A DNA stretch of 64,000 nucleotides from Synergistaceae bacterium (GTDB lineage Bacteria > Synergistota > Synergistia > Synergistales > Synergistaceae). The stretch spans positions 24,814 through 88,813 of the forward strand of contig JAUNJZ010000001.1 of NCBI GenBank assembly GCA_030533085.1, read 5' to 3'. Both the position numbers and the translations under genes were made by a program. Below are positions 1 through 64,000 of this stretch, one piece after another (within the stretch, counting starts at the first letter, position 1; the number at the start of each line of letters is the position of its first letter). The notes under the pieces are model-generated. The model did not search any database. It was not told where the DNA came from and was given only the letters and a program-made list of their open reading frames with translations.

Positions 1-1424
1 TTTCCGCTTCCCATTCACCGCCCCCGGCGGCGAACGGCTCTATCTTTATATACATATACTCGACGAGGCGGGGCATGGCGCTTCAAGGCTGGCCGTCGCG
101 ATGGACGTGTCGAAGGACGAGGCGCAGCAGCGGCGCATACATGACCTCGCCTATATCGACCGGCTCACGAAGCTCCCCAACAACGAGAGCTTCAATCAGC
201 GGATGTCCAGAGAGATGAAAGGATTCGAGGGGAAAAGTGTAAACGCCGCCTGCTGCTTTGTCAGCATAGATGATAAAGAGCGGATACGCGATATCTTCGG
301 CGGCATCATATTCCAGAAGACGGTTGCGGCGGCGGCAGGACGGATAGCGGAGGCTGTGCGGGAGCTTGACGCCGCGCTGTACAGCGTCGCGAATGAGGAT
401 TTCGTCCTCCGTTACGATTATAAGGACGACGAGGAGCTGCAAGAGCTCGGACGGAAAATCAGAGAGGCTTTCCTTACCCCGATGGAGGTAGATGGAAATG
501 TCTTTGAGATAAGCTGTTCTGTTGGCGTCGTGACTTACAACGAATGGGCGGAGTACTGCGATCCCACCCTGGAGAGCCTCTTCCGCAACGGAGAGATGGC
601 GCTGAAGCTGGCGAGGGAGAATCACGGCTTTTATATACTCGACGGCAAGGCCTACCTTGAGCGCATCAGATACATCGACATGGAGCTGGAGCTGATGGAC
701 TCTATCAGGAAGGGGGAGCTTCATCTTCACTTTCAGCCGATTTACGACGCGATAGAGGACAGGATAGCCTCCGTCGAGGCGCTTGCACGCTGGAAGAGCT
801 CCAAATACGGCCCGGTATCGCCGGGGGTATTCATCCCTATGGCGGAGCAGACGGGCTTTATCAACACGCTTGGCGACTGGGTGATAGAGCGCTGCGTCGA
901 GTTTGCGAAGGAGCTCTCCGCGCGCGGCGTCTCCATCGAGTTCAACGTCTCCACGATACAGCTCGCGCAGATGAATTTCGGGCAAAAGCTGACGGATATA
1001 GTGAAAGCCTCCGGCCTGCCTTCCTATGCGCTCGGAATGGAGATAACGGAATCAAAGAGCTTTGACGAGACAGGGACGGCGCGGAAAAATATCTTGCAGG
1101 TCAAGGAGGCCGGGATTCCGATTTACATCGACGATTTCGGCACCGGTTATTCCTCCTTCTCATGGCTGAGGGATCTATCTCCCGACTGGAGGCGTGGCGC
1201 GCTCGGAGATGAAGAAGTCTATCGCCCGCGCTATGGCGAATGTCGCTAAGGCCATGGGATGCAGGGTCATAGCGGAGGGAGTGGAGGAGGACGATGAGCT
1301 CATCGTATTGCTGGGGCTGGGCTGCGTGCATATTCAGGGTTATCTGATAGCGAAGCCGATGCCTCCCGACGAGCTGCTGAAATTTATCGATAACTTCTCC
1401 GGTGTGTCAAACGAAAGGCCGTAA
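1..1424 (+). pseudogene. GGDEF(degenerate)-EAL cyclic-di-GMP signalling protein. The 5' end lies outside the window and the EAL domain is split by an apparent frameshift.
   Basis: The frame of ORF 101..1249 stays open back to nt 2, so the gene starts upstream. The GGDEF position reads ANEDF. EAL motifs EALARW, FNVS, EITES and DDFGTGYSS are in one frame, which then stops at 1249. The rest of the EAL domain (SIARAMANVAKAMGCRVIAEGVEE...QGYLIAKP) continues in ORF 1194..1424 in another frame. The shift must lie at about 1170-1200. Confidence 0.6.
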
Positions 1425-2172
1425 AGGAGAGCCAGAAGAGCCCTACGACAAGCGCGGCGATCCAGATATAATGGCCGCTCTGCGCGTAAGTGACGGCATT
1501 CGACTGGCGGAGCGGGTCTGAAAGCAGCCTGTAGAGACCGTAGAAGAGCATGAAGAGGGGGAATAATATTCCGCCTCTTTTTATTATCATCTTAGGCGCG
1601 GCATGCGAAAGTGCGGCCAGCAGCAGCAGGATGAAGAGCGCGGAGAGGGATTCGGCAAGCTGCGAGGGAAAGCGGAAGAAATTCGCCGGGTCAAAGGGGA
1701 AATGCACAGACCACCACGGAACGGTCCCAGGCTTGCAGTAGTGGCCGGAGCCGACGCAGCAGCCCTCGAGAAAGCAGCCGATACGCCCTATCGCCAGCAT
1801 CGCCGCCAGCGGCAGCGCAGCCGCGTCCGCAAAGGCGTCCGCGCTGAGGCCGCGTTTCCGCAGCTGCCACAATCCGGCAAGCCCTCCGGCCAGAAGGCCG
1901 CCACCTGAGGAGAGGCCGCGAAAGGTCTGCGCGAGGCTGAGCCTTCCGTCCCAATAAAGGGGCAGCTTCTCAGCGACGCCGGCGGCGAAGGCCCCAAGTA
2001 TTCCGGCGCAGTATACCCAGATCAGGACGGAGGTAACGTCGTCGTCCTCCATTCCATATACGCGCATGGCGCGGTATCTGCTCCAGAATATGAGCAGAAA
2101 GAGCGCGGAGGCCCACAGCAGGTAATAGCTGCGAACCTCCACGAAAGAAATTCTGAATATTACGGGGTACAT
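1384..2172 (-). CDS. lgt: prolipoprotein diacylglyceryl transferase
   Basis: 262-aa polytopic membrane protein with an Lgt-like N-terminus and a GRIGCFLEGCC motif. It converges on and overlaps the 3' end of the EAL gene. Confidence 0.85.
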   Translation of the reverse strand: MYPVIFRISFVEVRSYYLLWASALFLLIFWSRYRAMRVYGMEDDDVTSVLIWVYCAGILGAFAAGVAEKLPLYWDGRLSLAQTFRGLSSGGGLLAGGLAGLWQLRKRGLSADAFADAAALPLAAMLAIGRIGCFLEGCCVGSGHYCKPGTVPWWSVHFPFDPANFFRFPSQLAESLSALFILLLLAALSHAAPKMIIKRGGILFPLFMLFYGLYRLLSDPLRQSNAVTYAQSGHYIWIAALVVGLFWLSFTAFRLTHRRSYR

Positions 2173-2195
2173 ATCTCTGCTTTTTCAGCCGGCTG

Positions 2196-2906
2196 TCAGC
2201 TGAAACGGCGTCCGCGCTGCGGGCGGCGTCCGCGATCCCGCTGGCCGCGGCCGACGGGGCAAACAAGCACTCTGCGCAGCGGATCTTCTCCGATCGAGCG
2301 CGTCTCAACATCCTTGTTGTCGCGCAGAGCGATATGTATCAGGCGGCGCTCCCAGCTGGACATAGGCTCCAGACTTACGGGAGTTCCCTTCTGTCTCGCC
2401 TCGCGCGCTATCGATTCGGCCAGCCTTTTCAGCGTCTGCTCGCGGCGCGCGCGGTAGCCGCCGCAGTCGAAGCGGACGCGTCTGGTGGAGGTATCGTCGT
2501 GACAGACAAGATTCGTCAGATACTCAAGCGCTTTGAGCGTCTCGCCGTATCTGCCTATGACCACGCCGGCGTCCTCGCCGACGAGATTTATCATTCCGTC
2601 GTCCGTAAGCTCCGGTATCAGATCAAGATCCATCTTGTCAAGAACTTCGTTCACAAAATGGCATGACTTTATATAGGAAATAGGGGCGAATGGACGTATC
2701 TCAACCTTATAGGTCGAGCCAAGCAGGCCGAATAGCTTTTTATCCTCGGATATGACGGAGGCCTCCACATCGTCAGCCTTTATCCCCCACATCTCAGCGC
2801 CCTTCGCTTTGGCCTCGTCAACAGAGGAGCATTCCACAACGGCGCTCTCTATCTCCGGCAGGGGGCTTTGCTCGTTGTCTCTTTCGCGAATTTCGTCATT
2901 CATCAT
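2196..2906 (-). CDS. khpB: Jag/KhpB RNA-binding protein (KH + R3H domains)
   Basis: The R3H region reads LEPMSSWERRLIHIALRD and the tail is RG-rich. It sits directly downstream of yidC, as in the conserved rpmH-rnpA-yidD-yidC-jag block. Confidence 0.85.
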   Translation of the reverse strand: MMNDEIRERDNEQSPLPEIESAVVECSSVDEAKAKGAEMWGIKADDVEASVISEDKKLFGLLGSTYKVEIRPFAPISYIKSCHFVNEVLDKMDLDLIPELTDDGMINLVGEDAGVVIGRYGETLKALEYLTNLVCHDDTSTRRVRFDCGGYRARREQTLKRLAESIAREARQKGTPVSLEPMSSWERRLIHIALRDNKDVETRSIGEDPLRRVLVCPVGRGQRDRGRRPQRGRRFS

Positions 2907-3740
2907 TTAATCCTCGTCGTCCTCATCATCGTCGTCGTCGTCGCTGGCGGCGTTCACAGGCTTGTTTTTATGAAGCTTCGGCTTCACAGCCAGCTCCTGC
3001 GTCGTCCTCTTCATGACAAAATACTGCTGCGCTACTCCCATCAGCGAGGAGAGACCCCAGTAGAGCATTACGCCCCCAGGCATCGAAAGGCATATAAAGG
3101 CCATGAAGAAGGGCATGATCGTATTCATCATCGCCATCTGCGGGTTGTTTCCCCCGGAAAGCTTCTGCTGCGCCCAGGTCAGCACCGAAATGCCTATCAG
3201 CAGCACGAGGTTGCCGAGATAATAGCCGACGTTGGAAAGTCCCGCCGGGTTGGCTATTATGGCGGAAAGCACCGCCATGATGCTGTACTCGCCGCCGGCT
3301 CCGGCAGCCACGCCCATCGCCTTCGCCAGCCCCGCCGTGGTGGAGGAGCCGAGCAGGACCCCGAAGAAGGAGGTGTCGGCAAAGTCGTAGGTGCGGAGCA
3401 CGTTGAAGAGCAGTATCAGTATCGGAAGCTGAACGAGAAGCGGCAGACAGCCCGCCGCGGGGTTGACCTTGTATTCCTTATAGAGACGCATCGTCTCCTG
3501 ATTCATCTTTTCCTTGTCGTTGGCGTATTTTTCCTGAATAACCTTCAGCATAGGCTGAATCTTCTGCATCTGCTGCATACTCAGCATCTGCTTCTGGTTG
3601 AGCGGGTAAAGGGCGATCCTTACAGCTATTGTAAGAAGGATGATCGCAAGTCCGTAGGAGTGCGTGATGCCGTAGAAGAATTCAAGTATCGTGAGAAGGA
3701 GCTGACTCGCTCCGTTCCATATAGAACCCAAAACTTTCAC
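2907..3740 (-). CDS. yidC: membrane protein insertase YidC/Oxa1 family (short form)
   Basis: Matches LAIILLTIAVRIALYPLNQKQ...MQKIQP...EKYANDKEKMNQETMRLYKEYKVNP...GCLPLLVQLPIL. The start overlaps the yidD stop in an ATGA arrangement. Confidence 0.95.
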   Translation of the reverse strand: MKVLGSIWNGASQLLLTILEFFYGITHSYGLAIILLTIAVRIALYPLNQKQMLSMQQMQKIQPMLKVIQEKYANDKEKMNQETMRLYKEYKVNPAAGCLPLLVQLPILILLFNVLRTYDFADTSFFGVLLGSSTTAGLAKAMGVAAGAGGEYSIMAVLSAIIANPAGLSNVGYYLGNLVLLIGISVLTWAQQKLSGGNNPQMAMMNTIMPFFMAFICLSMPGGVMLYWGLSSLMGVAQQYFVMKRTTQELAVKPKLHKNKPVNAASDDDDDDEDDED

Positions 3741-4060
3741 CTGACCTTTCGAAGATAGCTCCGCTTTTTAAGGAGCTTCCCTAACCATTTCCGCAGCGCG
3801 ATTTCATCAGGCTCCGGCACGGGGTCGAATCCGCCCTCATGCCAGGGGCCGCATTTCAATATTCTTGACGCCGCCAGCCACATTCCCACGCACGGGCCGT
3901 ATCTTGCCAGAGCATTGGCGGCATACTCCGAACATGTGGGATAAAATCTGCATTTTCCGCCTCCAAGCAGCGGCGAGATCGCAGCCTGATAGAAGCGTAT
4001 GCAGAAAACCATACAAAAAGAGAGCGCGCGGCCGAGCATCTTGTCAGCCCTTCGCGTCAA
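3737..4060 (-). CDS. yidD: membrane protein insertion efficiency factor YidD
   Basis: Contains YQAAISPLLGGGKCRFYPTCSEYAANAL...GPWHEGGFDPVP. An alternative start at Met8 (4039) would remove the overlap with rnpA. Confidence 0.9.
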   Translation of the reverse strand: MTRRADKMLGRALSFCMVFCIRFYQAAISPLLGGGKCRFYPTCSEYAANALARYGPCVGMWLAASRILKCGPWHEGGFDPVPEPDEIALRKWLGKLLKKRSYLRKVR

Positions 4061-4433
4061 CCTTCCAGTCAGCGCCGGGCCAGTCCGCCCTCAGCAGCCC
4101 TCTGCGCTTGAGCGAGGCGGCCATATCGGCGTATACTTCGTCCGCGCCGGCCTCCAGAGCCTTTTCACGCAGAGAGGCTATTATCCACGTCCCCTCTTTT
4201 ATCCACGGCAACAGCCTTCGGAAGGCCTCGCGCATTACGCGCCTTCCTCTGACGCGCCGGACTGCGTGCGCGATCTTCCTGCCTACCGTCACTCCGACGA
4301 GGGGCGGCCCCTCCATCTTCGTGATAAAGAGCAACCGCACCAGTCCGCCAGTTTCACGACGCCCGGTGCGGAAAACAAGATCAAACTGCCAGCCTTTTTT
4401 CAGTCGTCTGGCAGATGAAAAGCCAAAGTCCAC
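4044..4433 (-). CDS. rnpA: ribonuclease P protein component
   Basis: Contains RRLKKGWQFDLVFRTGRR...VGVTVGRKIAHAVRRVRGRRVMREAFR. GTG start 6 nt after the rpmH stop. Confidence 0.9.
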   Translation of the reverse strand: MDFGFSSARRLKKGWQFDLVFRTGRRETGGLVRLLFITKMEGPPLVGVTVGRKIAHAVRRVRGRRVMREAFRRLLPWIKEGTWIIASLREKALEAGADEVYADMAASLKRRGLLRADWPGADWKVDAKG

Positions 4434-4439
4434 CTTCTC

Positions 4440-4574
4440 TTAGACGGCGAGACGTGCTCTGCCCTTACGGCGGCGGTTTCTCAAAATGCGGCGTCCGCTC
4501 GGCGACGCGGAGCGCTCAAGGAAGCCCATAGCGCGTTTGCGTCTTGTGTTGTGCGGCTGAAATGTTCTCTTCAC
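4440..4574 (-). CDS. rpmH: 50S ribosomal protein L34 (44 aa, absent from the ORF track because it is under 60 aa)
   Basis: Manual translation gives (GTG)[43 protein letters not shown], then a stop. An AGGAGG sequence lies 7 nt upstream. Confidence 0.9.
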
Positions 4575-4656
4575 AGACTACACCTCCTGTGTTGTGTCAT
4601 CGTTAGCAGATATCAAAAATTCTTTTCAGAATAACCGACCCATAAACAACCTGATA

Positions 4657-4685
4657 AATATAGCATAGAGTCGCCTCCGCGGCAA
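4657..4685 (-). promoter_or_regulatory. candidate sigma70-type promoter for the rpmH operon
   Basis: On the minus strand: TTGCCG, 17 nt spacer, TATATT, about 80 nt upstream of the rpmH start. Confidence 0.4.
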
Positions 4686-4833
4686 GAAAGGAATATATTT
4701 TTTTTGCGTTTTTTCGCGGCAGTCATGAAAAACTCCCCGGAATAAAACTTTTTCCAAGCAATTTTTTTACTATTGCGCAATCGCCGTATCATGTGATAAG
4801 ATATCCCTTGTCTTTGTGAAGGAGGTGACGGCA

Positions 4834-5106
4834 TTGCCAAATAAGAAATCAGCAAAAAAACGAGTCCTGATAACTGAGAGAAACCGCATCTACAATCGCT
4901 TCTGGAAAACCCGCTGCAAGAACGCGGTGAAAAAGCTGCTCGAAGCGGTAGCGAACAAGGATCAAGAACTTGCGACAAAGCGGCTGAACGAAGCTCAGGG
5001 CGTACTGGATAAGGCGGTAGTCAAGGGCGTCGTCCACCGTAATACAGCGGCCCGCCGCAAAGCCAACATGGCCGCGAAGGTCAAGGCCCTCTCAACACAG
5101 GCTTAA
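4834..5106 (+). CDS. rpsT: 30S ribosomal protein S20
   Basis: Contains PNKKSAKKRVLITERNRIYNRFWKTRCKNAVKK...HRNTAARRKANMAAKV. Likely TTG start at 4834, with GGAGG at 4821-4825. Confidence 0.9.
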   Translation: MPNKKSAKKRVLITERNRIYNRFWKTRCKNAVKKLLEAVANKDQELATKRLNEAQGVLDKAVVKGVVHRNTAARRKANMAAKVKALSTQA

Positions 5107-5135
5107 CGGTTATATTATTTAGAAGAAAAACAAAA

Positions 5136-5167
5136 GCGGAACTCCAGACGGAGCGCCGCTCTTTTTA
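5136..5167. terminator. bidirectional intrinsic terminator between convergent rpsT and holA
   Basis: Imperfect GC-rich hairpin GCGGAACTCC-agac-GGAGCGCCGC, flanked by an A-run upstream and a T-run downstream. Confidence 0.5.
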
Positions 5168-5200
5168 TTTATTCGCCCCAAATATCAAAAACGGCGGCTT

Positions 5201-6130
5201 TCAGCGCGCGGCGCTCAGCAGCGCGGCTATTGCCGTTTCCAGCCCGTTCCAGCCCGCTCCCATGCCGCTGCGCTCCTCTATGCTTATGCGGAGCAGCGCG
5301 GAGATGAAATCGGTCAGCGCCGCGTGGCCGTAACGGCGGTCGGCCTCCTTTGCCTTGCGCCATGCGTAGTCTTTCGCTCCCAGCGCCTGCGCGAAGAAGA
5401 GGCCGTCTTTTCCAAGCCCTGAATACCATGCGAGGCGCATTCTGTTGTGTATCGGCGTAAGGGTAGGGATAAGCTCGCCGGAGCGCGATATCGCGCGGAA
5501 GCTTCTGAGCACGGAGACGGCGTCTCCGTCGCAGAGGCCGTCCAGCAGACGCAGCAGGTTGCGGCTGCCATCGTCAAGGCAGAGCTGTTCCACGTCGGCC
5601 GCGCTTACCTCTCCGCCTCTTTTGAAAAGCGCCAGGCTTTTCAGCTGCGCTCTTATCTCCTCCGGGTCGTCCAGCAGCTCGACAATCATCGAGACGCCGC
5701 CGGGGTTGACCTTAACGCCCAGCTCGCGGGCCAAAGATGAGACCCACTGCTGCCGCTCCCGCGGCCAGCGCGGAAATTCCGCCGCTTTAAGCATCCTGCA
5801 CTTGGCAAGCGTCTCTTTGGGGATAAATTTTGCGGGCTGCGATTTCGGGTCGCTTTCGTAGACCAGTATCAGCGCCACATCAGACGAAGGATCGACCATG
5901 AAGGAGAGCTTTTCGGGAAGCTGTCCCAGCAGCGGCGCGGATTCTATGATTATGAAGCGTTTGTCGTCAAAAAGGCCGCCGGTCATGTTGTCGGAGAGAA
6001 GGGAATTCCAGTCCCCTCCCTCCTGACGGCCGGCGGCGGTGTAGCCTTTTTTTTCAAGTTCGGCGGCAGTCTCCTCCAGCAGCCGTCTTTGAGCGGTACC
6101 GGAGGCGGCGATAAGGAGGAGCTGCGGCAT
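5201..6130 (-). CDS. holA: DNA polymerase III delta subunit (probable)
   Basis: 309 aa. ATGA overlap with the leuS stop. Size and position (leuS-holA/rpsT neighbourhood) are typical. I see no strongly diagnostic motif by eye. Confidence 0.6.
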   Translation of the reverse strand: MPQLLLIAASGTAQRRLLEETAAELEKKGYTAAGRQEGGDWNSLLSDNMTGGLFDDKRFIIIESAPLLGQLPEKLSFMVDPSSDVALILVYESDPKSQPAKFIPKETLAKCRMLKAAEFPRWPRERQQWVSSLARELGVKVNPGGVSMIVELLDDPEEIRAQLKSLALFKRGGEVSAADVEQLCLDDGSRNLLRLLDGLCDGDAVSVLRSFRAISRSGELIPTLTPIHNRMRLAWYSGLGKDGLFFAQALGAKDYAWRKAKEADRRYGHAALTDFISALLRISIEERSGMGAGWNGLETAIAALLSAAR

Positions 6131-8628
6131 CAGTTTTTCACCACTATGTTGACGAGCTTGCCGGGGACGGCGATGCTTCTGAGGATTTCCTTCCCCTCAA
6201 GGCGCTTTTTCGTCTCTTCGCGCGACATGACCTCGGCCAGCAGCTCTTCCTTTGAAAGGCCGGCCGCGACTGTGAACTGTTCGCGCACCTTGCCGTTTAT
6301 CTGCAATACGACTGTCGAGCTGTCTTCAACAAGGGCGCTCTTATCGACTTCAAACCATCTGTGAACGGAGATGAAATCTTCGTTGCCGAGCAGATGCCAC
6401 AGCTCTTCCGCGATGTGCGGAGAGAAGGGAGAGAGGCAGCAGAGCAGCGTCTCGACCCCCTCGCGCTTTACGCTCCACCCCTTCGCGTCGGCGGGGGCGA
6501 AGGCTATAAGCGCGTTGGTCAGCTCCATCAGACGGGCGACGGCTGTGTTGAACTGGCGTTCGTCGCGTATGTCTTTCGTAACGCGGTCAAGCGTGCTGTG
6601 AATGACGCGCTTCATATCGCGCTCCGCGGCGGCTGTGATATCTTTCATCGCCACGCGCTCCGGCGAGGCTTTTTTCAGCCCCTCAAGATTCGATTCCACC
6701 AGACGCCAGACGCGCCCAAGGAAGCGGTTCGCCCCCTCCACGCCGCGCTCTGACCAGTCGAGATCTTTTTCCGGCGGCGAGGCGAAGAGGATGAAGAGTC
6801 TCGCGGTGTCCGCGCCGTATTTTTTGATTATTTCATCGGGGTCTACGACGTTGCCGAGAGATTTGGACATCTTCGCGCCGTCCTTGATCACCATGCCCTG
6901 CGTCAGCAGACGCTTGAAGGGTTCGCGCATGTCGGGCGGCAGCAGCCCCAGGTCGGAGAGCACCTTCGTAAAGAAGCGCGCGTAGATGAGATGCAGGCAG
7001 GCATGTTCTATGCCTCCGATGTATTGATCCACCGTCATCCAGTAGGAGGCGGCCTCCTTATCGAAGGGCAGCTCTTTGCTCCATGGAGATGTGTAGCGGT
7101 CGAAGTACCAGGAGGAGCAGAAGAATGTATCCATCGTGTCCGTCTCCCTGCGAGCCGGGCCGCCGCAGACCGGGCATGTGGTGTTGTACCAGTCGGGACG
7201 CAGCGTCAGCGGGTTGCCGCCGTTGGCCGGCATCTCGATATCCAGCGGCAGTTCGACCGGCAGCTGATCCTCCGGTACAGGAACTATGCCGCAGTGGTCG
7301 CAGTAGAGCATCGGTATCGGCGTTCCCCAGTAGCGCTGGCGCGAAATAAGCCAGTCGCGGAGGCGGAACTGTACCTCTTTTCTGCCCTTGCCATGCTCCT
7401 CGAACCAATCTGCGGCTTTGGCTATGGCCTCTTCCGTCGGAAGTCCGTCAAGGAAGCCGGAGTTGCAGGCTATGCCGTCGGCGGCGACGGCGGCCGGCAT
7501 GGTAGCTCCGTCCGGTATCGGCCCATCTTCGGGGCGCACTACCGTGACGACTGGAATGCCGTATTTGCGCGCGAAGTCAAAGTCGCGCTGGTCGTGGGCC
7601 GGAACGCCCATTATCGCTCCGGTTCCGTAATCCGTCAGGATGTAGTCTGCGATCCAGATGGGCGATTTCTCGCCGTTGACCGGATTTACAGCGAAGAAGC
7701 CTGTATTCAGCCCCTCTTTGTCCGTGCCGACGGCGGTGCGCTCGATGGCGCTGCGCGCGGACATTCTTTTCGCAAAGGCGCGCATTTCCGCCGCCTTCTC
7801 GCCGCCCGCCAGCTTCGCGAATTCTTCTACATAGGGATGCTCGGCGGCCATAGCGACGAAGGTAACGCCGAAGATCGTGTCTATGCGCGTTGTGAAGGCC
7901 TCAAGCTTCAGGTCAGTGTCGGCTATATCCATCTCAAAATGAACGCCCTCGGAGCGTCCTATCCAGTTGCGCTGCATTGTGACGACGCGCTCCGGCCAGC
8001 CCTTCAGATCGTCCAGGCAGTCCACAAGCTCCTGCGCGTAGTCCGTGATGCGGATGAACCACTGGTCGAGGTCGCGCTTCGTTACAGGTGTGCCGCAGCG
8101 CCAGCAGACGCCCTCGTCGACGACCTGTTCGTTGGCCAGCACCGTCTGGCAGGCGTCGCACCAGTTGACCGGAGCGTGCTTGCGGTAGACGAGCCCCTTC
8201 TTATAAAATTGCAGGAAAAGCCACTGATTCCATCTGTAGTAATCGACGTTGCAGGTTTCGACGCGCCTGCGCCAGTCGTAGCTGTAGCCGGCGCGCTGGA
8301 GCTGCTGCGTCATGTGCTCTATGTTGCTCCACGTCCAGTCGGAGGGGGCTGTTTTGTTCTTTATCGCCGCATTTTCAGCGGGCATACCGAAGGCGTCGAA
8401 GCCCATCGGGTAGAGAACGTTAAGCCCCTGCATACGCAGGAATCTGGCAAGCAGGTCGCCTATCGAATAATTGCGCAAATGTCCCATGTGGAGCGCTCCG
8501 CTCGGATATGGAAACATCTCAAGGCAGTAGAACTTCTCTTTGGAGGGGTCGGCCTCCGCTTCAAATATTTTCGCCTCGGCCCAAGCCTTCTGCCATTTAG
8601 GCTCTATGGCGGAAAAATCATACGGCAT
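6130..8628 (-). CDS. leuS: leucine--tRNA ligase
   Basis: 832 aa with HMGHLRNY (HIGH) and KMSKSLGN (KMSKS) motifs and a LeuRS-type N-terminus, [16 protein letters not shown]. Confidence 0.97.
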
Positions 8629-8673
8629 CTATATCTCTCCTTCTTAAATGAAGAATTATTTACACATCAAGGT

Positions 8674-8702
8674 ATTATATACACTCTATTATAAGAGGTC
8701 AA
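8674..8702 (-). promoter_or_regulatory. candidate promoter for leuS
   Basis: On the minus strand: TTGACC, 17 nt spacer, TATAAT, about 45 nt upstream of the leuS ATG. Confidence 0.45.
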
Positions 8703-8723
8703 ACGCGCCGTTGAAGCGTCATT

Positions 8724-9896
8724 TTATTCGCCGTTTTTCGTCTCTTCGCCGCTGATGTTTTTCAGCACAAAGGCGGCCCACAGCTCAAATGCGTCTTTGA
8801 AATTCCACGGGTCCTTGCCGGTGAGCGCGCGTATTTTTTTCAGCCGGTATTGCAGGCTGTTGCGGTGCATCGCGAGACGCTCCGCGACCTCGCCGCTGGC
8901 GAAAGGGGATTCGCACCAGCCCAGAAAGGTGTCGCGCATCTCTTCATAGTCGCCGCGCCCGATAAGGGCGGCGAGCGTGCGGTTGGCGAACTCCTCGCGC
9001 CTGCCGGCCGGCAGCATGTCAAGCAGCGTCTCGCTGGTAAGATTCCTCGCGGAGATAACGCCGCTCATTCTCAGCTGTCCGGCGAGCCGCAGCGCGTCTC
9101 TGGCCGAACGCAGCGATATCGAGAGGCCGCCCAGATCCGTCGCGGGGAAGCCTATCGCTACGTCGGCCTTTATCCCCTTGCTTTCGATGCCGGAGACAAA
9201 GCTCTTCGCCGCCTCTTCTATATTTTGCAGAATGTCGTCGTTCGTTCCGAGCCTGTTCGGCGTGACGAATACCGTCACTCGCCTGTTGCGCTGAGGGCAT
9301 ATAACGTTGCGCGGGTGCGAAAAGGCGGAGCGCAGCTCGCGCACCATTATCTGATAGGCGTTCTCGCTGGATTCATCCTTCCAGCTCTTCATTTCGACGA
9401 CCAGCGCGTCTTTGCAGCGCGTGAGCGTGACGCCGAGCTCTTTGCCCTGCAATGTGATGAGGTCGCCCATCCCCTGCGAGCCGTCGTAGGAGGCGACGTT
9501 TTCCACAAGGTCGCGCAGCGCGCGCTCGCGCATGAGATTTGATTCAAGGAATGCCTGCTCGCGCAGCATGATCTCCGCCTGCTTCTGCACGAGAAGGCCG
9601 AAGCGCTCGACCTCCTCCGGCATTCCCGTTATCGAGATGGAGCCTACGACCTTGTCGAAGAACTGTATCGGCAGAGTGTAGCCGGGATAGACCCCCGGCA
9701 TCTTTTTAGCCTCCTCGCTGTAGGTGACGCAGGGTTTGTTCTCCCGCATCACCGCCATGGATGGCTCGTGGAATGTGCCTACCCTTTTTTTTATGTTGCA
9801 GCCTATTATAATTCCGTTCTCGTCCGTTACCAGAACGCCGCGCCCTATTACCTCGCTCGCGCTTTCAGCTATGTTCTGAGCCATCTTTTTGAACAT
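8724..9896 (-). CDS. CdaR/PucR-family transcriptional regulator (sugar-diacid-regulator-like)
   Basis: The N-terminal diacid_rec-like region reads MAQNIAESASEVIGRGVLVTDENGIIIGC. The C-terminal PucR HTH reads HRNSLQYRLKKIRALTGKDP. The ORF extends to 10016, but Met41 or Met45 (9896 or 9884) is the more likely start. Confidence 0.75.
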   Translation of the reverse strand: MFKKMAQNIAESASEVIGRGVLVTDENGIIIGCNIKKRVGTFHEPSMAVMRENKPCVTYSEEAKKMPGVYPGYTLPIQFFDKVVGSISITGMPEEVERFGLLVQKQAEIMLREQAFLESNLMRERALRDLVENVASYDGSQGMGDLITLQGKELGVTLTRCKDALVVEMKSWKDESSENAYQIMVRELRSAFSHPRNVICPQRNRRVTVFVTPNRLGTNDDILQNIEEAAKSFVSGIESKGIKADVAIGFPATDLGGLSISLRSARDALRLAGQLRMSGVISARNLTSETLLDMLPAGRREEFANRTLAALIGRGDYEEMRDTFLGWCESPFASGEVAERLAMHRNSLQYRLKKIRALTGKDPWNFKDAFELWAAFVLKNISGEETKNGE

Positions 9897-10094
9897 AAAA
9901 AACACTCCCTGGTTTTTATTCAAGAGCATAGTCCGCAAGTTATTATACATCATTTTTGTGTTCTTTGGAATAATGATTTTTCTCACGCCGGAGGTTAAAA
10001 TGTGGATGTGAGACAAGGGGCCGCCGGCATCAATGTCTTTTTAAATACAATATCAATTTTAAGCCGGTAATAAATAATAAAGGAGGAATGCAAA

Positions 10095-11384
10095 ATGCGT
10101 TTGGAGTTGCACAAGGTCCATATCAAAGGACTGGATTTTGCAGAGACGACTCACGTGAAGGACGGCGTGCTTTATGTCAACAAAGAAGAAGCCGAAGCCC
10201 TCATCGCTGAGGACAGAAATTTCTCGAAGGTGAGCATAGACTTTGCCCGCCCCGGAGAAAAGACGCGCATCATTCCCGTCAAGGACGCGGTCGAGCCGCG
10301 AGTGAAGATCGGCAAAGGGAATTACTTCCCCGGATTCATGGCGCCGATGGGTAAGGCTGGAGAGGGAGATACCCTTGTTCTTGACGGAGCCGCCGTCGTA
10401 ACCTGCGGCCCTATCGTGGCCTTCCAGGAGGGCTTCATCGACATGAGCGGCCCCGCCGCGCCATATTCTCCCTTCTCGGAGACTTACAACATCGTTCTGT
10501 CCGTTGAGCCGGTCGATGATCTGGAAAAGCATCTTTACGAGACCTCGCTTCGCGAGGCCGGACTGAAGCTCGCCGTCTATCTCGCACGCCGCGCCGATGA
10601 GAACGGAGCGAAGGCCGACGAGGTGACTGTCTTTGAAAAGGGCGACACCTTTGAAGAGAACGCGAAGTATCCAGACCTTCCGAAGGTAGTCTATGTCTGC
10701 ATGAACATCACGCAGGGACTTCTGCACGACACCTATCTCTACGCCGCGGATCTCCGCCCCTCTCTGCCGACGCTCATTCACCCGAACGAAGTGCTGGACG
10801 GAGCGATGGTATCCGGAAACTGCGTCTCCGCCTGCGACAAGAACACGACATGGCATCACTGCCACAATCCTATCGTGCAGGCGCTCTACGCCCGCCACGG
10901 CAAGGAGCTTAATTTCCTCGGCGTTATCCCCACACAGGAGAGCACGATACTCGACGGCAAGATACGCGCCTCGCAGATGAACCTTTCAATCGCCCGCCAG
11001 CTCGGCGCTGACGGCGTAATCGTCTCCGAAGAGGGTTACGGCAACCCGGACACAGACCTCTGTCTGAACGCGAAGAATTTCGAGAAGGCCGGCATCAAAG
11101 CGGTGCTCGTCTCCGACGAATCGGCCGGTACGGACGGCGCCAGCCAGAGCCTTGCCGACGCGACGCCGGAGCTTACGGGCTTCATCTCGACCGGCAACGT
11201 CAATGAAATGATCGAAGTCCCCGCGATGGACAAGGTTATCGGATATCCCGAATCAATAGCCGTCCTTTCAGGCGGAGCGGAAGAAAGCCTGCGCCCGGAC
11301 GGTTCGATGTATGTAGAGCTCCAGTCCATCATCGCATCCACTGCCGAGATAGGCTTCAACAAGCTCGGCTGCGAGTGGGTATAG
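10095..11384 (+). CDS. grdE: glycine/sarcosine/betaine reductase component B proprotein (alpha/beta subunits, pyruvoyl-forming)
   Basis: The N-terminus MRLELHKVHIKGLDFAETTHVKDGVLYVNKEEAEAL is GrdE-like. 429 aa. An internal NCVSACDKN region matches the known Asn-Cys self-cleavage context. AAAGGAGG RBS. Confidence 0.85.
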   Translation: MRLELHKVHIKGLDFAETTHVKDGVLYVNKEEAEALIAEDRNFSKVSIDFARPGEKTRIIPVKDAVEPRVKIGKGNYFPGFMAPMGKAGEGDTLVLDGAAVVTCGPIVAFQEGFIDMSGPAAPYSPFSETYNIVLSVEPVDDLEKHLYETSLREAGLKLAVYLARRADENGAKADEVTVFEKGDTFEENAKYPDLPKVVYVCMNITQGLLHDTYLYAADLRPSLPTLIHPNEVLDGAMVSGNCVSACDKNTTWHHCHNPIVQALYARHGKELNFLGVIPTQESTILDGKIRASQMNLSIARQLGADGVIVSEEGYGNPDTDLCLNAKNFEKAGIKAVLVSDESAGTDGASQSLADATPELTGFISTGNVNEMIEVPAMDKVIGYPESIAVLSGGAEESLRPDGSMYVELQSIIASTAEIGFNKLGCEWV

Positions 11385-11397
11385 GGAGGTAACAGCC

Positions 11398-12711
11398 ATG
11401 ACTTTGAGAGTAGTTCATTATATCAATCAGTTCTACGCCGGTATCGGCGGAGAAGAAAAGGCGGATCACCAGCCTGAGCTGCGCGAGGGCATTGTCGGCC
11501 CCGGAACCGGACTGAACGCGGCCTTTGGCGGCGAAGCTGAGATAGTCGCCACCGTCATCTGCGGCGACGGCTTCTACGGCGAGCATACCGACGAGGCGCG
11601 CGCAAAGTGTCTTGAAATGGTAAAGGCTCAGAAGCCGGACCTCTTTGTCGCCGGGCCGGCATTCAACGCGGGACGCTACGGCTTCGCCTGCGGCGACATC
11701 GCGGCGACAGTCGCGGCCGAGCTTGGCATTCCGACTGTAACTTCGATGTATCAGGAAAACCCGGGCGTCGAGCTGTATTCCAAAAAGACATACATCGTTC
11801 CCTGCGCGGACTCCGCGCGCGGCATGGGCAAGGCGCTTCCGGTGATAGCGAAGCTCGGACTCAAGCTTGCGAAGGGCGAAGCGATGGGGCCGGCGAGAGA
11901 AGAGGGCTATATCCACCGCGGTATGCGCAAATCCTTCTTCCATGAGAAGAGCGGAGCCGAGCGCGCCGTTGAAATGCTGCTCAAAAAGCTGCGCGGCGAA
12001 GAGTTCCGCACGGAATATGAGATGCCGACATTCAAAAAGATCCCGCCCGCAGCTCCCGTCAAGGATCTGAAGCACGCGAAGATAGCCCTTGTCACATCAG
12101 GCGGCATCGTGCCGGCCGGCAACCCCGACCGCATCCGCGTATCCTCCGCCGAAAGCTACGGAGAGTACGACATCTCCGCGCTCGACAACCTCACGCCGGA
12201 GAATTACGAGTCCATCCACGGCGGCTACGACCGTCAGTGGGCGAACATCGACCCTGACGTGGTCGTCCCCCTCGACATCATGCGCGAGCTTGAAAAAGAG
12301 GGCGTATTCGGCAAGCTGCACGATAAATTCTACACCACCACAGGAACCGGAACCGCCGTCGCCTTCGCTGAGAAGTTCGGCCGCGAGATCGGCGAAAAGC
12401 TGAAGAAGGCAAACGTTGACGCCGTGATCCTCACCTCCACCTGAGGAACCTGTACACGGTGCGGCGCATCGATGACAAGAGAAATAGAAAACGCGGCAGG
12501 CGTTCCCGTAGTTCAGATAGCGACGATAGTTCCTATCATGCTTACGGTTGGAGCGAACAGAATAGTTCCCGGCGTGGCGATTCCGCATCCCACAGGAAAG
12601 CCGGAGCTTGGCGAAGAAGTTGACAGAGCCGCGCGCAAAGAGCTTATTATGCGCGCCTTCCACGCGATGACGACTCCGATTACAGAACAGACGATCTTCG
12701 AGAAGAATTAA
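11398..12711 (+). CDS. grdB: glycine reductase selenoprotein B, with in-frame UGA = selenocysteine
   Basis: ORF 11398..12444 ends ...DAVILTST at a TGA, and ORF 12472..12711 is in the same frame. Read-through gives VILTST-U-GTCTRCGASMTREIENAAGVPVV, the GrdB Sec motif. Confidence 0.9.
12442..12444 (+). other. UGA selenocysteine codon of grdB
   Basis: In-frame TGA inside the conserved TST-U-GTCTRCG motif. A small hairpin, CGGTGC-ggc-GCATCG, lies about 13 nt downstream and is a weak SECIS candidate. Confidence 0.85.
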
Positions 12712-12723
12712 AATCCCACAAAT

Positions 12724-12759
12724 TACGGGCGGCATTTCTGCCGCCCGTTACGCTCTTTT
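12724..12759 (+). terminator. intrinsic terminator or attenuator after grdB
   Basis: Perfect 10-bp stem ACGGGCGGCA-tttc-TGCCGCCCGT, followed a few nt later by CTCTTTTTG. Confidence 0.55.
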
Positions 12760-12842
12760 TGTTTCTTTGCACTAAAACGCCGATGGCTTTTTGAAGTAAA
12801 ATATCGTATTATAGGGTCAGGAGAAAGCTGGAGGGATGCAAG

Positions 12843-13268
12843 ATGACGCAGAGAAATTTTCGCATCGTGACGAACAATCCCTGGATAGAGAAAGGGCCGG
12901 CTGTTCCGCATGAAATAATCCTTATCGAGGGGACTCCGATGGATACGCTCGATAAGACGGAGGAATTATTGCAGCAGGGCTGGAAGCTCGTCTCGGCGCC
13001 GCTTCCCCCGAATGTTCCGATAATGCGCGGCCCCTACAGGTCGCTGATAATAGAGGAAAACGACAGGCAATATGACAAAGATGGGCTGATAGCCCTGCAT
13101 AAGGCACGAGAACGCTACAGGATGGAGCGGGAGCATCACAACCTGCCGGCTCCGGGAGAGGATTTCGGAATCATCGACAGGCAGATGCTGCAGCGCTCGC
13201 TGCGCGATTCAATGCTTATCGACGCTGAAAAGGCCGCCGGCACAGCAACAGGCGGCGACAGACAATAA
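12843..13268 (+). CDS. grdX: GrdX-like protein (accessory protein of grd operons)
   Basis: 141 aa. The N-terminus FRIVTNNPWIEK...ILIEGTPMD and its position inside a grd cluster resemble GrdX. The assignment comes from memory of the family, not from a search. Confidence 0.6.
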   Translation: MTQRNFRIVTNNPWIEKGPAVPHEIILIEGTPMDTLDKTEELLQQGWKLVSAPLPPNVPIMRGPYRSLIIEENDRQYDKDGLIALHKARERYRMEREHHNLPAPGEDFGIIDRQMLQRSLRDSMLIDAEKAAGTATGGDRQ

Positions 13269-13302
13269 AGGGCAAACAAATAATTAACAGGAGGCAGCGA
13301 AA

Positions 13303-13632
13303 ATGATAGCGCTTACAAAAGAGAACTGCGACGCAGAGGTACGCGAAGAGAAAAATATCCCCGTAGTGGTGGATTTCTGGGGGCCGCAGTGCGTTCCCTG
13401 CATGGGACTTATGCCCCACTATCACGAGATGGAAGAGGATGAGAAGTTTAAGGGCAAGGTGAAGTTCACCTCTGTGGACTGCTCGACGAACAAGAGAGTA
13501 GCGATGGGCTTCCGCGTTATGGGGCTTCCGACATTCCTTTTCTGGAAGGACGGCGTCGAGGTAAAGCGCCTTTCCAAGGAAGAGTGCACAGTAGAGTCCA
13601 TCAGAGCGGCCATCGAAGAGCTTATTAAGTAG
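13303..13632 (+). CDS. trxA: thioredoxin (grd-associated type, CVPC active site)
   Basis: 109 aa. VVVDFWGPQCVPCMGL carries the C-V-P-C redox centre described for glycine-reductase-linked thioredoxins. Confidence 0.85.
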   Translation: MIALTKENCDAEVREEKNIPVVVDFWGPQCVPCMGLMPHYHEMEEDEKFKGKVKFTSVDCSTNKRVAMGFRVMGLPTFLFWKDGVEVKRLSKEECTVESIRAAIEELIK

Positions 13633-13691
13633 GCTGTAATCGGAGCTTTTCATCCGATAAGGCATAAATCACAAAGGGAGGCAATCTTAAC

Positions 13692-14163
13692 CATGGGTAT
13701 ACTTACTGGTAAGAAACTTCTCCTGCTTGGCGAAAGAGACGGCGTACCTGGGCCCGCGATGGAAGCGTGCCTGAAGGATTCCGGAGCTGAGATAGTATTC
13801 TCCGCGACGGAATGCTTTGTCTGAACCGCGGCAGGAGCAATGGACCTGCAAAATCAGCAGCGTATCAAAGACGCGGCTGAGAAATTCGGAGCCGAGAACT
13901 GTGTCGTTGTACTAGGTTCTTCGGACGCGGAAGGCGCGGAAATTTACGCCGAAACCGTTACGAACGGCGATCCGACTTATGCAGGCCCGCTTGCTGGAGT
14001 CTCGTTGGGACTCCCCGTATATCACGTATTTGACGAAGCTATTCGTTCAGAGTGCGACCCCGCGCAGTGGGAGGAGCAGATTTCCATGATGGAAATGGTT
14101 CTCGACCCCGAAGCGCTCGCGGCCGCCGTCAAAGGGATGCGTGACCAGTACAGCAAAGCGTAA
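13692..14163 (+). CDS. grdA: glycine reductase selenoprotein A. It has an in-frame UGA(Sec) and also an apparent 1-nt frameshift near codon 17.
   Basis: From ATG 13692 (AGGGAGG upstream) the translation is [17 protein letters not shown]. The GrdA sequence then continues only in the +1 frame, as [27 protein letters not shown](13822-13824)[16 protein letters not shown]... through to 14163. The string gac-ggg-cgt at 13737-13745 has one G too many for a continuous frame. Confidence 0.8.
13822..13824 (+). other. UGA selenocysteine codon of grdA
   Basis: TGA inside [13 protein letters not shown]. Hairpin GCAGG-agcaatgga-CCTGC at 13831-13849 is a possible SECIS. Confidence 0.8.
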
Positions 14164-14193
14164 CTGTTAATTAAGCCAGGGAATCAACAAGGC

Positions 14194-14230
14194 AGGGAGG
14201 GCTTCCGCATTCGCGCGGCGAGCCCTCCCT
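14194..14230. terminator. hairpin between convergent grdA and the C39-like gene
   Basis: AGGGAGGGCT ... AGCCCTCCCT inverted repeat with a long loop, followed by TCGCTTTA. Confidence 0.45.
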
Positions 14231-14238
14231 TCGCTTTA

Positions 14239-14988
14239 TCAGCCCTCGCCGCCGGCTTGCTTCCCTGCCCCGCTCTCCGGCGGCCATGCGGCCACATACT
14301 GCTGGACGCGCTGATCTACCGGCAGCGCGCAGAAGTCGCGCCAGGTGTCGAAAAATTCTTCCATATTCCCTACCGTATAGCCGTCCTGACAGTGGTCTCG
14401 CACATCGGCGCTGTCCATGAAGATAAGCACGTCGTCCGCCGTATCCTCCGTTCCCATCGTGTCGTAGCCGATAATGGCGCGCCAGTGAGCGCCGAGGCAG
14501 ATATTCTCGACCATTACCGGTATGCCGGCGCGCAGCTTTTCCAGCAGGTAGTCGCGGAATTCAGCCGGGTTTTTGAAGATGATCTGATTTTTTTCAGGCG
14601 CGTAGAAGCTCGATTCCACATTCCAGCCGATGCTCCGAAAAAATTCGCAGATGCCCCTGGTGTGAGTGCCCCCCTCTTTTCTTTCGTTCGGTTCGGTGAT
14701 CGTACCGCACAGCTCTACCAGCCGCATTTCGTCGTACTCCGTCACGCCGAAGTGCCAGAGGACGGAAAGGACGCAGCAGGGGCCGCAGCTGTAGCCCTTT
14801 GTCTGCTGATATGTCGGGTATTCGCTGATTATGGTTAGCCCCTTTTCGTCGCTGCGCATCGAATAAAAGTCCGGGGCTTTGAAGTACGGGGATTCACTGA
14901 CCGAGCAACGGCCGACGAGAGCGGCCGCGCTGTCCGCTTCAATCGAAATGCCTTCCGGCGTCGGAATCTGTCTTATTCTTTCTTTCAT
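14239..14988 (-). CDS. papain-like (peptidase C39-like) cysteine peptidase domain protein
   Basis: 249 aa. The candidate catalytic Cys context is QQTKGYSCGPCCVLSVLWHFG and the candidate His context is GAHWRAIIGYD, as in C39_2/BtrH-like domains. No signal peptide is obvious. Confidence 0.5.
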   Translation of the reverse strand: MKERIRQIPTPEGISIEADSAAALVGRCSVSESPYFKAPDFYSMRSDEKGLTIISEYPTYQQTKGYSCGPCCVLSVLWHFGVTEYDEMRLVELCGTITEPNERKEGGTHTRGICEFFRSIGWNVESSFYAPEKNQIIFKNPAEFRDYLLEKLRAGIPVMVENICLGAHWRAIIGYDTMGTEDTADDVLIFMDSADVRDHCQDGYTVGNMEEFFDTWRDFCALPVDQRVQQYVAAWPPESGAGKQAGGEG

Positions 14989-14991
14989 CCT

Positions 14992-15603
14992 CTAACCGGC
15001 TATCGCGCTGAGGCTCTTTCTGTCGCCGCGCTCCTGAAGCAGCGCGAGCGCGACGCTGAGCATGTGCGTGTTGTCTACCCAGATAAAGGAGGCGCTTGCG
15101 ATCGGCTTGTCCGGCGCTTCGGCGGTGGTGAATACGAGGTTGCCGTTCACTATCCCCCATTTCAGCCGCGGCCACGCGAAGAACTCCGGCTGAGAGCCTT
15201 TGAAAAGCCCCTTTTGAGTGATGATAAGGCCGCCGTCCGATATGGAGAAATCGCCGAAACGGTATTCCGTCCCCCTGCGCAGCCCGTCAAGCATTTCAGC
15301 CATCAGCCGTTTGCCGACCGCGCGCCAGAAGCGCTGAGTGAGATGCTCGTAAAAGTCCCGCTGCTTTGTCTTTATCGTAAATTCTCTCGTCTCGGTGCCG
15401 AAGACGGCGATATACTGCACCTTGGGGAATATGCCGCCCCTCTTCTGGTCTACCCCCCAGCGCAGTCTGGTTATCGCGCGCAGCGGAAACAGCTCTCCGC
15501 AATAGAGAAAACCGGCGGGAGTGATGTCAAGGCTTTTCTGAAAGGGCCATATTCCAAATCTGCAATGAAAATCTATCTCGTTGTGCCATGATTTTTTTTC
15601 CAT
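14992..15603 (-). CDS. hypothetical protein with two internally similar modules
   Basis: 203 aa, tightly packed between neighbours (3-nt and 13-nt gaps). The two halves share a pattern: ITPAGFLYCGELFPLRAITRLRWGV versus ISDGGLIITQKG...FAWPRLKWGIV. Confidence 0.45.
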   Translation of the reverse strand: MEKKSWHNEIDFHCRFGIWPFQKSLDITPAGFLYCGELFPLRAITRLRWGVDQKRGGIFPKVQYIAVFGTETREFTIKTKQRDFYEHLTQRFWRAVGKRLMAEMLDGLRRGTEYRFGDFSISDGGLIITQKGLFKGSQPEFFAWPRLKWGIVNGNLVFTTAEAPDKPIASASFIWVDNTHMLSVALALLQERGDRKSLSAIAG

Positions 15604-15616
15604 GCCAATACAGCTC

Positions 15617-16087
15617 CTATAATCTTTCTTTTATTTCCATATAACCGGTGCCGGCTATCGTGACGAATAATCTTATCTCCGGCTTCTTCTTTGATTTTAC
15701 TATAAAAGTGGCCGCCGGGGTCATAGTAAACCAGCGCCCTGAAAAAATCAATTCGTTTACCCCCTCGTAAGACATCGTCGTATCCTCGAACAAATAGCTT
15801 TCGTGCCGCGTTTTCTTCGCCCCGCTGAGCCATATAAGCGTCGCTTCGTAGCCGCGGTCCGCCCTGTCCGTGAGCAGCAGGGTAAATTGCGCGTCCTCCC
15901 GCGCGGCGGAGGACATTCTGTGTTTCATCCACGCGCAAAAGCGCGTCGCCTCGTTCCGCACCACGCGGCGTTCTTTCGCCTCCGACGCGGCAAACGACAG
16001 GGAAAGGGCGGATATAATGACCGCCGTTACCGTAAGCGCGCATATCAGCTCGACGAGAAGAAAGCCGCGCAGCGCAACACGGCTCAG
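15617..16087 (-). CDS. prepilin-type N-terminal cleavage/methylation-domain protein (pseudopilin-like). Start codon unresolved.
   Basis: Extending ORF 15617..15964 upstream in frame gives ...LSRVALRGFLLVELICALTVTAVIISALSLSFAASEAKERR, a G-F-x-L-V-E-L motif plus a hydrophobic helix. There is no ATG/GTG/TTG in that frame. A CTG overlaps the upstream TGA stop (CTGA at 16084-16087). Confidence 0.45.
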   Translation of the reverse strand: MSRVALRGFLLVELICALTVTAVIISALSLSFAASEAKERRVVRNEATRFCAWMKHRMSSAAREDAQFTLLLTDRADRGYEATLIWLSGAKKTRHESYLFEDTTMSYEGVNELIFSGRWFTMTPAATFIVKSKKKPEIRLFVTIAGTGYMEIKERL

Positions 16088-16518
16088 CCGCGCTCCTCCG
16101 ATATGAAGGATTTCATCCAGAGGTAAAAGGAATGCTCCTTCTTATAGAGGCGGCCTTCGCAGTCCGTGCAGCCATGCTTTGTCCAGCCCTCAGCGAGAAG
16201 CTTTTTATCCGCCGCGCGCAGCACGCGGTATTCAAATCTGACGCTGTGGCATTTCAGTTCGCTGACGCGGCTCCAAAGCTCTATCTCGTCGTCGTAGCGG
16301 GCGGGATGCTTGTAGCGGCAGTAGGCCTCGACCACCGGAAGCATAAGCCCCTCGCTCTCCCATTCTGTATATGGCTTTCCCCAGAGGCGGCAAAGCTCTG
16401 TGCGCGCCACCTCGAACCAGTCCAGATAGTTGGCGTTGTAGACTATTTTCATCTGGTCCGTCTCGCTGTAGCGCACCCGCAGTCTTGTCGCCAGAGCGTA
16501 ATTATCCTTCATCCACAT
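16084..16518 (-). CDS. acyl-CoA thioesterase, YbgC/4HBT (hotdog) family
   Basis: Contains RVRYSETDQMKIVYNANYLDWFEVARTELCRLWG...MLPVVEAYCRYKHPARYDDEIEL. The likely start is Met34 or Met36 of the ORF-track protein. Confidence 0.8.
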   Translation of the reverse strand: MWMKDNYALATRLRVRYSETDQMKIVYNANYLDWFEVARTELCRLWGKPYTEWESEGLMLPVVEAYCRYKHPARYDDEIELWSRVSELKCHSVRFEYRVLRAADKKLLAEGWTKHGCTDCEGRLYKKEHSFYLWMKSFISEERG

Positions 16519-16537
16519 TTCCCCTTTGAGAAAAAAT

Positions 16538-18535
16538 TCAAACGCCGAGCGCTCCGCGCTTATAGAGAATATATTTTGCCCTGTCAAGCGGCGATACTCC
16601 CCTGTAAGGCTGCTCAAAGCCCTCTCCCGGCGGACAGGGCGCGTAGCCCGCGCTCCGCGTTGACAGAGCGGCGCGTCCTCCGGAAAGCGAGGCCAGTCTC
16701 AGCGGAAAATCCATGCTCGAAGCGAGCGGCAGCAGCCCCTCCATCATGAAGCTGCCGCGCTTCACCACCGGAGAGTCAAAGCTGCCGCGCATGGAGATGA
16801 TTTCGCCGATGAGCTTTCCGCTTACCTCCTCCGGGAATGTAAGGCGGAATTTCAGCATAGGCTCCAGCAGCTCCGTGCCGCAGTTCACAAGGGCGTCCAT
16901 GATTCCCATCGGAGTGGCCAGCACGAAGTCCAGCGGATGCGTATGCACCGTGTGGTGTTCGCCGCCGCAAAGGGTTATACGCAGATCCGTCACCTCCCAG
17001 CCGCGCGGCCCCTGACGCAGCGCCTCCGGGATCGTCTGACGCACCTGCGCCTGATAACGCTGGAATATCTTATCGTTCGCCACAGTGCTCTCGAATATTA
17101 CGCCGGAGCCGGGCGGCAGCGGCTCTATCTCGAAATCCATCACAGCCCAGCAGGGCTTTGGCATCGTATATTCCACATGTCCGCGCCCGCTTTTCAGCGG
17201 GCGTTCCCTGTATATCACCATCGGCTCGCCTGTATCCGCCTCTATCCCGAAGCGCTCGCTAAGCGTAAGCCGCAATATTTCCGTCTGTATCAGCCCCGTC
17301 ACGCGCACCAGCAGCTCACGAAGCTCCCGCTCCCATATTACGTCAAGCAGCGGGTCTTCGGCGGCAAGCTCCGTCAGCGCCGCCACAAGCGCCGGATAGC
17401 GCGACTCGTCGCGCGGAGTGACCCTGACGCGCAGCATCGGCGCGGCTATATCGGCAGGGGGCGGAACAAAGGCGGGGTCGCCTATAATGTCGCCGCTGAC
17501 CGTACGCGCCATGCCGTAGACAGCCCCGACCTCGCCGCCGCGCAGTATGCCGGAATCCTTCTCGCGCGCCCCCAGCACCTCGCGTATCTGCGTCACCTTC
17601 TCCTCGCAGTCTCTTGTGACATTGCGGATGGAATCGCGGTTTTTCAGGCTGCCGGAGAAAAGGCGCAGATGAGCGACGCGGCCGAGGCTCTCGCTGTGCT
17701 CGACCTTAAAGACCACGCCGGAGAGCGGCCCGTCGTCCGCCTCAGCCGGACGCGCCAGCGCGGAGAGCAGATGCAGCAGCTCTTCCACCCCCTCGCCGCG
17801 CAGAGCCGCGCCGCAAATGAAGGGAATAAGCTTTTTTGCGTAAAAGGCTTCTCTGAGAAGGGAAAGCAGCTCGCCGCCGGTAAAGGCCTCCGCACCGCCG
17901 TCAAGATACCTTTCCAGCGCAGCGTCGTCATATTCGGCCAGCGTCTCCGCCAGCGATTCCATATCGCCGAGCTCCACGCGGCGGGGGCGCGAGCCCGTCA
18001 GCTCCGTTATCTCTTCCACGGCGGCCGCGCTGTCCGCCCCCACGCGGTCCATCTTATTGATGAAAAAAAGAGCCGGAACGGACATAGAATCCAGCGCCTG
18101 CCATATAAGCTCTGTCTGAGGCTGAACCCCCTCGACGGCGGAGACGACGATCACGGCAAGATCCATCGCGCGCGCCGCGCGCTGCGTCTCGCCGGAAAAA
18201 TCGCTGTGTCCCGGCGTGTCGATGATATATATCTTTACGCCCTTCCACGAAAGCAGCGCCGAGGCGGCGCGGACAGATATACCGCGCCGCCTCTCAAAGT
18301 CCATGAAATCGGTGTGGGCCGATCCCTCGTCAACGCGCCCAAGAGCGCGCACCGCTCCAGCCTTGAAAAGCATCTGCTCCGTCAGCGTCGTCTTGCCTCC
18401 GTCAACGTGGGCAAGAAGGCCGATAGTCAGCGGGCGCGGCTCCTTCAGTCTATCCAACGGACCTTTACTTCCCGGCGCGGCGCGTACTGGCGAACCGGCT
18501 TCAGCAGCGGCCAGCCGACCATCTGCGCGCCGCAT
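16538..18535 (-). CDS. translation-factor GTPase, Tet(M)/Tet(O)-like ribosomal-protection / EF-G paralog family
   Basis: G1 motif LAHVDGGKTTLTEQML, G3 motif IIDTPGHSDFSGE, G4 motif INKMDR. About 640-665 aa, shorter than EF-G. The annotated start overlaps the upstream gene by 91 nt, and an in-frame TTG at 18457 is a possible alternative. Confidence 0.8.
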   Translation of the reverse strand: MRRADGRLAAAEAGSPVRAAPGSKGPLDRLKEPRPLTIGLLAHVDGGKTTLTEQMLFKAGAVRALGRVDEGSAHTDFMDFERRRGISVRAASALLSWKGVKIYIIDTPGHSDFSGETQRAARAMDLAVIVVSAVEGVQPQTELIWQALDSMSVPALFFINKMDRVGADSAAAVEEITELTGSRPRRVELGDMESLAETLAEYDDAALERYLDGGAEAFTGGELLSLLREAFYAKKLIPFICGAALRGEGVEELLHLLSALARPAEADDGPLSGVVFKVEHSESLGRVAHLRLFSGSLKNRDSIRNVTRDCEEKVTQIREVLGAREKDSGILRGGEVGAVYGMARTVSGDIIGDPAFVPPPADIAAPMLRVRVTPRDESRYPALVAALTELAAEDPLLDVIWERELRELLVRVTGLIQTEILRLTLSERFGIEADTGEPMVIYRERPLKSGRGHVEYTMPKPCWAVMDFEIEPLPPGSGVIFESTVANDKIFQRYQAQVRQTIPEALRQGPRGWEVTDLRITLCGGEHHTVHTHPLDFVLATPMGIMDALVNCGTELLEPMLKFRLTFPEEVSGKLIGEIISMRGSFDSPVVKRGSFMMEGLLPLASSMDFPLRLASLSGGRAALSTRSAGYAPCPPGEGFEQPYRGVSPLDRAKYILYKRGALGV

Positions 18536-19272
18536 ACATGTTCGTCCTCGCCTATGCCGAGATACTCACGAAGCCCTTTGAATCTGCGTATCGCCATCGT
18601 CAGATAGCCTGCCCAGCAGCAGCCGATGCCCATGCCGTGCGCCGCCAGCTCGAAATAGGTCAGCGCTATCGTCCCATCCTCAGGCCACATGTGATCTCCG
18701 GGGACAACGGCCACCGCCACATGCGGCGCGCCGCGCAGCAGCGCGTCCTCCCCCTCCTTGGCCTTCGCTATCATCGCCGCCCCAAGCAGCGCTGAGGGGC
18801 TTGTAGGGTCTTTGAATATCTCCTCTCGCAGCCAGCAGAGTATCAGATTCGTCACTTCTTTCGTCTTGACCGGCTCCAACGTCGCCACCCAGCGCACAGG
18901 CTGATAATTTACAGCCGTGGGAGCCTCCCTTACCGTCTCGAAGATCTTTTCAAAGCTCTCGCGCGTAAGCGGCTCATCCTTAAAGAGACGGACGCTGCGC
19001 CGCGTCTTGAGCAGATTTTCCGCCTGCTCCTCCGTCGGCATCGGGATATCGGCGGCGGCTACCAGCCTGTCGTCCTTCATAAAAGAGAGCGTGTCGGCGC
19101 AGGTCGGGCAGAAAAGCACGCACTGGCCGCAGCGTATACAGCGCCCCGCGCGCCTCTCTGATATTTCCGGAAAGCCGTCGTCTCCGTAACGGACGATATT
19201 GGCCGGGCATATTCTGATACATGTTCCGCACTTTACGCATTTTTCTCTGTCAACGATAAGCTCGTTCATCAA
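18445..19272 (-). CDS. ferredoxin-domain (2x[4Fe-4S]) nitroreductase-family protein
   Basis: The N-terminus has CVKCGTCIRICP ... CIRCGQCVLFCP. A nitroreductase fold follows: RRSVRLFKDEPLTRESFEKIFETVREAPTAVNYQPVRW. Confidence 0.85.
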   Translation of the reverse strand: MMNELIVDREKCVKCGTCIRICPANIVRYGDDGFPEISERRAGRCIRCGQCVLFCPTCADTLSFMKDDRLVAAADIPMPTEEQAENLLKTRRSVRLFKDEPLTRESFEKIFETVREAPTAVNYQPVRWVATLEPVKTKEVTNLILCWLREEIFKDPTSPSALLGAAMIAKAKEGEDALLRGAPHVAVAVVPGDHMWPEDGTIALTYFELAAHGMGIGCCWAGYLTMAIRRFKGLREYLGIGEDEHVCGAQMVGWPLLKPVRQYAPRREVKVRWID

Positions 19273-19478
19273 TATTCACACTCCTGATCCTTCATTCGCC
19301 TATAATTTTAACACCAGCCGCGAAATTTTTATATCGGCGCTTCGCTTTTGCCGCGGAGTCAATAATAAGCCGCCGCCGCTTTTCGCGCTTCCGTTAAAAG
19401 ATAGGGGGCGCTTTGCCGGAAATTAAGATATAATCAGTAGCTGAAACGGCAATGCCGGCGAACGATGGAGGTACTGTT

Positions 19479-21023
19479 ATGAAACGAACGGCAATACTTA
19501 CGGCAATGATAATGACGATCGCCCTCGCGACGGGCGCTTTCGCTGATATGTCGCAGTTAGTCCCGCCATTCCACTGGACATATCATTCTCTGAGCAACCT
19601 CTCTTCCAAAGGGCTGATAAGCGAGCAGGTAACGCCCGGCAGGAGCGCCTATACCGGAGAACAGGTAGTGGCGCTGGTCGTCATGGCGCTGAAACACGCG
19701 GAGAGGGATATAACGAAGCTGGGAGACCTGGAGCTTACAAGCATGAGACAGCTTGCCAACGCCTACCGCCCCTATTTCAAAACGGCAGGCTACGACTACG
19801 ACGTTATCAGAAACGATATTGAGATATGCGCGATGAGGGCTGGGCTGACGACGCTGGATACGGGCAACGGCTTCAAGCCTAATCCAAAGGCGCTTTCGGC
19901 CAACGCCGCGCTATCCGTCAATAAGTTCACCTTCGACCTCTATCGCGAGATCGCGGCGGAGCGCAAAGGCGAAAACATCTTCATCTCCCCCTACAGCGTT
20001 ACCTCCGCCCTCGCGATGACCTACGCCGGAGCGCGCGGCATAACGGAGAGGGAGATGGAGCGCGTCCTGTCTATCAACCCGGATATACACAAAAGCATGG
20101 GGGCGCTTATCGGCGAACTGAACTCCGTGCCGCGGGACATCGCGCAGATAAGGAGCGCGAACGCCCTATGGCCCGCCAAAGGAGAAAATATACTGCCGGA
20201 ATACGCGCAGACCGTTCAGGAATACTACAACGCCGCGCTTACGCCGCTGAACTACGCGGCGAACCCCGGCGCGGCGCGCAGGACGATAAACAAATGGGTG
20301 GAAAAGCAGACCCAGAACAAGATAAAAGACATAATCAAAGAGGGGCTGCTGACAAAGGAGACGCGGATGCTGCTGACAAACGCGATATACTTCCAGTCGC
20401 GCTGGGAGGAAGAATTCGAGGCGGTAAACACCGCGCCGCGCCCCTTCCGGATCAGCCCGGGCAGGTCGGTCATGGCTCTCACCATGGACCGCACGGCGCA
20501 GCGGCTCAGCTACGCGAAGCTAAGCGACGCCGAAATGATAGCCATGCCCTACAAGGGAGGGCGCTTCTCGATGATCGTCATACTCCCAGATGAAAACTCG
20601 ACGCTCGACACGCTGGAGGCGGCGCTCAGCACGGAGCAGATGGCCCGCTGGACGGCCTCGATGGAGGAAAAGAAGGTAAAAATACTGCTGCCCAAATTCA
20701 GACAGGAGGACGACTACGACCTCGCCTCCACGCTCTCAAAGATGGGAATGGCGTCCGCCTTCGTGCCGGGCGAGGCGGACTTCTCCGCCATCACCGGATT
20801 CAACGACTTCTACATAAGCAACATAGTCCACAAGACCTTCATAGATGTGGCGGAGGAGGGTACGGAGGCCGCCGCGGCGACCGCCGTGATAATGATGAGG
20901 ACCTCTCTCCCATTCGAGGATCCAGAGCTTATAACCTTCCGCGCCGACAGGCCGTTCCTTTACATGATAAAGGACAACTCCTCAGAAGCGATAATATTCA
21001 TAGGCCGCTGCCTGAAGCCGTAA
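19479..21023 (+). CDS. serpin-family protease inhibitor with signal peptide and N-terminal SLH-like domain
   Basis: Signal peptide MKRTAILTAMIMTIALATGAFA. SLH-like segment PPFHWTYHSLSNLSSKGLIS. Serpin core ISPYSVTSALAMTYAGARG...FRADRPFLYMIKD. GGAGG lies upstream of ATG 19479. Confidence 0.85.
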   Translation: MKRTAILTAMIMTIALATGAFADMSQLVPPFHWTYHSLSNLSSKGLISEQVTPGRSAYTGEQVVALVVMALKHAERDITKLGDLELTSMRQLANAYRPYFKTAGYDYDVIRNDIEICAMRAGLTTLDTGNGFKPNPKALSANAALSVNKFTFDLYREIAAERKGENIFISPYSVTSALAMTYAGARGITEREMERVLSINPDIHKSMGALIGELNSVPRDIAQIRSANALWPAKGENILPEYAQTVQEYYNAALTPLNYAANPGAARRTINKWVEKQTQNKIKDIIKEGLLTKETRMLLTNAIYFQSRWEEEFEAVNTAPRPFRISPGRSVMALTMDRTAQRLSYAKLSDAEMIAMPYKGGRFSMIVILPDENSTLDTLEAALSTEQMARWTASMEEKKVKILLPKFRQEDDYDLASTLSKMGMASAFVPGEADFSAITGFNDFYISNIVHKTFIDVAEEGTEAAAATAVIMMRTSLPFEDPELITFRADRPFLYMIKDNSSEAIIFIGRCLKP

Positions 21024-21172
21024 GGCGGCCTTTCCGCCATTTCAGCGAGCGGGAAAAAACTCCGCGGCTACTCGATCGTTTGCAGCCGTTCTTTCGGCCG
21101 TGTTGACCTTTAACAAATAATCCCCGCCGGCAGCCGCGGCGGCGGCCTTTCTCCCTGCGTTATCTTCCCGTA

Positions 21173-22696
21173 TTATTTTACCCCGGCCATTAGCAGACCT
21201 ATTTTTTCGATGTCGCTGTTTTGCGGCTCCTCAATGACTCCGCTTATGCCGCCGCTGTACATGACGGCTATTCTGTCTGACAGTGAGGTCAGCTCTTGCA
21301 GGTCTTTGGAGACGAGCAGCACGGCCGCGCCGGCTTCGCGCGCCTCTATGAGCCGCTTGTGAACGAATTCCGCCGCGCCTACGTCAAGCCCCCAGGTGGG
21401 CTGCATCGCGATTATGACCTTTGTCGAGTCGGATATTTCGCGCGAGAGCATCAGCTTTTGAAGATTGCCGCCGGATAGGACGCGCACGGGTGCTAAGAGG
21501 CTCGGTATCTGCACGTCGTAGTCTTTTACGCGCTCCGCGGCGAAGTCTGTGACGCGGGGCCAGTCTATGAAGAGGCGACCCTTTTCCATCGGTGGGCGGC
21601 AGTAGCCTTTCAGCGCCATGTTTTCCGCGACGTTCATGCCGGCTACCAGCCCTACGCCTTTGCGGTCTGCCGGGATGTAGCTGACGCCGCTTTCGATGTA
21701 GGCGCGCGTTCCCGCGCCGGTCAGCTCGCGCCCCTCTATTTTCACGCTTCCCGATTCCGGCGGCAGCAGTCCGGCAAGGACTTCGCAAAGCTCGTCCTGG
21801 CCGTTGCCGTCCACGCCGGCGACGCCCAGTATCTCGCCGCCGCGTATGGATAGCGAAACGCCGTTCAGCGCCTTTGCGCCGCGTTCGCCGCGCACTGTGA
21901 TATCGGAGCATTCAAAGACGACGCCGCGCGGCTCGCTTCTTCCCGCTGCCTGCGCCGCCCCTTCGAGGCTGTGCCCTACCATCATTTCCGCTATTTCTTC
22001 TTTCGAGATCCCGGCGGCCTGCCGCGTCGCCACGCGCAGCCCTTTGCGCAGCACTGTCAGACGATCGGATATTTCCATTATTTCTTCTATTTTGTGCGAG
22101 ATGAGGACGATGCCGTGACCCGCCGCGACCATGTTTTTGAGTGTCTTGAAGAGCTCGCGCGTCTCCTGCGGGGTGAGGACGGAGGTCGGCTCGTCGAGTA
22201 TCAGCACCTTTGTCCCGCGGTAGAGCATTTTTAATATTTCCACGCGCTGCTGCTCGCCTATGGAGAGCTGCCAGACGCTGGCTTCGGGGTTGACGGAGAG
22301 GCCGTATTTAGCCGATATTTCGCGGATACGTTCTATTATTTCATCTTTTTTTATGATGAGCGGGATGTCGCCAAGCCCCAATATGATATTTTCCCATACT
22401 GTGAAGCCGGGAACGAGCATAAAATGCTGGTGTACCATGCCTATCCCGTTGTCAATGGCGGCCTTTGGATTCGGCAGGAAGACGTGGCTTCCCTCGATGC
22501 TTATCGTTCCGGCGTCGGGGAGGTATATTCCCGCGAGGCAGTTCATCAGAGTGGTCTTGCCGGCTCCGTTCTCCCCCAGGATGCTGTGTACCTCTCCTGC
22601 GAGCAGCTCAAAATCAACGCCCCTGTTGGCGTGCTGCCCGTAGAATATCTTGTCTATTCCGCGCATTGATACAAGAACTTTTTTCGTTTCCGCCAT
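21173..22696 (-). CDS. ABC transporter ATP-binding protein with two fused ATPase domains (sugar/nucleoside importer type)
   Basis: Walker A GENGAGKTT, signature LSIGEQQRV, and a second domain with LSGGNLQK. 507 aa. No permease or binding-protein gene is adjacent. Confidence 0.9.
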   Translation of the reverse strand: MAETKKVLVSMRGIDKIFYGQHANRGVDFELLAGEVHSILGENGAGKTTLMNCLAGIYLPDAGTISIEGSHVFLPNPKAAIDNGIGMVHQHFMLVPGFTVWENIILGLGDIPLIIKKDEIIERIREISAKYGLSVNPEASVWQLSIGEQQRVEILKMLYRGTKVLILDEPTSVLTPQETRELFKTLKNMVAAGHGIVLISHKIEEIMEISDRLTVLRKGLRVATRQAAGISKEEIAEMMVGHSLEGAAQAAGRSEPRGVVFECSDITVRGERGAKALNGVSLSIRGGEILGVAGVDGNGQDELCEVLAGLLPPESGSVKIEGRELTGAGTRAYIESGVSYIPADRKGVGLVAGMNVAENMALKGYCRPPMEKGRLFIDWPRVTDFAAERVKDYDVQIPSLLAPVRVLSGGNLQKLMLSREISDSTKVIIAMQPTWGLDVGAAEFVHKRLIEAREAGAAVLLVSKDLQELTSLSDRIAVMYSGGISGVIEEPQNSDIEKIGLLMAGVK

Positions 22697-22807
22697 TTCG
22701 ATGCCCCCATTCGACAGCTAAATAGTAACAGTAAATATCTTTCAAGACAAGAAGCTGGCGAAAGTATATAATTATCGAAGTTTTTGATTTGCGGAGGGGA
22801 ATTTTTC

Positions 22808-23695
22808 ATGGAGCTGTTCGGAGCGCGGGGGAAGCTGTCGGGCTATGGACTTGCCGCGGCGATTACATTTATATGGAGCGTTACCTTTGTATCGACGAAG
22901 TATCTGCTGGGCTTTCTCTCGCCGGGGGAGATACTTCTTTACCGCGTCGCAGTCGCCTATACGGCCTTTGCCGCGATGGAGCCGCATCCTCTTTCCTGCC
23001 GCGGATTGAAAACGGAGCTTAGGATAGCGGGGGCCGGCTTTCTTGGGATAACGCTCTATTTCCTCTGCGAGAACACTGCGCTTTCCTTCAGCGCCGCCTC
23101 GAACGTCGCACTTCTCTGCGCGACCGCGCCGCTGCTGACGGGGATTCTTTCTCACATCTTTACGTCAAGCGAAAAAATTTCAGGCCGTTTCGCCGTGGGA
23201 AGTATCTTTTGTCTTGTCGGTATATTTTTTATCGTATTCAACGGCCATTTTATCCTTAAACTCAACCCGCTGGGGGATATGATAGCTCTTTTAGCCGCGC
23301 TCTCCTTCGCCGCCTTCTCCGTCGTCATCCGCGACCTGAAGTGCGACTATACCCCCGTCCAAATTGCGCGCAAGATGCTCTTTTATACTCTGATATCGCT
23401 GCTGCTTCTGGCCTTTACGCCGGCGGTGGAGCTGCATCCGTCGAATCTGCTGCGCCCCGCCGTTGCGGGAAATGTCCTCTTCCTGGGGATATTCGCCTCC
23501 GCCTTCTGCACATGGGGCTGGAATATAGTTATATGGAAGCTGGGGGCGGTGAAGGCGAATAATCTTATCTACCTCACGCCGCCGATAACGATGCTCTTTT
23601 CTGCATTGATACTAAGCGAGAGAATAACGATATTCGCAATAGCCGGCGGCCTGCTCATCCTGACCGGCGTCTATATCTCGCAGAAGATGAAGTAA
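22808..23695 (+). CDS. EamA/DMT-family transporter
   Basis: About 295-aa protein with 10 hydrophobic segments and two EamA-like halves. GGAGGGG lies upstream of ATG 22808. Confidence 0.8.
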   Translation: MELFGARGKLSGYGLAAAITFIWSVTFVSTKYLLGFLSPGEILLYRVAVAYTAFAAMEPHPLSCRGLKTELRIAGAGFLGITLYFLCENTALSFSAASNVALLCATAPLLTGILSHIFTSSEKISGRFAVGSIFCLVGIFFIVFNGHFILKLNPLGDMIALLAALSFAAFSVVIRDLKCDYTPVQIARKMLFYTLISLLLLAFTPAVELHPSNLLRPAVAGNVLFLGIFASAFCTWGWNIVIWKLGAVKANNLIYLTPPITMLFSALILSERITIFAIAGGLLILTGVYISQKMK

Positions 23696-23758
23696 AAAAG
23701 CCCCTTACAGGACGGACGCCGCGCTGACAGTAAAATAATCCGCAGCTGCGCGCCGTTA

Positions 23759-23767
23759 TGATATAAT
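23759..23767 (+). promoter_or_regulatory. extended -10 promoter element (TGaTATAAT)
   Basis: tgatataat at 23759-23767, about 128 nt upstream of ATG 23896, which implies a long leader. Confidence 0.35.
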
Positions 23768-23895
23768 CTGAAAATTAATTCATTCTGGAGCTTTGCTCTG
23801 TGGTTTTTGACGAATCAGATAATTTGGGCAGTCGGACTGTATGTGGTCTCAGAGCAACGGAGACAGGAAGGCTGTTCTGCGGAGGAGAGTTTATC

Positions 23896-25896
23896 ATGAG
23901 CTGTTCTGAGAAGGCGCGCCAGAAGGGGATACTTGGAATAGACGCGGGCGGAACATTTACAGACCTCGTTTTCTGGGGGGAGGAAGATTCGCGCGTCCTG
24001 GCCTCGGCAAAGACTCCGACAATACAGGGAGATCTCGTCGGAACGATAGAAAGGGGGCTTGACCTTATTCTTAAAAAGGCGGCCCCGGAACAGATAAAAA
24101 CTTTTAACCTCGCTACGACGCTGGCGACGAATGCAATCGTTGAAAACAAGCTTCGTCCCTGCGCCCTGATGCTGATCGGTTATGACAATGAGATGGCCTC
24201 CAGATTTATCAAAGGCGGGGCAGTGAATGCCGATTATATTTACCTTGTCGGCGGCGGTCATGACACGAGAGGCGGCGAGCGCGAGCCTCTCGACGAAGCG
24301 GCCTGTCGAAATGCCTGCAAAGAGGCTTTTGCCCATACAGATACAATAGCCATATCCTCTTATTTTTCGGTGAGAAATCCCTCTCATGAACTGCGCGCCC
24401 GCGATATAGCAGAGAGCGAGCGCCCTGGGGTATTCGTGAGCTGCGGTCATGAGCTGGCTGCCGAGCTGGACGCCGTGAAAAGAGCTACGACGGCGGCGCT
24501 GAACGCAGGGCTGATTCCAATAATCATCGACCTGTTAGATTCCGTGGAGGAGGTCTGTCGAAAGCGCGGCATCAACGTGCCGATCATGATTGTGCGCGGC
24601 GACGGTTCTTTGGTCAGTATGGAATGGGCGCGCACTCATCCGGTAGAGACGGTGCTTTCAGGGCCGGCCGCCAGCGCCATCGGCGCCTGCCGCCTTGCCG
24701 GAGCGGAGAATTTTTCCAGAGGTTCCTGCGTCGTGGATATCGGCGGAACAACCACCGATATCATCTATCTCAATGAAAAGGGGCGTCCCCTCCTTGGCAG
24801 GGATGGGACCACCGTCGGCGGTCATAAAACTCTTGTGAAGTCTATAGATACATTTACCTTCGGCCTTGGGGGAGACAGCAGGATATCATTCTCAGAGGAG
24901 CGCGAGCTTGTCATCGGCCCGCGCAGGGTAAGCTCCCTCTGTTCAGCCGCCGCGGAGCTGCCGGCGGTGACGAAATGTCTGAAGGATATTATCGCCTTCG
25001 GCGGCGCGCGTGAGCCGCTTATAGTATTTCGCGGCGAGAGGGGAAGGCCGGAGGGAAGCTTTGAAGAGCGCGTAATCTCTTTGCTTGAAGGCGGCCCCTC
25101 CGCGGCTGACCGGCTGTTGGAGAATGAGCGCTTCTCCAACAGAGGGCTGCTTCAGCTTGAGGATATGGAGCGGCGCGGGCTGCTGCGCTTTGCCGCTTTT
25201 ACGCCTACCGACGCTTTGACCGCTCTCGGCAGGCTTGATAAATGGCCTGCCGAGGCCTCCGCGCTCGGAGCTGAAATACTGGCAGGCTCAAAGGAGGGGG
25301 CAGCCGCCCTCTGCGCGGAGGTGTGCGAAAGAGTGAGCCGGATTGCCGCTAAAAATATATTCAAGAAAAGGTCATCCTCTCAGGGATTTGATTTTGACAG
25401 GGAGGCCGGTGCTGAGGCGCTCATTGATTTTATCCTCGCTCAGCACGGCGGCGCTGCGCATGCTGCGCGGTTGAAGCTGAACAACGAGATAATCGGGGTC
25501 GGCGCTCCGTCGTGGGCTTTTATTCCGAGGGTGGGAGAGCTGCTTTCCGAGACTGCGCTTCATCCGGCGGGGGCGGAGGTGGCCGGCGCGGTCGGAGCGG
25601 CTGTAGGCGCCTTTTTTATGAGCTACGCGATTCTTATCACCCCGCTTGCGGCCGGCGGCTATCGCGCGCACCTGCCGAACGGCGTAAAAGATTTTGAGCT
25701 TCTGGACGAAGCCGTCGATGACGCTGCAGCGGAGGCCGTACCATGGATAAAAGAGCGCGCCGCCAGCTCCGGCGCGAAGAATCCGATTGTCAGCTATCGG
25801 AGGGAAGATACGGAGGCCGAGATCGCCGGAGGGGCCATGCTGTATCTGTCAACGCATATATATTTCGACGTTTCCGAAGGGCTTGAGATAGCGTGA
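23896..25896 (+). CDS. hydantoinase/oxoprolinase A-family (ASKHA-fold ATPase) protein. No HyuB partner is present.
   Basis: The N-terminus GILGIDAGGTFTDLVFW is typical of Hydant_A_N, and VVDIGGTTTDI lies in the second actin-like lobe. GGAGGAG RBS before ATG 23896. Confidence 0.75.
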   Translation: MSCSEKARQKGILGIDAGGTFTDLVFWGEEDSRVLASAKTPTIQGDLVGTIERGLDLILKKAAPEQIKTFNLATTLATNAIVENKLRPCALMLIGYDNEMASRFIKGGAVNADYIYLVGGGHDTRGGEREPLDEAACRNACKEAFAHTDTIAISSYFSVRNPSHELRARDIAESERPGVFVSCGHELAAELDAVKRATTAALNAGLIPIIIDLLDSVEEVCRKRGINVPIMIVRGDGSLVSMEWARTHPVETVLSGPAASAIGACRLAGAENFSRGSCVVDIGGTTTDIIYLNEKGRPLLGRDGTTVGGHKTLVKSIDTFTFGLGGDSRISFSEERELVIGPRRVSSLCSAAAELPAVTKCLKDIIAFGGAREPLIVFRGERGRPEGSFEERVISLLEGGPSAADRLLENERFSNRGLLQLEDMERRGLLRFAAFTPTDALTALGRLDKWPAEASALGAEILAGSKEGAAALCAEVCERVSRIAAKNIFKKRSSSQGFDFDREAGAEALIDFILAQHGGAAHAARLKLNNEIIGVGAPSWAFIPRVGELLSETALHPAGAEVAGAVGAAVGAFFMSYAILITPLAAGGYRAHLPNGVKDFELLDEAVDDAAAEAVPWIKERAASSGAKNPIVSYRREDTEAEIAGGAMLYLSTHIYFDVSEGLEIA

Positions 25897-25911
25897 ATGG
25901 GGGGCTAAGAA

Positions 25912-26625
25912 ATGGCGCTTATGAAATTCGACGGGGTAAGCTTTGACTGGCAGGCACTGCTTGACAATTCACGGAAAGGCGGCCGGCGGAGAAAAATCTC
26001 AGATGATATGGCCGGCGCGGCCAGGCGCGCTTATGATGAAGGGGTAAAGGTTCTTGAGATGCGCGCGGTAATGGAAATATACAAAAAAGAGGCGGATGAC
26101 GACGAGGGGATAACTCTTTCTCTCCCGGATGGGGCTTCGGAGAGGATCTATATCGGCCCGAGAGTCGGCTATCTGTTCCCCGCCCATGAGACGGCCGTGC
26201 TTCTGTGCAGCGTCGGAGAGCCGCTTGTAACGCTCATGCGCGATTACGCCGCCGCTGGAGATCATCTGATGATGTATTATCTCGACGTGCTTGGGGTGAG
26301 GGCGCTCGCGGAGGTTTCTGCCAGAATGCGCGCGCATGTAGAGTCAGCGGCAAAGGAAAAGGGCTGGGGCGTCGGCCCTTCGATGCAGCCCGGCTCTGTG
26401 GAGGGGTGGGGGGTGCAGGGACAGCGCGACCTCTATCGCCTTGCGCACGGCGAAAGGATAGGGCTGGCTCTCAACGAAGCCTCTTTCCTCATTCCGCATA
26501 TTTCAGACTCCGCCATAATCGGAATGGGGCCGCATTATTCCGAGAGCAGGGTCGGCTCTATGTGTCACGAATGTCACAGAAGAGATAAATGCCTCTGGCG
26601 GCGCGAAAACGTCAAAGAAGCTTAA
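25912..26625 (+). CDS. methionine-synthase (MetH) activation-domain-like protein with C-terminal Cys cluster
   Basis: GDHLMMYYLDVLGVRALAEV...GWGVGPSMQPGSVEGWGVQGQRDLYRL...IGLALNEASFLIPHISDSAIIGMG follows the Met_synt_B12 pattern (D..G..., SPG, W..Q..LF, IG..L.ES, P.KS). The tail is CHECHRRDKC. Starts 16 nt after the hydantoinase-like gene. Confidence 0.55.
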   Translation: MALMKFDGVSFDWQALLDNSRKGGRRRKISDDMAGAARRAYDEGVKVLEMRAVMEIYKKEADDDEGITLSLPDGASERIYIGPRVGYLFPAHETAVLLCSVGEPLVTLMRDYAAAGDHLMMYYLDVLGVRALAEVSARMRAHVESAAKEKGWGVGPSMQPGSVEGWGVQGQRDLYRLAHGERIGLALNEASFLIPHISDSAIIGMGPHYSESRVGSMCHECHRRDKCLWRRENVKEA

Positions 26626-26691
26626 GGAAAGGCCGATTAAAACACGATCCGGTTTCGGCTGGGAGCGTGCCTTACGGAAGACGGATGAAAA

Positions 26692-27459
26692 TCAGCCGCG
26701 GCGTCTCTGTCTGACTGCCTCCGCGTCGCCTGGCGTCATTATGTGACAGCCGCCGAGCTGGTAGTAGAGGCATTTTCTGCCTGTGCAGGGCTTGCATGGT
26801 TCCATTTTAATCTCCGTCTCATATTCCGACGAGCCAAGGAGGATAAGAGAACACTGCGATTTTCGCGGGTGGAGCAGCGAGCTTCCGCTTGCCCTCACGC
26901 CAATCAGCCGTTCCGTATCTCCGAGCGAGACGACCTTTTCTATTAGATCCTGCCTCATGCTTCCCGTGCCGGGGTAAAATTCGCCGTTGATATACTTACC
27001 CATCGCGCGCGCGGGGCCGCTTTTCAGCCACTCGGTCATCCTCCGGTGCATGTTGTAGAGCGAGATAGAGCCGGCCACGTCAAGCAGCAGCCCGGTCATC
27101 ATATCATTCAGCGACGAGGTCATTTCTGTACATTTTGCCTCAAGCGCAGGGCCGATTGTCCACACCGCCATCGCCGCCGTTTCAACTGATTTGTTGCTCC
27201 GCGGCAGCTCCGCTCCGAAGTTCTCGGCGGCAACCGAGAAGGGCATGGTCATAACGCGCGCCGTCGGAGAGAGCAGCTTTTCATAGCCTTCGCTCTGCCA
27301 GTATTTCATGAATATCTCAAAGTTTTCCCTGTGCCTTGCTCCAAGTGATTCGTAGTGGCCGCTCAGCGCCGATAGGTCAACGCTCATCGGGGCCTCCTCG
27401 CAGCGTGCCGCCCCATCGCTTGCCCCATATTCAGAGAAGATTATATTGATGCTTTTCAT
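26692..27459 (-). CDS. second MetH activation-domain-like protein with C-terminal Cys cluster
   Basis: LLLDVAGSISLYNMHRRM...YPGTGSMRQDLIEKVVSL...IGVRASGSSLLHPRKSQCSLILLG shows the same pattern. The tail is CKPCTGRKCLYYQLGGC. ATG 27459 has a GGGGGAG RBS and lies 20 nt after the RACo stop. Confidence 0.5.
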   Translation of the reverse strand: MKSINIIFSEYGASDGAARCEEAPMSVDLSALSGHYESLGARHRENFEIFMKYWQSEGYEKLLSPTARVMTMPFSVAAENFGAELPRSNKSVETAAMAVWTIGPALEAKCTEMTSSLNDMMTGLLLDVAGSISLYNMHRRMTEWLKSGPARAMGKYINGEFYPGTGSMRQDLIEKVVSLGDTERLIGVRASGSSLLHPRKSQCSLILLGSSEYETEIKMEPCKPCTGRKCLYYQLGGCHIMTPGDAEAVRQRRRG

Positions 27460-27479
27460 TCTGCCCACTCCCCCTTGGC

Positions 27480-29093
27480 TCAAAGGGCCATCGCCGAAAC
27501 AAATCTCTCTTGAAAATCCGGCAGAGATGACAGCTCGATATATCTCATCTTCTCCGCCGTCCTTTTCGTCCTCTCGTAGAAGTCGGCGGAGGCAAGGGCG
27601 AGAGAGGCGCCAAGTCCTGAAGAATTTTTGACGCTGCGTATCTTATTCCGGTCAATATCCGGTATCAGCCCTATAGCGGCGGCGCTCTCCATATTGATGT
27701 TGTTGCCGAAAGCTCCGGCAAGGCAGACTTCCGACAGTTCGTCCGCGCTTATCCCGGCCTCTTCAAGCATCACTCCGATGCCGACCTTGACCGCTCCGGC
27801 GGCCAGCTGTACTTCGCGGATATCTTTCTGCGTGAGGTAGACGGGATTGTCCCCGTCTGTCAGTAGAAGTTGGGTCATGCCTTTGTCGTTTCGCCCCAGC
27901 CTCTCCCTGAAACGCGGATCCGCGCAACTCTCCGGCTTTATAAATCTGCCGCCGGAGTTTATGAGCCCTTCGCGGAGCGCGAGAGCGACCGCGTCTATCA
28001 GCCCGGAACCGCAGAGGCCAATGGGCTTTGCTCCACCGATAGTGGAATATCTCAATTCGCCCTCTTCAATAAAGAGCCTGTCTATCGCGCCTGTACTGGC
28101 GCGCATCCCGTATTGTATCCTCGCCCCCTCGAAGGCCGGTCCCGCCGCCGTGGCGCAGCAGTAAAGCCCCTTCGCGCCGCCGATCACTATTTCATTGTTG
28201 GTGCCGATATCTACCAGCATTTTTATCCCCTCTGTCTCGTCGATTCCCAGCGCGGCCACTCCCGCTGCGATGTCCGCTCCGACGTAGCCCGCGACGTTGG
28301 GGAGCAGCTTTATAAGGCCATTTTTCGCTATGTTGATGCCTGCCTCCGACGCGCGGAAGGGCGGAAGGCTGAGAAACTGCGGCCTGTAGGGGCTGCGGCC
28401 GATGCTTTCAGGAGAGACGCCGGCGAAGATATGCTCCATCACTGTATTGCCGGCCACGGTTATCTCGCTTATCTTTTCCTTTTCTATACCCTCGCGCTCC
28501 GCAAGCAGCCCTATTTTCTCGTCCATCTCATCCGAGAGCGTTCGCCGTATTTTTTCAAGAGCCTCTGCGGCAGAGGAGGCGTATGCGATACGCGAGATGA
28601 CGTCGTCTCCGAAGACCACCTGCGGGTTGAGAAATGAGATTCGGCCGGCCTCGCGGCGGGAATCAAGGTCAAGGAGGTAGCAGACGACGGTGGTTGTGCC
28701 TATATCTACAGATACGCCGTAACCCTCCGCGCATGGCGCCCAGCCCGCTATTGATTCGGAAAATCCTTCGAGTATGCTGTGTCCGGCTGATTCCACTCCG
28801 TCTATGACTGTTACTTCACCGTCCCGTTCCACAGCGGCGCAGCAGGAGAGGCGGATCCCGTCGTTTCTATCCTGATTGCTGAGAATCTTTCGCTCTGTTT
28901 CATTCAGCGCAGAGAGCGGATCCTTCCCTCTTTCGGTTCGGACTCTGCATTTGCCGCAGACGCCCGCGCCGCCGCAATGGCGTCCGATGGCGACATTGAC
29001 GGAAGCCGCCGCGTCGGAGAGAAGCGTTCCCCTGGGCACGACGGCGGTTACCCCGACGGGGAGGAAAATGACGACGCACTTTTCGTTCTCCAT
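27480..29093 (-). CDS. corrinoid reductive activase (RACo/RamA-like): 2Fe-2S ferredoxin domain + ASKHA ATPase (DUF4445-type)
   Basis: N-terminal plant-type ferredoxin GRHCGGAGVCGKCRV...RLSCC, then actin-like ATPase motifs VSVDIGTTTV and LVDIGTNNEI. Probable start is Met19 (29093). Confidence 0.8.
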   Translation of the reverse strand: MENEKCVVIFLPVGVTAVVPRGTLLSDAAASVNVAIGRHCGGAGVCGKCRVRTERGKDPLSALNETERKILSNQDRNDGIRLSCCAAVERDGEVTVIDGVESAGHSILEGFSESIAGWAPCAEGYGVSVDIGTTTVVCYLLDLDSRREAGRISFLNPQVVFGDDVISRIAYASSAAEALEKIRRTLSDEMDEKIGLLAEREGIEKEKISEITVAGNTVMEHIFAGVSPESIGRSPYRPQFLSLPPFRASEAGINIAKNGLIKLLPNVAGYVGADIAAGVAALGIDETEGIKMLVDIGTNNEIVIGGAKGLYCCATAAGPAFEGARIQYGMRASTGAIDRLFIEEGELRYSTIGGAKPIGLCGSGLIDAVALALREGLINSGGRFIKPESCADPRFRERLGRNDKGMTQLLLTDGDNPVYLTQKDIREVQLAAGAVKVGIGVMLEEAGISADELSEVCLAGAFGNNINMESAAAIGLIPDIDRNKIRSVKNSSGLGASLALASADFYERTKRTAEKMRYIELSSLPDFQERFVSAMAL

Positions 29094-29309
29094 TATTGAC
29101 CGCTCCTTTATTTCACTCTGCCTAACAATCATATTTTCCCAGATCAACGCGCATCAGGCAAGAATTTTTCCCGCCGCTTGCGCGCGCAGTCCATAGCCGC
29201 ACATAATAGAATACCAGCCCGCCGCGAGCAGCTCACGGCAGGCTGGTCAGACAAAGAAGAATAGAGAGAGAGTGAATATCGGCTCCGGCTCCTGCCGCCC
29301 TGCCGAGGA

Positions 29310-30346
29310 GCCGCGTTATTTCCCCCGCTCGTTGTAGAATTCGTCTGCCGCTTCAAAGAAGGCCGTGATGTTCTCCCAGGGCGACATGGCGGGGATGTCG
29401 CAGCCGGAGGAGATGACGAAGTTCGGATACTGGCAGCATTCGCCCATGATTCTCTTTGTTTCGGCCTTCATCGTCTCCGGCGTACCGCTGTAGAAATAGT
29501 CGGAGGGGCTGACATTGCCCATCACCAGCTTGTCTTTCGGCATCAGTTCGAGCATCTCCCTCAGACTTATCGAGTTGCCGAAGTGGAAGGCGGCAGAGCC
29601 GGTGCGCGCTATCGATTCAGTCATCTTAATCGCGCTCCCGCCGCAGTTGTGATAGATCACTATGAAGTTATCGTCCTGCACAGCTTCCACTATCTCGCGC
29701 ACATAGCTCTCGGAGAATTTCACCGCCAGACGCGGAGAGAGAAGCCCGGTAAGCGGCTCCGCCATCACTATGCCGTTCGCGCCGACAGCCTTATAGGCCT
29801 TCGCGTACTCCACAAGGAAATCTGTTGACTTCCTGAGCACGGCCTTCATCATATCGGGCTTTTCTATGCAGTTTACAAGAGCCTCCGCTACGCCGACGAG
29901 ACGTCCGGCGAGCGAGAAGGGGCCTATTACTCCCGCGAATACAGGCCTGTCGGTGATCAGCTCGCAGGCTTTGCCGAGAGCTTCGATATATCTGCCTGTG
30001 CGCGCGGTTCCTACCGGGGGCACAGCCAGAGCCTCTGCCTCCTCGATACTGTTTACGACGGAGCCTACCACAGTGGGCACGTCCTCATCGGAGATATGTA
30101 CCGTAGAGCCGAAAGCCTCAGCTTCAACGGAGAGATCCATCATGCTTACCGATGCCAGGGAATCTATCTTGTCCGCGACCATCTTCATTCCCTTTGCCTG
30201 CAAGCCGCTGTCGCTTATCAGCTCGCGCACGGTTATCCCCATCAGAGTGACGCAGGGGAATGAGAGCACGGGCATCGCCTTTTTGCGCGGAGCGGCCTTG
30301 ATCTCTTCGAGCCAATTGTTCATGTTCATTGGTAACACCTTTCCTT
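29310..30346. repeat. copy A of a 1,037-bp direct repeat (partner at 40313..41349)
   Basis: Co-linear with copy B at a constant offset of 11,003 bp. I saw only about five substitutions. Both-strand ORF translations are identical over hundreds of residues. The repeat spans the stop flank, the CDS and the RBS only. Confidence 0.9.
29316..30329 (-). CDS. uroporphyrinogen-decarboxylase-family methylcobamide methyltransferase (MtaA/MtbA-like MT2), copy 1
   Basis: URO-D-like fold. The candidate Zn site is IVIYHNCGG (H-x-C-G) plus ISSGCDIP. Likely start is MNMNNW (30329), with a GGAAAGG RBS shared by copy 2. Confidence 0.75.
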   Translation of the reverse strand: MNMNNWLEEIKAAPRKKAMPVLSFPCVTLMGITVRELISDSGLQAKGMKMVADKIDSLASVSMMDLSVEAEAFGSTVHISDEDVPTVVGSVVNSIEEAEALAVPPVGTARTGRYIEALGKACELITDRPVFAGVIGPFSLAGRLVGVAEALVNCIEKPDMMKAVLRKSTDFLVEYAKAYKAVGANGIVMAEPLTGLLSPRLAVKFSESYVREIVEAVQDDNFIVIYHNCGGSAIKMTESIARTGSAAFHFGNSISLREMLELMPKDKLVMGNVSPSDYFYSGTPETMKAETKRIMGECCQYPNFVISSGCDIPAMSPWENITAFFEAADEFYNERGK

Positions 30347-30482
30347 TGTTTAAAATATCTTTCATTTGCCCCGTATCACTTTATTAACTGAGAAAAAGCC
30401 TTAAAGGATATAGGACTGATCCTTAATCTAGCTCTTATCTAATTAGACTAGCACTGTCAAATCGATACAGTTTCAGCCATTT

Positions 30483-32879
30483 CTATCCACAGCTGGCGCA
30501 GCTGCCTTCGCGCTGCACCGTGCGCGCGATTATGTCGTCCTGCACTTCCTTGCCAAGCTCTACGAAGAAGGCCGTGTAGCCCGCCACGCGCACGAGCAGG
30601 TTGCGGTATTCTTCCGGGTGCGCCTGCGCCTCAAGAAGCTTTTTCTGATCCACTACGTTGAATTGCACATGGTAGACGCCGAGCGAGCAGAGGGTGCGCA
30701 GCATCGCCATTATCTGGCGTATGCCGTTTTCGCTGTTTGCCATTTGCGGGTCGAGCTTCATGTTGAGCAATGTACCCTGTACGAAGCGGTCGTGCGGAAT
30801 GTTGGCGACTGATTTCAGCACTGCCGTGGGGCCGTTGACGTCTGTCCCGCCGTTTGGGCTGACTCCGTCGGCAAGGGGCTTGCCCGCGCGCCTTCCCGAG
30901 GGCAGAGCGCCGACTTCTACGCCGAAGGGGGTGTTGCCGGAGACCGGCAGGATGCCGGGGGTCATTACTCCGAATTTGCTGCGGTAGCTTTCTATTTCGT
31001 CGGCGATGTAGGCGAAGAGTTCCGCCGCGAGGCTGTCCGCGTATTGGTCGTCGTTGCCGTATTTGGGGGCTTCTTTGCAGGCTTTGAGGATTTCAGGCGC
31101 GTCCTCGAAGTCGGAGGCGAGGGCCGCGAGCAGCTGTTTCATGCTGACGCTTTTTGTGTCGTAGACGAGATGTTTGACTGCGGCTACGCTGTTGATGAGG
31201 TCTGATACGCCGATGCAGATGATCCCGTTGCCGGTGTTGTATTTAGCGCCGCCCCAGGCGTAGTCTTTCGCGTTTTCGATGCATTCCTCAAAGCTGACGG
31301 AGAGGGCGGGGACGGGGCGTCCCATGCATATTTCGTCTATTATGTGGCTGGCTTTGACGACTACTTTGATGACGTAGCGGAGCTGAGCTTTGACTGCGTT
31401 CAGGAAGTCGCCGAATGTCGCGAAGCTGGCGGGGTCGCCTGTCTGCGCTCCGGCAAGCGCGCCGGTTTTGCGGCATTTGCCGTTCAGCAGCACGAATTCC
31501 ATTACGCTGCCGAGGTTTATGTCTGCAAGGGCGGAGTAGGCGCGCAGTTTGCCGGCAAGGTTGGTCTCGACGCAGCCTCCGGGGTTCCAGTCAAGCGCTT
31601 CGCGCAGAGGGATGCCTTTGTTCATCAGCATACGTATGCCCACTTCGTCGTTATGGAAGGCGGGGAAGCCCGTGCCCATTACCATAAGCTCTACTATTTT
31701 GCGCAGGAAGGAGTTTGGATTTTTCGCCATGTTGTAGCGCACCGAGAGCGATGGCTGGTAGAGCTGTGTGTCCATTGTGGCCTGTATTATCATGTAGGAG
31801 AGGTCGTTTACCGCGTCGCGTCCCATTTTGTCCACGCCGCCGGCGCAGAGGTTCTGGAACATCGGGTAGCCGGAGGCATATTCTGCGGATTTGGCGTCCT
31901 GAAAGAGGCACTGTTCGGAGAATTTTACCCAGAGGCAGTCAAAGAGCTCCTGCGCCTCTTCGGGGGTGATGCGTCCGGCTTCCAGGTCGGCCTTGTAGTA
32001 GGGATAGAGATACTGGTCCATGCGTCCGGGGTTGTAGGCGGCGGCGTTTTGTTCCATGAAGATGCTTATCTGGTAGAAGTAGAAGGACTGCATGGCTTCG
32101 CGGAAGCTGCGCGCGGGATATGCCGGAACGCGGCGGCAGACTTGCGCTATCTCAAGCAGCTCCGCTTTGCGGCGCGGCTCTTGCTCCTTTGCGGCAAGAC
32201 GCTCCGCCTCGATGGCGTAACGTTCGGCCAGAGTCTCCAGCCCTTCGCAGACTGTCAGAAGCGCGTCGAGATAGACTTCCTTTTCGTAATCTCCGGGAAC
32301 TGTGGCGTCAAGCTTTGCCTTACGCTCAAGAATTCTCTTGCGCAGCCCCTCGACGCCGTTATTTATGAACCACTCGTAGCCGGCCGTGACCTCGCCCCAG
32401 CCGCGCACTGCCTTCTTGTCGATATAAAGCGCGCCGTTGTCGCGCAGAGCGGCCACATCCGCAGGTATACGCGCGAGCCATTCTTCGTAATTTGAGCGCC
32501 CCTTCCAGTAGGGACGGATCATCTCTTCAAAATCCTTTTTGTCCTCCGGCAGAAGCCTGAACTTGTCATATTCGCGGGTATTGATAGTATCAAGCTCGCG
32601 GTCGAGCACCGACCAGCAGACATCCGCGGAGAGTATACCGCCGCGTATCTTGCTGCCGGAATTTCCTACGATCAGCTCGTCGTCCCATATCTTAACGCTC
32701 TTTTCACGGCACTGCTTCAGAAAAGCCTTGGCCTTGCGCGTGACAAGCGCCTCCCCCTGAGTCTCAAGAAAGCTCTGCGTCAGCAGCTTCGCGTCCTCAA
32801 GGTCTATCTCCGGATATGTCTCAAAGAGCTTCGATTTCAACCTTTCCACTCGTTCCAGATATTTTGGCTGGTTTTCCAT
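30483..32879 (-). CDS. glycyl radical enzyme, PFL2/dehydratase-lyase clade, substrate unknown
   Basis: 798 aa from ATG 32879 (AAGGAGGGG RBS). The glycyl radical motif LLVRVAGYTAFFVELGKEVQDDIIART is near the C-terminus. The Cys loop is WNPGGCVETN. The N-terminal region is typical of CutC/HypD/GDH-type enzymes. Confidence 0.9.
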   Translation of the reverse strand: MENQPKYLERVERLKSKLFETYPEIDLEDAKLLTQSFLETQGEALVTRKAKAFLKQCREKSVKIWDDELIVGNSGSKIRGGILSADVCWSVLDRELDTINTREYDKFRLLPEDKKDFEEMIRPYWKGRSNYEEWLARIPADVAALRDNGALYIDKKAVRGWGEVTAGYEWFINNGVEGLRKRILERKAKLDATVPGDYEKEVYLDALLTVCEGLETLAERYAIEAERLAAKEQEPRRKAELLEIAQVCRRVPAYPARSFREAMQSFYFYQISIFMEQNAAAYNPGRMDQYLYPYYKADLEAGRITPEEAQELFDCLWVKFSEQCLFQDAKSAEYASGYPMFQNLCAGGVDKMGRDAVNDLSYMIIQATMDTQLYQPSLSVRYNMAKNPNSFLRKIVELMVMGTGFPAFHNDEVGIRMLMNKGIPLREALDWNPGGCVETNLAGKLRAYSALADINLGSVMEFVLLNGKCRKTGALAGAQTGDPASFATFGDFLNAVKAQLRYVIKVVVKASHIIDEICMGRPVPALSVSFEECIENAKDYAWGGAKYNTGNGIICIGVSDLINSVAAVKHLVYDTKSVSMKQLLAALASDFEDAPEILKACKEAPKYGNDDQYADSLAAELFAYIADEIESYRSKFGVMTPGILPVSGNTPFGVEVGALPSGRRAGKPLADGVSPNGGTDVNGPTAVLKSVANIPHDRFVQGTLLNMKLDPQMANSENGIRQIMAMLRTLCSLGVYHVQFNVVDQKKLLEAQAHPEEYRNLLVRVAGYTAFFVELGKEVQDDIIARTVQREGSCASCG

Positions 32880-32971
32880 TGTATGCCCCTCCTTTGTAAA
32901 CTGGTTTTGTACCAGAACACGGCGTTTTGCCGTAGAAATCATTTAATCGCAATATCACATAAGATATACAA

Positions 32972-34276
32972 TTACATATTACCTATGACATAGTTTGGAA
33001 GCCATAGCGCCAGCTCTGGAAAGTACGTAACGGCCATTAGCGTAGGGATCCAGGCAAAGAATAAAAATTTCAGTGTGGTCGGGAGCATCTCGGCTACTTT
33101 TACTTTCATCACTCCAGCGCCAAAATAAAGACATGGCGCAGTTGGCGGAGAAAGCAGGCCTATACCGATATTCACGCCGATAATCGCCGCAAAATGTATG
33201 GGGTCAACGCCAAATTCCTGCAAGATCGGGATAAATATCGGCGAGCATAGCAAAATAGCGCTGGTATCGTCCATAATCATACCTATTATCAATAATATTA
33301 TATTCGTTCCCAACAGTATGATATATTTGTTATCTGACAGGTTTTTGAGTGCGCTGGTAATCATTCCAGGCAGATCTTCCATTATGTATATGCGGCTCAA
33401 CATCATGATACAAAAAATCATCACCATGATTACGCCTGTACTTGCCGCTGTTTCTATTAACGTTTCATAGAGGTTTTTAAAAGTAAGCTTTTTATATACG
33501 AAAAAACCTACAGGTATCGTATAAATAACAGCGACAGCCGCAGCTTCGGTAGGTGTGAAAAAGCCGCTGTATATACCACCAAGGACAATGAACGGCATGG
33601 TCAGCGCTGGAACAGCAGACACTGTTCTGTTCTTCGCCATTTCCAGGAACTCAGAATAGCTCATCTTTTCCCTGCTTTTAATATTCTTGTCGTTTCTAAG
33701 AATAAAGTAGCTGGTAACAGAAAGCAGAAACACCAGCAAAAGGCCAGGTCCTACTGTGGCAAGGAAGCATGCCAACAACGACTGCCGTCCCGCCCATGAA
33801 TACAACACCATGTGCGCGCTGGGCGGTATCAATAGCCCAAGCGGAGCCGCACAAGTGACAAGAGCTGCGGCAAAGCCTTTGTCGTATCCGGCCTCCTCAA
33901 ATCTCGGTTTCATGATCGAACCGATACAAGACAAGGTTGCCAGACTGCTGCCGGCAATAGAACCAAACGCGGCGCTGGCAACCACCGCAACTACTGCAAG
34001 GCCGCATTTTATTCTACCCACAAAGATATCAACAAACTCGACAAGAGTTTTTCCAATACCGCTTTGGTTCATTAATGAACCTACCGCGATAAAGAGCGGT
34101 ACGCAAAGCAAGACGAGAGAATTTACAACTCCATAGCCATATGTCAGCAGAAAACTTGTCTTGTATCCCAAAGTAACAACCAGAAACAACGCCGCGGCCA
34201 AAAATGCGTACTGTATATACATCCCAAGCAACAGGCCGGCGATTATCATCAATATAGCAATAAATATGAATGTCAT
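32972..34276 (-). CDS. TRAP transporter large permease (DctM family)
   Basis: 434-aa polytopic membrane protein, directly downstream of the DctQ-like and DctP-like genes. Confidence 0.85.
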   Translation of the reverse strand: MTFIFIAILMIIAGLLLGMYIQYAFLAAALFLVVTLGYKTSFLLTYGYGVVNSLVLLCVPLFIAVGSLMNQSGIGKTLVEFVDIFVGRIKCGLAVVAVVASAAFGSIAGSSLATLSCIGSIMKPRFEEAGYDKGFAAALVTCAAPLGLLIPPSAHMVLYSWAGRQSLLACFLATVGPGLLLVFLLSVTSYFILRNDKNIKSREKMSYSEFLEMAKNRTVSAVPALTMPFIVLGGIYSGFFTPTEAAAVAVIYTIPVGFFVYKKLTFKNLYETLIETAASTGVIMVMIFCIMMLSRIYIMEDLPGMITSALKNLSDNKYIILLGTNIILLIIGMIMDDTSAILLCSPIFIPILQEFGVDPIHFAAIIGVNIGIGLLSPPTAPCLYFGAGVMKVKVAEMLPTTLKFLFFAWIPTLMAVTYFPELALWLPNYVIGNM

Positions 34277-34282
34277 CTGCCG

Positions 34283-34813
34283 TTATCCTTTCCTTGTCAG
34301 TGCAACCAGATGGTTGTAATCTCTAATCGTATAAACGGTTAGATAGAGGGCCGTTATTACGAAAGACAACAAAATCGCAGTCTGAGGAATGAAATATGGA
34401 ATATTCCACAATGATGTTACCGTCCATGTTTCTATTGACCTTGCCACCATATTATATGCCAGTACGACAAAAATAAAGTTTATGGAAGTTTGCAGTATCC
34501 CTGCTGCAAGCTTTGCCACAGCCAACAGCTTTTCCCCCATCATCGTCGCCAGGATATCCGCCTTAATATGTTCTTCCTTACTCATTGCATATGCCGCACC
34601 AATGAAATACATCCAGAAAGAATCAACAAGCACTATCTCGTCATATCCGTATAGATCCGCGTGAAGTACATATCTCGCCAGCACAACCGCTCCCAGTATG
34701 ACCAGCATCAAAACTGTAGTGAGGAACATGATGAATCTCTGTACCTTAAGTAAAGACTTCCAAATTTCAGAGTCCATGATGCTGTTTATAAATTGTATCT
34801 CTCTCACTTTCAA
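34283..34813 (-). CDS. TRAP transporter small permease (DctQ family)
   Basis: 176 aa with four hydrophobic segments. Lies between the DctP and DctM homologs. Start uncertain. Confidence 0.75.
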   Translation of the reverse strand: MKVREIQFINSIMDSEIWKSLLKVQRFIMFLTTVLMLVILGAVVLARYVLHADLYGYDEIVLVDSFWMYFIGAAYAMSKEEHIKADILATMMGEKLLAVAKLAAGILQTSINFIFVVLAYNMVARSIETWTVTSLWNIPYFIPQTAILLSFVITALYLTVYTIRDYNHLVALTRKG

Positions 34814-34893
34814 TTCACTCCCTTCGCTTTTTTACATAAGGGCATGCCATACAAGCATGCCCTTATGTATCAACGTAATTGTGCTTACAGTTT

Positions 34894-35922
34894 TTACTTT
34901 CCCGGTTTCGTAGCCGCGACCTGTTTGTCAAGAGCTTCAAGGAATTCTTTTCCAAACACGTCGTTGTATTTCGGCCATATCTTTTTACGAAGCTCACTAT
35001 GTAGTTTATAATAATCGTCGTCGGTATATTCGTTAATCTCTATGCCATAATCCTTAAGCAGCCTTGTAAACTCCACTTCTTTTTCTTCCATCAGGGTAAG
35101 AGTTTTCTGCGCCCAGCTTTTGAAAACATCGGAAACAATCTGCTGTTCCTCTGGAGAGAACGAGGCCCAAAGCTCCTCATTACAGATTATCCACGTAGGT
35201 GGGCAGTGAAATCTATTGTAGTCGATATATTTTATGATATCCTTGCCGACAAGCCATGACGTTTCAAGCGTTTGTCCGGTAGCGCCGTCCACCTGACCTG
35301 TCTGCATCGCGTTCCAAACCTCTGACAGATCCATTGTCAGCGTCTGATATCCCATCGCAACAGTGCTGTCTCTGTAGAGTGGCATTCCTGGAACACGGAG
35401 GCTCAGCTTTTTATTTTCAAAACCACTGAAGGATTCAGGGCGTTTTCCTTTCGCGAAAACAAAGCAAGCGTACGGTTCCGGCCAACCGCCGATACTTTTG
35501 ACCTTTATATCTTTTAAGACTTCGTCCATCTTTTTTGCAATCAGCGAGTCTTCTGCAAAACAGATCTCCGCATACTGTTTATACCCCATAGGAGCGTATG
35601 CCGGAAGATTGAGCAAGTCCAAACGAGGGTCATATTTCTTTGTGGGCCATGTCGCGCCGAACTCAATAGTACCCTGTCTGACTTCTTCAATCACATCTTC
35701 GTAACTTCCAAGCTGGCCGCCAGGAAAAATTTTTATCGAGATTTTGCCGTCTGTCTCATTTTTTATCTGCTCTGCGGCAGAAACCAATCCCTGTGTAATA
35801 TAACTTTCAGCAACGTACGGAGCATACATCTTCAACGTTCTAGCTTCAGCAACCCCGCTAGCAACAAACAGACCAAATAACGCACAAATAGATATTATTT
35901 TTACAAAACTTTGCTTTTTCAT
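34894..35922 (-). CDS. TRAP transporter substrate-binding protein (DctP family)
   Basis: 342 aa. Signal peptide MKKQSFVKIISICALFGLFVASGVAEA, with a DctP-like periplasmic-binding-protein body. Confidence 0.8.
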   Translation of the reverse strand: MKKQSFVKIISICALFGLFVASGVAEARTLKMYAPYVAESYITQGLVSAAEQIKNETDGKISIKIFPGGQLGSYEDVIEEVRQGTIEFGATWPTKKYDPRLDLLNLPAYAPMGYKQYAEICFAEDSLIAKKMDEVLKDIKVKSIGGWPEPYACFVFAKGKRPESFSGFENKKLSLRVPGMPLYRDSTVAMGYQTLTMDLSEVWNAMQTGQVDGATGQTLETSWLVGKDIIKYIDYNRFHCPPTWIICNEELWASFSPEEQQIVSDVFKSWAQKTLTLMEEKEVEFTRLLKDYGIEINEYTDDDYYKLHSELRKKIWPKYNDVFGKEFLEALDKQVAATKPGK

Positions 35923-36072
35923 AATACACTCCCCCTATTCAGAAATAACCAGCACACAAAAACCGACGAAATCATACTAATACGCACATACCACACAAAA
36001 AGGAGCAAATTAATTAAATTTAAGGGAAAACTGACTTTTTTGCTTCCGACAAGACCGCACACGTCGTGCCGG

Positions 36073-36714
36073 TTACGCAACCCTTAAAAGTCTTTTCGCA
36101 GCTTCAACTGCTGAGCTCGCGTCCTCCGAATAAACCGCGCCTATTTTTTCGGCATACATGGGCGAAGTAGGCGCTCCTCCAATCATTACCTTTGTTGAAT
36201 CACTGAGTCCTTCCTCTTTGAGTACGTCGATTACCTCCTTCATTTTTGCCATCGTTGTGGTAAGCATTGCCGACATCCCCAATATGTCAGGTGAATACTC
36301 TTTCACCTTTTCAGCAATCTGGGCAGCCTGAACATCAATGCCTATGTTAATAACCTCAAAACCCGCGCCTTCCAGCATCATCCCCACAAGCTTTATGCCG
36401 ATGTCATGCAGATCGCCCTCGACAGTTACCGTTAGGATTCTGCCTTTTCTCTCAACTCCTTCCTCTACCAGTAGATTGCGGATGACGTCGATGCCGCCCT
36501 GCAACGCTTTCGCAGACACTAGAACCTCCGGGACAAACATTTCCCCATCCTTGAAAAGCTCTCCAACTTCATTCATCCCAACGATCAAGCCGTCATTAAG
36601 AATTTTCCCCGCGGATACGCCTCCCTCCACAGCTTCCTGAACATATGCAGTTGTCTGTTTCACATTGCCCTCTAGAACCGCTTCAGCAATATTCCTAAGT
36701 ATTTCTTCACTCAT
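36073..36714 (-). CDS. corrinoid (cobalamin-binding) protein 1, MtbC/MttC/MtgC-like
   Basis: B12-binding DxHxxG motif in TVEGDLHDIGIKLVGMMLEGAGFEVINIG, plus SAMLTTTM and MIGGAP. Confidence 0.9.
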   Translation of the reverse strand: MSEEILRNIAEAVLEGNVKQTTAYVQEAVEGGVSAGKILNDGLIVGMNEVGELFKDGEMFVPEVLVSAKALQGGIDVIRNLLVEEGVERKGRILTVTVEGDLHDIGIKLVGMMLEGAGFEVINIGIDVQAAQIAEKVKEYSPDILGMSAMLTTTMAKMKEVIDVLKEEGLSDSTKVMIGGAPTSPMYAEKIGAVYSEDASSAVEAAKRLLRVA

Positions 36715-36746
36715 TTTCCAGTCTCTCCTTTTAATTTACTATATGG

Positions 36747-38270
36747 CTAGTTTCTTATTATCTTTTCCATCGCTGATTCCGCATCAACGGGAACGTCAAT
36801 CGGTTTATATTTGGCCATCAGCTTATTTTTCTTAGCGATTGCGTTGTTAATCACATTCGTATCCAGATGTTTCTTTTCGCCTTTGACTGCGGAGCAATCA
36901 AAGATCGTACGGGTCCACAACTCTTTTCTAAAATGTGTGAGCGTATGGTCCGTACTGATAAAATCACCGCGCGGTCCCACTCTGTTGATGAGGTCAAAGC
37001 CTTCGGAAGACATATCGACAGTGATTCCGTCTTTTATCCTTTTAACATAATTTGCGACTTCCGAAGCGAGGATAAGAGTTTCGGCGCTGACGGCGTTCAT
37101 CCCTGCCAGAAGCCCCATCCCCTGAGCCATATTTATTCCGCTGAGAGCCGGTAAAAGGCTTGTTGCACACTGTTCTGCCCCGAGCTGATGATCCAGGGCT
37201 AAAGAGTCAGAGAGATTAGAGCCGCCGCCAGTCGGAAGGTTGTAGTGTTTCCCCATTTGCGTAGTCGCAATACGAAGCATACTAAACTCCGGCCCTCCGA
37301 CGCTGACATTTCCGTTTTTCATATTAATCACTCGCGCCCAGCTGGCGTAAATTACAGGTGCGGAAGACTTTACAAGCTTTGCCAGAACGATACTGCTTAA
37401 AAGTTCAGCGTTTGCTATTGCAACGGTTTCAGCAAGGGTTACTGGAGATGTTGCCCCGGCCATCGGCCCCGACTCGACAAAGAGCGGGATTCCATATCTT
37501 GCCGATTCAATAATAAGCTGCATAGAATCGCTGCGGTGATGGAGCGGACTTGTCAGTGTAACAAGAAATGAAAAAAACGGTGTTTTTTTAAGATTTTCCT
37601 CTCCGCCGGCGATATATTCCGCCATCTTTATTATCTTTCGCGCGTTGACAAGATCCTTGGCCTGGGCTTCGATATGCTTCGACGTATAAAGCATGCCGGC
37701 TTTGAATTCATATAAATCAGCGTATTCAGGCTCAACGTCTGTTGCTCCTACGCTGGGCAGGATATAATCAGGCGGATCGAGGATATCGCAGAGTTTCATG
37801 ACATCAATAACATCCTTGCTTGTAGACTGACGGTATTCACCGCTTTCGAAATCAAGATAGTTTGTGGCGAATCCTGTAGTTCCAAAATACAGGTTGTCAC
37901 CGCCTACATGGAGACTCCGGCGACCGCAGCGCCCATGAAGCTCCACCACTGGAATAGAGGCTTCTATTGCCTCATTGATAATTTTTTCTGTAAGAAAAAC
38001 TCTTGTTTTTCCATCAATTCTTGCTCCGGCATCTGCAAAGATTGAAATAGCCTCTTCATCCTCGCAAATAAAACCAACCTTTTCCAGAACATCCCGCGAT
38101 AATCTGTCAATATACCGGATCTCTTCGTTGCTCAAAATCTTAATGTCAGGCTTCAACGATACCAGCTCCTTATGTAAGTAATGTTGCAATGAAAAATTTG
38201 TATTATATATAGCCTTGCAATGAAACGTTTTCTTTATTCTATCAAAACTTTTATCCTTGTCAATATGCAT
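36747..38270 (-). CDS. MttB-superfamily methyltransferase 1 (no in-frame amber codon, so non-pyrrolysine)
   Basis: 507-aa uninterrupted ORF. The N-terminal pattern LSNEEIRYIDRLSRDVLEKVGF and overall length are typical of trimethylamine-methyltransferase-family proteins. Adjacent to a corrinoid protein. Confidence 0.85.
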   Translation of the reverse strand: MHIDKDKSFDRIKKTFHCKAIYNTNFSLQHYLHKELVSLKPDIKILSNEEIRYIDRLSRDVLEKVGFICEDEEAISIFADAGARIDGKTRVFLTEKIINEAIEASIPVVELHGRCGRRSLHVGGDNLYFGTTGFATNYLDFESGEYRQSTSKDVIDVMKLCDILDPPDYILPSVGATDVEPEYADLYEFKAGMLYTSKHIEAQAKDLVNARKIIKMAEYIAGGEENLKKTPFFSFLVTLTSPLHHRSDSMQLIIESARYGIPLFVESGPMAGATSPVTLAETVAIANAELLSSIVLAKLVKSSAPVIYASWARVINMKNGNVSVGGPEFSMLRIATTQMGKHYNLPTGGGSNLSDSLALDHQLGAEQCATSLLPALSGINMAQGMGLLAGMNAVSAETLILASEVANYVKRIKDGITVDMSSEGFDLINRVGPRGDFISTDHTLTHFRKELWTRTIFDCSAVKGEKKHLDTNVINNAIAKKNKLMAKYKPIDVPVDAESAMEKIIRN

Positions 38271-38549
38271 AGCGTGATTCCGTAAAGAACAATGCGCTTT
38301 TTTAAATTTGCTACATTATTGTATTAAAATTTACTCTTTAATATAAAAAATCTTTGAAGAAGGCGGTGTTTGATTTGTAATCTAAATGCAATATAATAAA
38401 AAAGATAAAAACTCAGAAAATTAGCTTTCATAAAAATATAGTTTGCGACAACAAGGTAGCGCAAGGAATGTCATTCTGCGCCAGAAAACGGGGGGAGATC
38501 TTACACTGTCGGGGCAGTCATTGGGTAGGACAGTTCATTGATTATGGAA

Positions 38550-38572
38550 GGCGGCGGAAGGAATCCGCCGCC
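38550..38572 (-). terminator. hairpin downstream of the RpiR-family gene
   Basis: GGCGGCGGA-aggaa-TCCGCCGCC, a perfect 9-bp GC stem about 95 nt after the stop. The T-run is weak. Confidence 0.4.
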
Positions 38573-38666
38573 TCTTGATGGAACTTTCCACACAGTCTAA
38601 GTAGCCCTCCATGGATCCACATGGTATAACCGCCTGTTTAGCCGGTAATCTGACTCCGACAAAAGA

Positions 38667-39542
38667 TCAATCAAGTTTTAAAGTAAAATCATAGTCTTTA
38701 AACTCAAACATATCAGATGAAACAATCAATGATTCATATTTTTTTAACCGCTGTTTGATATTTGTTTTGTCTTTTTTATACATCTCGATGAGCATTGCAT
38801 GTACCAAAGTAAGAGCAGACGAGGCCGGCTCGACAAATAATATATATTTTAGCGGCGTTATCAGATTCTGAGATGCATATTTCAATATTGGAGAAGCATG
38901 ACTGTCCGTTACGGCCAAAATAGGTATATTTAAATTATATAATGTCTCTGCTATCTTCAGAACTTCTTTAGGATATCTGGGATAACTGAATACTACCGCT
39001 ACAGTTTTATTGCTCAACAACTCCAGTTTTCCATAAAATCTCATATTCCTTTGATGAACGACACTGACTTTCTCCTTAAAAAAGCTAAGATAATCAGCAA
39101 AGTATTCTGTAATGTAATGTTGCGTCGGTCCGCCAACTAAAACTATATTATCCGCTTCCATCAACGTTTCAACAAACCTGTCAAAATCGGCGGGATCGAT
39201 TGACGCCAAAGACTCATCCAATAGATTTTTTTCTAACATGAATATGTCCTGATATGTAGGGAAATCAGAGCCACACGGCACAATCTGCCTGAACGGATCA
39301 TATTGGTTTGGTTTTTGCACCTGTTTTCTAAGATCCAACTGGAAATCAGAAAAACTATTATAGCCAATCGCATAAACAAAGCGGGTTAGCGTTGCTTCGC
39401 TCACACCTACGTTTTTAGCAATCTTGGAGGCATTCATCAAAGCGACATCATATATATGTTCGCATATATATTCTCCAATAGCGACCTGTTTGTTTGTGAG
39501 ATTGGGCGTTGCCTGCATAATTTTTTCGTTGATTGTTGCCAT
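38667..39542 (-). CDS. MurR/RpiR-family transcriptional regulator (HTH_6 + SIS domain)
   Basis: N-terminal HTH: LTNKQVAIGEYICEHIYDVALMNASKIAKNVGVSEATLTRFVYAIGYNSFSDFQ. C-terminal SIS-like region: NIVLVGGPTQH. Confidence 0.85.
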   Translation of the reverse strand: MATINEKIMQATPNLTNKQVAIGEYICEHIYDVALMNASKIAKNVGVSEATLTRFVYAIGYNSFSDFQLDLRKQVQKPNQYDPFRQIVPCGSDFPTYQDIFMLEKNLLDESLASIDPADFDRFVETLMEADNIVLVGGPTQHYITEYFADYLSFFKEKVSVVHQRNMRFYGKLELLSNKTVAVVFSYPRYPKEVLKIAETLYNLNIPILAVTDSHASPILKYASQNLITPLKYILFVEPASSALTLVHAMLIEMYKKDKTNIKQRLKKYESLIVSSDMFEFKDYDFTLKLD

Positions 39543-40242
39543 AAGAATCCCCTCACTGTAGACGCTGAAATCAGTTCTGGATTCAGGCTGGTATTTCCCG
39601 GCCCGATCCGCCTCACATAATTAACCAGACAGTCTGTATATTAAATCAACATCAGCAAAACCGCCAATGTTTTATCCAGGTTTCTCCTGCATAAAAATAT
39701 GCGCTGAACGGGTATATACAACAAGCCGCTCCGCGCATATACAAATCCATGCTTACGAAGATAGACCGTCGCCCCATGCCCATCGCATTAGCTAACTGCC
39801 GCGTTTTCGCGAGGTCTTCTGGCTTTTGGCCGTTCCCTGGCGTCTGCCTTCCCATCATGAGTCATAAACGACAGTGGCTGATGCGACCCAGCGTGCAGAA
39901 TATCTACCATATTCCACATGACCAATTACAGTAGCGAGGCTGCTTCGGACTTTCACCGATATTGTCTCACTTCAAAAACGCTAACTAAACAAAGACAAAA
40001 AACATCTCTGTCTTAAATTACGGTATCACATTTCTATAAAAAACGCAATATAGGAAATATTATTAACAGATTTACAATTTAAATGCAGCATGGCGTGCCT
40101 TTTCTCCGCACGCTGTTCTTTCGATCTGCATATTATTTGGGTGAAAGCACTGATATACAGTTGCTTCACTGTTTATCTCCGTAAATGGCAATCAACACTG
40201 CCGCCGCTCTGAATCACGATACAGACTGTGCTTTTGCAACAA

Positions 40243-40279
40243 CCATAGAGAACCGCAATCTTTGAACGGTTCTCTATGG
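40243..40279 (-). terminator. hairpin downstream of MT2 copy 2
   Basis: Perfect 13-bp inverted repeat CCATAGAGAACCG-(11 nt)-CGGTTCTCTATGG, about 40 nt after the stop at 40319. On the minus strand it is followed by TTGTTG. Confidence 0.5.
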
Positions 40280-40312
40280 CAAATGCCAACTTTACTCTGT
40301 CAAATTGCCAGC

Positions 40313-41349
40313 GCCGCGTTATTTCCCCTGCTCGTTGTAGAATTCGTCTGCCGCTTCAAAGAAGGCCATGATGTTCTCCCAGGGCGACATGGCGGGTATG
40401 TCGCAGCCGGAGGAGATGACGAAGTTCGGATACTGGCAGCATTCGCCCATGATTCTCTTTGTTTCGGCCTTCATCGTCTCCGGCGTACCGCTGTAGAAAT
40501 AGTCGGAGGGGCTGACATTGCCCATCACCAGCTTGTCTTTCGGCATCAGTTCGAGCATCTCCCTCAGACTTATCGAGTTGCCGAAGTGGAAGGCGGCAGA
40601 GCCGGTGCGCGCTATCGATTCAGTCATCTTAATCGCGCTCCCGCCGCAGTTGTGATAGATCACTATGAAGTTATCGTCCTGCACAGCTTCCACTATCTCG
40701 CGCACATAGCTCTCGGAGAATTTCACCGCCAGACGCGGAGAGAGAAGCCCGGTAAGCGGCTCCGCCATCACTATGCCGTTCGCGCCGACAGCCTTATAGG
40801 CCTTCGCGTACTCCACAAGGAAATCTGTTGACTTCCTGAGCACGGCCTTCATCATATCGGGCTTTTCTATGCAGTTTACAAGAGCCTCCGCTACGCCGAC
40901 GAGACGTCCGGCGAGCGAGAAGGGGCCTATTACTCCCGCGAATACAGGCCTGTCGGTGATCAGCTCGCAGGCTTTGCCGAGAGCTTCGATATATCTGCCT
41001 GTGCGCGCGGTTCCTACCGGGGGCACAGCCAGAGCCTCTGCCTCCTCGATACTGTTTACGACGGAGCCTACCACAGTGGGCACGTCCTCATCGGAGATAT
41101 GTACCGTAGAGCCGAAAGCCTCAGCTTCAACGGAGAGATCCATCATGCTTACCGATGCCAGGGAATCTATCTTGTCCGCGACCATCTTCATTCCCTTTGC
41201 CTGCAAGCCGCTGTCGCTTATCAGCTCGCGCACGGTTATCCCCATCAGAGTGACGCAGGGGAATGAGAGCACGGGCATCGCCTTTTTACGCGGAGCGGCC
41301 TTGATCTCTTCGAGCCAGTTGTTCATGTTCATTGGTAACACCTTTCCTT
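40313..41349. repeat. copy B of the 1,037-bp direct repeat (partner at 29310..30346)
   Basis: See copy A. The two proteins differ at two residues near the C-terminus (T/M and R/Q). Confidence 0.9.
40319..41332 (-). CDS. uroporphyrinogen-decarboxylase-family methylcobamide methyltransferase (MtaA/MtbA-like MT2), copy 2
   Basis: Identical to copy 1 except ENIMAFF...NEQGK versus ENITAFF...NERGK. Confidence 0.75.
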   Translation of the reverse strand: MNMNNWLEEIKAAPRKKAMPVLSFPCVTLMGITVRELISDSGLQAKGMKMVADKIDSLASVSMMDLSVEAEAFGSTVHISDEDVPTVVGSVVNSIEEAEALAVPPVGTARTGRYIEALGKACELITDRPVFAGVIGPFSLAGRLVGVAEALVNCIEKPDMMKAVLRKSTDFLVEYAKAYKAVGANGIVMAEPLTGLLSPRLAVKFSESYVREIVEAVQDDNFIVIYHNCGGSAIKMTESIARTGSAAFHFGNSISLREMLELMPKDKLVMGNVSPSDYFYSGTPETMKAETKRIMGECCQYPNFVISSGCDIPAMSPWENIMAFFEAADEFYNEQGK

Positions 41350-41477
41350 ATATTGGATTTGAATTGTAAATTTACTCTGTTTTCGTGCCGTTGCTACGGG
41401 AATGATAGCATAATGAAATAATCTTTTCAAGATATTCTTTTTATGAAAATTATGCAATCATAACCTTGAAATCTGTT

Positions 41478-43004
41478 TTATTGAGAATCCCCGCCGCTTT
41501 TCTTCCCTCTCATTTCCTCGCTCATCGCCTTCACGAGCGCCCACGCCATGAAGATGGTCATTATTGAATATGGGAAGGATATGACCCCCGCCAGCTTCTG
41601 GATACCGCGGAAATCGCCGGCAAAGAGCGTGATGGCGGAGATGACGGCCATCATTCCCCAGATGAAAAGCCTTCTCTTCGTTGTAGGGTTGATATCTCCG
41701 TTGCTTGAGAGCATTCCGACAACAAAGGTGCCTGAGTTTGCCGAGGTTACGAGGAAGGTCGCCACCAGTATGAAGCATACGATGGTCGTGATCGAGGAGA
41801 GCGGGAACATCGCCATAAGATCCCAGAGCGCCATTGACATGTTATTGACAGAGGAGTCCGCCAGGGCGCAGGTCGGATTTTTCATTACAGCGGAGATGGC
41901 CGTGCTTCCGAAAATCGTCATCCAGGCAAAGCTTCCGAGAGGAGGAATGATAAGCGACCCCATTACAAGCTCTCTCATGCTTCTTCCGTAGGATACGCGG
42001 GCGAAGAATACGCCGCAGAACGGCCCCCATGAAAGCCACCAGAGCCAGTAAAGCACAGTCCAGCCGCGCTGCCAGACGTCGAAATCCGGATCCCACGGGC
42101 TGACGCGCAGCGTCCAGTCCGGCAGATTCGCGACATAGGCGCCGAGAGACGTTACAAATGTCTGCAATATGCCGAGCGTTGGGCCAAAGAGGAAGAGGAA
42201 GCCGCAGATCAGTATCGACAGATAGACGTTGATATCCGCTATGACCTTTATTCCCTTTTTCAGCCCCGCGACCGCCGTTATAATATATACGACGGACATC
42301 AGCCCCAGCGAAATCTCCGCAAACCATATGCTGTTGGGGATGTTGAAAAAACGCGCGATCCCGGCGCCCATCTGTGAGGAGGCGATTCCCAGAGAAGAGG
42401 CTATTCCGGCCACAGTCACGAATACCATCCATGAATCCACAAAATGCGAGCAGTGCAGCGCAACCCTTTCATTCTTGAAGAGCGGCTCGACAAAGTTGCC
42501 CAGAAGCACGGGCCTGTTCTTCCTCATGCTGAAGTAGCCTATAACCATTGCTGTAATGCCGTAAATTCCCCACGGATGCACTCCCCAGTGCAGGAAGCTC
42601 AGCTGCATTGAGAGATCCGCCGCCTGCGGCGAGAAGGTGGCGATCCCGGGAGGAGGAGCTATAAAATGATATGCAGGCTCCGCCGCTCCGAAGAAGACGA
42701 GCCCGCTGCCCATGCCGGCGGAAAAGAGCATCGCCAGCCATGAAAAGGTGCTGAATTCCGGCTCTGAATCATCCGGGCCGAGTTTGATTTTGCCATACTT
42801 GGAGCAGGCAATATATATCATGAACAGTATATAAAATGTGAGCACCGAGACAAGATACCAGTTGAAATACTGGCAGATCCAGTCGAAAATTGCCGTCATG
42901 GTGCTTCCGAAAAGCTCGTTGTGGACAAGACCGAATACTATCAGTATAAGAGTAAGCCCTACTGAGCCGTAAAATACTGTATTATCATTTTCCTTTTGGC
43001 GCAT
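41478..43004 (-). CDS. BCCT-family (betaine/carnitine/choline) transporter
   Basis: 508 aa with 12 hydrophobic segments. The family signature region is WTVLYWLWWLSWGPFCGVFFARVSYGRSMRELV. Confidence 0.9.
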   Translation of the reverse strand: MRQKENDNTVFYGSVGLTLILIVFGLVHNELFGSTMTAIFDWICQYFNWYLVSVLTFYILFMIYIACSKYGKIKLGPDDSEPEFSTFSWLAMLFSAGMGSGLVFFGAAEPAYHFIAPPPGIATFSPQAADLSMQLSFLHWGVHPWGIYGITAMVIGYFSMRKNRPVLLGNFVEPLFKNERVALHCSHFVDSWMVFVTVAGIASSLGIASSQMGAGIARFFNIPNSIWFAEISLGLMSVVYIITAVAGLKKGIKVIADINVYLSILICGFLFLFGPTLGILQTFVTSLGAYVANLPDWTLRVSPWDPDFDVWQRGWTVLYWLWWLSWGPFCGVFFARVSYGRSMRELVMGSLIIPPLGSFAWMTIFGSTAISAVMKNPTCALADSSVNNMSMALWDLMAMFPLSSITTIVCFILVATFLVTSANSGTFVVGMLSSNGDINPTTKRRLFIWGMMAVISAITLFAGDFRGIQKLAGVISFPYSIMTIFMAWALVKAMSEEMRGKKSGGDSQ

Positions 43005-43050
43005 CCCCCAAACACCCCTCCTAAATAAATTTTGTTAAAATACTGCGAAC

Positions 43051-43103
43051 GAAAAAATCACGGGCGGCATTTCCCGCGCCCATCATGGAATGCCGCCGCC
43101 CGT
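43051..43103 (-). terminator. strong intra-operon hairpin with T-run between MttB-2 and the BCCT gene (terminator or attenuator)
   Basis: On the minus strand: ACGGGCGGCGGCATTC-(13 nt)-GGAAATGCCGCCCGT, followed by GATTTTTTCG. Confidence 0.55.
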
Positions 43104-43116
43104 AAAGCTTCAGCTC

Positions 43117-44613
43117 TTACTTTTCGAGCCAGATCTTGCCTGCGTCCGGAAGGATCTCCGGGAAGGCGGCTCTGATTTCCTTTTCGACCTCCGGGTCGAT
43201 AGGATCAGGTTTGTGATTCATGAGAATATCCATCGTCAGCTTTCTTGCCTTTTCGTTATAGACGGGCCTGCCGGCCAGATCCCACGACGCGAAGGTCTTT
43301 CTGTCCGCGAGCTTTGGATAGAAGAATTCGGACCGCGCATATTTTGTGGTCATCGGATGGTCGAGGAAGACCCCGCCTATGCCTATCTCTTTGAATACAT
43401 CGAGCGCAAGCCGCTCTTCGTCGATCTCTATCCCCTGAAGTACGCGCTTTGCCATCCCCAACACTTCGTTCGCGACGACGAAATTCTCCAGACAGAGTGT
43501 AAGACCGCCCTCTATGAGGCCAAAGGAGCCGTGCATGTTATTGGCGCCTGACATCGCGCCGAGCACAAGACCCATTCCAAGCTCTATGCCGAGCTGCGTA
43601 TCCATCACCTTTGAATCGCACATGCCGCAGATGGAATAATTCGGGATGTCGTACCACTGACTAAGCTGATTGATGGCGCAGTTCTGCATCCAGCCTTCGA
43701 CAGAGGCGAAGCAGAAGGAGCCGTCCCTGTGGTCCACCGTCATCGGAACGGCGGAATAGAAGCAGGGATGACCGGCTTTTTTGAGCTGAACGGTGATAAC
43801 TGTCATAAGCGCCTCGACGTTGCTCAATACAAGCTGTGCCGCAAGCGTGCCGGGGCAGGTCGTCCCCACGGTCGACGCTGTGGGAGAGGCGATCGGGAAG
43901 CCGTGATCTATTCCCAGCAGGAGAGTCTTCGTCCATGACTCGTCCATTATAAAGGGGCTGATGACGCCGCATACGAGCGTTATGAAGGGGCGCTCTCTGA
44001 AGGCGTCCTCCTTGCCCAGTATCATATTCGCCATCTTATAGATTTTCGGCACGCTCTCCGGGCGGTATGGGCCGGTGCAGATATGCTTGGAGCTGTTTTT
44101 CATCATGATAAAGTATCTGTTAAGGTCAGGAGCGCCCTTGCTGAGCTCGCTCGGGAAACAGCAGCTCTGAAGCAGGTCGGCGTTTTCCAGAGCGTCGCAG
44201 AGCCTGATACCGGCCGCGAGGTCGTAAATATTCGGGGCGCGGTGCTCTCCCGTCTCAAAATCCCATACTCCAACAGCCTCGCAGGATGGGCCGCCGTAAA
44301 AGCGATAAGGCCCCTGCTGGATATTGTTCTTTTCCACGCGGCCATACTGCGTAAATTCTCCCGGCGCGCGCCTGATGCATTCCTCTACGATATCGCGGTC
44401 TATTTTACATATTCCTGTTTCGTCGTCGACGATTGCGCCGGCCTTCTTCCAATACTCCCGTGCCGGAGCGTACTTTATACAGACGCCGATCTCCTTGAAA
44501 ATCTTCATGGAGGCCTCGTGTATCATCTGCATCTGCTCCTCCGTCAACGGCCGGTAGAGCTTTCCCTCATATACCTTTTTTTCAGTTTCTCTGCTTCTGC
44601 GTGATCTTGCCAT
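43117..44613 (-). CDS. MttB-superfamily methyltransferase 2 (non-pyrrolysine)
   Basis: About 498-aa uninterrupted ORF. LTEEQMQMIHEASMKIFKEIGV is an MttB-like N-terminus. GGGAGGG RBS before ATG 44613. Strongly diverged from MttB-1. Confidence 0.85.
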   Translation of the reverse strand: MARSRRSRETEKKVYEGKLYRPLTEEQMQMIHEASMKIFKEIGVCIKYAPAREYWKKAGAIVDDETGICKIDRDIVEECIRRAPGEFTQYGRVEKNNIQQGPYRFYGGPSCEAVGVWDFETGEHRAPNIYDLAAGIRLCDALENADLLQSCCFPSELSKGAPDLNRYFIMMKNSSKHICTGPYRPESVPKIYKMANMILGKEDAFRERPFITLVCGVISPFIMDESWTKTLLLGIDHGFPIASPTASTVGTTCPGTLAAQLVLSNVEALMTVITVQLKKAGHPCFYSAVPMTVDHRDGSFCFASVEGWMQNCAINQLSQWYDIPNYSICGMCDSKVMDTQLGIELGMGLVLGAMSGANNMHGSFGLIEGGLTLCLENFVVANEVLGMAKRVLQGIEIDEERLALDVFKEIGIGGVFLDHPMTTKYARSEFFYPKLADRKTFASWDLAGRPVYNEKARKLTMDILMNHKPDPIDPEVEKEIRAAFPEILPDAGKIWLEK

Positions 44614-44672
44614 AATATTCCCTCCCGCTCGTAACAATCAAAAATCCATCTCCACAGCCGCGAAGCGAAAAG

Positions 44673-45314
44673 CTACGCTACCCCCGCCAGCTCCTTCGCC
44701 ACGCTCACACATTCGTTGGCATCGGCCGTATAACGCGCGCCGATCTTTTCTCCGAAGGTCGGCGACGTCGGCGCTCCGCCTATCATCACGTGGAGCTTGT
44801 CATACAGCCCTTCCTCTTTCAGGATATCGACGACCTCTTTCATATTCGCCATCGTCGTCGTCAACATAGCCGACATACCCAGAATCATCGGGTCAAGCTC
44901 TTTTATCTTCGCCACGATCTCGCCGGCCGGCTTGTCAACGCCTATATAGATGACCTCGAAGCCAGCCCCCTCCAACATCAGGCCGCAGAGCTTTATGCCG
45001 ATATCATGCAGGTCGCCCTCGACCGTTACTGTCATAATGCGTCCGATCGATTTGATATCGTCGGCCAGCAGAAGCGGCTTGATGACCTCTATCCCCGACT
45101 GAAGAGCCTTGGAGGCGACCAGCACCTCTGGAACGAACATCTCTCCCTCTTTGAAAAGAACTCCGACCTCGCTCATCCCCGCGATAAGGGCATTGTTCAG
45201 TATCTCTCCGGCCGCTATCCCCTCGTCGGCCGCCTGGCGGACCAGAGAGGCGACGCCCGCGCTATCCCCATCCATGATAGACTCCATAATTTCCTCAAAC
45301 AGCTTTTCCTTCAT
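44673..45314 (-). CDS. corrinoid (cobalamin-binding) protein 2
   Basis: TVEGDLHDIGIKLCGLMLEGAGFEVIYIG (DxHxxG). Highly similar to corrinoid protein 1 along its whole length. Start at Met21 of the ORF-track protein. Confidence 0.9.
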   Translation of the reverse strand: MKEKLFEEIMESIMDGDSAGVASLVRQAADEGIAAGEILNNALIAGMSEVGVLFKEGEMFVPEVLVASKALQSGIEVIKPLLLADDIKSIGRIMTVTVEGDLHDIGIKLCGLMLEGAGFEVIYIGVDKPAGEIVAKIKELDPMILGMSAMLTTTMANMKEVVDILKEEGLYDKLHVMIGGAPTSPTFGEKIGARYTADANECVSVAKELAGVA

Positions 45315-45629
45315 CCCGCATTCCCCCTGTATGGTATTTTGTCGTTCGTCAGGTAAAATTGCCGCACAATACAACAGCAGACATCTTTTCGCGATAAATG
45401 TCCAATAAAATATTCTCCCGCTCTTTACCCCGCCGGCCCTCAGATATAAGCTGAATTTACAAAACCGTCCGTTTTAAAGAGCTTAATATTACGCCTTGCA
45501 ACTTTACTTTGATTCACTATAAGAAGTGTACACTTTTGTCCATGTTAATGTCTATTGAGAAAATCGTGAAAGGGATTGTGCAAAATCGTTAAAAGCAGCT
45601 GCTGAAGAATTGGAAATAATATCTCACAA

Positions 45630-45661
45630 GGAGGCGGAAGCGCCTGACAGCGCCGCCCTCC
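45630..45661 (-). terminator. hairpin downstream of the histidine kinase gene
   Basis: GGAGGCGG...CCGCCCTCC, an imperfect GC-rich inverted repeat about 55 nt after the stop at 45715. Confidence 0.35.
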
Positions 45662-45714
45662 TGAAACAATCGCCTTTGCTATATCCGTATGGACTTTGTT
45701 TAAGCGGCGCTTTC

Positions 45715-46944
45715 TTAAAAGGCTCTTCTGCCGCCGCGCAGCCTTTCTATCCTTAACTCATCCGCGTGCGACTCGGGCAGAAAGGCCTTCGGCCCACCGG
45801 CCGGCAGAGGGGCTGAGTCGGCGATCTTCGACTCCGAAAGCGGAACTATAATGCTTGCTATGGTGCCCTCATTGTGAGTTGATACGATATTCAGCTGACC
45901 GCCGACGGAGGTCAGCCTTTCACGAATGCTGAAAAGTCCGACGCCGGAAAAGCCGCGGAAATCCTTCCTGTTCTCGATGTTGAAGCCTACGCCGTCGTCC
46001 TCGACGATGATCTGATACTTCTTCGTCCCGCGCCTGACAGTCACCTTGACCTCCGAGGCCTTAGCGTGTTTTACGATATTTACAAAAAGCTCCCTCACCA
46101 TCTGGAAAAGCAGGATGTTCGTGTCTTCGGGAGCTTTGCTTTCTATTCCGGAAACTGAAATTGAGAACTTCACGTTATTTTTCAAAAACATGTCCTCGCC
46201 CAGCGTCTCAAGGGCGGCCTCAAGACCGACCTCATAGAGCAGCGTCGGGCTTATCTCAAAGGTAAAAGAGCGAACGTCCTTTATCAGCTTTTCCATCTCC
46301 GTGATGACTTCATATATCTCGCGCCGCGCAGGGTCCTCGGTGAAGCGCTCATAAAGCCCTCTGATAGACCTCGCCATCGAAACCATCGAATAACCTATCC
46401 TGTCATGAAGCACTGTGGCGATAGAGCGGCGGGTCTTTTCCTCCGCCAATGTCAGCTTTGCCGTAAGATTGCGCAGATCCTCGCGATATTTCAGCAGCAG
46501 CCGCTCCTTCTCCTTCAGCGAATAGGTCAGATGATACCACTCGCTCATATCTTTCAATATCACAGCGAGCTTTCCGGGGCAGGGGACAAAGGCGAAGGTC
46601 TGATAATAAATACCGGGGACGCTTGAGCTGATGCCCTCAAAATAATTGGAGCGCAGCCGCCGCTGTTCCGCCCCGTGCCGCCCCTCACCGGCGCGCGCGA
46701 CTCTAAGCATCAGATTCCAGAAGCCCTTTTCCTTTTCGTTTGCCCAGATCTCTGAATATTTTTTGCCGATGACCTCTTCACGGCGCAGATTATTGGTCTG
46801 TATATATGCCTCGTTGGCGCTTTCCAGAATAAAATCTATCGGATCGCCATTCTTATTTTTCACAATGCGGTAAATCGTCACCTGGTCGAAAACGCTGCTG
46901 AAAATGGCGTCCAGAACGACGTCTCTGCCATTGTCATTCATCAA
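45715..46944 (-). CDS. soluble PAS-domain sensor histidine kinase (HisKA_3/NarX-type)
   Basis: No TM segment. N-terminal PAS-like region. H-box TVLHDRIGYSM. ATPase motifs VKHA, EDDGVGF and GVGLFSIRERL. The start overlaps the response-regulator stop by 11 nt. Confidence 0.85.
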   Translation of the reverse strand: MMNDNGRDVVLDAIFSSVFDQVTIYRIVKNKNGDPIDFILESANEAYIQTNNLRREEVIGKKYSEIWANEKEKGFWNLMLRVARAGEGRHGAEQRRLRSNYFEGISSSVPGIYYQTFAFVPCPGKLAVILKDMSEWYHLTYSLKEKERLLLKYREDLRNLTAKLTLAEEKTRRSIATVLHDRIGYSMVSMARSIRGLYERFTEDPARREIYEVITEMEKLIKDVRSFTFEISPTLLYEVGLEAALETLGEDMFLKNNVKFSISVSGIESKAPEDTNILLFQMVRELFVNIVKHAKASEVKVTVRRGTKKYQIIVEDDGVGFNIENRKDFRGFSGVGLFSIRERLTSVGGQLNIVSTHNEGTIASIIVPLSESKIADSAPLPAGGPKAFLPESHADELRIERLRGGRRAF

Positions 46945-47593
46945 GATTCACCGCGCCTTCCCTTATCGCGAAACGCATCAGATCCGCAAGACTTTCGCAG
47001 CCGAGCTTCTGCATAAGATTCCTGCGGTGCGAATCGACGGTGTTGCGGCTTATGCAGAGCTTGCTGCATATCGCCTTCGTATCCATCCCCTCAGATATCA
47101 GCGCGAGAACCTCTTTTTCCCGCGTTGAAAGCTCGCTCAGATGAGAGCCGTCCGAAACCGGCACGTTGAGCTTTCTTATATAATCGCGAACAATGAGCGT
47201 AGCTACGTCGAGACTCAGATATACGAAGCCCGCCGTCACCGCTCTGGCGGCGTCCGTCACCTCTCTGGAATCCGCGTCTTTCAATATATATCCGTCCGCG
47301 CCGGCTCTCAGCGCTTCAATGATCATCCTCCGGTGCAGATGCATCGTGAGAATGAGCACCTTTGTGTCCTCCAGCTCCCGCTTTATGATTTTTGTGACCT
47401 CGATGCCGTTCATATCGGGCATCGTTATATCAAGGATTACGAGATCCGGCCGCGCGCTCCTTATCACCTCCAGCGCGCTTTCGGCGTTGCAGGCGCGCCC
47501 AACGATATCGAAATCATCGACAGAGGCCAGTATCCCCTCCATCCCCTCCAGAAAAAGCTTATGATCGTCCACGATTACGATTTTCTTTTTCAA
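46934..47593 (-). CDS. NarL/LuxR-family response regulator
   Basis: Receiver domain IVIVDDHKLF...DLVILDITMPDMNG. LuxR HTH LSTREKEVLALISEGMDTKAICSKLCISRNTVDSHRRNLMQKLG. Confidence 0.9.
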   Translation of the reverse strand: MKKKIVIVDDHKLFLEGMEGILASVDDFDIVGRACNAESALEVIRSARPDLVILDITMPDMNGIEVTKIIKRELEDTKVLILTMHLHRRMIIEALRAGADGYILKDADSREVTDAARAVTAGFVYLSLDVATLIVRDYIRKLNVPVSDGSHLSELSTREKEVLALISEGMDTKAICSKLCISRNTVDSHRRNLMQKLGCESLADLMRFAIREGAVNLDE

Positions 47594-47874
47594 AACAGAC
47601 TCCCCCTCGATATGCCCACTACTGTCCGCCGCGCGCCCACCCGCATGATTTTCTGAAACGCCGTTTCGTTAAAAGAATATTTTTCTTTTATTATGATAAC
47701 ATAAAAAAGAAAAAAATATCCATAGTCATCCTTCCGTCTTTCCTTCGGAAAAAGAGCCCTTTCCTGCCTCTTTGTTTTGCGCTGTTCATCTTTTATAATA
47801 TATCCATTAAATATTTCGATTGACCTTTCGGCGGCTGTTGCGGCGGGGTCTTTTCGCGGGGGAGAGTGAGCGGC

Positions 47875-48768
47875 ATGGAGCTGAAAAATATTAACGCCTT
47901 TCTTCGTGTGGCGGAGCTGAACAATTTTACAAAGGCGGCGGCGGAGCTGGGCTATTCGCAGTCCTCTGTCACCGTTCAGATACAGCAGCTTGAAAAGGAG
48001 CTGGGCTTCGCGCTCTTTGACCGTATTGGGAAAAGCGTCTCTCTTACTCCGATGGGGGAAATATTTATCGGCTACGCAAATGAATTTCTCCGCCTTGAAT
48101 CAAAGACGAAGGCGCTGAAAGAAAACGCCGGCGTCGTCTCCGGCACGCTTCGCCTCGGGGTGCTGGAATCGCTCTTCGTTTGGAAGGTCGCCGACCTTCT
48201 GCCGCAGTTCCACAGCAAATATCCGGCTGTGAAGATCGAGATAAAATCGGCGACAGGCGCCGCCCTTTACAGAATGCTTCGGCAAAACGAGCTTGATATA
48301 ATCTACCTGCTGGACTACGTAATTTATCACAGGGACTGCGTGCGCGCCTGCACCTCTCCCGTGAGTCTGAAATTCGTCGCCGCCGCCGGCAGCGAGCTTA
48401 GCGGCAGGAAGGATATACCTCTGGCGGAGATAATGAAAGAGCCTCTGATACTCACAGAGCGCGACGCCATATACAGGAGGGAGCTGGATCAGGAGGCGGC
48501 GCGGAATGATATTGAGCTGGAGCCTTTTCTTGAGGTCGATAATCTTGAAGTCGTGCTCCGCCTTCTAAAAAAGCAGATGGGGGTATCCTTCCTTCCCGAC
48601 TATGTCCTTCACGAGAGCGTCAACAGCGGCGAGCTGGCGCTGCTCGACGTCAGATACAATGTGATAAATCTGTGGAGTCAGCTCGTCTACCATAAGAATA
48701 AGTTCATCACTCCGCAGATGCAGGCCTTTATTCAGCTTATACGGGAATCCTCCTCTTCGATATCATGA
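47875..48768 (+). CDS. LysR-family transcriptional regulator
   Basis: MELKNINAFLRVAELNNFTKAAAELGYSQSSVTVQIQQLEKELG, followed by an LTTR substrate-binding domain. Confidence 0.9.
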   Translation: MELKNINAFLRVAELNNFTKAAAELGYSQSSVTVQIQQLEKELGFALFDRIGKSVSLTPMGEIFIGYANEFLRLESKTKALKENAGVVSGTLRLGVLESLFVWKVADLLPQFHSKYPAVKIEIKSATGAALYRMLRQNELDIIYLLDYVIYHRDCVRACTSPVSLKFVAAAGSELSGRKDIPLAEIMKEPLILTERDAIYRRELDQEAARNDIELEPFLEVDNLEVVLRLLKKQMGVSFLPDYVLHESVNSGELALLDVRYNVINLWSQLVYHKNKFITPQMQAFIQLIRESSSSIS

Positions 48769-49055
48769 CGGCGGGAAAAGAAAAAACAGCGGCTTTGTCA
48801 GCGCCGGTCGAAGCGTAAGCCTCTGCCGCTAAAACATAGTTTCACAGACATAACAATAGAATATTTTTCTCCGTTTTTAATAAAAAGAGATTTACATTCT
48901 TCATTCAATACTGTATAATCGCGGATATCGAATGCAGTTCGTTGCCCTTTCTGATACTCCCGGCAAGAAAAATAACCGGGATACAGTCTCACTGTGTCAG
49001 ATCGGCGGACTGCAGGCGGCCGTCGTATAAAATTTTTTTGGGGGGATGTTTGCTT

Positions 49056-50525
49056 ATGTCGGATTTTGCGGTGAAGATTACGGTTTTGATTTTGTACGCC
49101 GGAGCGCTGATTGGCTACGGCATTTACGAGGGGAGGAAGACGAAGAGCGCGGCGGATTTCAATCTTGGCGGCCGTTCCGTGCCGGGATGGGTCGCGGGGC
49201 TTTCGGAGCGCGCTTCCGCAGAGTCGGCCTGGACGCTGGTAGGGCTTCCGGGCTATGCCTTTGTCTCCGGCGTGGTATCCTTCTGGGTGGCGCTGGGGCT
49301 GCTGATAGGAAATATTATGGCCTGGACGGTCATCGCTAAGAGGATGAGGGAAGAGGCTGAAAAATATGACGCTCAGACTTATGTCGACTGGATCGTAAAA
49401 CGGCACAGCGGCAGCAAGGCCGTTACCGCGATTCGCGTGCTGGGCAGCTTCATCATAATTTTCCTCTTCGCCTTCTATATCGACGCGCAGGTCATCGGAG
49501 GCAGCAAAACGCTGCACAGCCTCTTCGGCCTCTCCGAGACCGTCGGCATAATTCTTACCATCGCGGTCATTCTTCCATATGCGGTCTACGGAGGATATCA
49601 GAGCGTGGTATATGCGGACTGCATTCAATCGCTGCTGATGATAGGCGCGCTGGTCATCGCTCCGGCTTACGGCGTTTATTATGTATCGCAGGCGGACTGG
49701 GTCTGGCAGAAATCCGTCTTTGACGCAGTGCGCCTCGCCAGCCCGACGCATCTGAGCTGGACTGGAGGGCTGTCGGGAATCGCCGCCGGCTTCATGATCG
49801 CGAACAATATCGCCTGGGTCATCGCCTATCTTGGCGGCATGCCTCACCTCACGACGCGCTTTATGTCGATGAAGGACGAGGCGAACTGGAAGATAGGACG
49901 CAACGTCGCCATAACGTGGACGCTCTTCGGCTATATCGGAAGTATCCTGATAGGCTTTGTCGGCCTCGCTATGTGGGGGCCGGGCGGCCTCTCCGACCCG
50001 GAGCAGGTCATGCCTCTTGTGATGCTGAAAATATTTCCCCCTGTGATAGCGGCGGTATTCATAACGAGCGCTATCGCGGCGATGCTGTCAACGGCGGACT
50101 CGATGCTTATAGTGACCTCTTCCGAATTTACGGAAAATATACTGAAGCCGATCATACTGAAAGACAGGCCGCTTTCGGATAAGCAGGCGCTTTTTATCTC
50201 GCGCTGCACGATGATGGTCGTCGGTCTCAGCGCTCTTGCGCTTGCCTTCGTGCTTCCGTCGAAGGTGGTTTACAGCATCGTCTCATTTGCCTGGGCCGCG
50301 CTTGGCAATCCCTTTGCCGTCGTAACCTGCGCGAGCATCTTCTGGCGGAAATACACCGGCACGGCGGCGCTGTGGACGATGATAGTGGGTTTTGTGGGGA
50401 CGATAGCCTGGCAGCTTTCGCCGCTGAACGATTATATAGACGCGCGGCTTGCCGGCCTTTTCCCCGCTATATTTACCGCGTGGCTCGTCACACAGATGAG
50501 CTGTAAAAGCGAAGGACGCGCCTGA
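49056..50525 (+). CDS. sodium:solute symporter (SSS) family, PutP-like
   Basis: KSAADFNLGGRSVPGWVAGLSERASAESAWTLVGLPGYAF is typical of SSS/PutP. About 13 TM segments. GGGGGA lies upstream of ATG 49056. Confidence 0.85.
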   Translation: MSDFAVKITVLILYAGALIGYGIYEGRKTKSAADFNLGGRSVPGWVAGLSERASAESAWTLVGLPGYAFVSGVVSFWVALGLLIGNIMAWTVIAKRMREEAEKYDAQTYVDWIVKRHSGSKAVTAIRVLGSFIIIFLFAFYIDAQVIGGSKTLHSLFGLSETVGIILTIAVILPYAVYGGYQSVVYADCIQSLLMIGALVIAPAYGVYYVSQADWVWQKSVFDAVRLASPTHLSWTGGLSGIAAGFMIANNIAWVIAYLGGMPHLTTRFMSMKDEANWKIGRNVAITWTLFGYIGSILIGFVGLAMWGPGGLSDPEQVMPLVMLKIFPPVIAAVFITSAIAAMLSTADSMLIVTSSEFTENILKPIILKDRPLSDKQALFISRCTMMVVGLSALALAFVLPSKVVYSIVSFAWAALGNPFAVVTCASIFWRKYTGTAALWTMIVGFVGTIAWQLSPLNDYIDARLAGLFPAIFTAWLVTQMSCKSEGRA

Positions 50526-50532
50526 TGGCACT

Positions 50533-50562
50533 GGGGGAGCTTCATGGCGGCTCCCCCTTTTT
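50533..50562 (+). terminator. intrinsic terminator of the SSS gene
   Basis: GGGGGAGC-ttcatggcg-GCTCCCCC followed by TTTTT. Confidence 0.7.
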
Positions 50563-50626
50563 ACCGCTATTCATCGGCGCATAGCTTTTTCAGTGTCATT
50601 CGGTAAAAGTCCTCTCGCAAATGGAA

Positions 50627-50657
50627 AGGCCCGAAAGCGGGGGACGATTTCGGGCCT
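50627..50657 (-). terminator. hairpin downstream of small ORF A
   Basis: AGGCCCGAAA-(11 nt)-TTTCGGGCCT, a 10-bp stem. Confidence 0.45.
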
Positions 50658-50705
50658 TCTCTGAGGGATATGCGGCTTTCTTTCCCTGACGCGGAGGGAG
50701 GGGAT

Positions 50706-50864
50706 TTAGGCGGCCTCTCTCCAGTCGTCGTTCAGAGAAATTATATTGTCGTCTTCCGTGGAGGGTGCGAATTTTCCAAGCAGCAGAAGAATAACCAATC
50801 CAACAGAGTACGCCGCGCCGATGATGAAGATGCACTGGAAGATATTTTTTACGATTGATTCCAT
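50706..50864 (-). CDS. small single-pass membrane protein A (52 aa, not in ORF track)
   Basis: Manual translation: MESIVKNIFQCIFIIGAAYSVGLVILLLLGKFAPSTEDDNIISLNDDWREAA. AAGGAGG lies 7 nt upstream. Paralog of ORF B. Confidence 0.55.
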   Translation of the reverse strand: MESIVKNIFQCIFIIGAAYSVGLVILLLLGKFAPSTEDDNIISLNDDWREAA

Positions 50865-51033
50865 AACCGACACCTCCTTGAAATTTTTGTTTCCTGTCTC
50901 CTTTTTTCTTTATAATAAGGATATAGGGTGGGAGGCGGTTTGTAAAACAAGCGTTTATTATTCTGACATAAGCAGCGGTTATTGATAAAAAGGGCAAGCG
51001 GCGGCGCGCCTGCCATTCTGACCTTATACGCAA

Positions 51034-51066
51034 CAGACCTTCGGATTGGGCGAATCCGAAGGTCTG
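51034..51066 (-). terminator. hairpin downstream of small ORF B
   Basis: Perfect 14-bp stem CAGACCTTCGGATT-gggcg-AATCCGAAGGTCTG. Confidence 0.5.
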
Positions 51067-51126
51067 CGAGGGAGAGATATATTCTTGGGAATTACAAGAC
51101 TTCTTTTGTTGCTTTTGAGTGAAGCG

Positions 51127-51279
51127 CTAAGCGGCTTTCTTGTGCCCTTCGTGCATACTGATGACGGGCTTCTCCTCGACGACGGGGCGAAAGCTCTTCA
51201 GCGCCAGAAAAACCACCAGGCCGACCGCGTATGCCGCTCCGACTATGAGCAGGGTAGAGAGTATGTTATCTATTGTCAT
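51127..51279 (-). CDS. small single-pass membrane protein B (50 aa)
   Basis: MTIDNILSTLLIVGAAYAVGLVVFLALKSFRPVVEEKPVISMHEGHKKAA. AGGAGG lies 8 nt upstream of ATG 51279. The longer ORF-track version (89 aa) has no RBS. Confidence 0.6.
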   Translation of the reverse strand: MTIDNILSTLLIVGAAYAVGLVVFLALKSFRPVVEEKPVISMHEGHKKAA

Positions 51280-51424
51280 GACCGTTACCTCCTGAAAAAT
51301 TTTATTTTTTATATCCGGTGTTGCTCTCTGTTTCCTTAATATAAGGATATATCTCCGATAGACTTTTGTAAAACAAGGATTTATTATCTTAAACATAAGT
51401 ATGAGTTATCGATAAAAGGAGGAA

Positions 51425-52312
51425 TTGCTGATGGAAGCCGTAAACTGCCGCGTCCTGCTGGAGATAGCGAAGAACGGGAATATCACGAAGACGGCGCAGA
51501 CGCTTGGTTATACGCAGGCCGGGGTAAGCTTTATGATAAAAAAGCTTGAGGAGGAGTGCGGCTTCCCTCTGCTCTTCCGCGAGAAGAAGGGCGTCCGCCT
51601 TACGCCGGAAGGGCTGAAGCTGCTGCCGATAATACGCGAGATAGCGAACTGGCACGAGCTTTTTGAACAGGCCGTCGCGGAGATAAAGGGGGCGAATACC
51701 GGCACGGTCCGCATCGGCTGTTATCTGAGCGTCGCGGAATACTGGCTGCCCTCTATCATCGGCGCCTTCGGCAGGGACTATCCCGAGATAGAGGTGGAGG
51801 TCATAGAGGGAGGAACGTCGGACATAGAGCAGTGGATAAAGGACAGGGATGTCGACGTAGGCTTTCTCAGCGCGCGGAGCGGGCAGGATTTCCGCGTCAT
51901 ACCGCTGAGAGAGGAGCCCATGCTCGCGCTGATGCCTAAAGATCACCCCCTTGCGGAGGCGGAAAAGTTTCCGCTCTCGGCCTTCGGCGACAATCCCTTT
52001 ATTCTCTCGCGCTGCGACTACGACAGCGACTCGCACAGCATCGTCGAAGCCTATAAGAGCAAATTTCACCGCCTGCCAAAGATAAAGATATCCTCCGCCA
52101 GCGCCTACGCGACCATCGCGATGGTAGCGAACGGACTGGGCGTCAGCGTGCTCGCGGAGACGATGCTGAAGGGACGCCACGAGGAAATAGCGGTGAAGGA
52201 GATATCGCCCTCCTTCTCAAGAACGGTTATAATGGGAGTCCACCCGCAGCGCGAGCTTTCCCCGGCCGCCGCGATATTTCTGGAATATGCGAAGCGCGTT
52301 ATAATGAAATAG
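51425..52312 (+). CDS. LysR-family transcriptional regulator, divergent from small ORF B
   Basis: LLEIAKNGNITKTAQTLGYTQAGVSFMIKKLEEECG, followed by an LTTR effector domain. The start is TTG 51425 or ATG 51431. Confidence 0.9.
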   Translation: MLMEAVNCRVLLEIAKNGNITKTAQTLGYTQAGVSFMIKKLEEECGFPLLFREKKGVRLTPEGLKLLPIIREIANWHELFEQAVAEIKGANTGTVRIGCYLSVAEYWLPSIIGAFGRDYPEIEVEVIEGGTSDIEQWIKDRDVDVGFLSARSGQDFRVIPLREEPMLALMPKDHPLAEAEKFPLSAFGDNPFILSRCDYDSDSHSIVEAYKSKFHRLPKIKISSASAYATIAMVANGLGVSVLAETMLKGRHEEIAVKEISPSFSRTVIMGVHPQRELSPAAAIFLEYAKRVIMK

Positions 52313-52392
52313 TGCCGCGGCTCCGAAAGCGCGGCACGCTGAGGATAAAGTAAAGCGCGATTTCCGGCGGCAATAGGGCGGGGAGGCGCCGG

Positions 52393-53502
52393 CTAAGCGT
52401 CGGGCAGCAGAGCCCCGCGCTCAGGGGGAAGCGGAACGACGATACTCACCGTAGTTCCATGCTCCGGCTCTGAAAGTATATTCATACTGCCGCCAAAGGA
52501 ATGCAGCCTCTCTTTTATGCTGAAAAGACCGATGCCGGAGCTTTGACGCTTTTTGTTTTTTGTGAAGCCGCGGCCGTCGTCCTCCACAACGATTTGAACC
52601 TTCTTCCCGCCCCAGCGGATTTTTACGAAAACATTCGCCGCCGTCGCATGCTTTACGACGTTGACCAGCAGCTCGTGTATCATCTGGTATAGAATGATTT
52701 TCGTATTTTCGTCAAGAGGCGGCTCCTTCCCCTCGCATCTGAAAACGCAGTTCAGCCCCTGCTGTGATTTCAGATGGTCGCATCTCGCCTCGACGGCGGC
52801 CTCAAGGCCGACCTCATATAGGGAGGGAGGGCTTATGTCAAAGGTAAAAGAGCGAACCTCCTGGATAAGCTTTTCCATCTCATCAATCGTGCGCTGCACT
52901 TCTTCCTTGCCGGCAGGGTCGTTCTGTCGCTCCTCAAGCCCTCGGAGGGTATGAAGCATCGAGACCATGGAATAACCTATCCTGTCATGCAGCGTATTTG
53001 CTATCTGCCTGCGCGTCTTCTCCTCGGCAAGAACCAGCTTCGACGTCAGATTTCTCAAAAGCCGCTCTTTTTTCTTTAAGGTAAGGGCGACCTTATGCCA
53101 TTCCTCCATATCGCGGAATATAAGCACTACCCAGCCGGGAATGGGAGAAAAGGTGAAGAGCTGGTAGAAGCCGGGGGCGACGCTGCTTTCGCCCTCAAAA
53201 AAGCCGGTCCTTTCGCGCGGCGAGCCGGCCTCCTGTTCCCTGGTGCTGCCGGTCTCGGCCACCCGTATCATCATGCCTACCCAGTCCTCCCTGTCGCCCG
53301 CCCATATTGAACTGTACATGCGGCCGACAAGCTCCTCGCGCTTCATTCCGTTGATTCTTTCGTAGGCCTCGTTTACCTTTACGTAAACCAGATCTTTATG
53401 CTTCCCGTCCTCGCTCTCAACGATACGGCAAATCGCGACGGGGTCGACTATACTCTGATAGATGGCGTCAAGCACGAGCCTCTGTTCTTCGCTACTCATC
53501 AA
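52393..53502 (-). CDS. soluble PAS-domain sensor histidine kinase, paralog of 45715..46944
   Basis: Co-linear with HK1 (LVLDAIYQSIVD..., EKTRRQIANTLHDRIGYSMVSM, EDDGRGF, GIGLFSIKERL). Has the same 11-nt overlap with its response regulator. Confidence 0.85.
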   Translation of the reverse strand: MMSSEEQRLVLDAIYQSIVDPVAICRIVESEDGKHKDLVYVKVNEAYERINGMKREELVGRMYSSIWAGDREDWVGMMIRVAETGSTREQEAGSPRERTGFFEGESSVAPGFYQLFTFSPIPGWVVLIFRDMEEWHKVALTLKKKERLLRNLTSKLVLAEEKTRRQIANTLHDRIGYSMVSMLHTLRGLEERQNDPAGKEEVQRTIDEMEKLIQEVRSFTFDISPPSLYEVGLEAAVEARCDHLKSQQGLNCVFRCEGKEPPLDENTKIILYQMIHELLVNVVKHATAANVFVKIRWGGKKVQIVVEDDGRGFTKNKKRQSSGIGLFSIKERLHSFGGSMNILSEPEHGTTVSIVVPLPPERGALLPDA

Positions 53503-54148
53503 TATTTACCCATCCTTCCCTCATCGCGAAGCGGGTCAGCTCGTTCAGATTCTCGCATTCCAGCTTCAGCATCAGATTTCTTCTGTGTACGTCCACAGTG
53601 CTCCTGCTTATGCAGAGCTTCTCGCTGATAAACTTTGCGTTTCTTCCCTCCGATATCAGAGAAAGCACCTCGCGCTCTCTTGCCGATAAGATATTCAGCT
53701 TCTCCGGCGAATCCGTGATGCTCAGCTTCTGGATATAGTCCTTTATAAGCAGAGAAGTTACCTTGGGGCTGAGATATATCTCTCCTGACATCACGATACG
53801 CACGGCGAGAATCAGCTCATCCGGCTCCGATTCCTTCAGGGCGTAGCCGTCCGCCCCCGCTTTCAACACTTCCAGTATCATCCTGCGGTCAAGATGCATT
53901 GAAAGTATGAGAATCTTTATCGCGGGAAACTCTTTCTTTATCGTTTTCGTTACGTCGATACCGTTCACCTCGGGCATAGTGATATCGACGACGGCGATGT
54001 CGGGGCGCAGCTTCCGTATTTTCTCGATTGCCTCGCGCCCGTTGCTCGCCTTCGCTATAACCTCTGTTTCGTCGGAAGAGCTTAAAAACTTCTCCATCCC
54101 TTCGAGAAACAGTTTGTGATCATCAGCTATGACAATTCTGCTTTTCAT
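53492..54148 (-). CDS. NarL/LuxR-family response regulator, paralog of 46934..47593
   Basis: IVIADDHKLFLEGM...DIAVVDITMPEVNG and LSAREREVLSLISEGRNAKFISEKLCISRSTVDVHRRNLMLKL. Probable start is Met20 of the ORF. Confidence 0.9.
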   Translation of the reverse strand: MKSRIVIADDHKLFLEGMEKFLSSSDETEVIAKASNGREAIEKIRKLRPDIAVVDITMPEVNGIDVTKTIKKEFPAIKILILSMHLDRRMILEVLKAGADGYALKESEPDELILAVRIVMSGEIYLSPKVTSLLIKDYIQKLSITDSPEKLNILSAREREVLSLISEGRNAKFISEKLCISRSTVDVHRRNLMLKLECENLNELTRFAMREGWVNIDE

Positions 54149-54443
54149 TTCCGCATCACTCTTCCGCCCTCCCTGAACTCGACGCCGCTCCGGCGCGCAT
54201 TTCAATGAATGTATTATATATTAAGCGCCGCAATGACACTATCATTTATTCAGACAAAAATATTTTATAAGATTATTATTTTTCTTATATATCGAATAAA
54301 GAATAATCTTATCCAAGAATTAAGATTCAGGCACGTCGCTTTAAGATTTTTAATAATTATCAAAATTGCGTTCGCCTTTTATACTTTATTTAAGCTTCGC
54401 GGAGAAATATAAAACAAATCAAATAAACGGGAGAGTGTTCAGT

Positions 54444-55376
54444 ATGCGCAAATTGAAACTTGGTATCCACACCTATACCCTTCACATCAACGGCCTTGGA
54501 CAGAACTGGGGATTTAAGGGAGAGTATTTCCCCAAAAAGATCACCCTGATGCAGCTGATGGATCTGGCGGTCGAGTGGGGACTTGACGGACTTCACATCA
54601 CAGGCTGCGACCTGGAGACGAAGGACGACGCCCGCCTTGAAGAGGTGGCGAAGGCGGCGAAGGAGCGCGGCCTCTATCTGGAATATAACTTCTCCGTTGA
54701 CGAAGAGTTTGACCCGAGGCTGAACGACACATTTGAAAACGCGGCCTACATCGCGCACAAGCTGGGCGCGGAGATCGCGAAGGTCAGCCTCGATATCAGG
54801 AGAGAAAGCCCCATCGTCGGCAGCAGCATGTGCCCGCACGTCATGAGGCAGCTTATAAAAATTCGCGACGATATAGTCGCGGCGCTGCCGACCATCGAGA
54901 AATACGGCATTACCTTCGCCCTTGAAAACCACACGGAAATATTCATCGACGAACTGCTCTGGCTGGTAAATCAGGTGAATCATCCGCTCGTCAGGGTCTG
55001 CCTCGATACGATAAATTCCCTCGACGTCTGCGAATCTCTGGACGACGCGGTGAACAGGCTGGCGCCCTATGCGGTATGCGTGCACTTCTGCGATAATAAG
55101 ATAGTCCGCGACCATCACGGCTTCCATTTCATAGGCGTGGCTCTGGGCGAGGGAGACGTGGACTGTCAGGGATATATAGACAAGATCCGTAAGTATTCGC
55201 CGACCGACAGAATAAACTTCGAGGTAGAGTGGGATCTTGGAGACGACAGCCTTGAAGTAGCTCAGGAAAAAGAGGTCGAAGCCTGTATAAAAAGCATCAA
55301 ATATCTGCGCGACGTTTTGAAAATTGGAAGAGAAGACGAAATTCCGGGAATCTACGCGACGGAAATTCTGAACTGA
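54444..55376 (+). CDS. xylose-isomerase-like TIM-barrel protein (sugar phosphate isomerase/epimerase family)
   Basis: MRKLKLGIHTYTL...GLDGLHI...ITFALENHTE...VCVHFCD, the pattern of AP_endonuc_2-fold enzymes. Confidence 0.7.
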   Translation: MRKLKLGIHTYTLHINGLGQNWGFKGEYFPKKITLMQLMDLAVEWGLDGLHITGCDLETKDDARLEEVAKAAKERGLYLEYNFSVDEEFDPRLNDTFENAAYIAHKLGAEIAKVSLDIRRESPIVGSSMCPHVMRQLIKIRDDIVAALPTIEKYGITFALENHTEIFIDELLWLVNQVNHPLVRVCLDTINSLDVCESLDDAVNRLAPYAVCVHFCDNKIVRDHHGFHFIGVALGEGDVDCQGYIDKIRKYSPTDRINFEVEWDLGDDSLEVAQEKEVEACIKSIKYLRDVLKIGREDEIPGIYATEILN

Positions 55377-55464
55377 CAGTATCGTACTGAAATCTTTACC
55401 GCCGGGAGGAAAACCTCCTCCCGGTTTCCAAATTACAGATATTCATTTGAGGGAGTGAATTTAC

Positions 55465-56991
55465 GTGGCTACAAATGAAACTCAGTCGTGGGGCTCAAGA
55501 TGGGGATTTATTATTTCCGCAATCGGCATGACGATAGGAACGGGCGCTATGTGGCGCTTCCCGCGCGTCGCGGCGATGTACGGCGGTATGCCTTTCATGA
55601 TTGCTCTGATCATAGCGTTATTTACATGGAGCATCCCAATTCTGATGTTTGAGGCCTATCTGGGCAAGACGACGCGAGTCGGGCTGATAGCGTCCATCAT
55701 CAAAACTATAGGTAAAAAGTTTGCATGGCTTGGCACCTGCTATGCGTGGATAACAGTATTTCTTACGGCATACTACATTGTCGTATTCGGATGGACGATC
55801 AGATATCTCGCCTATTCGGTAATGGGTACGATAACCGCCGGCGTCGATACAGACGCACTGTGGATACAGTTCTCGACAGGCAGCTACAATATGGTTATAT
55901 GGTGGCTTATCGGTCTGGCGGCCTGTGTCGGAATCATCTATAAGGGCGATTCCAGCGGGATAGAAAAGTTGAGCAAGGTCGTAATGCCCGTGTGGCTGCT
56001 GCTGATTGTCGCGCTGATGATACGCGCCGTCACCCTGCCAAATGGAACGGAAGGCATCAAGTATCTCTTTCTGGACGACTGGGCGGCCTTCAAAAATCCT
56101 ACCATGTGGCTGGAGGCTTTCACCCAGTGCGTGTGGCAGGCTGCTCCCGGGCTTGGCCTGATGCACTCCTACGCCATTTACATGAGCAAAGATGAGGACA
56201 TCAGCCTCAACTGCACGCTTGTGCCATTCTCCGTGACCTCCGCGGCGCTGCTCTGCGGCATGACCGTCGTGCCGACGATATTCGCACTTTCGCCCGACCC
56301 GATGGGAGCTATCGCCTCCGGCAACACAGGCATGACATTCATACACCTCACAAAGCTTTTCACCGTAATTCCCGGCGGAAGATATCTGAGCGTGATGTTC
56401 TTCCTCGCCCTTGTCATAGCGGCCTATACCTCCTCTATATCCATGGTGGAGATGACGACCCGCATCATTCAGGACGCCGGCGTTGAGAGAAAGAAATCCA
56501 TAGCCGGCGCGGGAATAATCCTTCTGGTTTTGGGGATCCCCTCCGCCCTTGACATCAATTTCCTCAACAATCAGGACTGGGTCTACGGCGTCGGAGTTCT
56601 CATCAGCGGCTTGCTGCTGGCCTTTGCCGCCATTAAGATAGGGCTTGGAAAAATATGGAACGAAAGCATCGGCCCATGCTCGGATCTGGATGTTCCTTAC
56701 ATATTCAAAAACATCTATCTCGTCCCATTCCTGTTCGTGGCCATCATGGGCATGTGGGCGTACTCAACGATTCAGAGCTATCCCGGAGAATGGATGCGCT
56801 GGCTGCCGATATCGAAGTACACATACTCCTTCGGGACGCTGCTTTACCAGTGGGCGTTTATGTTCGCAGTAGCCTTCGTGACCAACGGCTTTGTCGCCAA
56901 GCTGATGAGCCGCGGCTTCGACTCCGCACGGGACGTTGACGGCGGCACTTATGATGAAGAAGAGGCGGTGGCTGTAAATGTGGAAAATTAA
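55465..56991 (+). CDS. neurotransmitter:sodium symporter (NSS/SNF) family transporter
   Basis: SRWGFIISAIGMTIGTGAMWRFPRVAAMYGG matches the NSS TM1 signature. About 12 TM segments. GTG start. Confidence 0.85.
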   Translation: MATNETQSWGSRWGFIISAIGMTIGTGAMWRFPRVAAMYGGMPFMIALIIALFTWSIPILMFEAYLGKTTRVGLIASIIKTIGKKFAWLGTCYAWITVFLTAYYIVVFGWTIRYLAYSVMGTITAGVDTDALWIQFSTGSYNMVIWWLIGLAACVGIIYKGDSSGIEKLSKVVMPVWLLLIVALMIRAVTLPNGTEGIKYLFLDDWAAFKNPTMWLEAFTQCVWQAAPGLGLMHSYAIYMSKDEDISLNCTLVPFSVTSAALLCGMTVVPTIFALSPDPMGAIASGNTGMTFIHLTKLFTVIPGGRYLSVMFFLALVIAAYTSSISMVEMTTRIIQDAGVERKKSIAGAGIILLVLGIPSALDINFLNNQDWVYGVGVLISGLLLAFAAIKIGLGKIWNESIGPCSDLDVPYIFKNIYLVPFLFVAIMGMWAYSTIQSYPGEWMRWLPISKYTYSFGTLLYQWAFMFAVAFVTNGFVAKLMSRGFDSARDVDGGTYDEEEAVAVNVEN

Positions 56992-57060
56992 CGCTGTAAT
57001 TCTGCTTAGCGCAGTGTGGGGGTTCAATATTTACCTCCTAATGAAAGCTGCTTCCAGTCA

Positions 57061-57087
57061 AAAGTAGGCTCCCCCCTACTTTGTTTT
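57061..57087 (+). terminator. intrinsic terminator of the NSS gene
   Basis: AAAGTAGG-ctcccc-CCTACTTT followed by GTTTT. Confidence 0.6.
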
Positions 57088-57297
57088 GAAGAGGCGCAGG
57101 CCCCGGGAGACCACAGCTCCCGAGTCGCCTGCGCCTTAAACATGTCCCAAACCGGTAATTCAGCGCCAAACTCCCGCGCCAAAGCGCCCGGCATAAGCAA
57201 AAAGCAGAACGGATCTCCATGCTATGCTGATGCAATATAAGCTGTAATTAAACGGTTATCGCTCCCATACCTGATAACAGGGAGGGGGTGTATCCTG

Positions 57298-57381
57298 ATG
57301 CTTCTCGTTACCTTTCTGGTCTCTGTTATGGCAAGCGTAGTCGGCTACTATGTTTGCAAATGGTTGGACAGAGATGACTAA
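57298..57381 (+). CDS. candidate type I toxin (27-aa hydrophobic peptide, Fst/PepA1-like)
   Basis: MLLVTFLVSVMASVVGYYVCKWLDRDD. The GGGAGGGGG RBS is 8 nt upstream, and an upstream CTCCC could pair with the SD. A strong terminator lies 23 nt downstream. Confidence 0.5.
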   Translation: MLLVTFLVSVMASVVGYYVCKWLDRDD

Positions 57382-57404
57382 TGCGATAACCGGCCAGTAT
57401 AAGA

Positions 57405-57437
57405 AACGCCCCGGCGGCTATCCGGGGCGTTTTGTGT
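57405..57437 (+). terminator. intrinsic terminator after the toxin-like ORF
   Basis: AACGCCCCGG-cggctat-CCGGGGCGTT followed by TTGTGT. Confidence 0.7.
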
Positions 57438-57666
57438 ATCTCAATGCTTTTCGTTACCAGCAACTATATTGTAGCACATTACAGCAGGCCGTCAAGGCGG
57501 AATGCCAAAATAACGTTATACGGCTAATTGCAAAAAATAGAGACGGAGTCAAAAGTAAAGTTAAATGAGAACGCCCTATTTTATTTGTGTTTTGCCATTA
57601 AAAGTCTCTTTCATGGCGTTCGTAAGGCGAAAGCTCCGCTTTCATGTGACTTGGCTGAGTTATATA

Positions 57667-57697
57667 GCCGCTCCGAAAATTTTCGTTCGGAGCGGCT
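57667..57697. terminator. bidirectional hairpin downstream of the surface-protein gene
   Basis: AGCCGCTCCGAA-(7 nt)-TTCGGAGCGGCT, a 12-bp stem with a T-run on the plus side. Confidence 0.6.
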
Positions 57698-57728
57698 TTT
57701 GTCATTTAGCTTTTACTCTGTCTTTTCG

Positions 57729-59591
57729 TTACTTCTTCCTTCTCCACAGCATCAGCGGCAGCAGCGCGAGCAGAGCCGCCGCGCCCGTACCTGCCGCGCA
57801 GCCGCCGGAGGAGCCGCCGTCAGGGGTCGGGGTCGGGGTGGGGGTGGTGGATGTCCTTGCAAACAGAGCCGGGTCAGCAATATAGTTATCTCTCTTGTCA
57901 AGGTCAAAGTCGCCGTTGTCTTTGATGTAAAGGACGAGCTTGTAGGTTTCAGATGAGGATATCGACGAAGCGATGGCATCTGTGGACGTTAAGACTGTGA
58001 AATGTCCGTCTGTGTAATCCGCGGATGTGGCGGCGTAGGTGAACTTAATGCCGGAGAAGTCCGCCTTTACTTTTATCAGGTTTATATCTTCCGGTTTCTC
58101 CGCGAGGAAATCGGAGCCTTTCAGCTCAAATGTCGCGACGGAGAGGTTTCCGGCTGCGCTAACAGTCGTTTCAAATAGCGGAGTCGGGTTGATTTCGCTG
58201 ACCGTCGTATTTCCTGAGGCAAGGAGCGATTCCGCGGCGGTCTGGAGCCTTGTCGTTTCAAATGAAATTCCGCCCACTCCAAGCGCGATAAGGTCTGACG
58301 ATTTCACGCCTATCCGCGTCGCATAAACATCCAGAGAGGCGACGTCAAAGGCCGGAACGTCGGAAGAGAGAGCGTCCGCGCTGGCAGGTATGAAAGCGGC
58401 CGGGGTCGCGACAGGAGTCAGCTTCGCTCCATCCCTGACGCCGCTCATCGTTATTATGGCAAGTTGTCCGATATTTCCGCCGACCTGAGCGTTAGTATAA
58501 TGTGTCTCCGTTGGGCCGTCATACCCGTAAATCCCATTCCCCACATTGACCCAGAGTATCTTTGTATTGCTGTCATAGGCAATGCCCGCGCCATAGGCGG
58601 TCGCGTCAAACTGCCTGAACAGCGTCCACTTTGTAAAGTCTCCGAGATTCGCTATGGTCGTTTCATATACGCGATGGCTATAAGTATAGTTCCAGCTCGC
58701 ATCAACAGTGTAGCCGAATGCCTGTACATAAACATTATCCCCGGCAATGGCAATCCCGCTGAAATAGTGGCACCATGAGGAGTCGGCAGCGTGAGCTATA
58801 TCCGCGGATATGATGGGAGTGCTTGACATTGTGTCTAAGTCAACGACCTCGATCAAAGAACTGGGATTATAACCATTGGCGGTATACGAATCCCCATTAC
58901 TGACGACGTAGAGCTTGTTGCCCTGCTGAACAAAAACGCCGCTGCCCATTCCGTTGACGTTTTTGCCATATATATCAGCGCTCGCGGCAACTGATAAATC
59001 AGCGTTTAATTTCACAAGGTGAGATTGTTTATAATCGGTATAGCCGCTATGATCAGAGAAAATGGCGTAGAGATACCCTCCGTATGCGACAAGCCCTTCT
59101 CCGGGCGTTGTGCGGCCGGAGATATTGCAGTTATAAACGGTATTATCGGCCGTATACTTGTCATCTGCCGTATCAAATCTTGAAACATTACCGCCGTAGG
59201 TTATACCATAAAGATACCCGCCAAGAGAGGCCATGGCGCGCATATTGGTCAAATGGTCATTTTTCGTCTCTGCCAGCGGCCTTGTCCAGGCGGTTGCGGC
59301 AGGGTCGTATATCCATATTGTGTCTGCTGCGTTTCCGTATGCATCACCGCACAAAGCCAGCGCCACTCTGGAAGCTCCAGCGGCATTCGTAAAGTTTGCG
59401 ATGCGCTGACCAGCGCTGCCGGTCGTGGTAACAGCGACTCTCGCAGGAGCGTTGGTTCCTCTGATTGTACCAATGACAGCCGGGTCGCTATAGGTTGCCT
59501 GTGCCGTGTAAAGAACGTCCGCCGACGCCGATATCGCCAAAACGGCGCAGAGCAGGAGCGCGGTAATAACGGTGCTGATTTTTCTTTTCAT
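57729..59591 (-). CDS. secreted propeller-like surface protein with PT linker and Synerg-CTERM-type sorting signal
   Basis: Signal peptide MKRKISTVITALLLCAVLAISASA. Recurring blade-like strands GGYLYGI, GGYLYAIF, NKLYVVS, DNVYVQA and KILWVNV. The C-terminus is TPTPTPTPDGGSSGGCAAGTGAAALLALLPLMLWRRKK. AAGGAGG RBS, 21 nt after the receptor gene. Confidence 0.65.
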   Translation of the reverse strand: MKRKISTVITALLLCAVLAISASADVLYTAQATYSDPAVIGTIRGTNAPARVAVTTTGSAGQRIANFTNAAGASRVALALCGDAYGNAADTIWIYDPAATAWTRPLAETKNDHLTNMRAMASLGGYLYGITYGGNVSRFDTADDKYTADNTVYNCNISGRTTPGEGLVAYGGYLYAIFSDHSGYTDYKQSHLVKLNADLSVAASADIYGKNVNGMGSGVFVQQGNKLYVVSNGDSYTANGYNPSSLIEVVDLDTMSSTPIISADIAHAADSSWCHYFSGIAIAGDNVYVQAFGYTVDASWNYTYSHRVYETTIANLGDFTKWTLFRQFDATAYGAGIAYDSNTKILWVNVGNGIYGYDGPTETHYTNAQVGGNIGQLAIITMSGVRDGAKLTPVATPAAFIPASADALSSDVPAFDVASLDVYATRIGVKSSDLIALGVGGISFETTRLQTAAESLLASGNTTVSEINPTPLFETTVSAAGNLSVATFELKGSDFLAEKPEDINLIKVKADFSGIKFTYAATSADYTDGHFTVLTSTDAIASSISSSETYKLVLYIKDNGDFDLDKRDNYIADPALFARTSTTPTPTPTPDGGSSGGCAAGTGAAALLALLPLMLWRRKK

Positions 59592-59612
59592 CTTCTTTTC
59601 CTCCTTTTATAT

Positions 59613-61616
59613 TTAGAACTCCCATGTCAGTGTGGCATAGAAGGTTCTTCCCTGAATCGGGTACCAGAGCGTACTGCTTACAATCTCCGTGAACTGCTTC
59701 AGATCTACGCTTTTATTGAAGATATCGTCTACCCCCGCGGCTAATTTCAGCCGGTCGTTTATCTGGTATTTAAGCCCGATTCCTGTGGTAAACAAATTAT
59801 CTATTTTTACAAGTCCGGCGGAATCGAGATAGTTATTACCCGTGTATCTGAATTCGAGGTACGCAGAGGCTTTATCATCTTTCAGGAACTTGCGTGAAAG
59901 ACGCAGTAATCCCGACCATTCCGGCCTGTTCGGCAAAGGCGCGCCGCTGCGTGTATCATCTTCGGCCATTTTATTTTTCGCGTCCATCCATGTGAGCGAC
60001 AGGAAACTTTCCCATTTATCCCATTTGACGGCATTTTCAAATTCAACGCCCCAAACGTCGGCTTTGCCGATGTTTATGTACTGTGCCGTTCTGGGGCTCA
60101 CTATTACATATTCGATGAGGTTGTTGGAGCGGCGGCCGAACAAAGTCAGCGTGGCGGCAATATCCGCGCTTTTGACGGAACCTTTCCATGTCGCGCCGAT
60201 GTCCCATTGTGTGCCGTCTTCCCATTTAAGCGCTGGATTTGGGCGCAGCGTCGCGCCGTCGCCGTATTTTTCGTAAAGATTCGGAGCGCGGTTGTAGGTT
60301 CCGCCGGAGGCTTTGACCGTCCAGTGTGAACCGAACTGTTTTGTTATTGCCGCTCCCCATGAAAAATCACCGTCGCCGTCGGCGGCGTTATAGCGGACTA
60401 TCGGAGTCAGCCAGAAGTCGCCTTCTTTGTTGAGGCTGATGGTGTCCTGTATCTGAATGTTCCATGCGTCGCGCGAGTAATCTGATATTGCGTCTAAAGG
60501 AGAAAAGGCAGAATTTAAGATATCTCCCCGCACGTTTAATTTTTCATAGGAGTAGTCAGCGAGGAATTCAAGCAGGTGATTTTCTCCCATTTTGAAGGAA
60601 CCGTCGAACGCAATGCCGAAACGATCCGTTTTATACTCGTTGTGTTTCTCTCCCCCTCCGCCAATGGTATCGTTAGGGTCATCGTAAACCTTGTCCTGTT
60701 CAATGTAATCCATCTTCCAGCCCCACTCCAGATTGCCGGATATCTGCCGTCTGGCGACAGAGAAATCCCATTGCTCCGTGTCAAGTGTCGCCCCTGGAAG
60801 ACTGTTCGCTTTGTCGTTGCCGCGAGCGTTGTATGGAAGTTCCCTGTCGTTTTTCTTCCACGCTCCGCGAACAGACCAGTTGTCATCATTCCATTTCATC
60901 AGAATATCCGTATTTTTATAGCCGTTGTTCTGTCGCTCAGCCGTGTATCCCATCTCTGGCGAATAGTCCATGCCGTTGTCATTCCAGTATTCAAAATCTC
61001 CGTCCGAACGTTCGTAGTTCGCGCCGAAGAAGAAATTCCCCGCGCCGAGGGGCATGTTGTATGAAAGATTTGTCTGGAAGAGGCCGTAGGAGCCTCCGCC
61101 CACGGAGATGGAGCCGCCTGATTTCTCCGGTTTTTTTGTGATGATGTTTATCACGCCGCCCATCGAAGCGCCGGCGAAACGTGCCGGGACGTAGCCCCGG
61201 TAGACCTCTATGCGTTCTACGTTGTCCACCGGAATTGTTGACAGGTCTACGGCGGCTTCGCTGCCGAGGTTCATCAGCACGCCGTCAACAAAGACGGAGA
61301 CTTCTGCCGCCGTGCTGCCGCGCACCGACGCGACCGTATAGGCTCCGCGCCCCTTGGCCTCTATTATGTGCAGGCCGGGGACTCTTTTTAACAGCTCGGG
61401 AAGGTTTTTCTGCTCTCCCTGCATTTCCTGCGGTCTGACGACCGTGACTGTGCTGGGGGAGAGCAGGATATCATCCTCTTCCGCGTCGGCGGTGACTGTT
61501 TCCTCCGGCAGCTGCACAGGGTTTTCCGCCGCGTCGCAGCGGCTGACTGTGACGTAGCCTGCCAGAGAGAAGAACAAGAGAGTGAACAGCAAGATAACAC
61601 GGAATTTACTTTGCAA
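59613..61616 (-). CDS. btuB: TonB-dependent outer-membrane receptor, probable cobalamin/corrinoid receptor
   Basis: Signal peptide, TonB-box-like EETVTA, plug domain (VPGLHII...VRGSTAAEVSVFVDGVLMN...IEVYRG), a 22-strand-size barrel and a C-terminal TLTWEF. Preceded by a cobalamin riboswitch. Confidence 0.8.
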   Translation of the reverse strand: MQSKFRVILLFTLLFFSLAGYVTVSRCDAAENPVQLPEETVTADAEEDDILLSPSTVTVVRPQEMQGEQKNLPELLKRVPGLHIIEAKGRGAYTVASVRGSTAAEVSVFVDGVLMNLGSEAAVDLSTIPVDNVERIEVYRGYVPARFAGASMGGVINIITKKPEKSGGSISVGGGSYGLFQTNLSYNMPLGAGNFFFGANYERSDGDFEYWNDNGMDYSPEMGYTAERQNNGYKNTDILMKWNDDNWSVRGAWKKNDRELPYNARGNDKANSLPGATLDTEQWDFSVARRQISGNLEWGWKMDYIEQDKVYDDPNDTIGGGGEKHNEYKTDRFGIAFDGSFKMGENHLLEFLADYSYEKLNVRGDILNSAFSPLDAISDYSRDAWNIQIQDTISLNKEGDFWLTPIVRYNAADGDGDFSWGAAITKQFGSHWTVKASGGTYNRAPNLYEKYGDGATLRPNPALKWEDGTQWDIGATWKGSVKSADIAATLTLFGRRSNNLIEYVIVSPRTAQYINIGKADVWGVEFENAVKWDKWESFLSLTWMDAKNKMAEDDTRSGAPLPNRPEWSGLLRLSRKFLKDDKASAYLEFRYTGNNYLDSAGLVKIDNLFTTGIGLKYQINDRLKLAAGVDDIFNKSVDLKQFTEIVSSTLWYPIQGRTFYATLTWEF

Positions 61617-61640
61617 GTATAACGACCTCCGAACATATAT

Positions 61641-61950
61641 AAAAAATATACGCGGGAGAGATATGACACCGTCTCCCGCGTATTTATACGTCGGTCAGCC
61701 GCTGCCATGCGCCCTCTGCGCATTTGAAGCCCAATACTCTTCTCGGCAGGTTTTCCGACTCTCGTTCATCCTCTGATACAGATTTTTTCTCTGTACCAGC
61801 GCGGCGCGTTCCACTTGTTTTGTGTTACGTCGCTGCGCTTCCGCGCCTTCTCGCCTTCCGGCAATGGCTTGATGCGGCTTCGTCCCGATTACGGCGGCAG
61901 GGGCCGTTCCGGCTTTTGACCGGATTCCCGTACTCCAAAGAAAATATTCA
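61641..61950 (-). promoter_or_regulatory. cobalamin (B12) riboswitch with terminator expression platform
   Basis: On the minus strand: GGGAAUCCGGUCAAAAGCCGGAACGGCCCCUGCCGCCGUAAUCGGGA, then GCCAUUGCCGGAAGGC, then the B12 box AGUCGGAAAACCUGCC (61745-61760). A terminator follows, CGCGGGAGA-(12 nt)-UCUCCCGCG plus a U-run (61641-61680), then GGAGG and the TTG start at 61616. Confidence 0.8.
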
Positions 61951-62090
61951 ATTATAAAAAACACATCGGGGAAACGCTCTCCCCTTACGCGCTAAATTAT
62001 CACGTCTTCTTTTCGTTGTCAATCAAAATATTTTCCGTTATCCGGCGTTTTTTTGCCGTTATCGCTTATGTTTTCCCCCGGCAAAAAGTA

Positions 62091-62170
62091 CGGCCTCCGG
62101 TTGACGAGGCCGGAGGCCGCTGCTGAAGAGATGACTCTATCTGAAAAAGGGATACTGCGTTTATCCCTTT
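62091..62170 (-). terminator. two tandem intrinsic terminators downstream of meaB
   Basis: On the minus strand: AAAGGGATA-(7 nt)-TATCCCTTTTT (62144-62170) and CGGCCTCCGG-(9 nt)-CCGGAGGCCG followed by TACTTTTT (62083-62119). Confidence 0.6.
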
Positions 62171-62278
62171 AGATAGCCTGTTTGGGTGAAGGCCGCGTCG
62201 GGGAAGGTTGTGCGGACCCGCTCCGGCGCGGCCGGCCTTGCTTTTTGAGTGTGTGTGTTTTTTGTCTGTGCGTTTCGC

Positions 62279-63424
62279 TTATCTTTCGCCCGTTCCTGTG
62301 AAGAGCAGCCTTTCCATGGAGTTTATGACCGCCTTCGCCGCGACTGTCGGAGTGATTGTTCCCTCTATCACCTTCCTTTCGATTTCTTCCCTGCATTTCG
62401 CGAGTTCCGCGTTCTGCGCTATTCTGTTTCGCAAGTATTCAGAGGTCATCGCGCGAACCCACTCTATGGTCTGTTCCCCGCGTCTTTTTTCAAAGCTTCC
62501 CGACTCTGTGACTGTATCTCGGAAGTCTTTTATGACGCCCCATATATCCGCTATGCCCTCTCCCGTTATCGAGGAGCAGGTATAGGCCCTTGTTTTCCAG
62601 CCTTCGGTGGCTGGGCGCAGGTAGTGGAGTATCTGGTCGTAGTCTGCCCGCGCCGTCATCGCTTTCATTTTGTTGTCGCCGTCGGCTTTATTGACGAGTA
62701 TGCTGTCGGCGAGTTCGATTATTCCCTTTTTTATGCCCTGCAACTCGTCTCCCGCGCCGGTTATTACTACGACGAGGAAGTAATCGACCATCGAGCGCAC
62801 CGTTGTCTCGCTCTGCCCCACGCCTACCGTTTCGACGAGTACGGCGTCGTATCCGGCGGCCTCGCAGAGCAGCATGGTTTCGCGGCTTTTCCTCGTGACT
62901 CCGCCAAGCGAACCGCCGGAGGGCGACGGGCGGATGAAGGCGTTTTTTTCGCGCGCGAGCCCTTCCATGCGCGTTTTGTCCCCCAGTATGCTGCCCTTTG
63001 AGAGGGAGCTTGATGGGTCTACGGCGAGGACGGCCACCTTATGTCCCTCGCCGCAGAGGTATTTGCCGAAGGCTTCTATGAATGTGCTTTTTCCGGCTCC
63101 CGGTACGCCCGTTATCCCTATTCTTATCGCTTTGCCGCTGTGGGGCAGTATTTTCTGTATTATCTCCTGCCCCAGCTCAAAGTGTTTCGGCGCGTTGCTT
63201 TCTATTACCGTTATCGCGCGCGAGAGCATTACGCGGTCGCCCGCCAGTATCCCGCGCGCGTAGTCTTCCGCCGTCAGCGCCCTCTTTGTTGCCGCCGCCG
63301 GCGCGGCGCTTTTCACAGCCGCGCCGCGGTCGTTCGAGAACGGTATGCCGGGCATGACGGAGCAGGCAAATTCCGCTCCCGCGTTTTCATAATGCCAGTC
63401 GGGACGGAAGTTTTTGTCCGTCAT
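62279..63424 (-). CDS. meaB: methylmalonyl-CoA mutase-associated GTPase (ArgK/MeaB)
   Basis: P-loop GITGVPGAGKSTFIEAFG, then LVETVGVGQSE and VNKADGD. Starts 4 nt after the mutase stop. Confidence 0.9.
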   Translation of the reverse strand: MTDKNFRPDWHYENAGAEFACSVMPGIPFSNDRGAAVKSAAPAAATKRALTAEDYARGILAGDRVMLSRAITVIESNAPKHFELGQEIIQKILPHSGKAIRIGITGVPGAGKSTFIEAFGKYLCGEGHKVAVLAVDPSSSLSKGSILGDKTRMEGLAREKNAFIRPSPSGGSLGGVTRKSRETMLLCEAAGYDAVLVETVGVGQSETTVRSMVDYFLVVVITGAGDELQGIKKGIIELADSILVNKADGDNKMKAMTARADYDQILHYLRPATEGWKTRAYTCSSITGEGIADIWGVIKDFRDTVTESGSFEKRRGEQTIEWVRAMTSEYLRNRIAQNAELAKCREEIERKVIEGTITPTVAAKAVINSMERLLFTGTGER

Positions 63425-63427
63425 TGC

Positions 63428-64000
63428 CTATACGCCGGCCGCCGCGAGACGCTTGTTGAGTGTTTCGAGCATCTCTTTTGCCGCCGCCGGTATTACCGTT
63501 CCGGGGCCGAAGATGCAGGCTGCGCCGTGGTCGTATAGGAACTGGTAGTCCTGCGCCGGTATGACGCCGCCGGCTACGACCATGATGTCTCCGCGTCCGC
63601 GTTTTTCCAGCTCTTCCACGAGCTGCGGCAGCAGCGTCTTGTGTCCAGCCGCCAGCGAGCTCATGCCTACAATGTGGACATCGTTGTCAACTGCGTCCTG
63701 CGCCGTCTCTTCCGGCGTCTGGAAGAGCGGCCCTATGTCCACGTCGAAGCCCATGTCGGCGTAGGCGGTGGCTACCACTTTCGCGCCGCGGTCATGTCCG
63801 TCCTGTCCCATTTTCGCGACCATTATTCTTGGGCGGCGGCCTTCGCGTTCCTCAAATTCGTCGGTCATTTTGCGGACTTCGGCTATTATCTCCTCTTCGG
63901 CAAATTCGCTGCTGTAGATGCCGGATATCGAACGTATGACGGCTTTGTGTCTTCCCGCCGCCTTTTCGACTGCGTCGGAGATTTCGCCGAGGCTGGCTCT
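63428..64000 (-). CDS. methylmalonyl-CoA mutase (3' part with the B12-binding domain). The 5' end lies beyond the window.
   Basis: The frame is open to nt 64000 (...[21 protein letters not shown]...). [32 protein letters not shown] carries the DxHxxG cobalamin motif. Confidence 0.9.

Follow-up and report, generated by a model that had tools for sequence, protein, structure and literature searches.

Glycyl radical enzymes (GREs) depend on a dedicated radical-SAM activase, which is normally encoded next to the enzyme. For the choline trimethylamine-lyase CutC, the usual partner is CutD, and we know of no link between CutC and methyl transfer. Members of the HpyG family are N-methyl-4-hydroxyproline dehydratases. 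The functions of HpyG (PDB 8ID1) and HpzG (PDB 8IOF) are described in PMC13450708, and the pocket residues of the trans-4-hydroxy-L-proline dehydratase HypD (PDB 6VXC/6VXE) are listed in PMC7077986. Eubacterium limosum processes quaternary amines with MtpB, MtcB, MtyB or MthB together with MtqC, MtqA, and RamQ (PMC12155760, PMC8604678), and a scheme for MttB-type systems (MtxB, MtqC, MtqA, RamQ) is given in PMC12155760.

Here, we examine a GRE gene of a Synergistaceae bacterium whose genome is available as a 76-contig draft. The gene lies in a stretch of 64,000 nucleotides (the window) on contig C23, among genes for a methyltransferase system and an importer.

The window GRE and its characterized relatives

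An earlier note, made from the letters of the window, had described a GRE with RVAGY and GCVE motifs at positions 30483-32879. Translation and Pfam searches bear out the identification, and the coordinates are correct, but the gene sits on the minus strand. In that interval, the plus-strand translation has stops throughout, whereas an uninterrupted minus-strand ORF of 819 aa spans 30483..32942. The start is likely M22 of this longest ORF, at 32879, with AAGGAGG ahead of it, which gives a protein of 798 aa.

30483..32879, minus strand: GRE of the HpyG family (Synergistaceae subclade), 798 aa (ORF translation, Pfam, PDB match, tree)

The protein matches the PFL-like domain PF02901 (653 bits) and the Gly_radical domain PF01228 (108 bits). 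Its Gly loop (LLVRVAGYTAFFVELGKEVQDDIIAR / RVAGYTAFFVELGKEVQDDIIAR) fits the GRE fingerprint RVxG[FWY]x6-8[FL]x4Qx2[IV]x2R as quoted in PMC13450708, and its Cys loop, NPGGCVETN, has a CXE motif (GCVE at residues 435-438 of 798 aa). By these motifs, the enzyme belongs to the 1,2-eliminase (CXE) group, in agreement with the CutC/HypD/dehydratase clade proposed earlier. We also agree that substrate specificity cannot be read from this sequence by eye.

None of the candidates named in the earlier note, which included CutC, HypD, and HpsG, fits the window GRE. The NCBIfam equivalog models for CutC (664.5 versus a cut-off of 1050), HpsG (621.8 versus 1000), HypD (611.3 versus 1100), HpfG, PFL, and the indoleacetate/HPA decarboxylases all scored far under their cut-offs; among NCBIfam models, only that of the broad subfamily TIGR01774 passed (682.6 versus 678.2). 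The nearest characterized enzyme is HpyG, the best PDB match (8ID1, 1173 bits, 63.7% identity), followed by HpzG (8IOF, 878 bits, 49.9% identity).

Homology to HpyG covers the full length; Cys435 and Glu437 of the window GRE align with Cys436 and Glu438 of HpyG, and the Gly loop RVAGYTA is shared. The window GRE differs from HpyG in its separate subclade, its 12-residue tail ending in Cys-Gly, and the lack of an adjacent activase. HpzG has the family and the CXE and Gly loops in common with the window GRE, but it falls outside the HpyG-like clade, and its T340 and E452 correspond to Phe and Asp in both HpyG and the window GRE. HypD has the same fold and the type of 4-hydroxyproline-ring dehydration chemistry that we predict for the window GRE; however, in place of its catalytic His160, Asp278, and Asp339, the window GRE has Glu, Ala, and Met, and it is only 33% identical to the HypD equivalogue of the same genome, a true HypD encoded with its activase on contig C71. 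CutC resembles the window GRE as a GRE eliminase with CXE and RVAGY motifs and an amine substrate (the latter predicted for the window GRE), but the equivalog score given above sets the two apart.

At the positions equivalent to the HypD pocket, the window GRE is identical to HpyG at 13 of 16, bearing in mind that the list is HypD's rather than HpyG's. The matching residues include R158, E162, Q326, D452, C435, and E437. The three differences from HpyG are R154K, S334A with a neighboring A335S swap, and A640P; the Ser at the S334 position is essential in HypD (PMC7077986). In a phylogenetic tree, HpyG and HpzG are split, and the window GRE falls on the side of HpyG, in a separate, well-supported Synergistaceae subclade that is sister to, and outside, the branch holding 8ID1. 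The sequence that groups with characterized HpyG is instead a paralogue from contig C17 of the same genome (SH-aLRT 95, long branches). Because the window GRE lies outside HpyG's subclade, the isomer, or even the substrate, that it uses may differ.

The missing activase and the twin on contig C20

The absence of an activase from the 64 kb, as claimed in the earlier note, withstood every search. In a profile search of the whole genome, no TIGR02494 or Radical_SAM match above cut-off fell in the window. Among the 254 window ORFs of ≥60 aa, the sole CxxxCxxC belongs to a ferredoxin-nitroreductase fusion (18445-19272), and we rejected the weak TIGR02494 match of this ORF as an activase for that reason. 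A tblastn search of the whole 155,892-bp contig with the genome's six activases returned weak short or ferredoxin-like matches, none of them activase-like, and the possibility that an activase lies just outside the window can be set aside, with none found on the 156-kb contig. We also rejected as activases the radical-SAM genes at C23:94837 and C23:131830, whose matches to the TIGR02494 model fell short of E≤0.001. An 832-aa ORF at 6130-8628, considered as a second GRE, reads by eye as an aminoacyl-tRNA synthetase of class I, probably LeuRS, rather than a GRE.

The genome-wide count of GREs and activases proposed in the earlier note gave seven GREs and six activases (counted above the TIGR02494 cut-off of 174.35), with the window GRE as the only unpaired enzyme. 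In 72 of 73 informative metagenome loci, an activase lies <1 kb downstream of the GRE, which makes its absence from the window exceptional for this GRE clade.

A second GRE, on contig C20, is identical in protein sequence to the window GRE, and comparison of the two loci defined the following features.

30470..32894, minus strand: duplicated tract of 2425 bp, with 99.92% identity to G000:C20:26782-29206 (blastn)
30470..30480, minus strand: activase remnant ATGGCTGAAAC, corresponding to nt 1-11 of the C20 activase gene (junction alignment)

The tract begins at the ribosome-binding site and extends 13 nt beyond the stop codon, and its two mismatches, in codons 5 and 13, are both synonymous. In the alignment of C20 positions 29171-29260 with the window, homology between the copies stops at ATGGCTGAAAC. 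On C20, the twin lies directly upstream of an activase (304.9 bits versus the cut-off of 174.35) and is the second GRE of a cassette with the order activase-GRE-GRE-activase. The same cassette is present in Cloacibacillus sp. (L016), in Synergistes jonesii (L017-L020), and at three further loci (L037, L040, and L121). Because the cassette recurs in Synergistaceae relatives, we take C20 as the ancestral home of the GRE.

The window GRE is therefore not an activase-independent oddity. It is a copy of a gene whose activase stayed on C20, and the duplication solves the puzzle of its orphan state. What looked like an anomaly comes down to an ordinary event, in which the gene was duplicated and its activase was left at the parental locus. 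Taken as a whole, the earlier interpretation stands for the eliminase group and the lack of an adjacent activase, and it gives way on the list of candidate enzymes, on the orphan puzzle, and on the peculiarity of the tail, which is discussed below.

A low-GC island around the window GRE

The genes surrounding the window GRE are as follows.

26692..27483, minus strand: 263-aa protein with a Cys-rich C-terminus and no Pfam match; beside RACo in relatives
27480..29147, minus strand: RACo-type ATP-dependent reductive activator of corrinoid proteins (Pfam Fer2, RACo middle and C-terminal)
29316..30365, minus strand: URO-D/MtaA-family methyltransferase, copy A (Pfam URO-D PF01208, 167 bits)
32972-34276, minus strand: DctM, TRAP importer (Pfam DctM)
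34283-34813, minus strand: DctQ, TRAP importer (position and homology to called DctQ in related loci)
34894-35922, minus strand: DctP, TRAP importer (Pfam DctP)
36073..36714, minus strand: corrinoid protein (B12-binding_2 and B12-binding) with a DLHDIG motif (Pfam PF02607, PF02310; sequence)
36747..38270, minus strand: non-pyrrolysine (non-Pyl) MttB-family methyltransferase with no in-frame TAG (Pfam MTTB PF06253, 268 bits)
38667..39542, minus strand: RpiR-family regulator (HTH_6 and SIS), GC 36.6% (Pfam)
39791..40009, minus strand: aptamer of a cobalamin riboswitch, preceding the RpiR gene (Rfam RF00174, 41.8 bits versus gathering 31.5)
40313..41349, minus strand: URO-D copy B, at the end of an older operon (repeat of copy A)
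41478-43004, 43117-44637, and 44673-45374: BCCT transporter, second MttB, and second corrinoid protein of the older operon

A four-part non-Pyl MttB system, consisting of MttB, a corrinoid protein, a URO-D protein, and a RACo-type activator, is encoded on one strand. The true start of MttB is probably about 37 codons further in, given that its homologues are about 470 aa long. Among solved structures, MtgB (2QNE) comes nearest to it, with a score of only 199 bits; we found no named close homologue of it, and PDB searches with MttB and DctP yielded no informative ligand. URO-D copy A is, by analogy, a predicted methylcorrinoid:tetrahydrofolate methyltransferase; positions 29310-30346 form a 1037-bp repeat of 40313-41349, with five mismatches. 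The genes for RACo and the 263-aa protein are linked in two relatives (L028 and L029). A terminator-like hairpin (39671-39648) follows the cobalamin riboswitch.

From the RpiR gene to DctM, GC is 37-48% and GC3 is 37-49%, with the TRAP genes (32972..35922) at 41-45% GC; the genome mean is 55.0% GC, and the GRE has 57.5% GC and 73% GC3. The RpiR-to-DctM segment is a compositionally foreign island. The GRE lies between dctM and the URO-D methyltransferase gene, and neither of the gaps flanking it contains a terminator-like site. Blast searches with these short low-GC gaps found no source elsewhere, and no P5C-reductase-like gene is present in the window operon. The four-part logic of the E. limosum systems (non-Pyl MttB, corrinoid protein, URO-D-type methyltransferase, ATP-dependent activator) is preserved here; unlike those systems, the window operon adds a TRAP importer and a GRE predicted to consume the demethylated product, and a cobalamin riboswitch precedes its regulator gene.

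Two related lineages show a comparable join, of a similar MttB/TRAP module to this GRE. Locus L032 has the order RpiR-MttB-corrinoid protein-DctPQM-URO-D, with an MttB 86% identical to that of the window, followed at the contig end by a GRE start (MEKQPQYLK). Locus L042 has DctM-URO-D-GRE-activase, with a GRE 90% identical to the window GRE and the same GC mosaic. In S. jonesii and more distant relatives, the MttB-TRAP module occurs without the GRE. The window operon itself was not found in relatives, with one genome per genus examined, and a scan of genome contigs with the MttB protein recovered only a 62% relative, also without a GRE. The C17 paralogue belongs to a TRAP-GRE-activase-RpiR cluster with a gene that is ProC-like by reading of its sequence; the DctM of this cluster is 70% identical to window DctM, and its GRE differs from the window GRE at one of the 19 Gly-loop residues compared.

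Proposed role and alternatives

We consider it probable that the window GRE is a functional HpyG-family eliminase, a recent or recently homogenized duplicate of the C20 gene that has been joined to a betaine-demethylating island and is activated in trans. The TRAP system would take up a quaternary amine that carries a carboxylate, with a 4-hydroxyproline betaine as the most likely candidate. MttB would transfer one methyl group to the corrinoid protein, the URO-D protein would hand it on to tetrahydrofolate, and RACo would re-reduce oxidized cobalt. The GRE, presumably co-transcribed with these genes, would then dehydrate the leftover N-methyl-4-hydroxyproline to N-methyl-pyrroline-5-carboxylate. 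Its glycyl radical would be installed in trans by the activase beside the C20 twin. Such trans-activation would require expression of the C20 activase under a regulator of another type (GntR) than that of the window operon. The C17 activase is another possible trans-activator, the Gly loop of the C17 GRE being almost identical. Several observations weigh against this scheme: the separate subclade of the window GRE and its three pocket differences from HpyG, the low score of MttB against its nearest structure, the MttB-TRAP modules that occur without a GRE, the lack of a P5C-reductase-like gene in the window operon, and the need for an activase under a different regulator.

If this reading is right, a single activase has to work, in a natural setting, on a GRE encoded at another locus, and the operon is a clear example of operon building, with a copy of a native gene pasted into a horizontally acquired island. 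Its context links an HpyG-family dehydratase with a non-Pyl MttB and a TRAP importer and yields a concrete, testable hypothesis for how Synergistaceae of gut and digesters might degrade hydroxyproline betaine anaerobically. More tentatively, the Synergistaceae GRE clade might represent a third specificity within the HpyG/HpzG family rather than an HpyG orthologue. The main ground for suspecting a different substrate is the C17 paralogue, a separate gene that clusters with HpyG in the tree and is accompanied by genes for a TRAP system, an activase, and a ProC-like reductase of its own; a candidate is N-methyl-trans-4-hydroxy-L-proline, the direct product of betonicine demethylation. The MttB-corrinoid-TRAP-GRE operon would then constitute a complete anaerobic hydroxyproline-betaine route, assembled more than once from a mobile low-GC methyltransferase/importer island and a resident GRE.

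Other accounts of the duplicate and its tail have to be weighed against that of a functional, trans-activated eliminase. It is unlikely that the window copy is a silent or redundant spare, never usefully activated or expressed and now decaying while the C20 cassette provides all of the activity. The lack of an activase in cis, the activase already held by the twin, and the very young appearance of the duplicate, with its two synonymous differences, all speak for a spare; however, the ORF is uninterrupted and has retained a ribosome-binding site of its own, the gene stands in line in the operon and is not bordered by a terminator-like site on either flank, and a comparable join in two related lineages argues that the association was selected. 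We regard as quite unlikely an assembly effect, by which the window GRE would be a diverged paralogue, or its contig a chimera formed via the shared GRE and URO-D sequences, with the near-identity to C20 arising from collapse or polishing. The four distinct unique flanks mean that two copies must exist, and a simple exchange of flanks between C20 and C23 is ruled out by the C20 order, which matches the cassette of relatives. In the independent assemblies of L032 and L042, a low-GC MttB/TRAP module is likewise joined to this GRE, and native GC is found in the GRE and URO-D genes but not in the island, as a two-organism chimera would not give. An assembly effect does draw on the draft state of the genome, in 76 contigs, on the exact 3′ junction, which had no match in JGI metagenome contigs, and on the mismatches of the two repeats (GRE tract and URO-D), all seven of which lie ≤85 nt from the repeat ends, as expected if only near-flank variants were phased. 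This placement may reflect assembly collapse, in which case the true identity of the copies would be lower.

The tail invites a further explanation, that it confers a special property (metal or cluster binding, redox protection of the radical domain, or activase docking) that compensates for the missing activase; we judge this very improbable. The window GRE ends in ...IIARTVQREGSCASCG, a 12-residue extension past IIAR with a terminal Cys-Gly. The Cys-rich tail reported in the earlier note is real, but it is conserved in the Synergistaceae branch rather than peculiar to this enzyme. A Cys is present in the last three residues of 57 of the 71 cluster representatives with 75-91% identity, and 43 of the 71 end in CG, whereas a terminal Cys occurs in 0 of 46 representatives at 70-74% identity, a distribution that marks it as a clade trait. 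Its prevalence among close representatives lends the compensatory explanation some weight, as do the ending of the C17 paralogue in ...QKAC and the retention of Cys-Gly at the amino-acid level across orthologues that differ in codons and in spacing to the activase gene. These differences rule out Cys-Gly as a mere by-product of the activase ribosome-binding site. Against compensation, the activase-paired twin has an identical tail, which therefore cannot be an adaptation to orphanhood; orthologues ending in ...VSSG lack the Cys and retain the activase, which also rules out that the terminal Cys tracks a downstream activase; and a CxxC, with its second Cys, is seen in no more than 12 of the 71 representatives. 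Characterized HpyG has only four residues past ARTAH, AlphaFold, in the structural model suggested earlier, gave the tail a pLDDT of <50 and modeled it as disordered, and all known GREs need an activase to form their radical (PMC13450708).

Among the informative metagenome loci, the single one without a downstream activase (L051) is also without the terminal Cys.

Identity of the glycyl radical enzyme

The glycyl radical enzyme (GRE) gene lies at 30483-32879, where the earlier note had placed it, and is carried on the minus strand; translation of the plus strand is interrupted by stops.

30483..32942, minus: open frame of the GRE (ORF translation)

Translation probably begins at Met22 (32879), eight bases past AAGGAGG, which would give a protein of 798 aa. 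The translated sequence matches the Pfam families PFL-like (653 bits) and Gly_radical (108 bits) and bears, as RVAGYTAFFVELGKEVQDDIIAR, the Gly-loop fingerprint that PMC13450708 quotes for GREs; both motifs previously read by eye, RVAGY and the Cys loop GCVE, are present. NCBIfam assigned the protein just to the broad PFL2/glycerol-dehydratase subfamily, far below the equivalog cutoffs for CutC, HpsG, HpfG, HypD, PFL, and the decarboxylases. Among solved structures, the best matches were HpyG (PDB 8ID1, 1173 bits, 63.7% identity) and HpzG (8IOF, 878 bits, 49.9% identity), both of which were described in ACS Catal 2024 by Jiang et al.

We transferred the HypD pocket positions listed in PMC7077986 to the window GRE through the genome's own HypD equivalog, an alignment validated by its recovery of the review's HpyG numbering, Cys435/Glu437. 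Residues at 13 of 16 positions are as in HpyG, all of the charged or polar ones among them, and three are different (R154K, an S334A/A335S swap, and A640P). A tree built from 88 sequences put HpzG on an outside branch and the window GRE, with strong support, among the 21 members of a Synergistaceae clade inside the HpyG-like group; characterized HpyG grouped with a paralogue on contig C17 of the same genome and not with the window GRE, a placement to be read with caution because the branches are long. Given the structure matches, identity, pocket, and tree, membership in the HpyG family (N-methyl-4-hydroxyproline dehydratases) is secure, at the level of the family rather than the exact stereoisomer. 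The window GRE adds a member to this family, which has been known from 2024 onward, and its operon context is informative.

Separation from the activase

The GRE had been described as lacking an activase anywhere in the 64 kb, and our searches bore this out. The GRE-activase model TIGR02494 found six genes above cutoff in the 2.63-Mb, 76-contig genome, all on contigs other than the window's. On the window's contig, two genes matched the Radical_SAM profile; they lie beyond the window limits, and neither attained E<=0.001 in the genome-wide TIGR02494 search. The sole CxxxCxxC among window ORFs of at least 60 aa belongs to a ferredoxin-nitroreductase fusion (18445-19272), and tblastn of the six activases against the entire 155,892-bp contig returned ferredoxin-like or weak short matches, none activase-like. 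An activase just outside the window, which the earlier note had envisaged, was therefore not found on the whole contig. The genome-wide tally is seven GREs to six activases, and every GRE except the window copy adjoins an activase.

A protein-identical twin of the window GRE lies on contig C20 (26797-29193), within a four-gene cassette.

G000:C20:23627-30131: activase (253 aa), GRE (793 aa), twin GRE, activase (311 aa)

The two copies share 2425 bp of DNA (window 30470-32894, C20 26782-29206) with two mismatches, in codons 5 and 13, both synonymous. The 311-aa activase gene starts two bases past the twin's stop codon, and the identity runs beyond that stop through AA-ATGGCTGAAAC before ending abruptly. 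Because ATGGCTGAAAC is the initial 11 nt of the C20 activase gene, retained 3' of the window GRE, the window copy derives from a GRE-activase locus whose activase was left behind. Cloacibacillus sp. and Synergistes jonesii have the activase-GRE-GRE-activase cassette too, as do several metagenome contigs; its conservation across Synergistaceae marks C20 as the ancestral home. Of 80 metagenome loci of the clade, 73 were informative, and in 72 of these an activase starts <1 kb downstream of the GRE. The lone exception, L051 (metagenome Ga0153940_1000198), keeps the cassette's upstream activase ahead of two GREs, after which unrelated genes follow; the GRE tail at this locus ends in SSG, without Cys. 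The missing-activase anomaly is real, with an ordinary explanation, and activation in trans would pose no specificity problem because the window protein is identical to the activase's own neighbor. The Gly loop of the C17 paralogue differs at one of 19 compared residues. The first GRE of the C20 cassette (793 aa) is without a characterized close relative, its best match being B12-independent glycerol dehydratase (639 bits).

A mosaic methyltransferase operon

Features of the operon, in transcription order, and of the neighboring system
39791-40009, minus: cobalamin riboswitch (RF00174, 41.8 bits), upstream of the RpiR gene
39671-39648, minus: terminator-like hairpin, after the riboswitch and upstream of the RpiR gene
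second, minus: RpiR regulator
third, minus: non-Pyl MttB-family methyltransferase
fourth, minus: corrinoid protein
fifth, minus: TRAP importer DctP, DctQ, DctM
sixth, minus: GRE, between DctM and URO-D
seventh, minus: URO-D/MtaA-type methyltransferase
eighth, minus: RACo-type reductive activator
ninth, 26692-27483, minus: conserved 263-aa protein
41478-45374, minus: second quaternary-amine system (corrinoid protein #2, MttB #2 at 294 bits, BCCT transporter), native GC

The genes from RpiR to DctM have a GC content of 37-48% (GC3 37-49%); the GRE (GC 57.5%, GC3 73), URO-D, and RACo are in line with the genome average of 55.0%. No terminator-like site was found in the 92-nt and 117-nt gaps flanking the GRE. 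The low-GC island is bracketed by the GRE copy and a gene-sized 1037-bp direct repeat of URO-D (29310-30346 and 40313-41349), whose five mismatches all lie near its ends, around a center of about 890 bp of perfect identity. The copy at 40313-41349 closes the older, native-GC operon of the second system. The arrangement reads as a low-GC island placed within a resident methyltransferase operon, with native copies of the GRE and URO-D completing it.

Every mismatch in both repeats lies within 85 nt of a repeat end, a pattern compatible with gene conversion and accounted for equally well by assembly collapse. Against an artefact, at least three related lineages have joined comparable MttB/TRAP or TRAP/URO-D modules to a window-type GRE, each along a different route, and this repeated joining argues for functional coupling. 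The locus with the closest MttB relative (L032, 86%) has the order RpiR-MttB-CoP-DctPQM-URO-D, and its contig stops nine codons inside a GRE gene; these codons (MEKQPQYLK) are the N-terminus of a 91%-identical GRE orthologue, also present in a cassette. Another, L042, reads DctM-URO-D-GRE (90%)-activase and has a GC mosaic like that of the window (40-47%, then 57-59%). The MttB-TRAP module occurs without a GRE in S. jonesii and more distant relatives.

The HpyG-nearest paralogue has its own cluster.

G000:C17:49570-58007: TRAP DctPQM, GRE (795 aa, ending QKAC), activase, RpiR, ProC-like reductase (label assigned by eye from the sequence)

Its DctM is 70% identical to that of the window, but identity falls to 39% for its DctP. 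The cluster probably represents the true HpyG-type locus of the genome, and it illustrates a stand-alone N-methyl-hydroxyproline locus in the same genome.

Non-Pyl MttB systems combine a substrate:corrinoid methyltransferase, a corrinoid protein, a methylcorrinoid:THF methyltransferase, and an ATP-dependent reductive activator (PMC12155760). From gene context, we infer a scheme of import, demethylation, and dehydration, with GRE chemistry modeled on that described for HpyG, HpzG, and HypD. The TRAP importer would take up a betaine that bears a carboxylate, with a 4-hydroxyproline betaine as the likeliest candidate; one methyl group would pass to tetrahydrofolate, and the GRE would dehydrate the resulting N-methyl-4-hydroxyproline. 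The nearest structure to MttB is MtgB, at only 199 bits, and a PDB search with DctP gave no informative relative.

The methyltransferase operon that the riboswitch and hairpin precede is corrinoid-dependent; should they form an OFF switch, its position before a B12-using pathway would be odd. The 263-aa protein has no Pfam or NCBIfam match and a Cys-rich C-terminus, and is kept beside RACo in two relatives (L028, L029). The product of 25912-26625 (plus) likewise has a Cys-rich C-terminus and no Pfam or NCBIfam match, with a relative near the L030 MttB-TRAP module. A LuxR-type two-component pair (45715-47593) precedes the second quaternary-amine system.

The C-terminal tail and other features

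The Cys-rich tail noticed earlier is real, comprising 12 residues past IIAR (TVQREGSCASCG), but is not peculiar to the window protein; HpyG has only four further residues at this position. Among 71 cluster representatives at 75-91% identity, a Cys is one of the three terminal residues in 57, CG is the ending of 43, and CxxC occurs in 12; at 70-74% identity, the tail position lacks Cys in all 46 representatives. Judged from these sequences, the tail is a clade trait. The Cys-Gly codons and their spacing to the activase gene vary among orthologues, so that Cys-Gly is conserved at the protein level. We rejected the tail as an adaptation to orphanhood because the activase-bearing twin carries the same tail, and the tail Cys as a marker of activase presence, with which it does not track. 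In the AlphaFold model of the GRE, a step the earlier note had proposed, mean pLDDT was 76.9 and tail pLDDT was <50.

Elsewhere in the window, a second, stronger cobalamin riboswitch (61728-61954, minus, 65.3 bits) precedes an ORF of 667 aa (59613-61616), and contig C13 carries a paralogue (78-80%) of the region 61083-61960. A 523-aa protein of this Synergistaceae genome (19452-21023, plus) contains a complete serpin domain (379 bits).

Follow-up and report, generated by a model that had tools for sequence, protein, structure and literature searches.

The open reading frame and its product

Within the window, the 64,000-nucleotide stretch of Synergistaceae DNA analysed here, the original prediction had proposed an unannotated 27-codon open reading frame (ORF) preceded by a very strong Shine-Dalgarno (SD) sequence. 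We found the ORF where it had been placed, at 57298-57381 on the plus strand, and the SD sequence GGGAGGGGG at 57280-57288 (plus strand), 9 nt upstream of the ATG. SD-like purine runs occur at equal spacing in homologs. Upstream, a sodium-dependent transporter gene ends at 56991, and downstream a gene for a Synerg-CTERM surface protein ends at 57729 on the minus strand (TIGR04564, 38.1 bits against a cut-off of 22.5), in keeping with a host from Synergistota. The locus is placed between the transporter gene and a TonB-receptor/BtuG-like operon.

The ORF product, MLLVTFLVSVMASVVGYYVCKWLDRDD, is a 27-residue candidate toxin in which a hydrophobic helix leads through KW into an acidic tail; residues 1-20 are hydrophobic and are followed by K21, W22 and LDRDD. 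This assignment draws on the reading frame and on the codon signature of a wider family of loci. K, W and D are invariant across the 92 core family sequences, and the family peptide shows little or no variation at F, S, V, A, K, W, L and D. An open frame with a start codon and a correctly spaced SD was found in ~90 loci. Codon-position entropy of the family ORF was 0.80 bits at position 1, 0.35 at position 2 and 1.19 at position 3, and synonymous changes made up 45% of the codon differences in the ORF frame, compared to 15% and 8% out of frame. By these measures of sequence, ORF 57298-57381 shows a coding signature.

We then compared the peptide with known type I toxins. The Fst/Ldr superfamily signature combines a TM helix with a conserved Trp and a charged tail (PMC2887945, PMC7472228). 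The toxin peptide has all of these: a TM helix, the Trp and a charged C-terminus. The proposed likeness to Fst, PepA1 and Ldr thus held for the superfamily signature and did not extend to the curated models, since Fst models stayed below cut-off and Pfam gave no match. The NCBIfam Fst model NF033608 scored the window peptide at 13.5 bits against a cut-off of 26, matched only two of nine family members at all, both below cut-off, and recovered neither the window locus nor its paralog in a six-frame search of the genome. Pfam, including Fst_toxin, returned zero matches for the peptide, and the Rfam type I antitoxin RNA families (e.g. fstAT) gave no match at E <= 10 in 56000-59000. Among solved structures the peptide was unmatched at E <= 10, and the four weak matches include no Fst or type I toxin chain. 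The majority of Fst/Ldr members carry a P/D/S/T-XXX-G(C) (PXXXG-type) motif in the TM helix (PMC2887945, PMC7472228). This motif is absent from the toxin peptide; the corresponding position reads A12-S-V-V-G16, with the Ala invariant in the family and a Gly or Ala four residues later.

Predicted transcripts, terminator and direct repeat

A putative -10 element of the toxin promoter, TGTAAT, lies at 57243-57248 (plus strand), where it aligns with a TATAAT in the paralog and stands 6 nt before the 5' arm of the mRNA fold. This -10 is weak because its second base is G and the key A at position 2 is missing. We found no clear -35, and a consensus scan gave no plus-strand promoter. Across the family, -10-like hexamers have their 3' end at a median position of -46 relative to the start codon; words resembling TATAAT are frequent on either strand of the family upstream regions, with 86 on the plus strand and 62 in the other-strand control. 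With a promoter this poor, expression of the window copy may be low or absent. The predicted toxin mRNA, an analogue of RNA I, would span ~185 nt (57254-57438, plus strand) if its ends are set by this promoter and the terminator, and its predicted fold reaches -73.3 kcal/mol (z = -3.6). We also noted that a public metagenome contig with the window's own sequence stops within the 5' UTR at 57284; this end may correspond to a 32-nt stretch common to another module.

Downstream of the ORF, the inverted repeat, the folds and the hairpins of the family all point to a bidirectional terminator hairpin at 57404-57432, A-rich before and T-rich after, predicted to act on both strands. Its arms, AAACGCCCCGG (57404-57414) and CCGGGGCGTTT (57422-57432), pair perfectly over 11 bp around a 7-nt loop; the hairpin begins 22 nt past the stop codon, with TGTGT after it. 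The terminator had been described as perfect and compact, which stands, and as having 10 bp and a distance of 23 nt, which we correct to 11 bp and 22 nt. Of 95 loci, 94 have a hairpin of <= -10 kcal/mol downstream of the ORF. Past the hairpin, the minus strand reads UUUCUU, a short U run. The terminator loop (CGGCUAU; AUAGCCG on the other strand) contains no YUNR U-turn motif, and this motif is not universal among par-like loci (PMC7472228).

The antisense RNA, which the original prediction had missed, is predictable from a convergent promoter and a locus-specific repeat. The promoter occupies 57468-57495 on the minus strand and consists of TTGACG (57495-57490), 16 nt and TGcTACAAT (-10 at 57473-57468), with 10 of 12 consensus matches plus the TG. 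It was the sole strong promoter in the consensus scan over 56900-57800, and it is also kept in the paralog. A scored scan of the 74 loci with a clear repeat placed a minus-strand promoter at a fixed distance past the repeat in 56, compared to 3 for the opposite-strand scan; a strict pattern that demanded a CGTCAA-type -35 found it in 18 of 95 loci. The TG extension is present in 45 of the 56 antisense promoters, and the 3' end of the -10 lies a median of 11.5 nt past the repeat. Together with the fold and the repeat, this promoter suggests an antisense antitoxin RNA of ~60-66 nt, an analogue of RNA II, at 57396-57461 (minus strand). The predicted RNA folds into an unstructured ~30-nt 5' tail and the terminator hairpin. 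Its predicted 3' end falls at the terminator, 15-22 nt past the toxin stop codon, which would leave the overlap short of the ORF.

Two copies of a direct repeat link the two predicted transcripts. Copy 1, GTGTATCCTGATGCTTCTCGTTACC (57288-57312, plus strand), is the putative antisense target and covers the spacer, the start codon and codons 2-5. Copy 2, GTGTATCTCAATGCTTTTCGTTACC (57434-57458, plus strand), would be transcribed from the minus strand as the TIR-complementary 5' tail of the antisense RNA. Both assignments follow from the repeat itself and from duplex energies. The two copies are identical at 21 of 25 positions; since it carries a repeat of the toxin start region, the antisense tail is complementary to that region from the spacer through to codon 5. 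Between tail and TIR, the best duplex comprises 23 bp in three blocks (8+8+7 bp) at -32.0 kcal/mol, with 57287-57313 on the toxin side. Shuffled tails reached -16.4 +/- 2.7 kcal/mol, and 0 of 500 equalled the cognate duplex. The same relation was seen across 95 loci, where the stretch past the terminator matched its own start region with a mean score of 25.5, compared to 13.6 for other loci. In 79% of these loci the own start region beat at least 95% of unrelated ones (median z 5.2).

A search of the genome for paralogs of the peptide, suggested at the outset, found one further copy at G000:C26:289-387, with the product MSFLTFLFSVVAGVVANCVSKWLDGDERDNQP. Its parts stand in equal order, with a TGTTATAAT toxin promoter and a matching antisense promoter. 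The repeat differs from that of the window: here TCGTTTCTAACCTT lies at the start codon and again past the terminator. The cognate duplexes of window and paralog reach -32.0 and -32.2 kcal/mol, compared to -15.6 and -20.3 kcal/mol for the crossed pairs. As the crossed duplexes are at shuffle level, the window and C26 modules should not cross-talk; an absence of cross-talk has been reported for par-pAD1 and par-EF0409 (PMC7472228).

Folding and covariation of the toxin mRNA

The leader had been proposed to sequester the SD by means of an upstream GCTCCC (57261-57266), and the modelled fold agrees. The anti-SD TCCC within this motif (57263-57266, plus strand) pairs as UCCC with the GGGG at 57285-57288, the 3' part of the SD, in 75% of alignment cells, and a CCUG x CAGG helix holds the 5' part. 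These two SD helices are kept in 69-75% of cells, with a mean SD unpaired probability of 0.23. In the anti-SD helix just one strand varies, so that the helix is conserved but unproven by covariation. Together with compact terminators, such SD occlusion had been put forward as a hallmark of type I toxin mRNAs; by sequence prediction, all parts of a type I architecture can be recognised here and are conserved over ~90 homologous loci.

To assess the fold, we scored 36 pairs in 90 loci that had been aligned independently with MAFFT. These pairs were standard in 83.2% of cells, compared to 34-51% when the partner was slid. Double changes numbered 265, a total that none of 500 shuffles reached (108 +/- 12), and the covariation score was 0.281 vs 0.181. 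Because the loci are related, the shuffle test is inflated and the slid controls weigh more. RNAalifold recovered the ORF helix only; for the remaining helices, pairs were counted explicitly.

At the 5' end, an arm with the sequence GTTATCGC (57255-57262, plus strand) pairs with 57383-57390 or alternatively with 57273-57278, and the three segments covary. Its distal partner, the 3' arm GCGATAAC (57383-57390, plus strand), lies just past the stop codon and is marked by the inverted repeat, the fold and covariation; in the helix 57255-57262 x 57383-57390, seven of eight pairs show compensatory changes. The local alternative partner is GATAAC (57273-57278, plus strand). Its inverted repeat with GTTATC (57255-57260), already recognised in the original prediction, is present and covaries. 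The local helix is paired in 80.5% of cells, compared to 19-61% when slid, and shows 41 double changes, compared to 13 +/- 9 in shuffles. The arms shift together as triples, such as GUUGUC/GGCAAC/GCGACAA and GCUGUC/CCAGCA/GACAGC, with GUUAUC/GAUAAC/GCGAUAAC in the window.

Fold and covariation also place helices inside the ORF (57319-57375, plus strand). The outer helix, 57319-57327 x 57367-57375, and the inner hairpin, 57331-57341 x 57347-57357, are paired in 93% and 88% of cells, with many compensatory changes. Here the protein and the RNA are coupled: a Gly (GGA) after WLD goes with TCC at the paired Ser codon, and an Arg (AGA) with TCT. A further helix joins the Trp-Leu codons GGTTGG (57362-57367, plus strand), identified by complementarity and covariation, to a conserved YYAGCC-type motif at 57390-57395 (plus strand; CCGGCC in the window), identified by conservation and covariation. 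The motif covaries with the Leu codon (GGCTGG/CCAGCC, GGTTAG/CTAACC, GGCTCG/TGAGCC), and one of the pairs divides into 42 AU and 36 GC. This helix crosses both the 5'-3' helix and the ORF outer helix. Since the covarying helices are not all nestable in one fold, the RNA would be pseudoknotted or pass via alternative folds. Most economically, the RNA would fold in order, with the local helix shielding the nascent 5' end until the 3' arm is made. Activation by 3' trimming in the manner of hok was considered and is unsupported, as in silico removal of the 3' arm shifted SD accessibility by a median of +0.02.

Distribution, proposed mechanism and related systems

Next, we assessed how widely the module is spread. 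Its recurrence, with like anatomy in the paralog, in 13-14 other Synergistota genomes and in at least 529 loci of other genomes, together with the codon signature, sets the locus apart from a chance pattern. The Synergistota survey combined a DNA search of 60 relatives with a profile search of 268 genomes, some of them incomplete, and the profile search gave clear copies in ~14 of the 268. In the host's own family 13 of 78 genomes matched, one of them doubtful at 18.7 bits, and in another family 1 of 23. Several Synergistota genomes hold 3-6 copies, some in tandem, and broken copies in relatives have stop codons inside the match or replaced 5' regions. A wider scan, with one genome per species and a profile from a four-sequence alignment as query, returned at least 597 pattern matches and at least 529 confirmed loci. 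Among the best 80 of these at least 529 loci, 75 belong to Bacillota, 57 of them to Lachnospiraceae, with single cases in Negativicutes and Erysipelotrichia; two lie on Bacteroidota MAG contigs and may be binning errors. The family loci listed include Enterocloster lavalensis and dozens of Lachnospiraceae. Unannotated members were also found on small plasmids of Waltera, Mediterraneibacter gnavus, Ligilactobacillus salivarius, Streptococcus suis and Clostridium perfringens and in five phage records, which fits a par-type element.

None of ten family peptides was present in an exact look-up against a collection of 15 billion proteins. The ORF is too short for gene callers, and hundreds of copies are therefore missing from the protein and RNA databases searched. 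Literature searches on the peptide motif, and on type I toxins from Lachnospiraceae or Synergistetes, turned up no account of this branch. This annotation gap matters for gut Firmicutes, their plasmids and phages, and now for Synergistaceae. A tree of the mRNA region was poorly resolved, and in the best tree the Synergistota label changes five times. Several independent transfers into Synergistota were considered and are unsupported, as a single clade is not rejected by the AU test (p = 0.76). Given this test and the poor resolution, we confine our claim to a family that, by its sequence matches, appears centred on Lachnospiraceae and is patchy and multi-copy in one Synergistota family.

The anatomy of the locus, its conservation, the coding signature, the mRNA covariation and the locus-specific co-variation of antisense tail and start region were all computed here. 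We consider it quite probable that the locus is an intact chromosomal type I toxin-antitoxin module working like par of pAD1. In the mechanism that we infer, which extends to both transcripts and their ends, antisense repression, membrane insertion, toxicity and biological role, a weakly promoted plus-strand mRNA (~57254-57438) would encode the 27-residue single-helix membrane peptide. Its own fold would keep this mRNA inert, with the 5' end paired, the SD bound by UCCC and the ORF locked in two helices. The strong convergent promoter would make an antisense RNA of ~65 nt, from 57461 to ~57396 on the minus strand. As the antisense RNA and the mRNA have the terminator hairpin in common, they would be fully complementary at the mRNA 3' end, and the free antisense 5' tail would pair with 57287-57313 and block ribosome binding. 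On loss of the antisense RNA the peptide would be translated and inserted into the inner membrane, resulting in growth arrest. Possible roles include the stabilisation of DNA segments and a stress or phage response.

The same features could be read in other ways. We regard it as unlikely, while leaving it a small chance, that the window copy is the chromosomal relic of a par-type module, silent or in decay, in which the ORF has survived intact and the toxin promoter is disabled. The TGTAAT lacking the key A at position 2, the missing -35, the empty plus-strand consensus scan and the broken copies in relatives would all fit such a relic, but the ORF, the SD, all helices, the repeat (21/25) and the antisense promoter are intact. 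Moreover, characterised par homologs have low levels of toxin message and an excess of antitoxin RNA (PMC7472228), and consensus promoter rules may not be those of Synergistota. Strong conservation of RNA structure, also within the ORF, is what would be expected if the region encoded structured non-coding RNAs only and the ORF were incidental. This we find scarcely credible, as the codon entropy pattern and the synonymous excess are confined to the ORF frame, the frame is open with start codon and SD spacing in ~90 loci, and the K, W and D residues are invariant.

Instead of a toxin, the peptide might be a small membrane protein, tuned by the antisense RNA and non-toxic at native levels, for instance a modulator of a transporter or of the envelope. 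The position between the sodium-dependent transporter gene and the TonB-receptor/BtuG-like operon is in keeping with this, as chromosomal par homologs often adjoin transporters (PMC4147584, PMC7472228), and the very strong conservation of the peptide core could reflect a specific protein partner. The family, however, is multi-copy and patchy, is carried on small plasmids and phages, and changes its neighbours, with no fixed neighbour gene. Three silencing layers and a locus-specific antisense RNA are, in addition, hallmarks of harmful products, and we judge a non-toxic role to be rather improbable. A toxin-antitoxin module of the par type thus remains our preferred reading.

Par-like loci are defined by convergent promoters, a shared terminator and direct repeats (PMC7472228, PMC4147584). 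Sequence prediction gives the window module convergent promoters, although the toxin promoter of this copy is weakly recognisable, and a common bidirectional terminator that stops short of the ORF, as in par of Enterococcus faecalis pAD1 (Fst, RNA I/RNA II) and par-EF0409. As in par pAD1, direct repeats at the TIR would be transcribed both ways, leaving the antisense 5' end complementary to the TIR, and intramolecular helices would hide the SD and the extreme 5' end. The dimensions also agree, with an antisense RNA of ~40-70 nt and a peptide of ~30 residues that has a TM helix and a charged tail, and par pAD1 and par-EF0409 likewise illustrate paralogs in one cell with diverged repeats. Unlike par pAD1, the window module has one long interrupted repeat (8+8+7 bp) in place of DRa and DRb, and its mRNA 5' end pairs just past the stop codon and with a second covarying partner. 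It also differs in having no YUNR loop and no PXXXG, in scoring below the Fst cut-offs and in its diderm Synergistaceae host.

The host and the extra covarying mRNA helices are what is new. In the literature consulted, Fst/par-like systems are confined to Firmicutes and Ldr to enterobacteria, and horizontal spread is argued against (PMC2887945, PMC7472228). Likewise, Fozo et al. found no homologs beyond Firmicutes and enterobacteria and no sign of recent distant transfer (PMC2887945). A par-style module in a diderm phylum would mean a wider host range, and the Synergistaceae module lends itself to asking, in a natural setting, whether such peptides act on a diderm inner membrane. Ldr/Fst-like sequences from Clostridium bolteae and C. 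asparagiforme were noted by Fozo et al. 2010 (PMC2887945; PMC6563280). Judging by host range and signature, these probably belong to the same Lachnospiraceae branch; the study gave no RNA features for them (PMC2887945).

SprA1/SprA1AS, a par homolog of Staphylococcus aureus, resembles the window module in that the antisense RNA overlaps the mRNA 3' end (PMC8594479, PMC7472228). We propose that here, as with SprA1AS, the antisense RNA would act via its 5' domain, which lies outside the overlap and pairs with the start region. Unlike SprA1, the window peptide belongs to another toxin family and host, is shorter and has an acidic tail.

The full-length toxin mRNAs of hok/sok (plasmid R1) and aapA1/isoA1 (Helicobacter pylori) are closed by 5'-3' pairing and have mutually exclusive helices; the antisense RNA overlaps the 5' region, and activation proceeds by 3' trimming. 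The window mRNA shares the long-range 5'-3' pairing and the alternative helices, but its predicted antisense RNA overlaps the mRNA 3' end. Tentatively, and with more doubt than confidence, we suggest that a pseudoknotted or switching toxin mRNA brings hok/AapA1-style refolding into a par-style module, and that the family crossed from Firmicutes to diderm Synergistota. With its dense covariation, the module provides a compact model for toxin-mRNA folding and antisense specificity.

The antisense RNAs of txpA/RatA and bsrG/SR4 in Bacillus subtilis reach into the 3' portion of the toxin ORF and act mainly by mRNA degradation. A convergent antisense RNA over the mRNA 3' end and an association with prophages or mobile elements are common to these systems and the family described here. 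The predicted antisense RNA does not reach the 3' part of the ORF as the TxpA/RatA and BsrG/SR4 types do; it overlaps the mRNA at the terminator only and has a separate repeat directed at the start region.

The type I toxins of Clostridioides difficile are 50-53 aa long, with Lys-rich tails and long antisense overlaps. Antisense RNAs are convergent in both systems, and the score of 13 bits is far below the NF047374 cut-off of 60. Against this NCBIfam model, eight of nine family members match weakly over the hydrophobic helix, with a best E of 9e-4.

Module copies in relatives and in other genomes

We observed that one member of the family, L029, found in a genome from another Synergistaceae genus (G021:C45), carries a 5' UTR segment, CGCTCCCATACCTGATAACAGGGAGGGGGTGT, that is identical to window 57260-57291. 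The peptide that it encodes, however, is similar to that of the second module copy in the window genome (on contig C26). This combination suggests that recombination has taken place between modules.

In relatives, modules also occur as tandem or closely spaced copies, which we located at G007:C2 373-812, G019:C1 495855-496530 and G230:C159 23812-25689. Some copies in these sets are broken, with the match interrupted by a stop codon. Typical family members (L094 and L104) were additionally present on two contigs binned as Bacteroidota MAGs (Paludibacteraceae and Muribaculaceae), which reflects either transfer or a binning error.

In many Lachnospiraceae members, L054-L056 and L059 among them, the conserved AGCC motif that lies 3' of the toxin stop codon is separated from the terminator by an additional conserved segment, ~30 nt long (for example CTAACGGAGTAGTCCACCGCAACGGAC), which is missing from the window copy. 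A Logan metagenome contig from SRR24915808 (L143) is 100% identical to the window and ends within the module 5' UTR, at the equivalent of window 57284 in the Shine-Dalgarno sequence. This break hints at an assembly branch, arising from a shared stretch or from strain variation.

Structured sequence on either side of the module

Between the module and the convergent BtuG-like gene lies a plus-strand structured stretch at 57537-57707 (fold z = -5.4), with a strong terminator-like hairpin at its 3' end (57666-57697, +) that is followed by TTTTGTCATTT. There is no plus-strand gene downstream. A search of 78 genomes of the same family returned no matches to the stretch, and its weak match to Rfam rli38 was below threshold, at 25 bits against 49. 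The stretch may be the terminator of the BtuG-like gene or, alternatively, a small RNA. Only the 57666-57697 hairpin has look-alikes elsewhere in the window genome, on contigs C20 and C60.

Upstream, the transporter gene's plus-strand terminator (AAAGTAGG-CTCCCC-CCTACTTTGTTTTG, within 57061-57137) is directly followed by a long, GC-rich imperfect hairpin on the same strand (GGCGCAGGC...GCCTGCGCC, about 57093-57137). A hydrophobic plus-strand ORF of 29 codons (MWKINAVILLSAVWGFNIYLLMKAASSQK, 56978-57067), for which the public contig carries a gene call, overlaps the transporter gene at its stop codon.

Follow-up and report, generated by a model that had tools for sequence, protein, structure and literature searches.

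All BtuG homologs assayed in published work bind B12, and the corrinoid-binding face of these propellers is acidic. BtuG has been reported as exclusive to Bacteroidetes, and a 2026 review still places its distribution in gut Bacteroidota. BtuG1-like proteins fall in Pfam family PF16819 and go by the NCBI name "YncE family protein". Escherichia coli has a B12-sensing leader RNA over btuB, the gene for a Plug-and-barrel TonB-dependent B12 receptor, without a surface partner protein; this leader is usually said to work chiefly at the level of translation. A surface binder encoded beside a TonB-dependent transporter, and feeding it, is also seen with SusD-like and SLAM-type surface lipoproteins; SusD, however, differs from the protein described here in its helical fold, its anchoring and its substrate, and no sequence or structural relationship to SusD-like or SLAM-type partners was found. 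We describe here what profile comparisons identify as a distant, tail-anchored relative of BtuG in Synergistota, outside the Bacteroidetes, the group to which BtuG was believed to be limited; a literature search on BtuG and "Synergist" found nothing relevant. We propose, with a probability of roughly 0.7, that the locus is a two-gene, B12-repressed corrinoid-uptake operon, in which a BtuB-type receptor is paired with a surface-located, BtuG-like propeller that captures corrinoids.

The locus lies on the minus strand of the window, the 64,000-nt stretch of DNA that was analysed, where the initial annotation had assigned positions 57729-61950 to a cobalamin riboswitch with a terminator, a TonB-dependent receptor gene and a gene for a secreted protein. 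The riboswitch was confirmed with the covariance model RF00174, which matched over its full length (positions 1-189 of 189) with a score of 65.3 bits and an E value of 7.3e-14 relative to a gathering score of 31.5; the aptamer occupies 61728-61954, ending at 61954 rather than at 61950, and contains the B12 box AGUCGGAAAACCUGCC at 61760-61745. The expression platform at 61641-61684 is an intrinsic terminator, a 13-bp stem (AUACGCGGGAGA-loop-UCUCCCGCGUAU, about 61684-61647) followed by AUUUUUU, located about 25 nt 5' of the receptor start codon. The MFE and centroid structures both contain this hairpin, which had an MFE z-score of -4.4, and none of 200 shuffled sequences was equally stable; a simple terminator scan overlooked it, probably since its loop is longer than the 8-nt limit of that scan. 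The arrangement resembles that of E. coli btuB, with the difference that the terminator of the window leader is clear. When corrinoid is plentiful, it would bind the leader riboswitch, the terminator hairpin would form and transcription would halt short of the receptor gene; under corrinoid scarcity, the receptor and propeller genes would be carried on one mRNA.

The receptor gene (59613-61616, minus strand) has a TTG start codon and a GGAGG ribosome-binding site, and its 667-aa product contains a signal peptide, a Plug domain (PF07715, E 5e-19) and a 22-strand-type barrel (TonB_dep_Rec_b-barrel, PF00593, E 3e-35). Its best NCBIfam model was TIGR01779 TonB-B12 at 166 bits, far below the equivalog cutoff of 599.7, which sets it apart from E. 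coli BtuB; the nearest solved structure was nonetheless that of E. coli BtuB (E 2.9e-21), and the product would be a BtuB-type TonB-dependent outer-membrane transporter. The TAA stop codon is followed by a 21-nt spacer (59592-59612, minus strand; ATATAAAAGGAGGAAAAGAAG) with an AAGGAGG ribosome-binding site, and then by the ATG at 59591 of the 620-aa open reading frame (57729-59591, minus strand). The simple scan, with its 8-nt loop limit, gave no minus-strand terminator between the two genes, and the spacer contains no hairpin. The short spacer with its ribosome-binding site and without a hairpin supports co-transcription, in agreement with the co-regulation by B12 that had been suggested. The operon likely ends at a GC-rich 12-bp hairpin (57666-57697) located 32 nt past the propeller stop codon, which folded with -24.4 kcal/mol and a z-score of -5.0 on the minus strand; the terminator scan listed it on the plus strand, where alone it has a T-run, and it may terminate transcription in both directions.

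The propeller, the following beta-rich domain, the PT linker and the Synerg-CTERM signal that had been read in the secreted protein were all recovered by domain analysis and modelling (AF2 model, overall pLDDT 89, pTM 0.76). The signal peptide (residues 1-24, MKRKISTVITALLLCAVLAISASA followed by D; 59520-59591, minus strand) is of the SPase I type, ending ASA/D without a lipobox; its ASAD motif is kept in three close homologs, and residues 2-17 form a helix in the AlphaFold model. Residues 25-385 (58437-59519, minus strand) were modelled as a beta-propeller of about 28 strands in seven four-stranded blades (pLDDT mostly 88-98), with a net charge of -12 and a pI of 4.8. An inserted region, residues 386-582 (57846-58436, minus strand), consists of two helices and then a beta-sandwich (pLDDT about 86-97 over residues 450-580); the window protein and about 20 retrieved relatives have it, with 21 members counted, and shorter homologs lack it. 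The NCBIfam model NF041766, "choice-of-anchor U", was matched by 8 of 20 members with this region (best E 1.6e-7; window copy, E 0.012), which suggests a weak relationship, and we read the domain as a stalk beside the sorting signal. As a second B12-binding module of the BtuH or BtuJ type it was rejected: the search for a solved relative found none, and hence no BtuH or BtuJ match, and the likeness is to NF041766 instead. The Pro/Thr-rich linker TTPTPTPTPDG (57813-57845, minus strand) appeared flexible, with pLDDT below 50 over residues 591-601. The sorting signal itself (residues 594-620; 57732-57812, minus strand) matched TIGR04564 with 38.1 bits relative to a cutoff of 22.5, and has SSGGC, a Leu-rich helix with Pro, and RRKK in that order. 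A C terminus with the Gly/Ser-Cys motif, hydrophobic stretch and Arg/Lys residues was present in 105 of 151 retrieved family sequences; about 21 of the remaining 46 are fragments shorter than 300 aa.

The initial annotation had allowed that the propeller might be an unrelated analog of BtuG; profile, profile-profile and fold comparisons instead make it a remote homolog. When a profile of 85 family sequences was searched against all PDB sequences, the best natural match was Bacteroides thetaiotaomicron BtuG1 (8PTD, 8PTF and 8BLW chain B, entries whose identity was confirmed; E 4.5e-8 to 1.1e-7), aligned in one colinear stretch of about 260 positions (profile positions 128-387) with the motif G-x-N...GKLYV-x-x-x-GG in common. 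Designed Kelch proteins ranked above BtuG1 in this search, but Kelch matches covered only about 100 profile positions, as repeated stretches. The point matters for the idea that the protein is a generic Kelch-like surface protein, an adhesin or a binder of some other ligand, co-transcribed by chance and similar to BtuG only as propellers are to one another. Searched alone, the window protein found only Kelch proteins in the PDB (KLHL20, E 3.8e-5); in Pfam no family member reached PF16819, 11 of 85 weakly matched Kelch models, and there is no model for the family itself, whose sequences form about 245 clusters at 50% identity. Only profile methods therefore reveal the homology to BtuG, and propellers generally yield cross-family profile matches. 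Against 41 BtuG1-like (PF16819) sequences, however, hhalign aligned the family over 231 columns with a probability of 98.4% and an E value of 7.4e-15, whereas reversed and column-shuffled controls gave 0.25-0.85; blade-shifted alternatives reached at best 1.3e-5, with scores of at most 49 relative to 117 in register. The family HMM matched 64 of 120 BtuG1-like fragments; the reverse search, with a BtuG1-like HMM against the family, gave only six weak matches. Foldseek placed BtuG2 (8bmx_D, rmsd 4.6 A) second for the AlphaFold model, amid many WD40 and Kelch propellers with similar E values; its target-normalised TM-score, 0.70, was the highest among the 50 matches listed, those of WD40 and Kelch propellers being 0.45-0.61. 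Together with the conserved receptor adjacency described below, which makes chance hard to credit, these results render a generic Kelch-like protein quite improbable.

The same Foldseek list included sialidase-like and NirN-like propellers, and many beta-propellers are enzymes. N116 and D340, both polar, are nearly invariant in the family, as might suit a surface enzyme that acts on corrinoids or their carriers, either by freeing B12 from the binding proteins of host or microbes or by remodelling cobamides. No enzyme family was matched in Pfam or NCBIfam, however, and BtuG1-3, the nearest characterised relatives, bind rather than catalyse, so that we consider catalysis very improbable. A binding protein akin to BtuG fits the seven blades, the length of about 360 residues, the acidic surface, the position next to a btuB-type receptor gene under a cobalamin riboswitch and, as in BtuG1, the extra C-terminal domain. 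In contrast to BtuG, the window protein falls below the Pfam model, comes from Synergistota, is only predicted to bind corrinoids and has a choice-of-anchor U-like rather than a BtuH-type B12-binding extra domain. BtuG has an N-terminal lipid anchor; the window protein lacks both a lipobox Cys and the export signal of Bacteroidetes lipoproteins, and instead combines an SPase I signal peptide with a C-terminal Synerg-CTERM anchor. The difference thus concerns anchoring and not the origin of the fold.

Conservation of the btuB-propeller pairing in Synergistota, a check that had been proposed, was found in several genera: an orthologous receptor gene lay directly upstream of the family member in all 15 loci that extended far enough to be informative (the window, L001, L002, L004, L005, L007-L013, L022, L023 and L025). 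A strong riboswitch headed the operon in nine further loci (L001, L002, L004, L005, L007, L008, L009, L012 and L023) and a weak, partial one in L010; none was found in the sequence at hand for L013. L006 has a Synergistota receptor ortholog without a propeller gene after it. Two MAGs carry two receptor-propeller loci each, and more than one such locus likewise occurs in some Bacteroides genomes. In L008 and L011 further genes follow in the operon, encoding a BtuF-like binding protein, a btuC-like permease of the FecCD type and an ExbB-like protein.

Four loci (L007, L009, L023 and L025) encode two extra Synerg-CTERM proteins between riboswitch and receptor, and these could be the real binders; the propeller would then be a receptor-associated surface accessory with no corrinoid binding of its own, either a protective or stabilising cap or a place where other B12-binding surface proteins of the larger operons dock. 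The low identity to BtuG, about 12-13%, also speaks for this reading. In the window, L001, L002, L004, L005, L008 and L012, however, receptor and propeller stand alone with no further candidate binder, making the propeller the sole candidate there; its acidity, like that of the BtuG corrinoid face, and the B12 binding of all tested BtuG homologs also speak against an accessory role, which we regard as unlikely. Fold, profile relationship and gene order together support in silico the capture partner that had been suggested.

Synerg-CTERM and MYXO-CTERM are Cys-containing C-terminal sorting signals, and processing of the former by MrtS and a type II secretion system is an in-silico prediction of a preprint (10.1101/2023.06.07.544157). 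The window tail resembles Synerg-CTERM in its Gly/Ser-rich motif with the invariant Cys, its Leu-rich helix with Pro and its basic cluster; the preprint text consulted deals with the signal and the enzyme predicted to sort it rather than with cargo functions, whereas the cargo here is a predicted nutrient-capture partner of a TonB-dependent receptor. We propose that the propeller protein is exported by way of its Sec signal peptide, that its tail is a substrate of the predicted MrtS protease, with probable cleavage and lipid attachment at the invariant Cys, and that the dedicated type II secretion system carries it to the cell surface. There the acidic propeller would catch corrinoids from the medium, either seated on the receptor like a lid or swinging over it on the stalk and Pro/Thr linker, and would deliver them to the barrel, where TonB would drive their import. 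Elsewhere in the window we verified the corrinoid-related genes that the initial annotation had listed, encoding a corrinoid protein with an MttB-family methyltransferase, a RACo activase and the methylmalonyl-CoA mutase subunit that binds B12, together with MeaB.

The 620-aa protein encoded behind the putative BtuB-type receptor was predicted to fold as a propeller. An AlphaFold run with three sequences reached a pLDDT of 43.5 and was replaced by an AF2 run with 85 family sequences, which gave a pLDDT of 89.0 and a pTM of 0.76. In that model about 28 strands, spread over residues 25-380, were grouped into seven four-stranded sheets (DSSP; blades were counted on the secondary-structure string, not on coordinates), bearing out the blade-like strand repeats that the initial annotation had noted there. 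When the model was compared with the PDB by Foldseek, rank 2 was 8bmx_D, the BtuG2 propeller of B. thetaiotaomicron (target-normalised TM 0.70, rmsd 4.6 Å); this TM was the highest among the 50 matches listed, and WD40 and Kelch propellers gave values of 0.45-0.61. The propeller domain is acidic, with a net charge of −12 and a pI of 4.8, and by analogy this overall acidity is consistent with corrinoid binding like that of BtuG. Where a shared terminal blade closes a propeller, its first strand is the neighbor of its last; the model has an N-terminal strand at residues 25-31 and a C-terminal strand at 373-380. If these too are neighbors, a C-terminal tether on the modelled protein could leave the domain near the point where the N-terminal lipid tether of BtuG exits.

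The annotation had suggested that the protein could be an unrelated analog of BtuG; profile comparisons pointed instead to remote homology. When the 85-sequence profile was searched against all PDB sequences, designed Kelch proteins came out on top and the best natural match was BtuG1 (8PTD, E 4.5e-8; 8PTF, E 6.9e-8; 8BLW chain B, E 1.1e-7; all three are BtuG1, as their structure papers confirm). Kelch Pfam models were also weakly matched by 11 of the 85 members (best 7e-5). We rejected a pure Kelch reading, since the window protein itself had no Pfam Kelch match and the PDB Kelch matches covered about 100 profile positions in repeated stretches, versus the single stretch, profile positions 128-387, over which 8BLW chain B aligned. 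The alignment showed the motif G-x-N...GKLYV-x-x-x-GG to be common to the family and BtuG1. The BtuG1 fragment from this alignment was used to collect BtuG1-like sequences, most of them with PF16819, and 41 were aligned. Comparison of the family with these 41 by hhalign gave a probability of 98.4% and an E of 7.4e-15 over 231 columns reaching the end of both propellers; controls in which the BtuG alignment was reversed or its columns shuffled gave E values of 0.25-0.85, and the in-register score was 117.2 versus at most 49.5 (E 1.3e-5) for blade-shifted alternatives. The family HMM matched 64 of 120 BtuG1-like fragments, and the reverse search, with a BtuG1-like HMM against the family, was weak (6 matches). 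PF16819 was not found in the window protein (Pfam, E up to 1) and, of the 29 Pfam families hit by the 85 members (E up to 0.1), it was not one of the 25 matched most often. From the profile and hhalign results, with their clean controls, we conclude that the 620-aa protein is, as judged by sequence profiles, probably a remote BtuG homolog rather than an unrelated analog; in the Pfam searches above no family member reached the BtuG-type model, and some matched Kelch models weakly.

At its N-terminus the protein has a signal peptide that ends in ASA, ahead of DVLYT, and a lipobox is absent. The C-terminus reads SSGGC-AAGTGAAALLALLPLMLW-RRKK, the middle part being a Leu-rich helix with Pro, and the preprint that defined the Synerg-CTERM motif describes it as a Gly/Ser-rich stretch that closes with Cys, then a helix rich in Leu and containing Pro, and finally basic residues at the very C-terminus. 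TIGR04564, the Synerg-CTERM model, matched residues 594-620 over model positions 1-27 of 27 with 38.1 bits (cutoff 22.5), so that the C-terminal sorting signal described in the initial annotation was upheld. Pfam, searched up to an E of 1, gave no match to the protein. Between propeller and tail, the AF2 model shows two helices and a beta-sandwich (residues 392-582), then a disordered stretch (591-601), and the tail helix (600-618). The window protein shares this extra region with about 20 retrieved family members; in shorter members the propeller runs directly into linker and tail. A 20-sequence profile of the insert (residues 385-592) found nothing in the PDB better than an E of about 1, and its only family signal was NCBIfam 'choice-of-anchor U', matched by 8 of the 20 insert members (best E 1.6e-7; window copy 0.012). 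As the name of that model is tied to variable C-terminal anchors, we read the inserted domain, from its sequence signal, as a probable stalk or spacer and not as a second binding site of the BtuH/BtuJ type. For the insert (386-582), a second B12-binding module of the BtuH/BtuJ type (DUF4465, PF14717) was considered and rejected, there being no PDB or Pfam signal for it.

The gene for this protein is the second of an operon headed by a cobalamin riboswitch. The riboswitch, which the initial annotation had placed before the receptor gene, was recovered by the RF00174 covariance model as a complete aptamer at 61728-61954 (−), with 65.3 bits versus a gathering score of 31.5 (E 7e-14; model positions 1-189 of 189); the B12 box quoted in the annotation lies at 61760-61745 (−), as read from the sequence. 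The interval between aptamer and start codon holds a 13-bp hairpin, AUACGCGGGAGA...UCUCCCGCGUAU, followed by AUUUUUU, and the 161-nt leader was more stable than its shuffles (z −4.4; 0 of 200 as stable). By these sequence features the hairpin and U-tract are a terminator-type expression platform, a candidate switch for the downstream gene. The receptor gene (59613-61616, −; 667 aa) has a TTG start and a GGAGG ribosome-binding site, and its TAA stop is followed by 21 nt and then by the ATG of the 620-aa ORF (57729-59591, −); as had been proposed, this short gap carries its own ribosome-binding site, AAGGAGG, and it is free of hairpins. A 12-bp GC-rich hairpin lies 32 nt past the stop of the 620-aa ORF. 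Gene spacing and hairpin positions thus define a transcription unit consisting of riboswitch, receptor, and 620-aa protein.

The receptor contains the Plug domain (PF07715, E 5e-19) and the TonB-dependent beta-barrel (PF00593, E 3e-35). Its best NCBIfam model was TonB-B12, TIGR01779, at 166 bits, which does not reach the equivalog cutoff of 599.7, and NF007926 likewise gave 122.9 bits versus a cutoff of 836. As the receptor falls below these cutoffs, its assignment to B12 rests on the riboswitch and on its closest solved relative, E. coli BtuB (E 2.9e-21).

A word-indexed protein search had returned three relatives from the single protein and two from the family alignment; an exhaustive HMMER search with a three-sequence profile exposed the family, in which 245 cluster representatives had an E of 1e-3 or better and 135 of 1e-10 or better. 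Clustered at 50% identity, the family has about 245 clusters, and no Pfam model exists for it. Its nearly invariant residues, in the numbering of the window protein, are G41, N116, Y128, Y175, L199, G233, and D340. A tail of Gly/Ser-Cys, hydrophobic stretch, and Arg/Lys ends 105 of the 151 retrieved sequences, and the other sequences include about 21 fragments shorter than 300 aa. Neither the 85- nor the 12-sequence propeller alignment contained a conserved stretch of 7-10 columns. One propeller subgroup of about 410-480 aa, matched at E 1e-9 to 1e-26, has neither a signal peptide nor a Cys-containing tail, and its proteins end in a Lys/Arg/Ala-rich helix (retrieved proteins P0067, P0085, P0090, P0096, P0108, P0113, P0120, P0125, P0129-P0131, P0134, P0142, P0144-P0146, and P0148).

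Pairing of receptor and propeller is conserved in Synergistota. Two close homologs of the 620-aa protein each lie downstream of a receptor ortholog, with RF00174 ahead at 89.7 and 87.6 bits. Species-representative genomes were scanned with the receptor as anchor and metagenomes with the three-sequence propeller alignment as anchor. The first scan gave ten Synergistota loci (Synergistes, Cloacibacillus, Aminobacteriaceae, and unclassified), in nine of which the propeller follows the receptor immediately; the second added four loci, with the receptor directly before the propeller in all three that have upstream sequence. Altogether the receptor is immediately upstream of the propeller in 15 of 15 informative propeller loci, as expected from the annotation, which had posed this pairing as a check. 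The one exception among the ten loci of the receptor-anchored scan is L006 (217-2756), where a Cloacibacillus receptor ortholog, 62% identical, stands without a propeller gene; next comes a gene on the opposite strand, and a riboswitch lies downstream. These contexts cover about 15 family members, mostly found through the receptor, and in the wider family there may be paralogs that have other partners.

The operon begins with a riboswitch in the window and in loci L001, L002, L004, L005, L007, L008, L009, L012, and L023; L010 gave a weak partial match, and in L011 and L013 the contig ends before the operon head. The operons of L008 and L011 go on with a Peripla_BP_2 binding protein, an FecCD permease, and an ExbB-like protein, and L013 has a TonB gene just upstream. 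L008 carries three full-length cobalamin riboswitches on the same strand (6303-6461, 6911-7070, and 7708-7895; 89.6, 97.4, and 91.0 bits) within 1.6 kb upstream of its receptor-propeller-btuF/C-like operon. Two metagenome-assembled genomes (MAGs) have two receptor-propeller loci each (L004 and L007 in JAEXGR01; L009 and L011 in CALGZM01), resembling the multiple btuBG loci of Bacteroides. On two metagenome contigs the receptor gene is split in two ORFs (L001, 417-2429; L023, 4913-6892), which could be a frameshift or assembly error, or possibly a pseudogene.

Four loci (L007, 860-9244; L009, 2892-10135; L023, 22-8254; L025, 158-7141) have two more large Synerg-CTERM proteins ahead of receptor and propeller, one of about 600-690 aa that carries GLUG motifs (split into two ORFs in L023) and one of about 810 aa that weakly matches a PKD-like domain. 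The riboswitch heads the operons with these extra proteins in L007, L009, and L023; none was detected in L025, whose sequence starts close to the first gene. For the L007 proteins the GLUG motif was above the Pfam cutoff (E about 1e-11), and PKD-like and Ig-like signals were weak and sub-threshold. The same two proteins were considered as BtuH/J relatives, and this was rejected, with no PDB relative found. The extra proteins may be additional components of a corrinoid relay, and their presence under the riboswitch suggests, by analogy with BtuG/H/J/K, an independently assembled multi-protein extracellular relay in Synergistota.

The steps read from the window are B12-responsive attenuation (the switching itself predicted), co-transcription, a BtuB-type receptor, a BtuG-type propeller, and a C-terminal sorting signal. 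We propose that attenuation responding to B12 would govern the co-transcribed receptor and propeller genes, that the propeller, tethered by its C-terminus, would sit on the outside of the outer membrane, that its acidic central cavity would capture corrinoids, and that it would pass them to the receptor. Placement, capture, and delivery are modelled on the published behavior of BtuG and on the predicted Synerg-CTERM pathway. Like BtuG, the window protein is a seven-bladed propeller, according to the AF2 model, and its gene adjoins that of a putative BtuB-type receptor in a cobalamin-riboswitch locus, as btuG adjoins btuB. BtuG binds cobalamin and cobinamide with very high affinity in its central cavity, and the same is predicted for the window propeller by analogy; BtuG also forms a stable lid complex with the BtuB barrel, to which the window pair, known here from its genes, is likened through the conserved adjacency. 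In contrast, BtuG is anchored by an N-terminal lipobox Cys with a Bacteroidetes lipoprotein export signal (Wexler et al. 2018), whereas the window protein has the C-terminal Synerg-CTERM instead. The kind of system is thus already known; what is new is the lineage, the fact that no curated model covers the family and, most of all, an anchor at the opposite end that belongs to another sorting system.

Corrinoid competition shapes gut and anaerobic communities, and to our knowledge the surface 'B12 grabbers' that dock on BtuB are known from Bacteroidota only. BtuG homologs were found exclusively in Bacteroidetes by BLASTP at 1e-10 (Wexler et al. 2018), and BtuG is still treated as a matter of gut Bacteroidota in a 2026 review. 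Our literature search combining BtuG with Synergistota terms returned nothing relevant, and one on Synerg-CTERM found it mentioned only in two versions of its defining preprint. If our reading is true, a BtuG-related family would extend this capture mechanism to a second phylum with anaerobes of guts and digesters, a Synerg-CTERM cargo would have the first concrete physiological role known to us, and either end of such a propeller could serve for tethering, which is plausible if the termini are close together, as they are where a shared terminal blade closes the propeller. The family would also supply new candidate corrinoid-binding scaffolds and a way to test directly whether the lid mechanism needs N-terminal lipidation.

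Two loci outside Synergistota, L017 (7585-10956, a Myxococcota MAG) and L019 (4017-7602, a Longimicrobiales MAG), have a riboswitch and TonB-dependent receptor followed by a 365-389-aa lipobox protein (…FFYAC and …AITAC, respectively). Both proteins matched the BtuG1-like HMM weakly, and that of L017 also matched the Synergistota family HMM (E 6e-11); by sequence they look like BtuG-like lipoproteins outside Bacteroidota. We give somewhat less than an even chance to the broader reading that the BtuB-BtuG receptor with its lid is an old, widespread diderm solution with swapped anchors, to which Synergistota added a multi-protein relay. On that broader reading the mechanism may not be a Bacteroidota invention, and each phylum could use its own anchor: lipobox plus export signal in Bacteroidota, a plain lipobox in Myxococcota and Longimicrobiales, and Synerg-CTERM in Synergistota. 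In a further locus, L018 (1-3749), a riboswitch and TonB-dependent receptor precede a 506-aa protein that matched neither propeller HMM and has a T9SS type A sorting domain near threshold (22.8 bits vs a cutoff of 23); if so, partners encoded at B12 loci may carry yet a third kind of C-terminal signal for surface sorting.

The surroundings of the window operon had features of their own. Past its end, an interval of ~700 nt (about 57000-57700) is free of long ORFs and tRNAs, and no Rfam family came near its threshold there; the interval separates the operon from a convergent SNF-family transporter gene (55465-56991, +) and holds a strong promoter-like site, TTGACG-16-TACAAT with TG (57495-57468, −). 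Directly upstream of the riboswitch lie methylmalonyl-CoA mutase subunit genes and MeaB (62279-63868, −). The arrangement, including the upstream neighbor MeaB, is kept in L004 (372-1517) and L005 (1935-7496), the latter having one more riboswitch (1634-1813) ahead of its mutase genes. A second RF00174 riboswitch in the window (39791-40009, −; 41.8 bits) lies upstream of a long run of genes on the same strand (26692-39542, −), made up of an RpiR/SIS-type regulator, an MttB-family methyltransferase, a corrinoid protein, the TRAP transporter DctPQM, a glycyl-radical enzyme, a URO-D-type methyltransferase, and a RACo activase; a B12 riboswitch before a regulator and genes that use B12, as opposed to genes that acquire it, is less usual.
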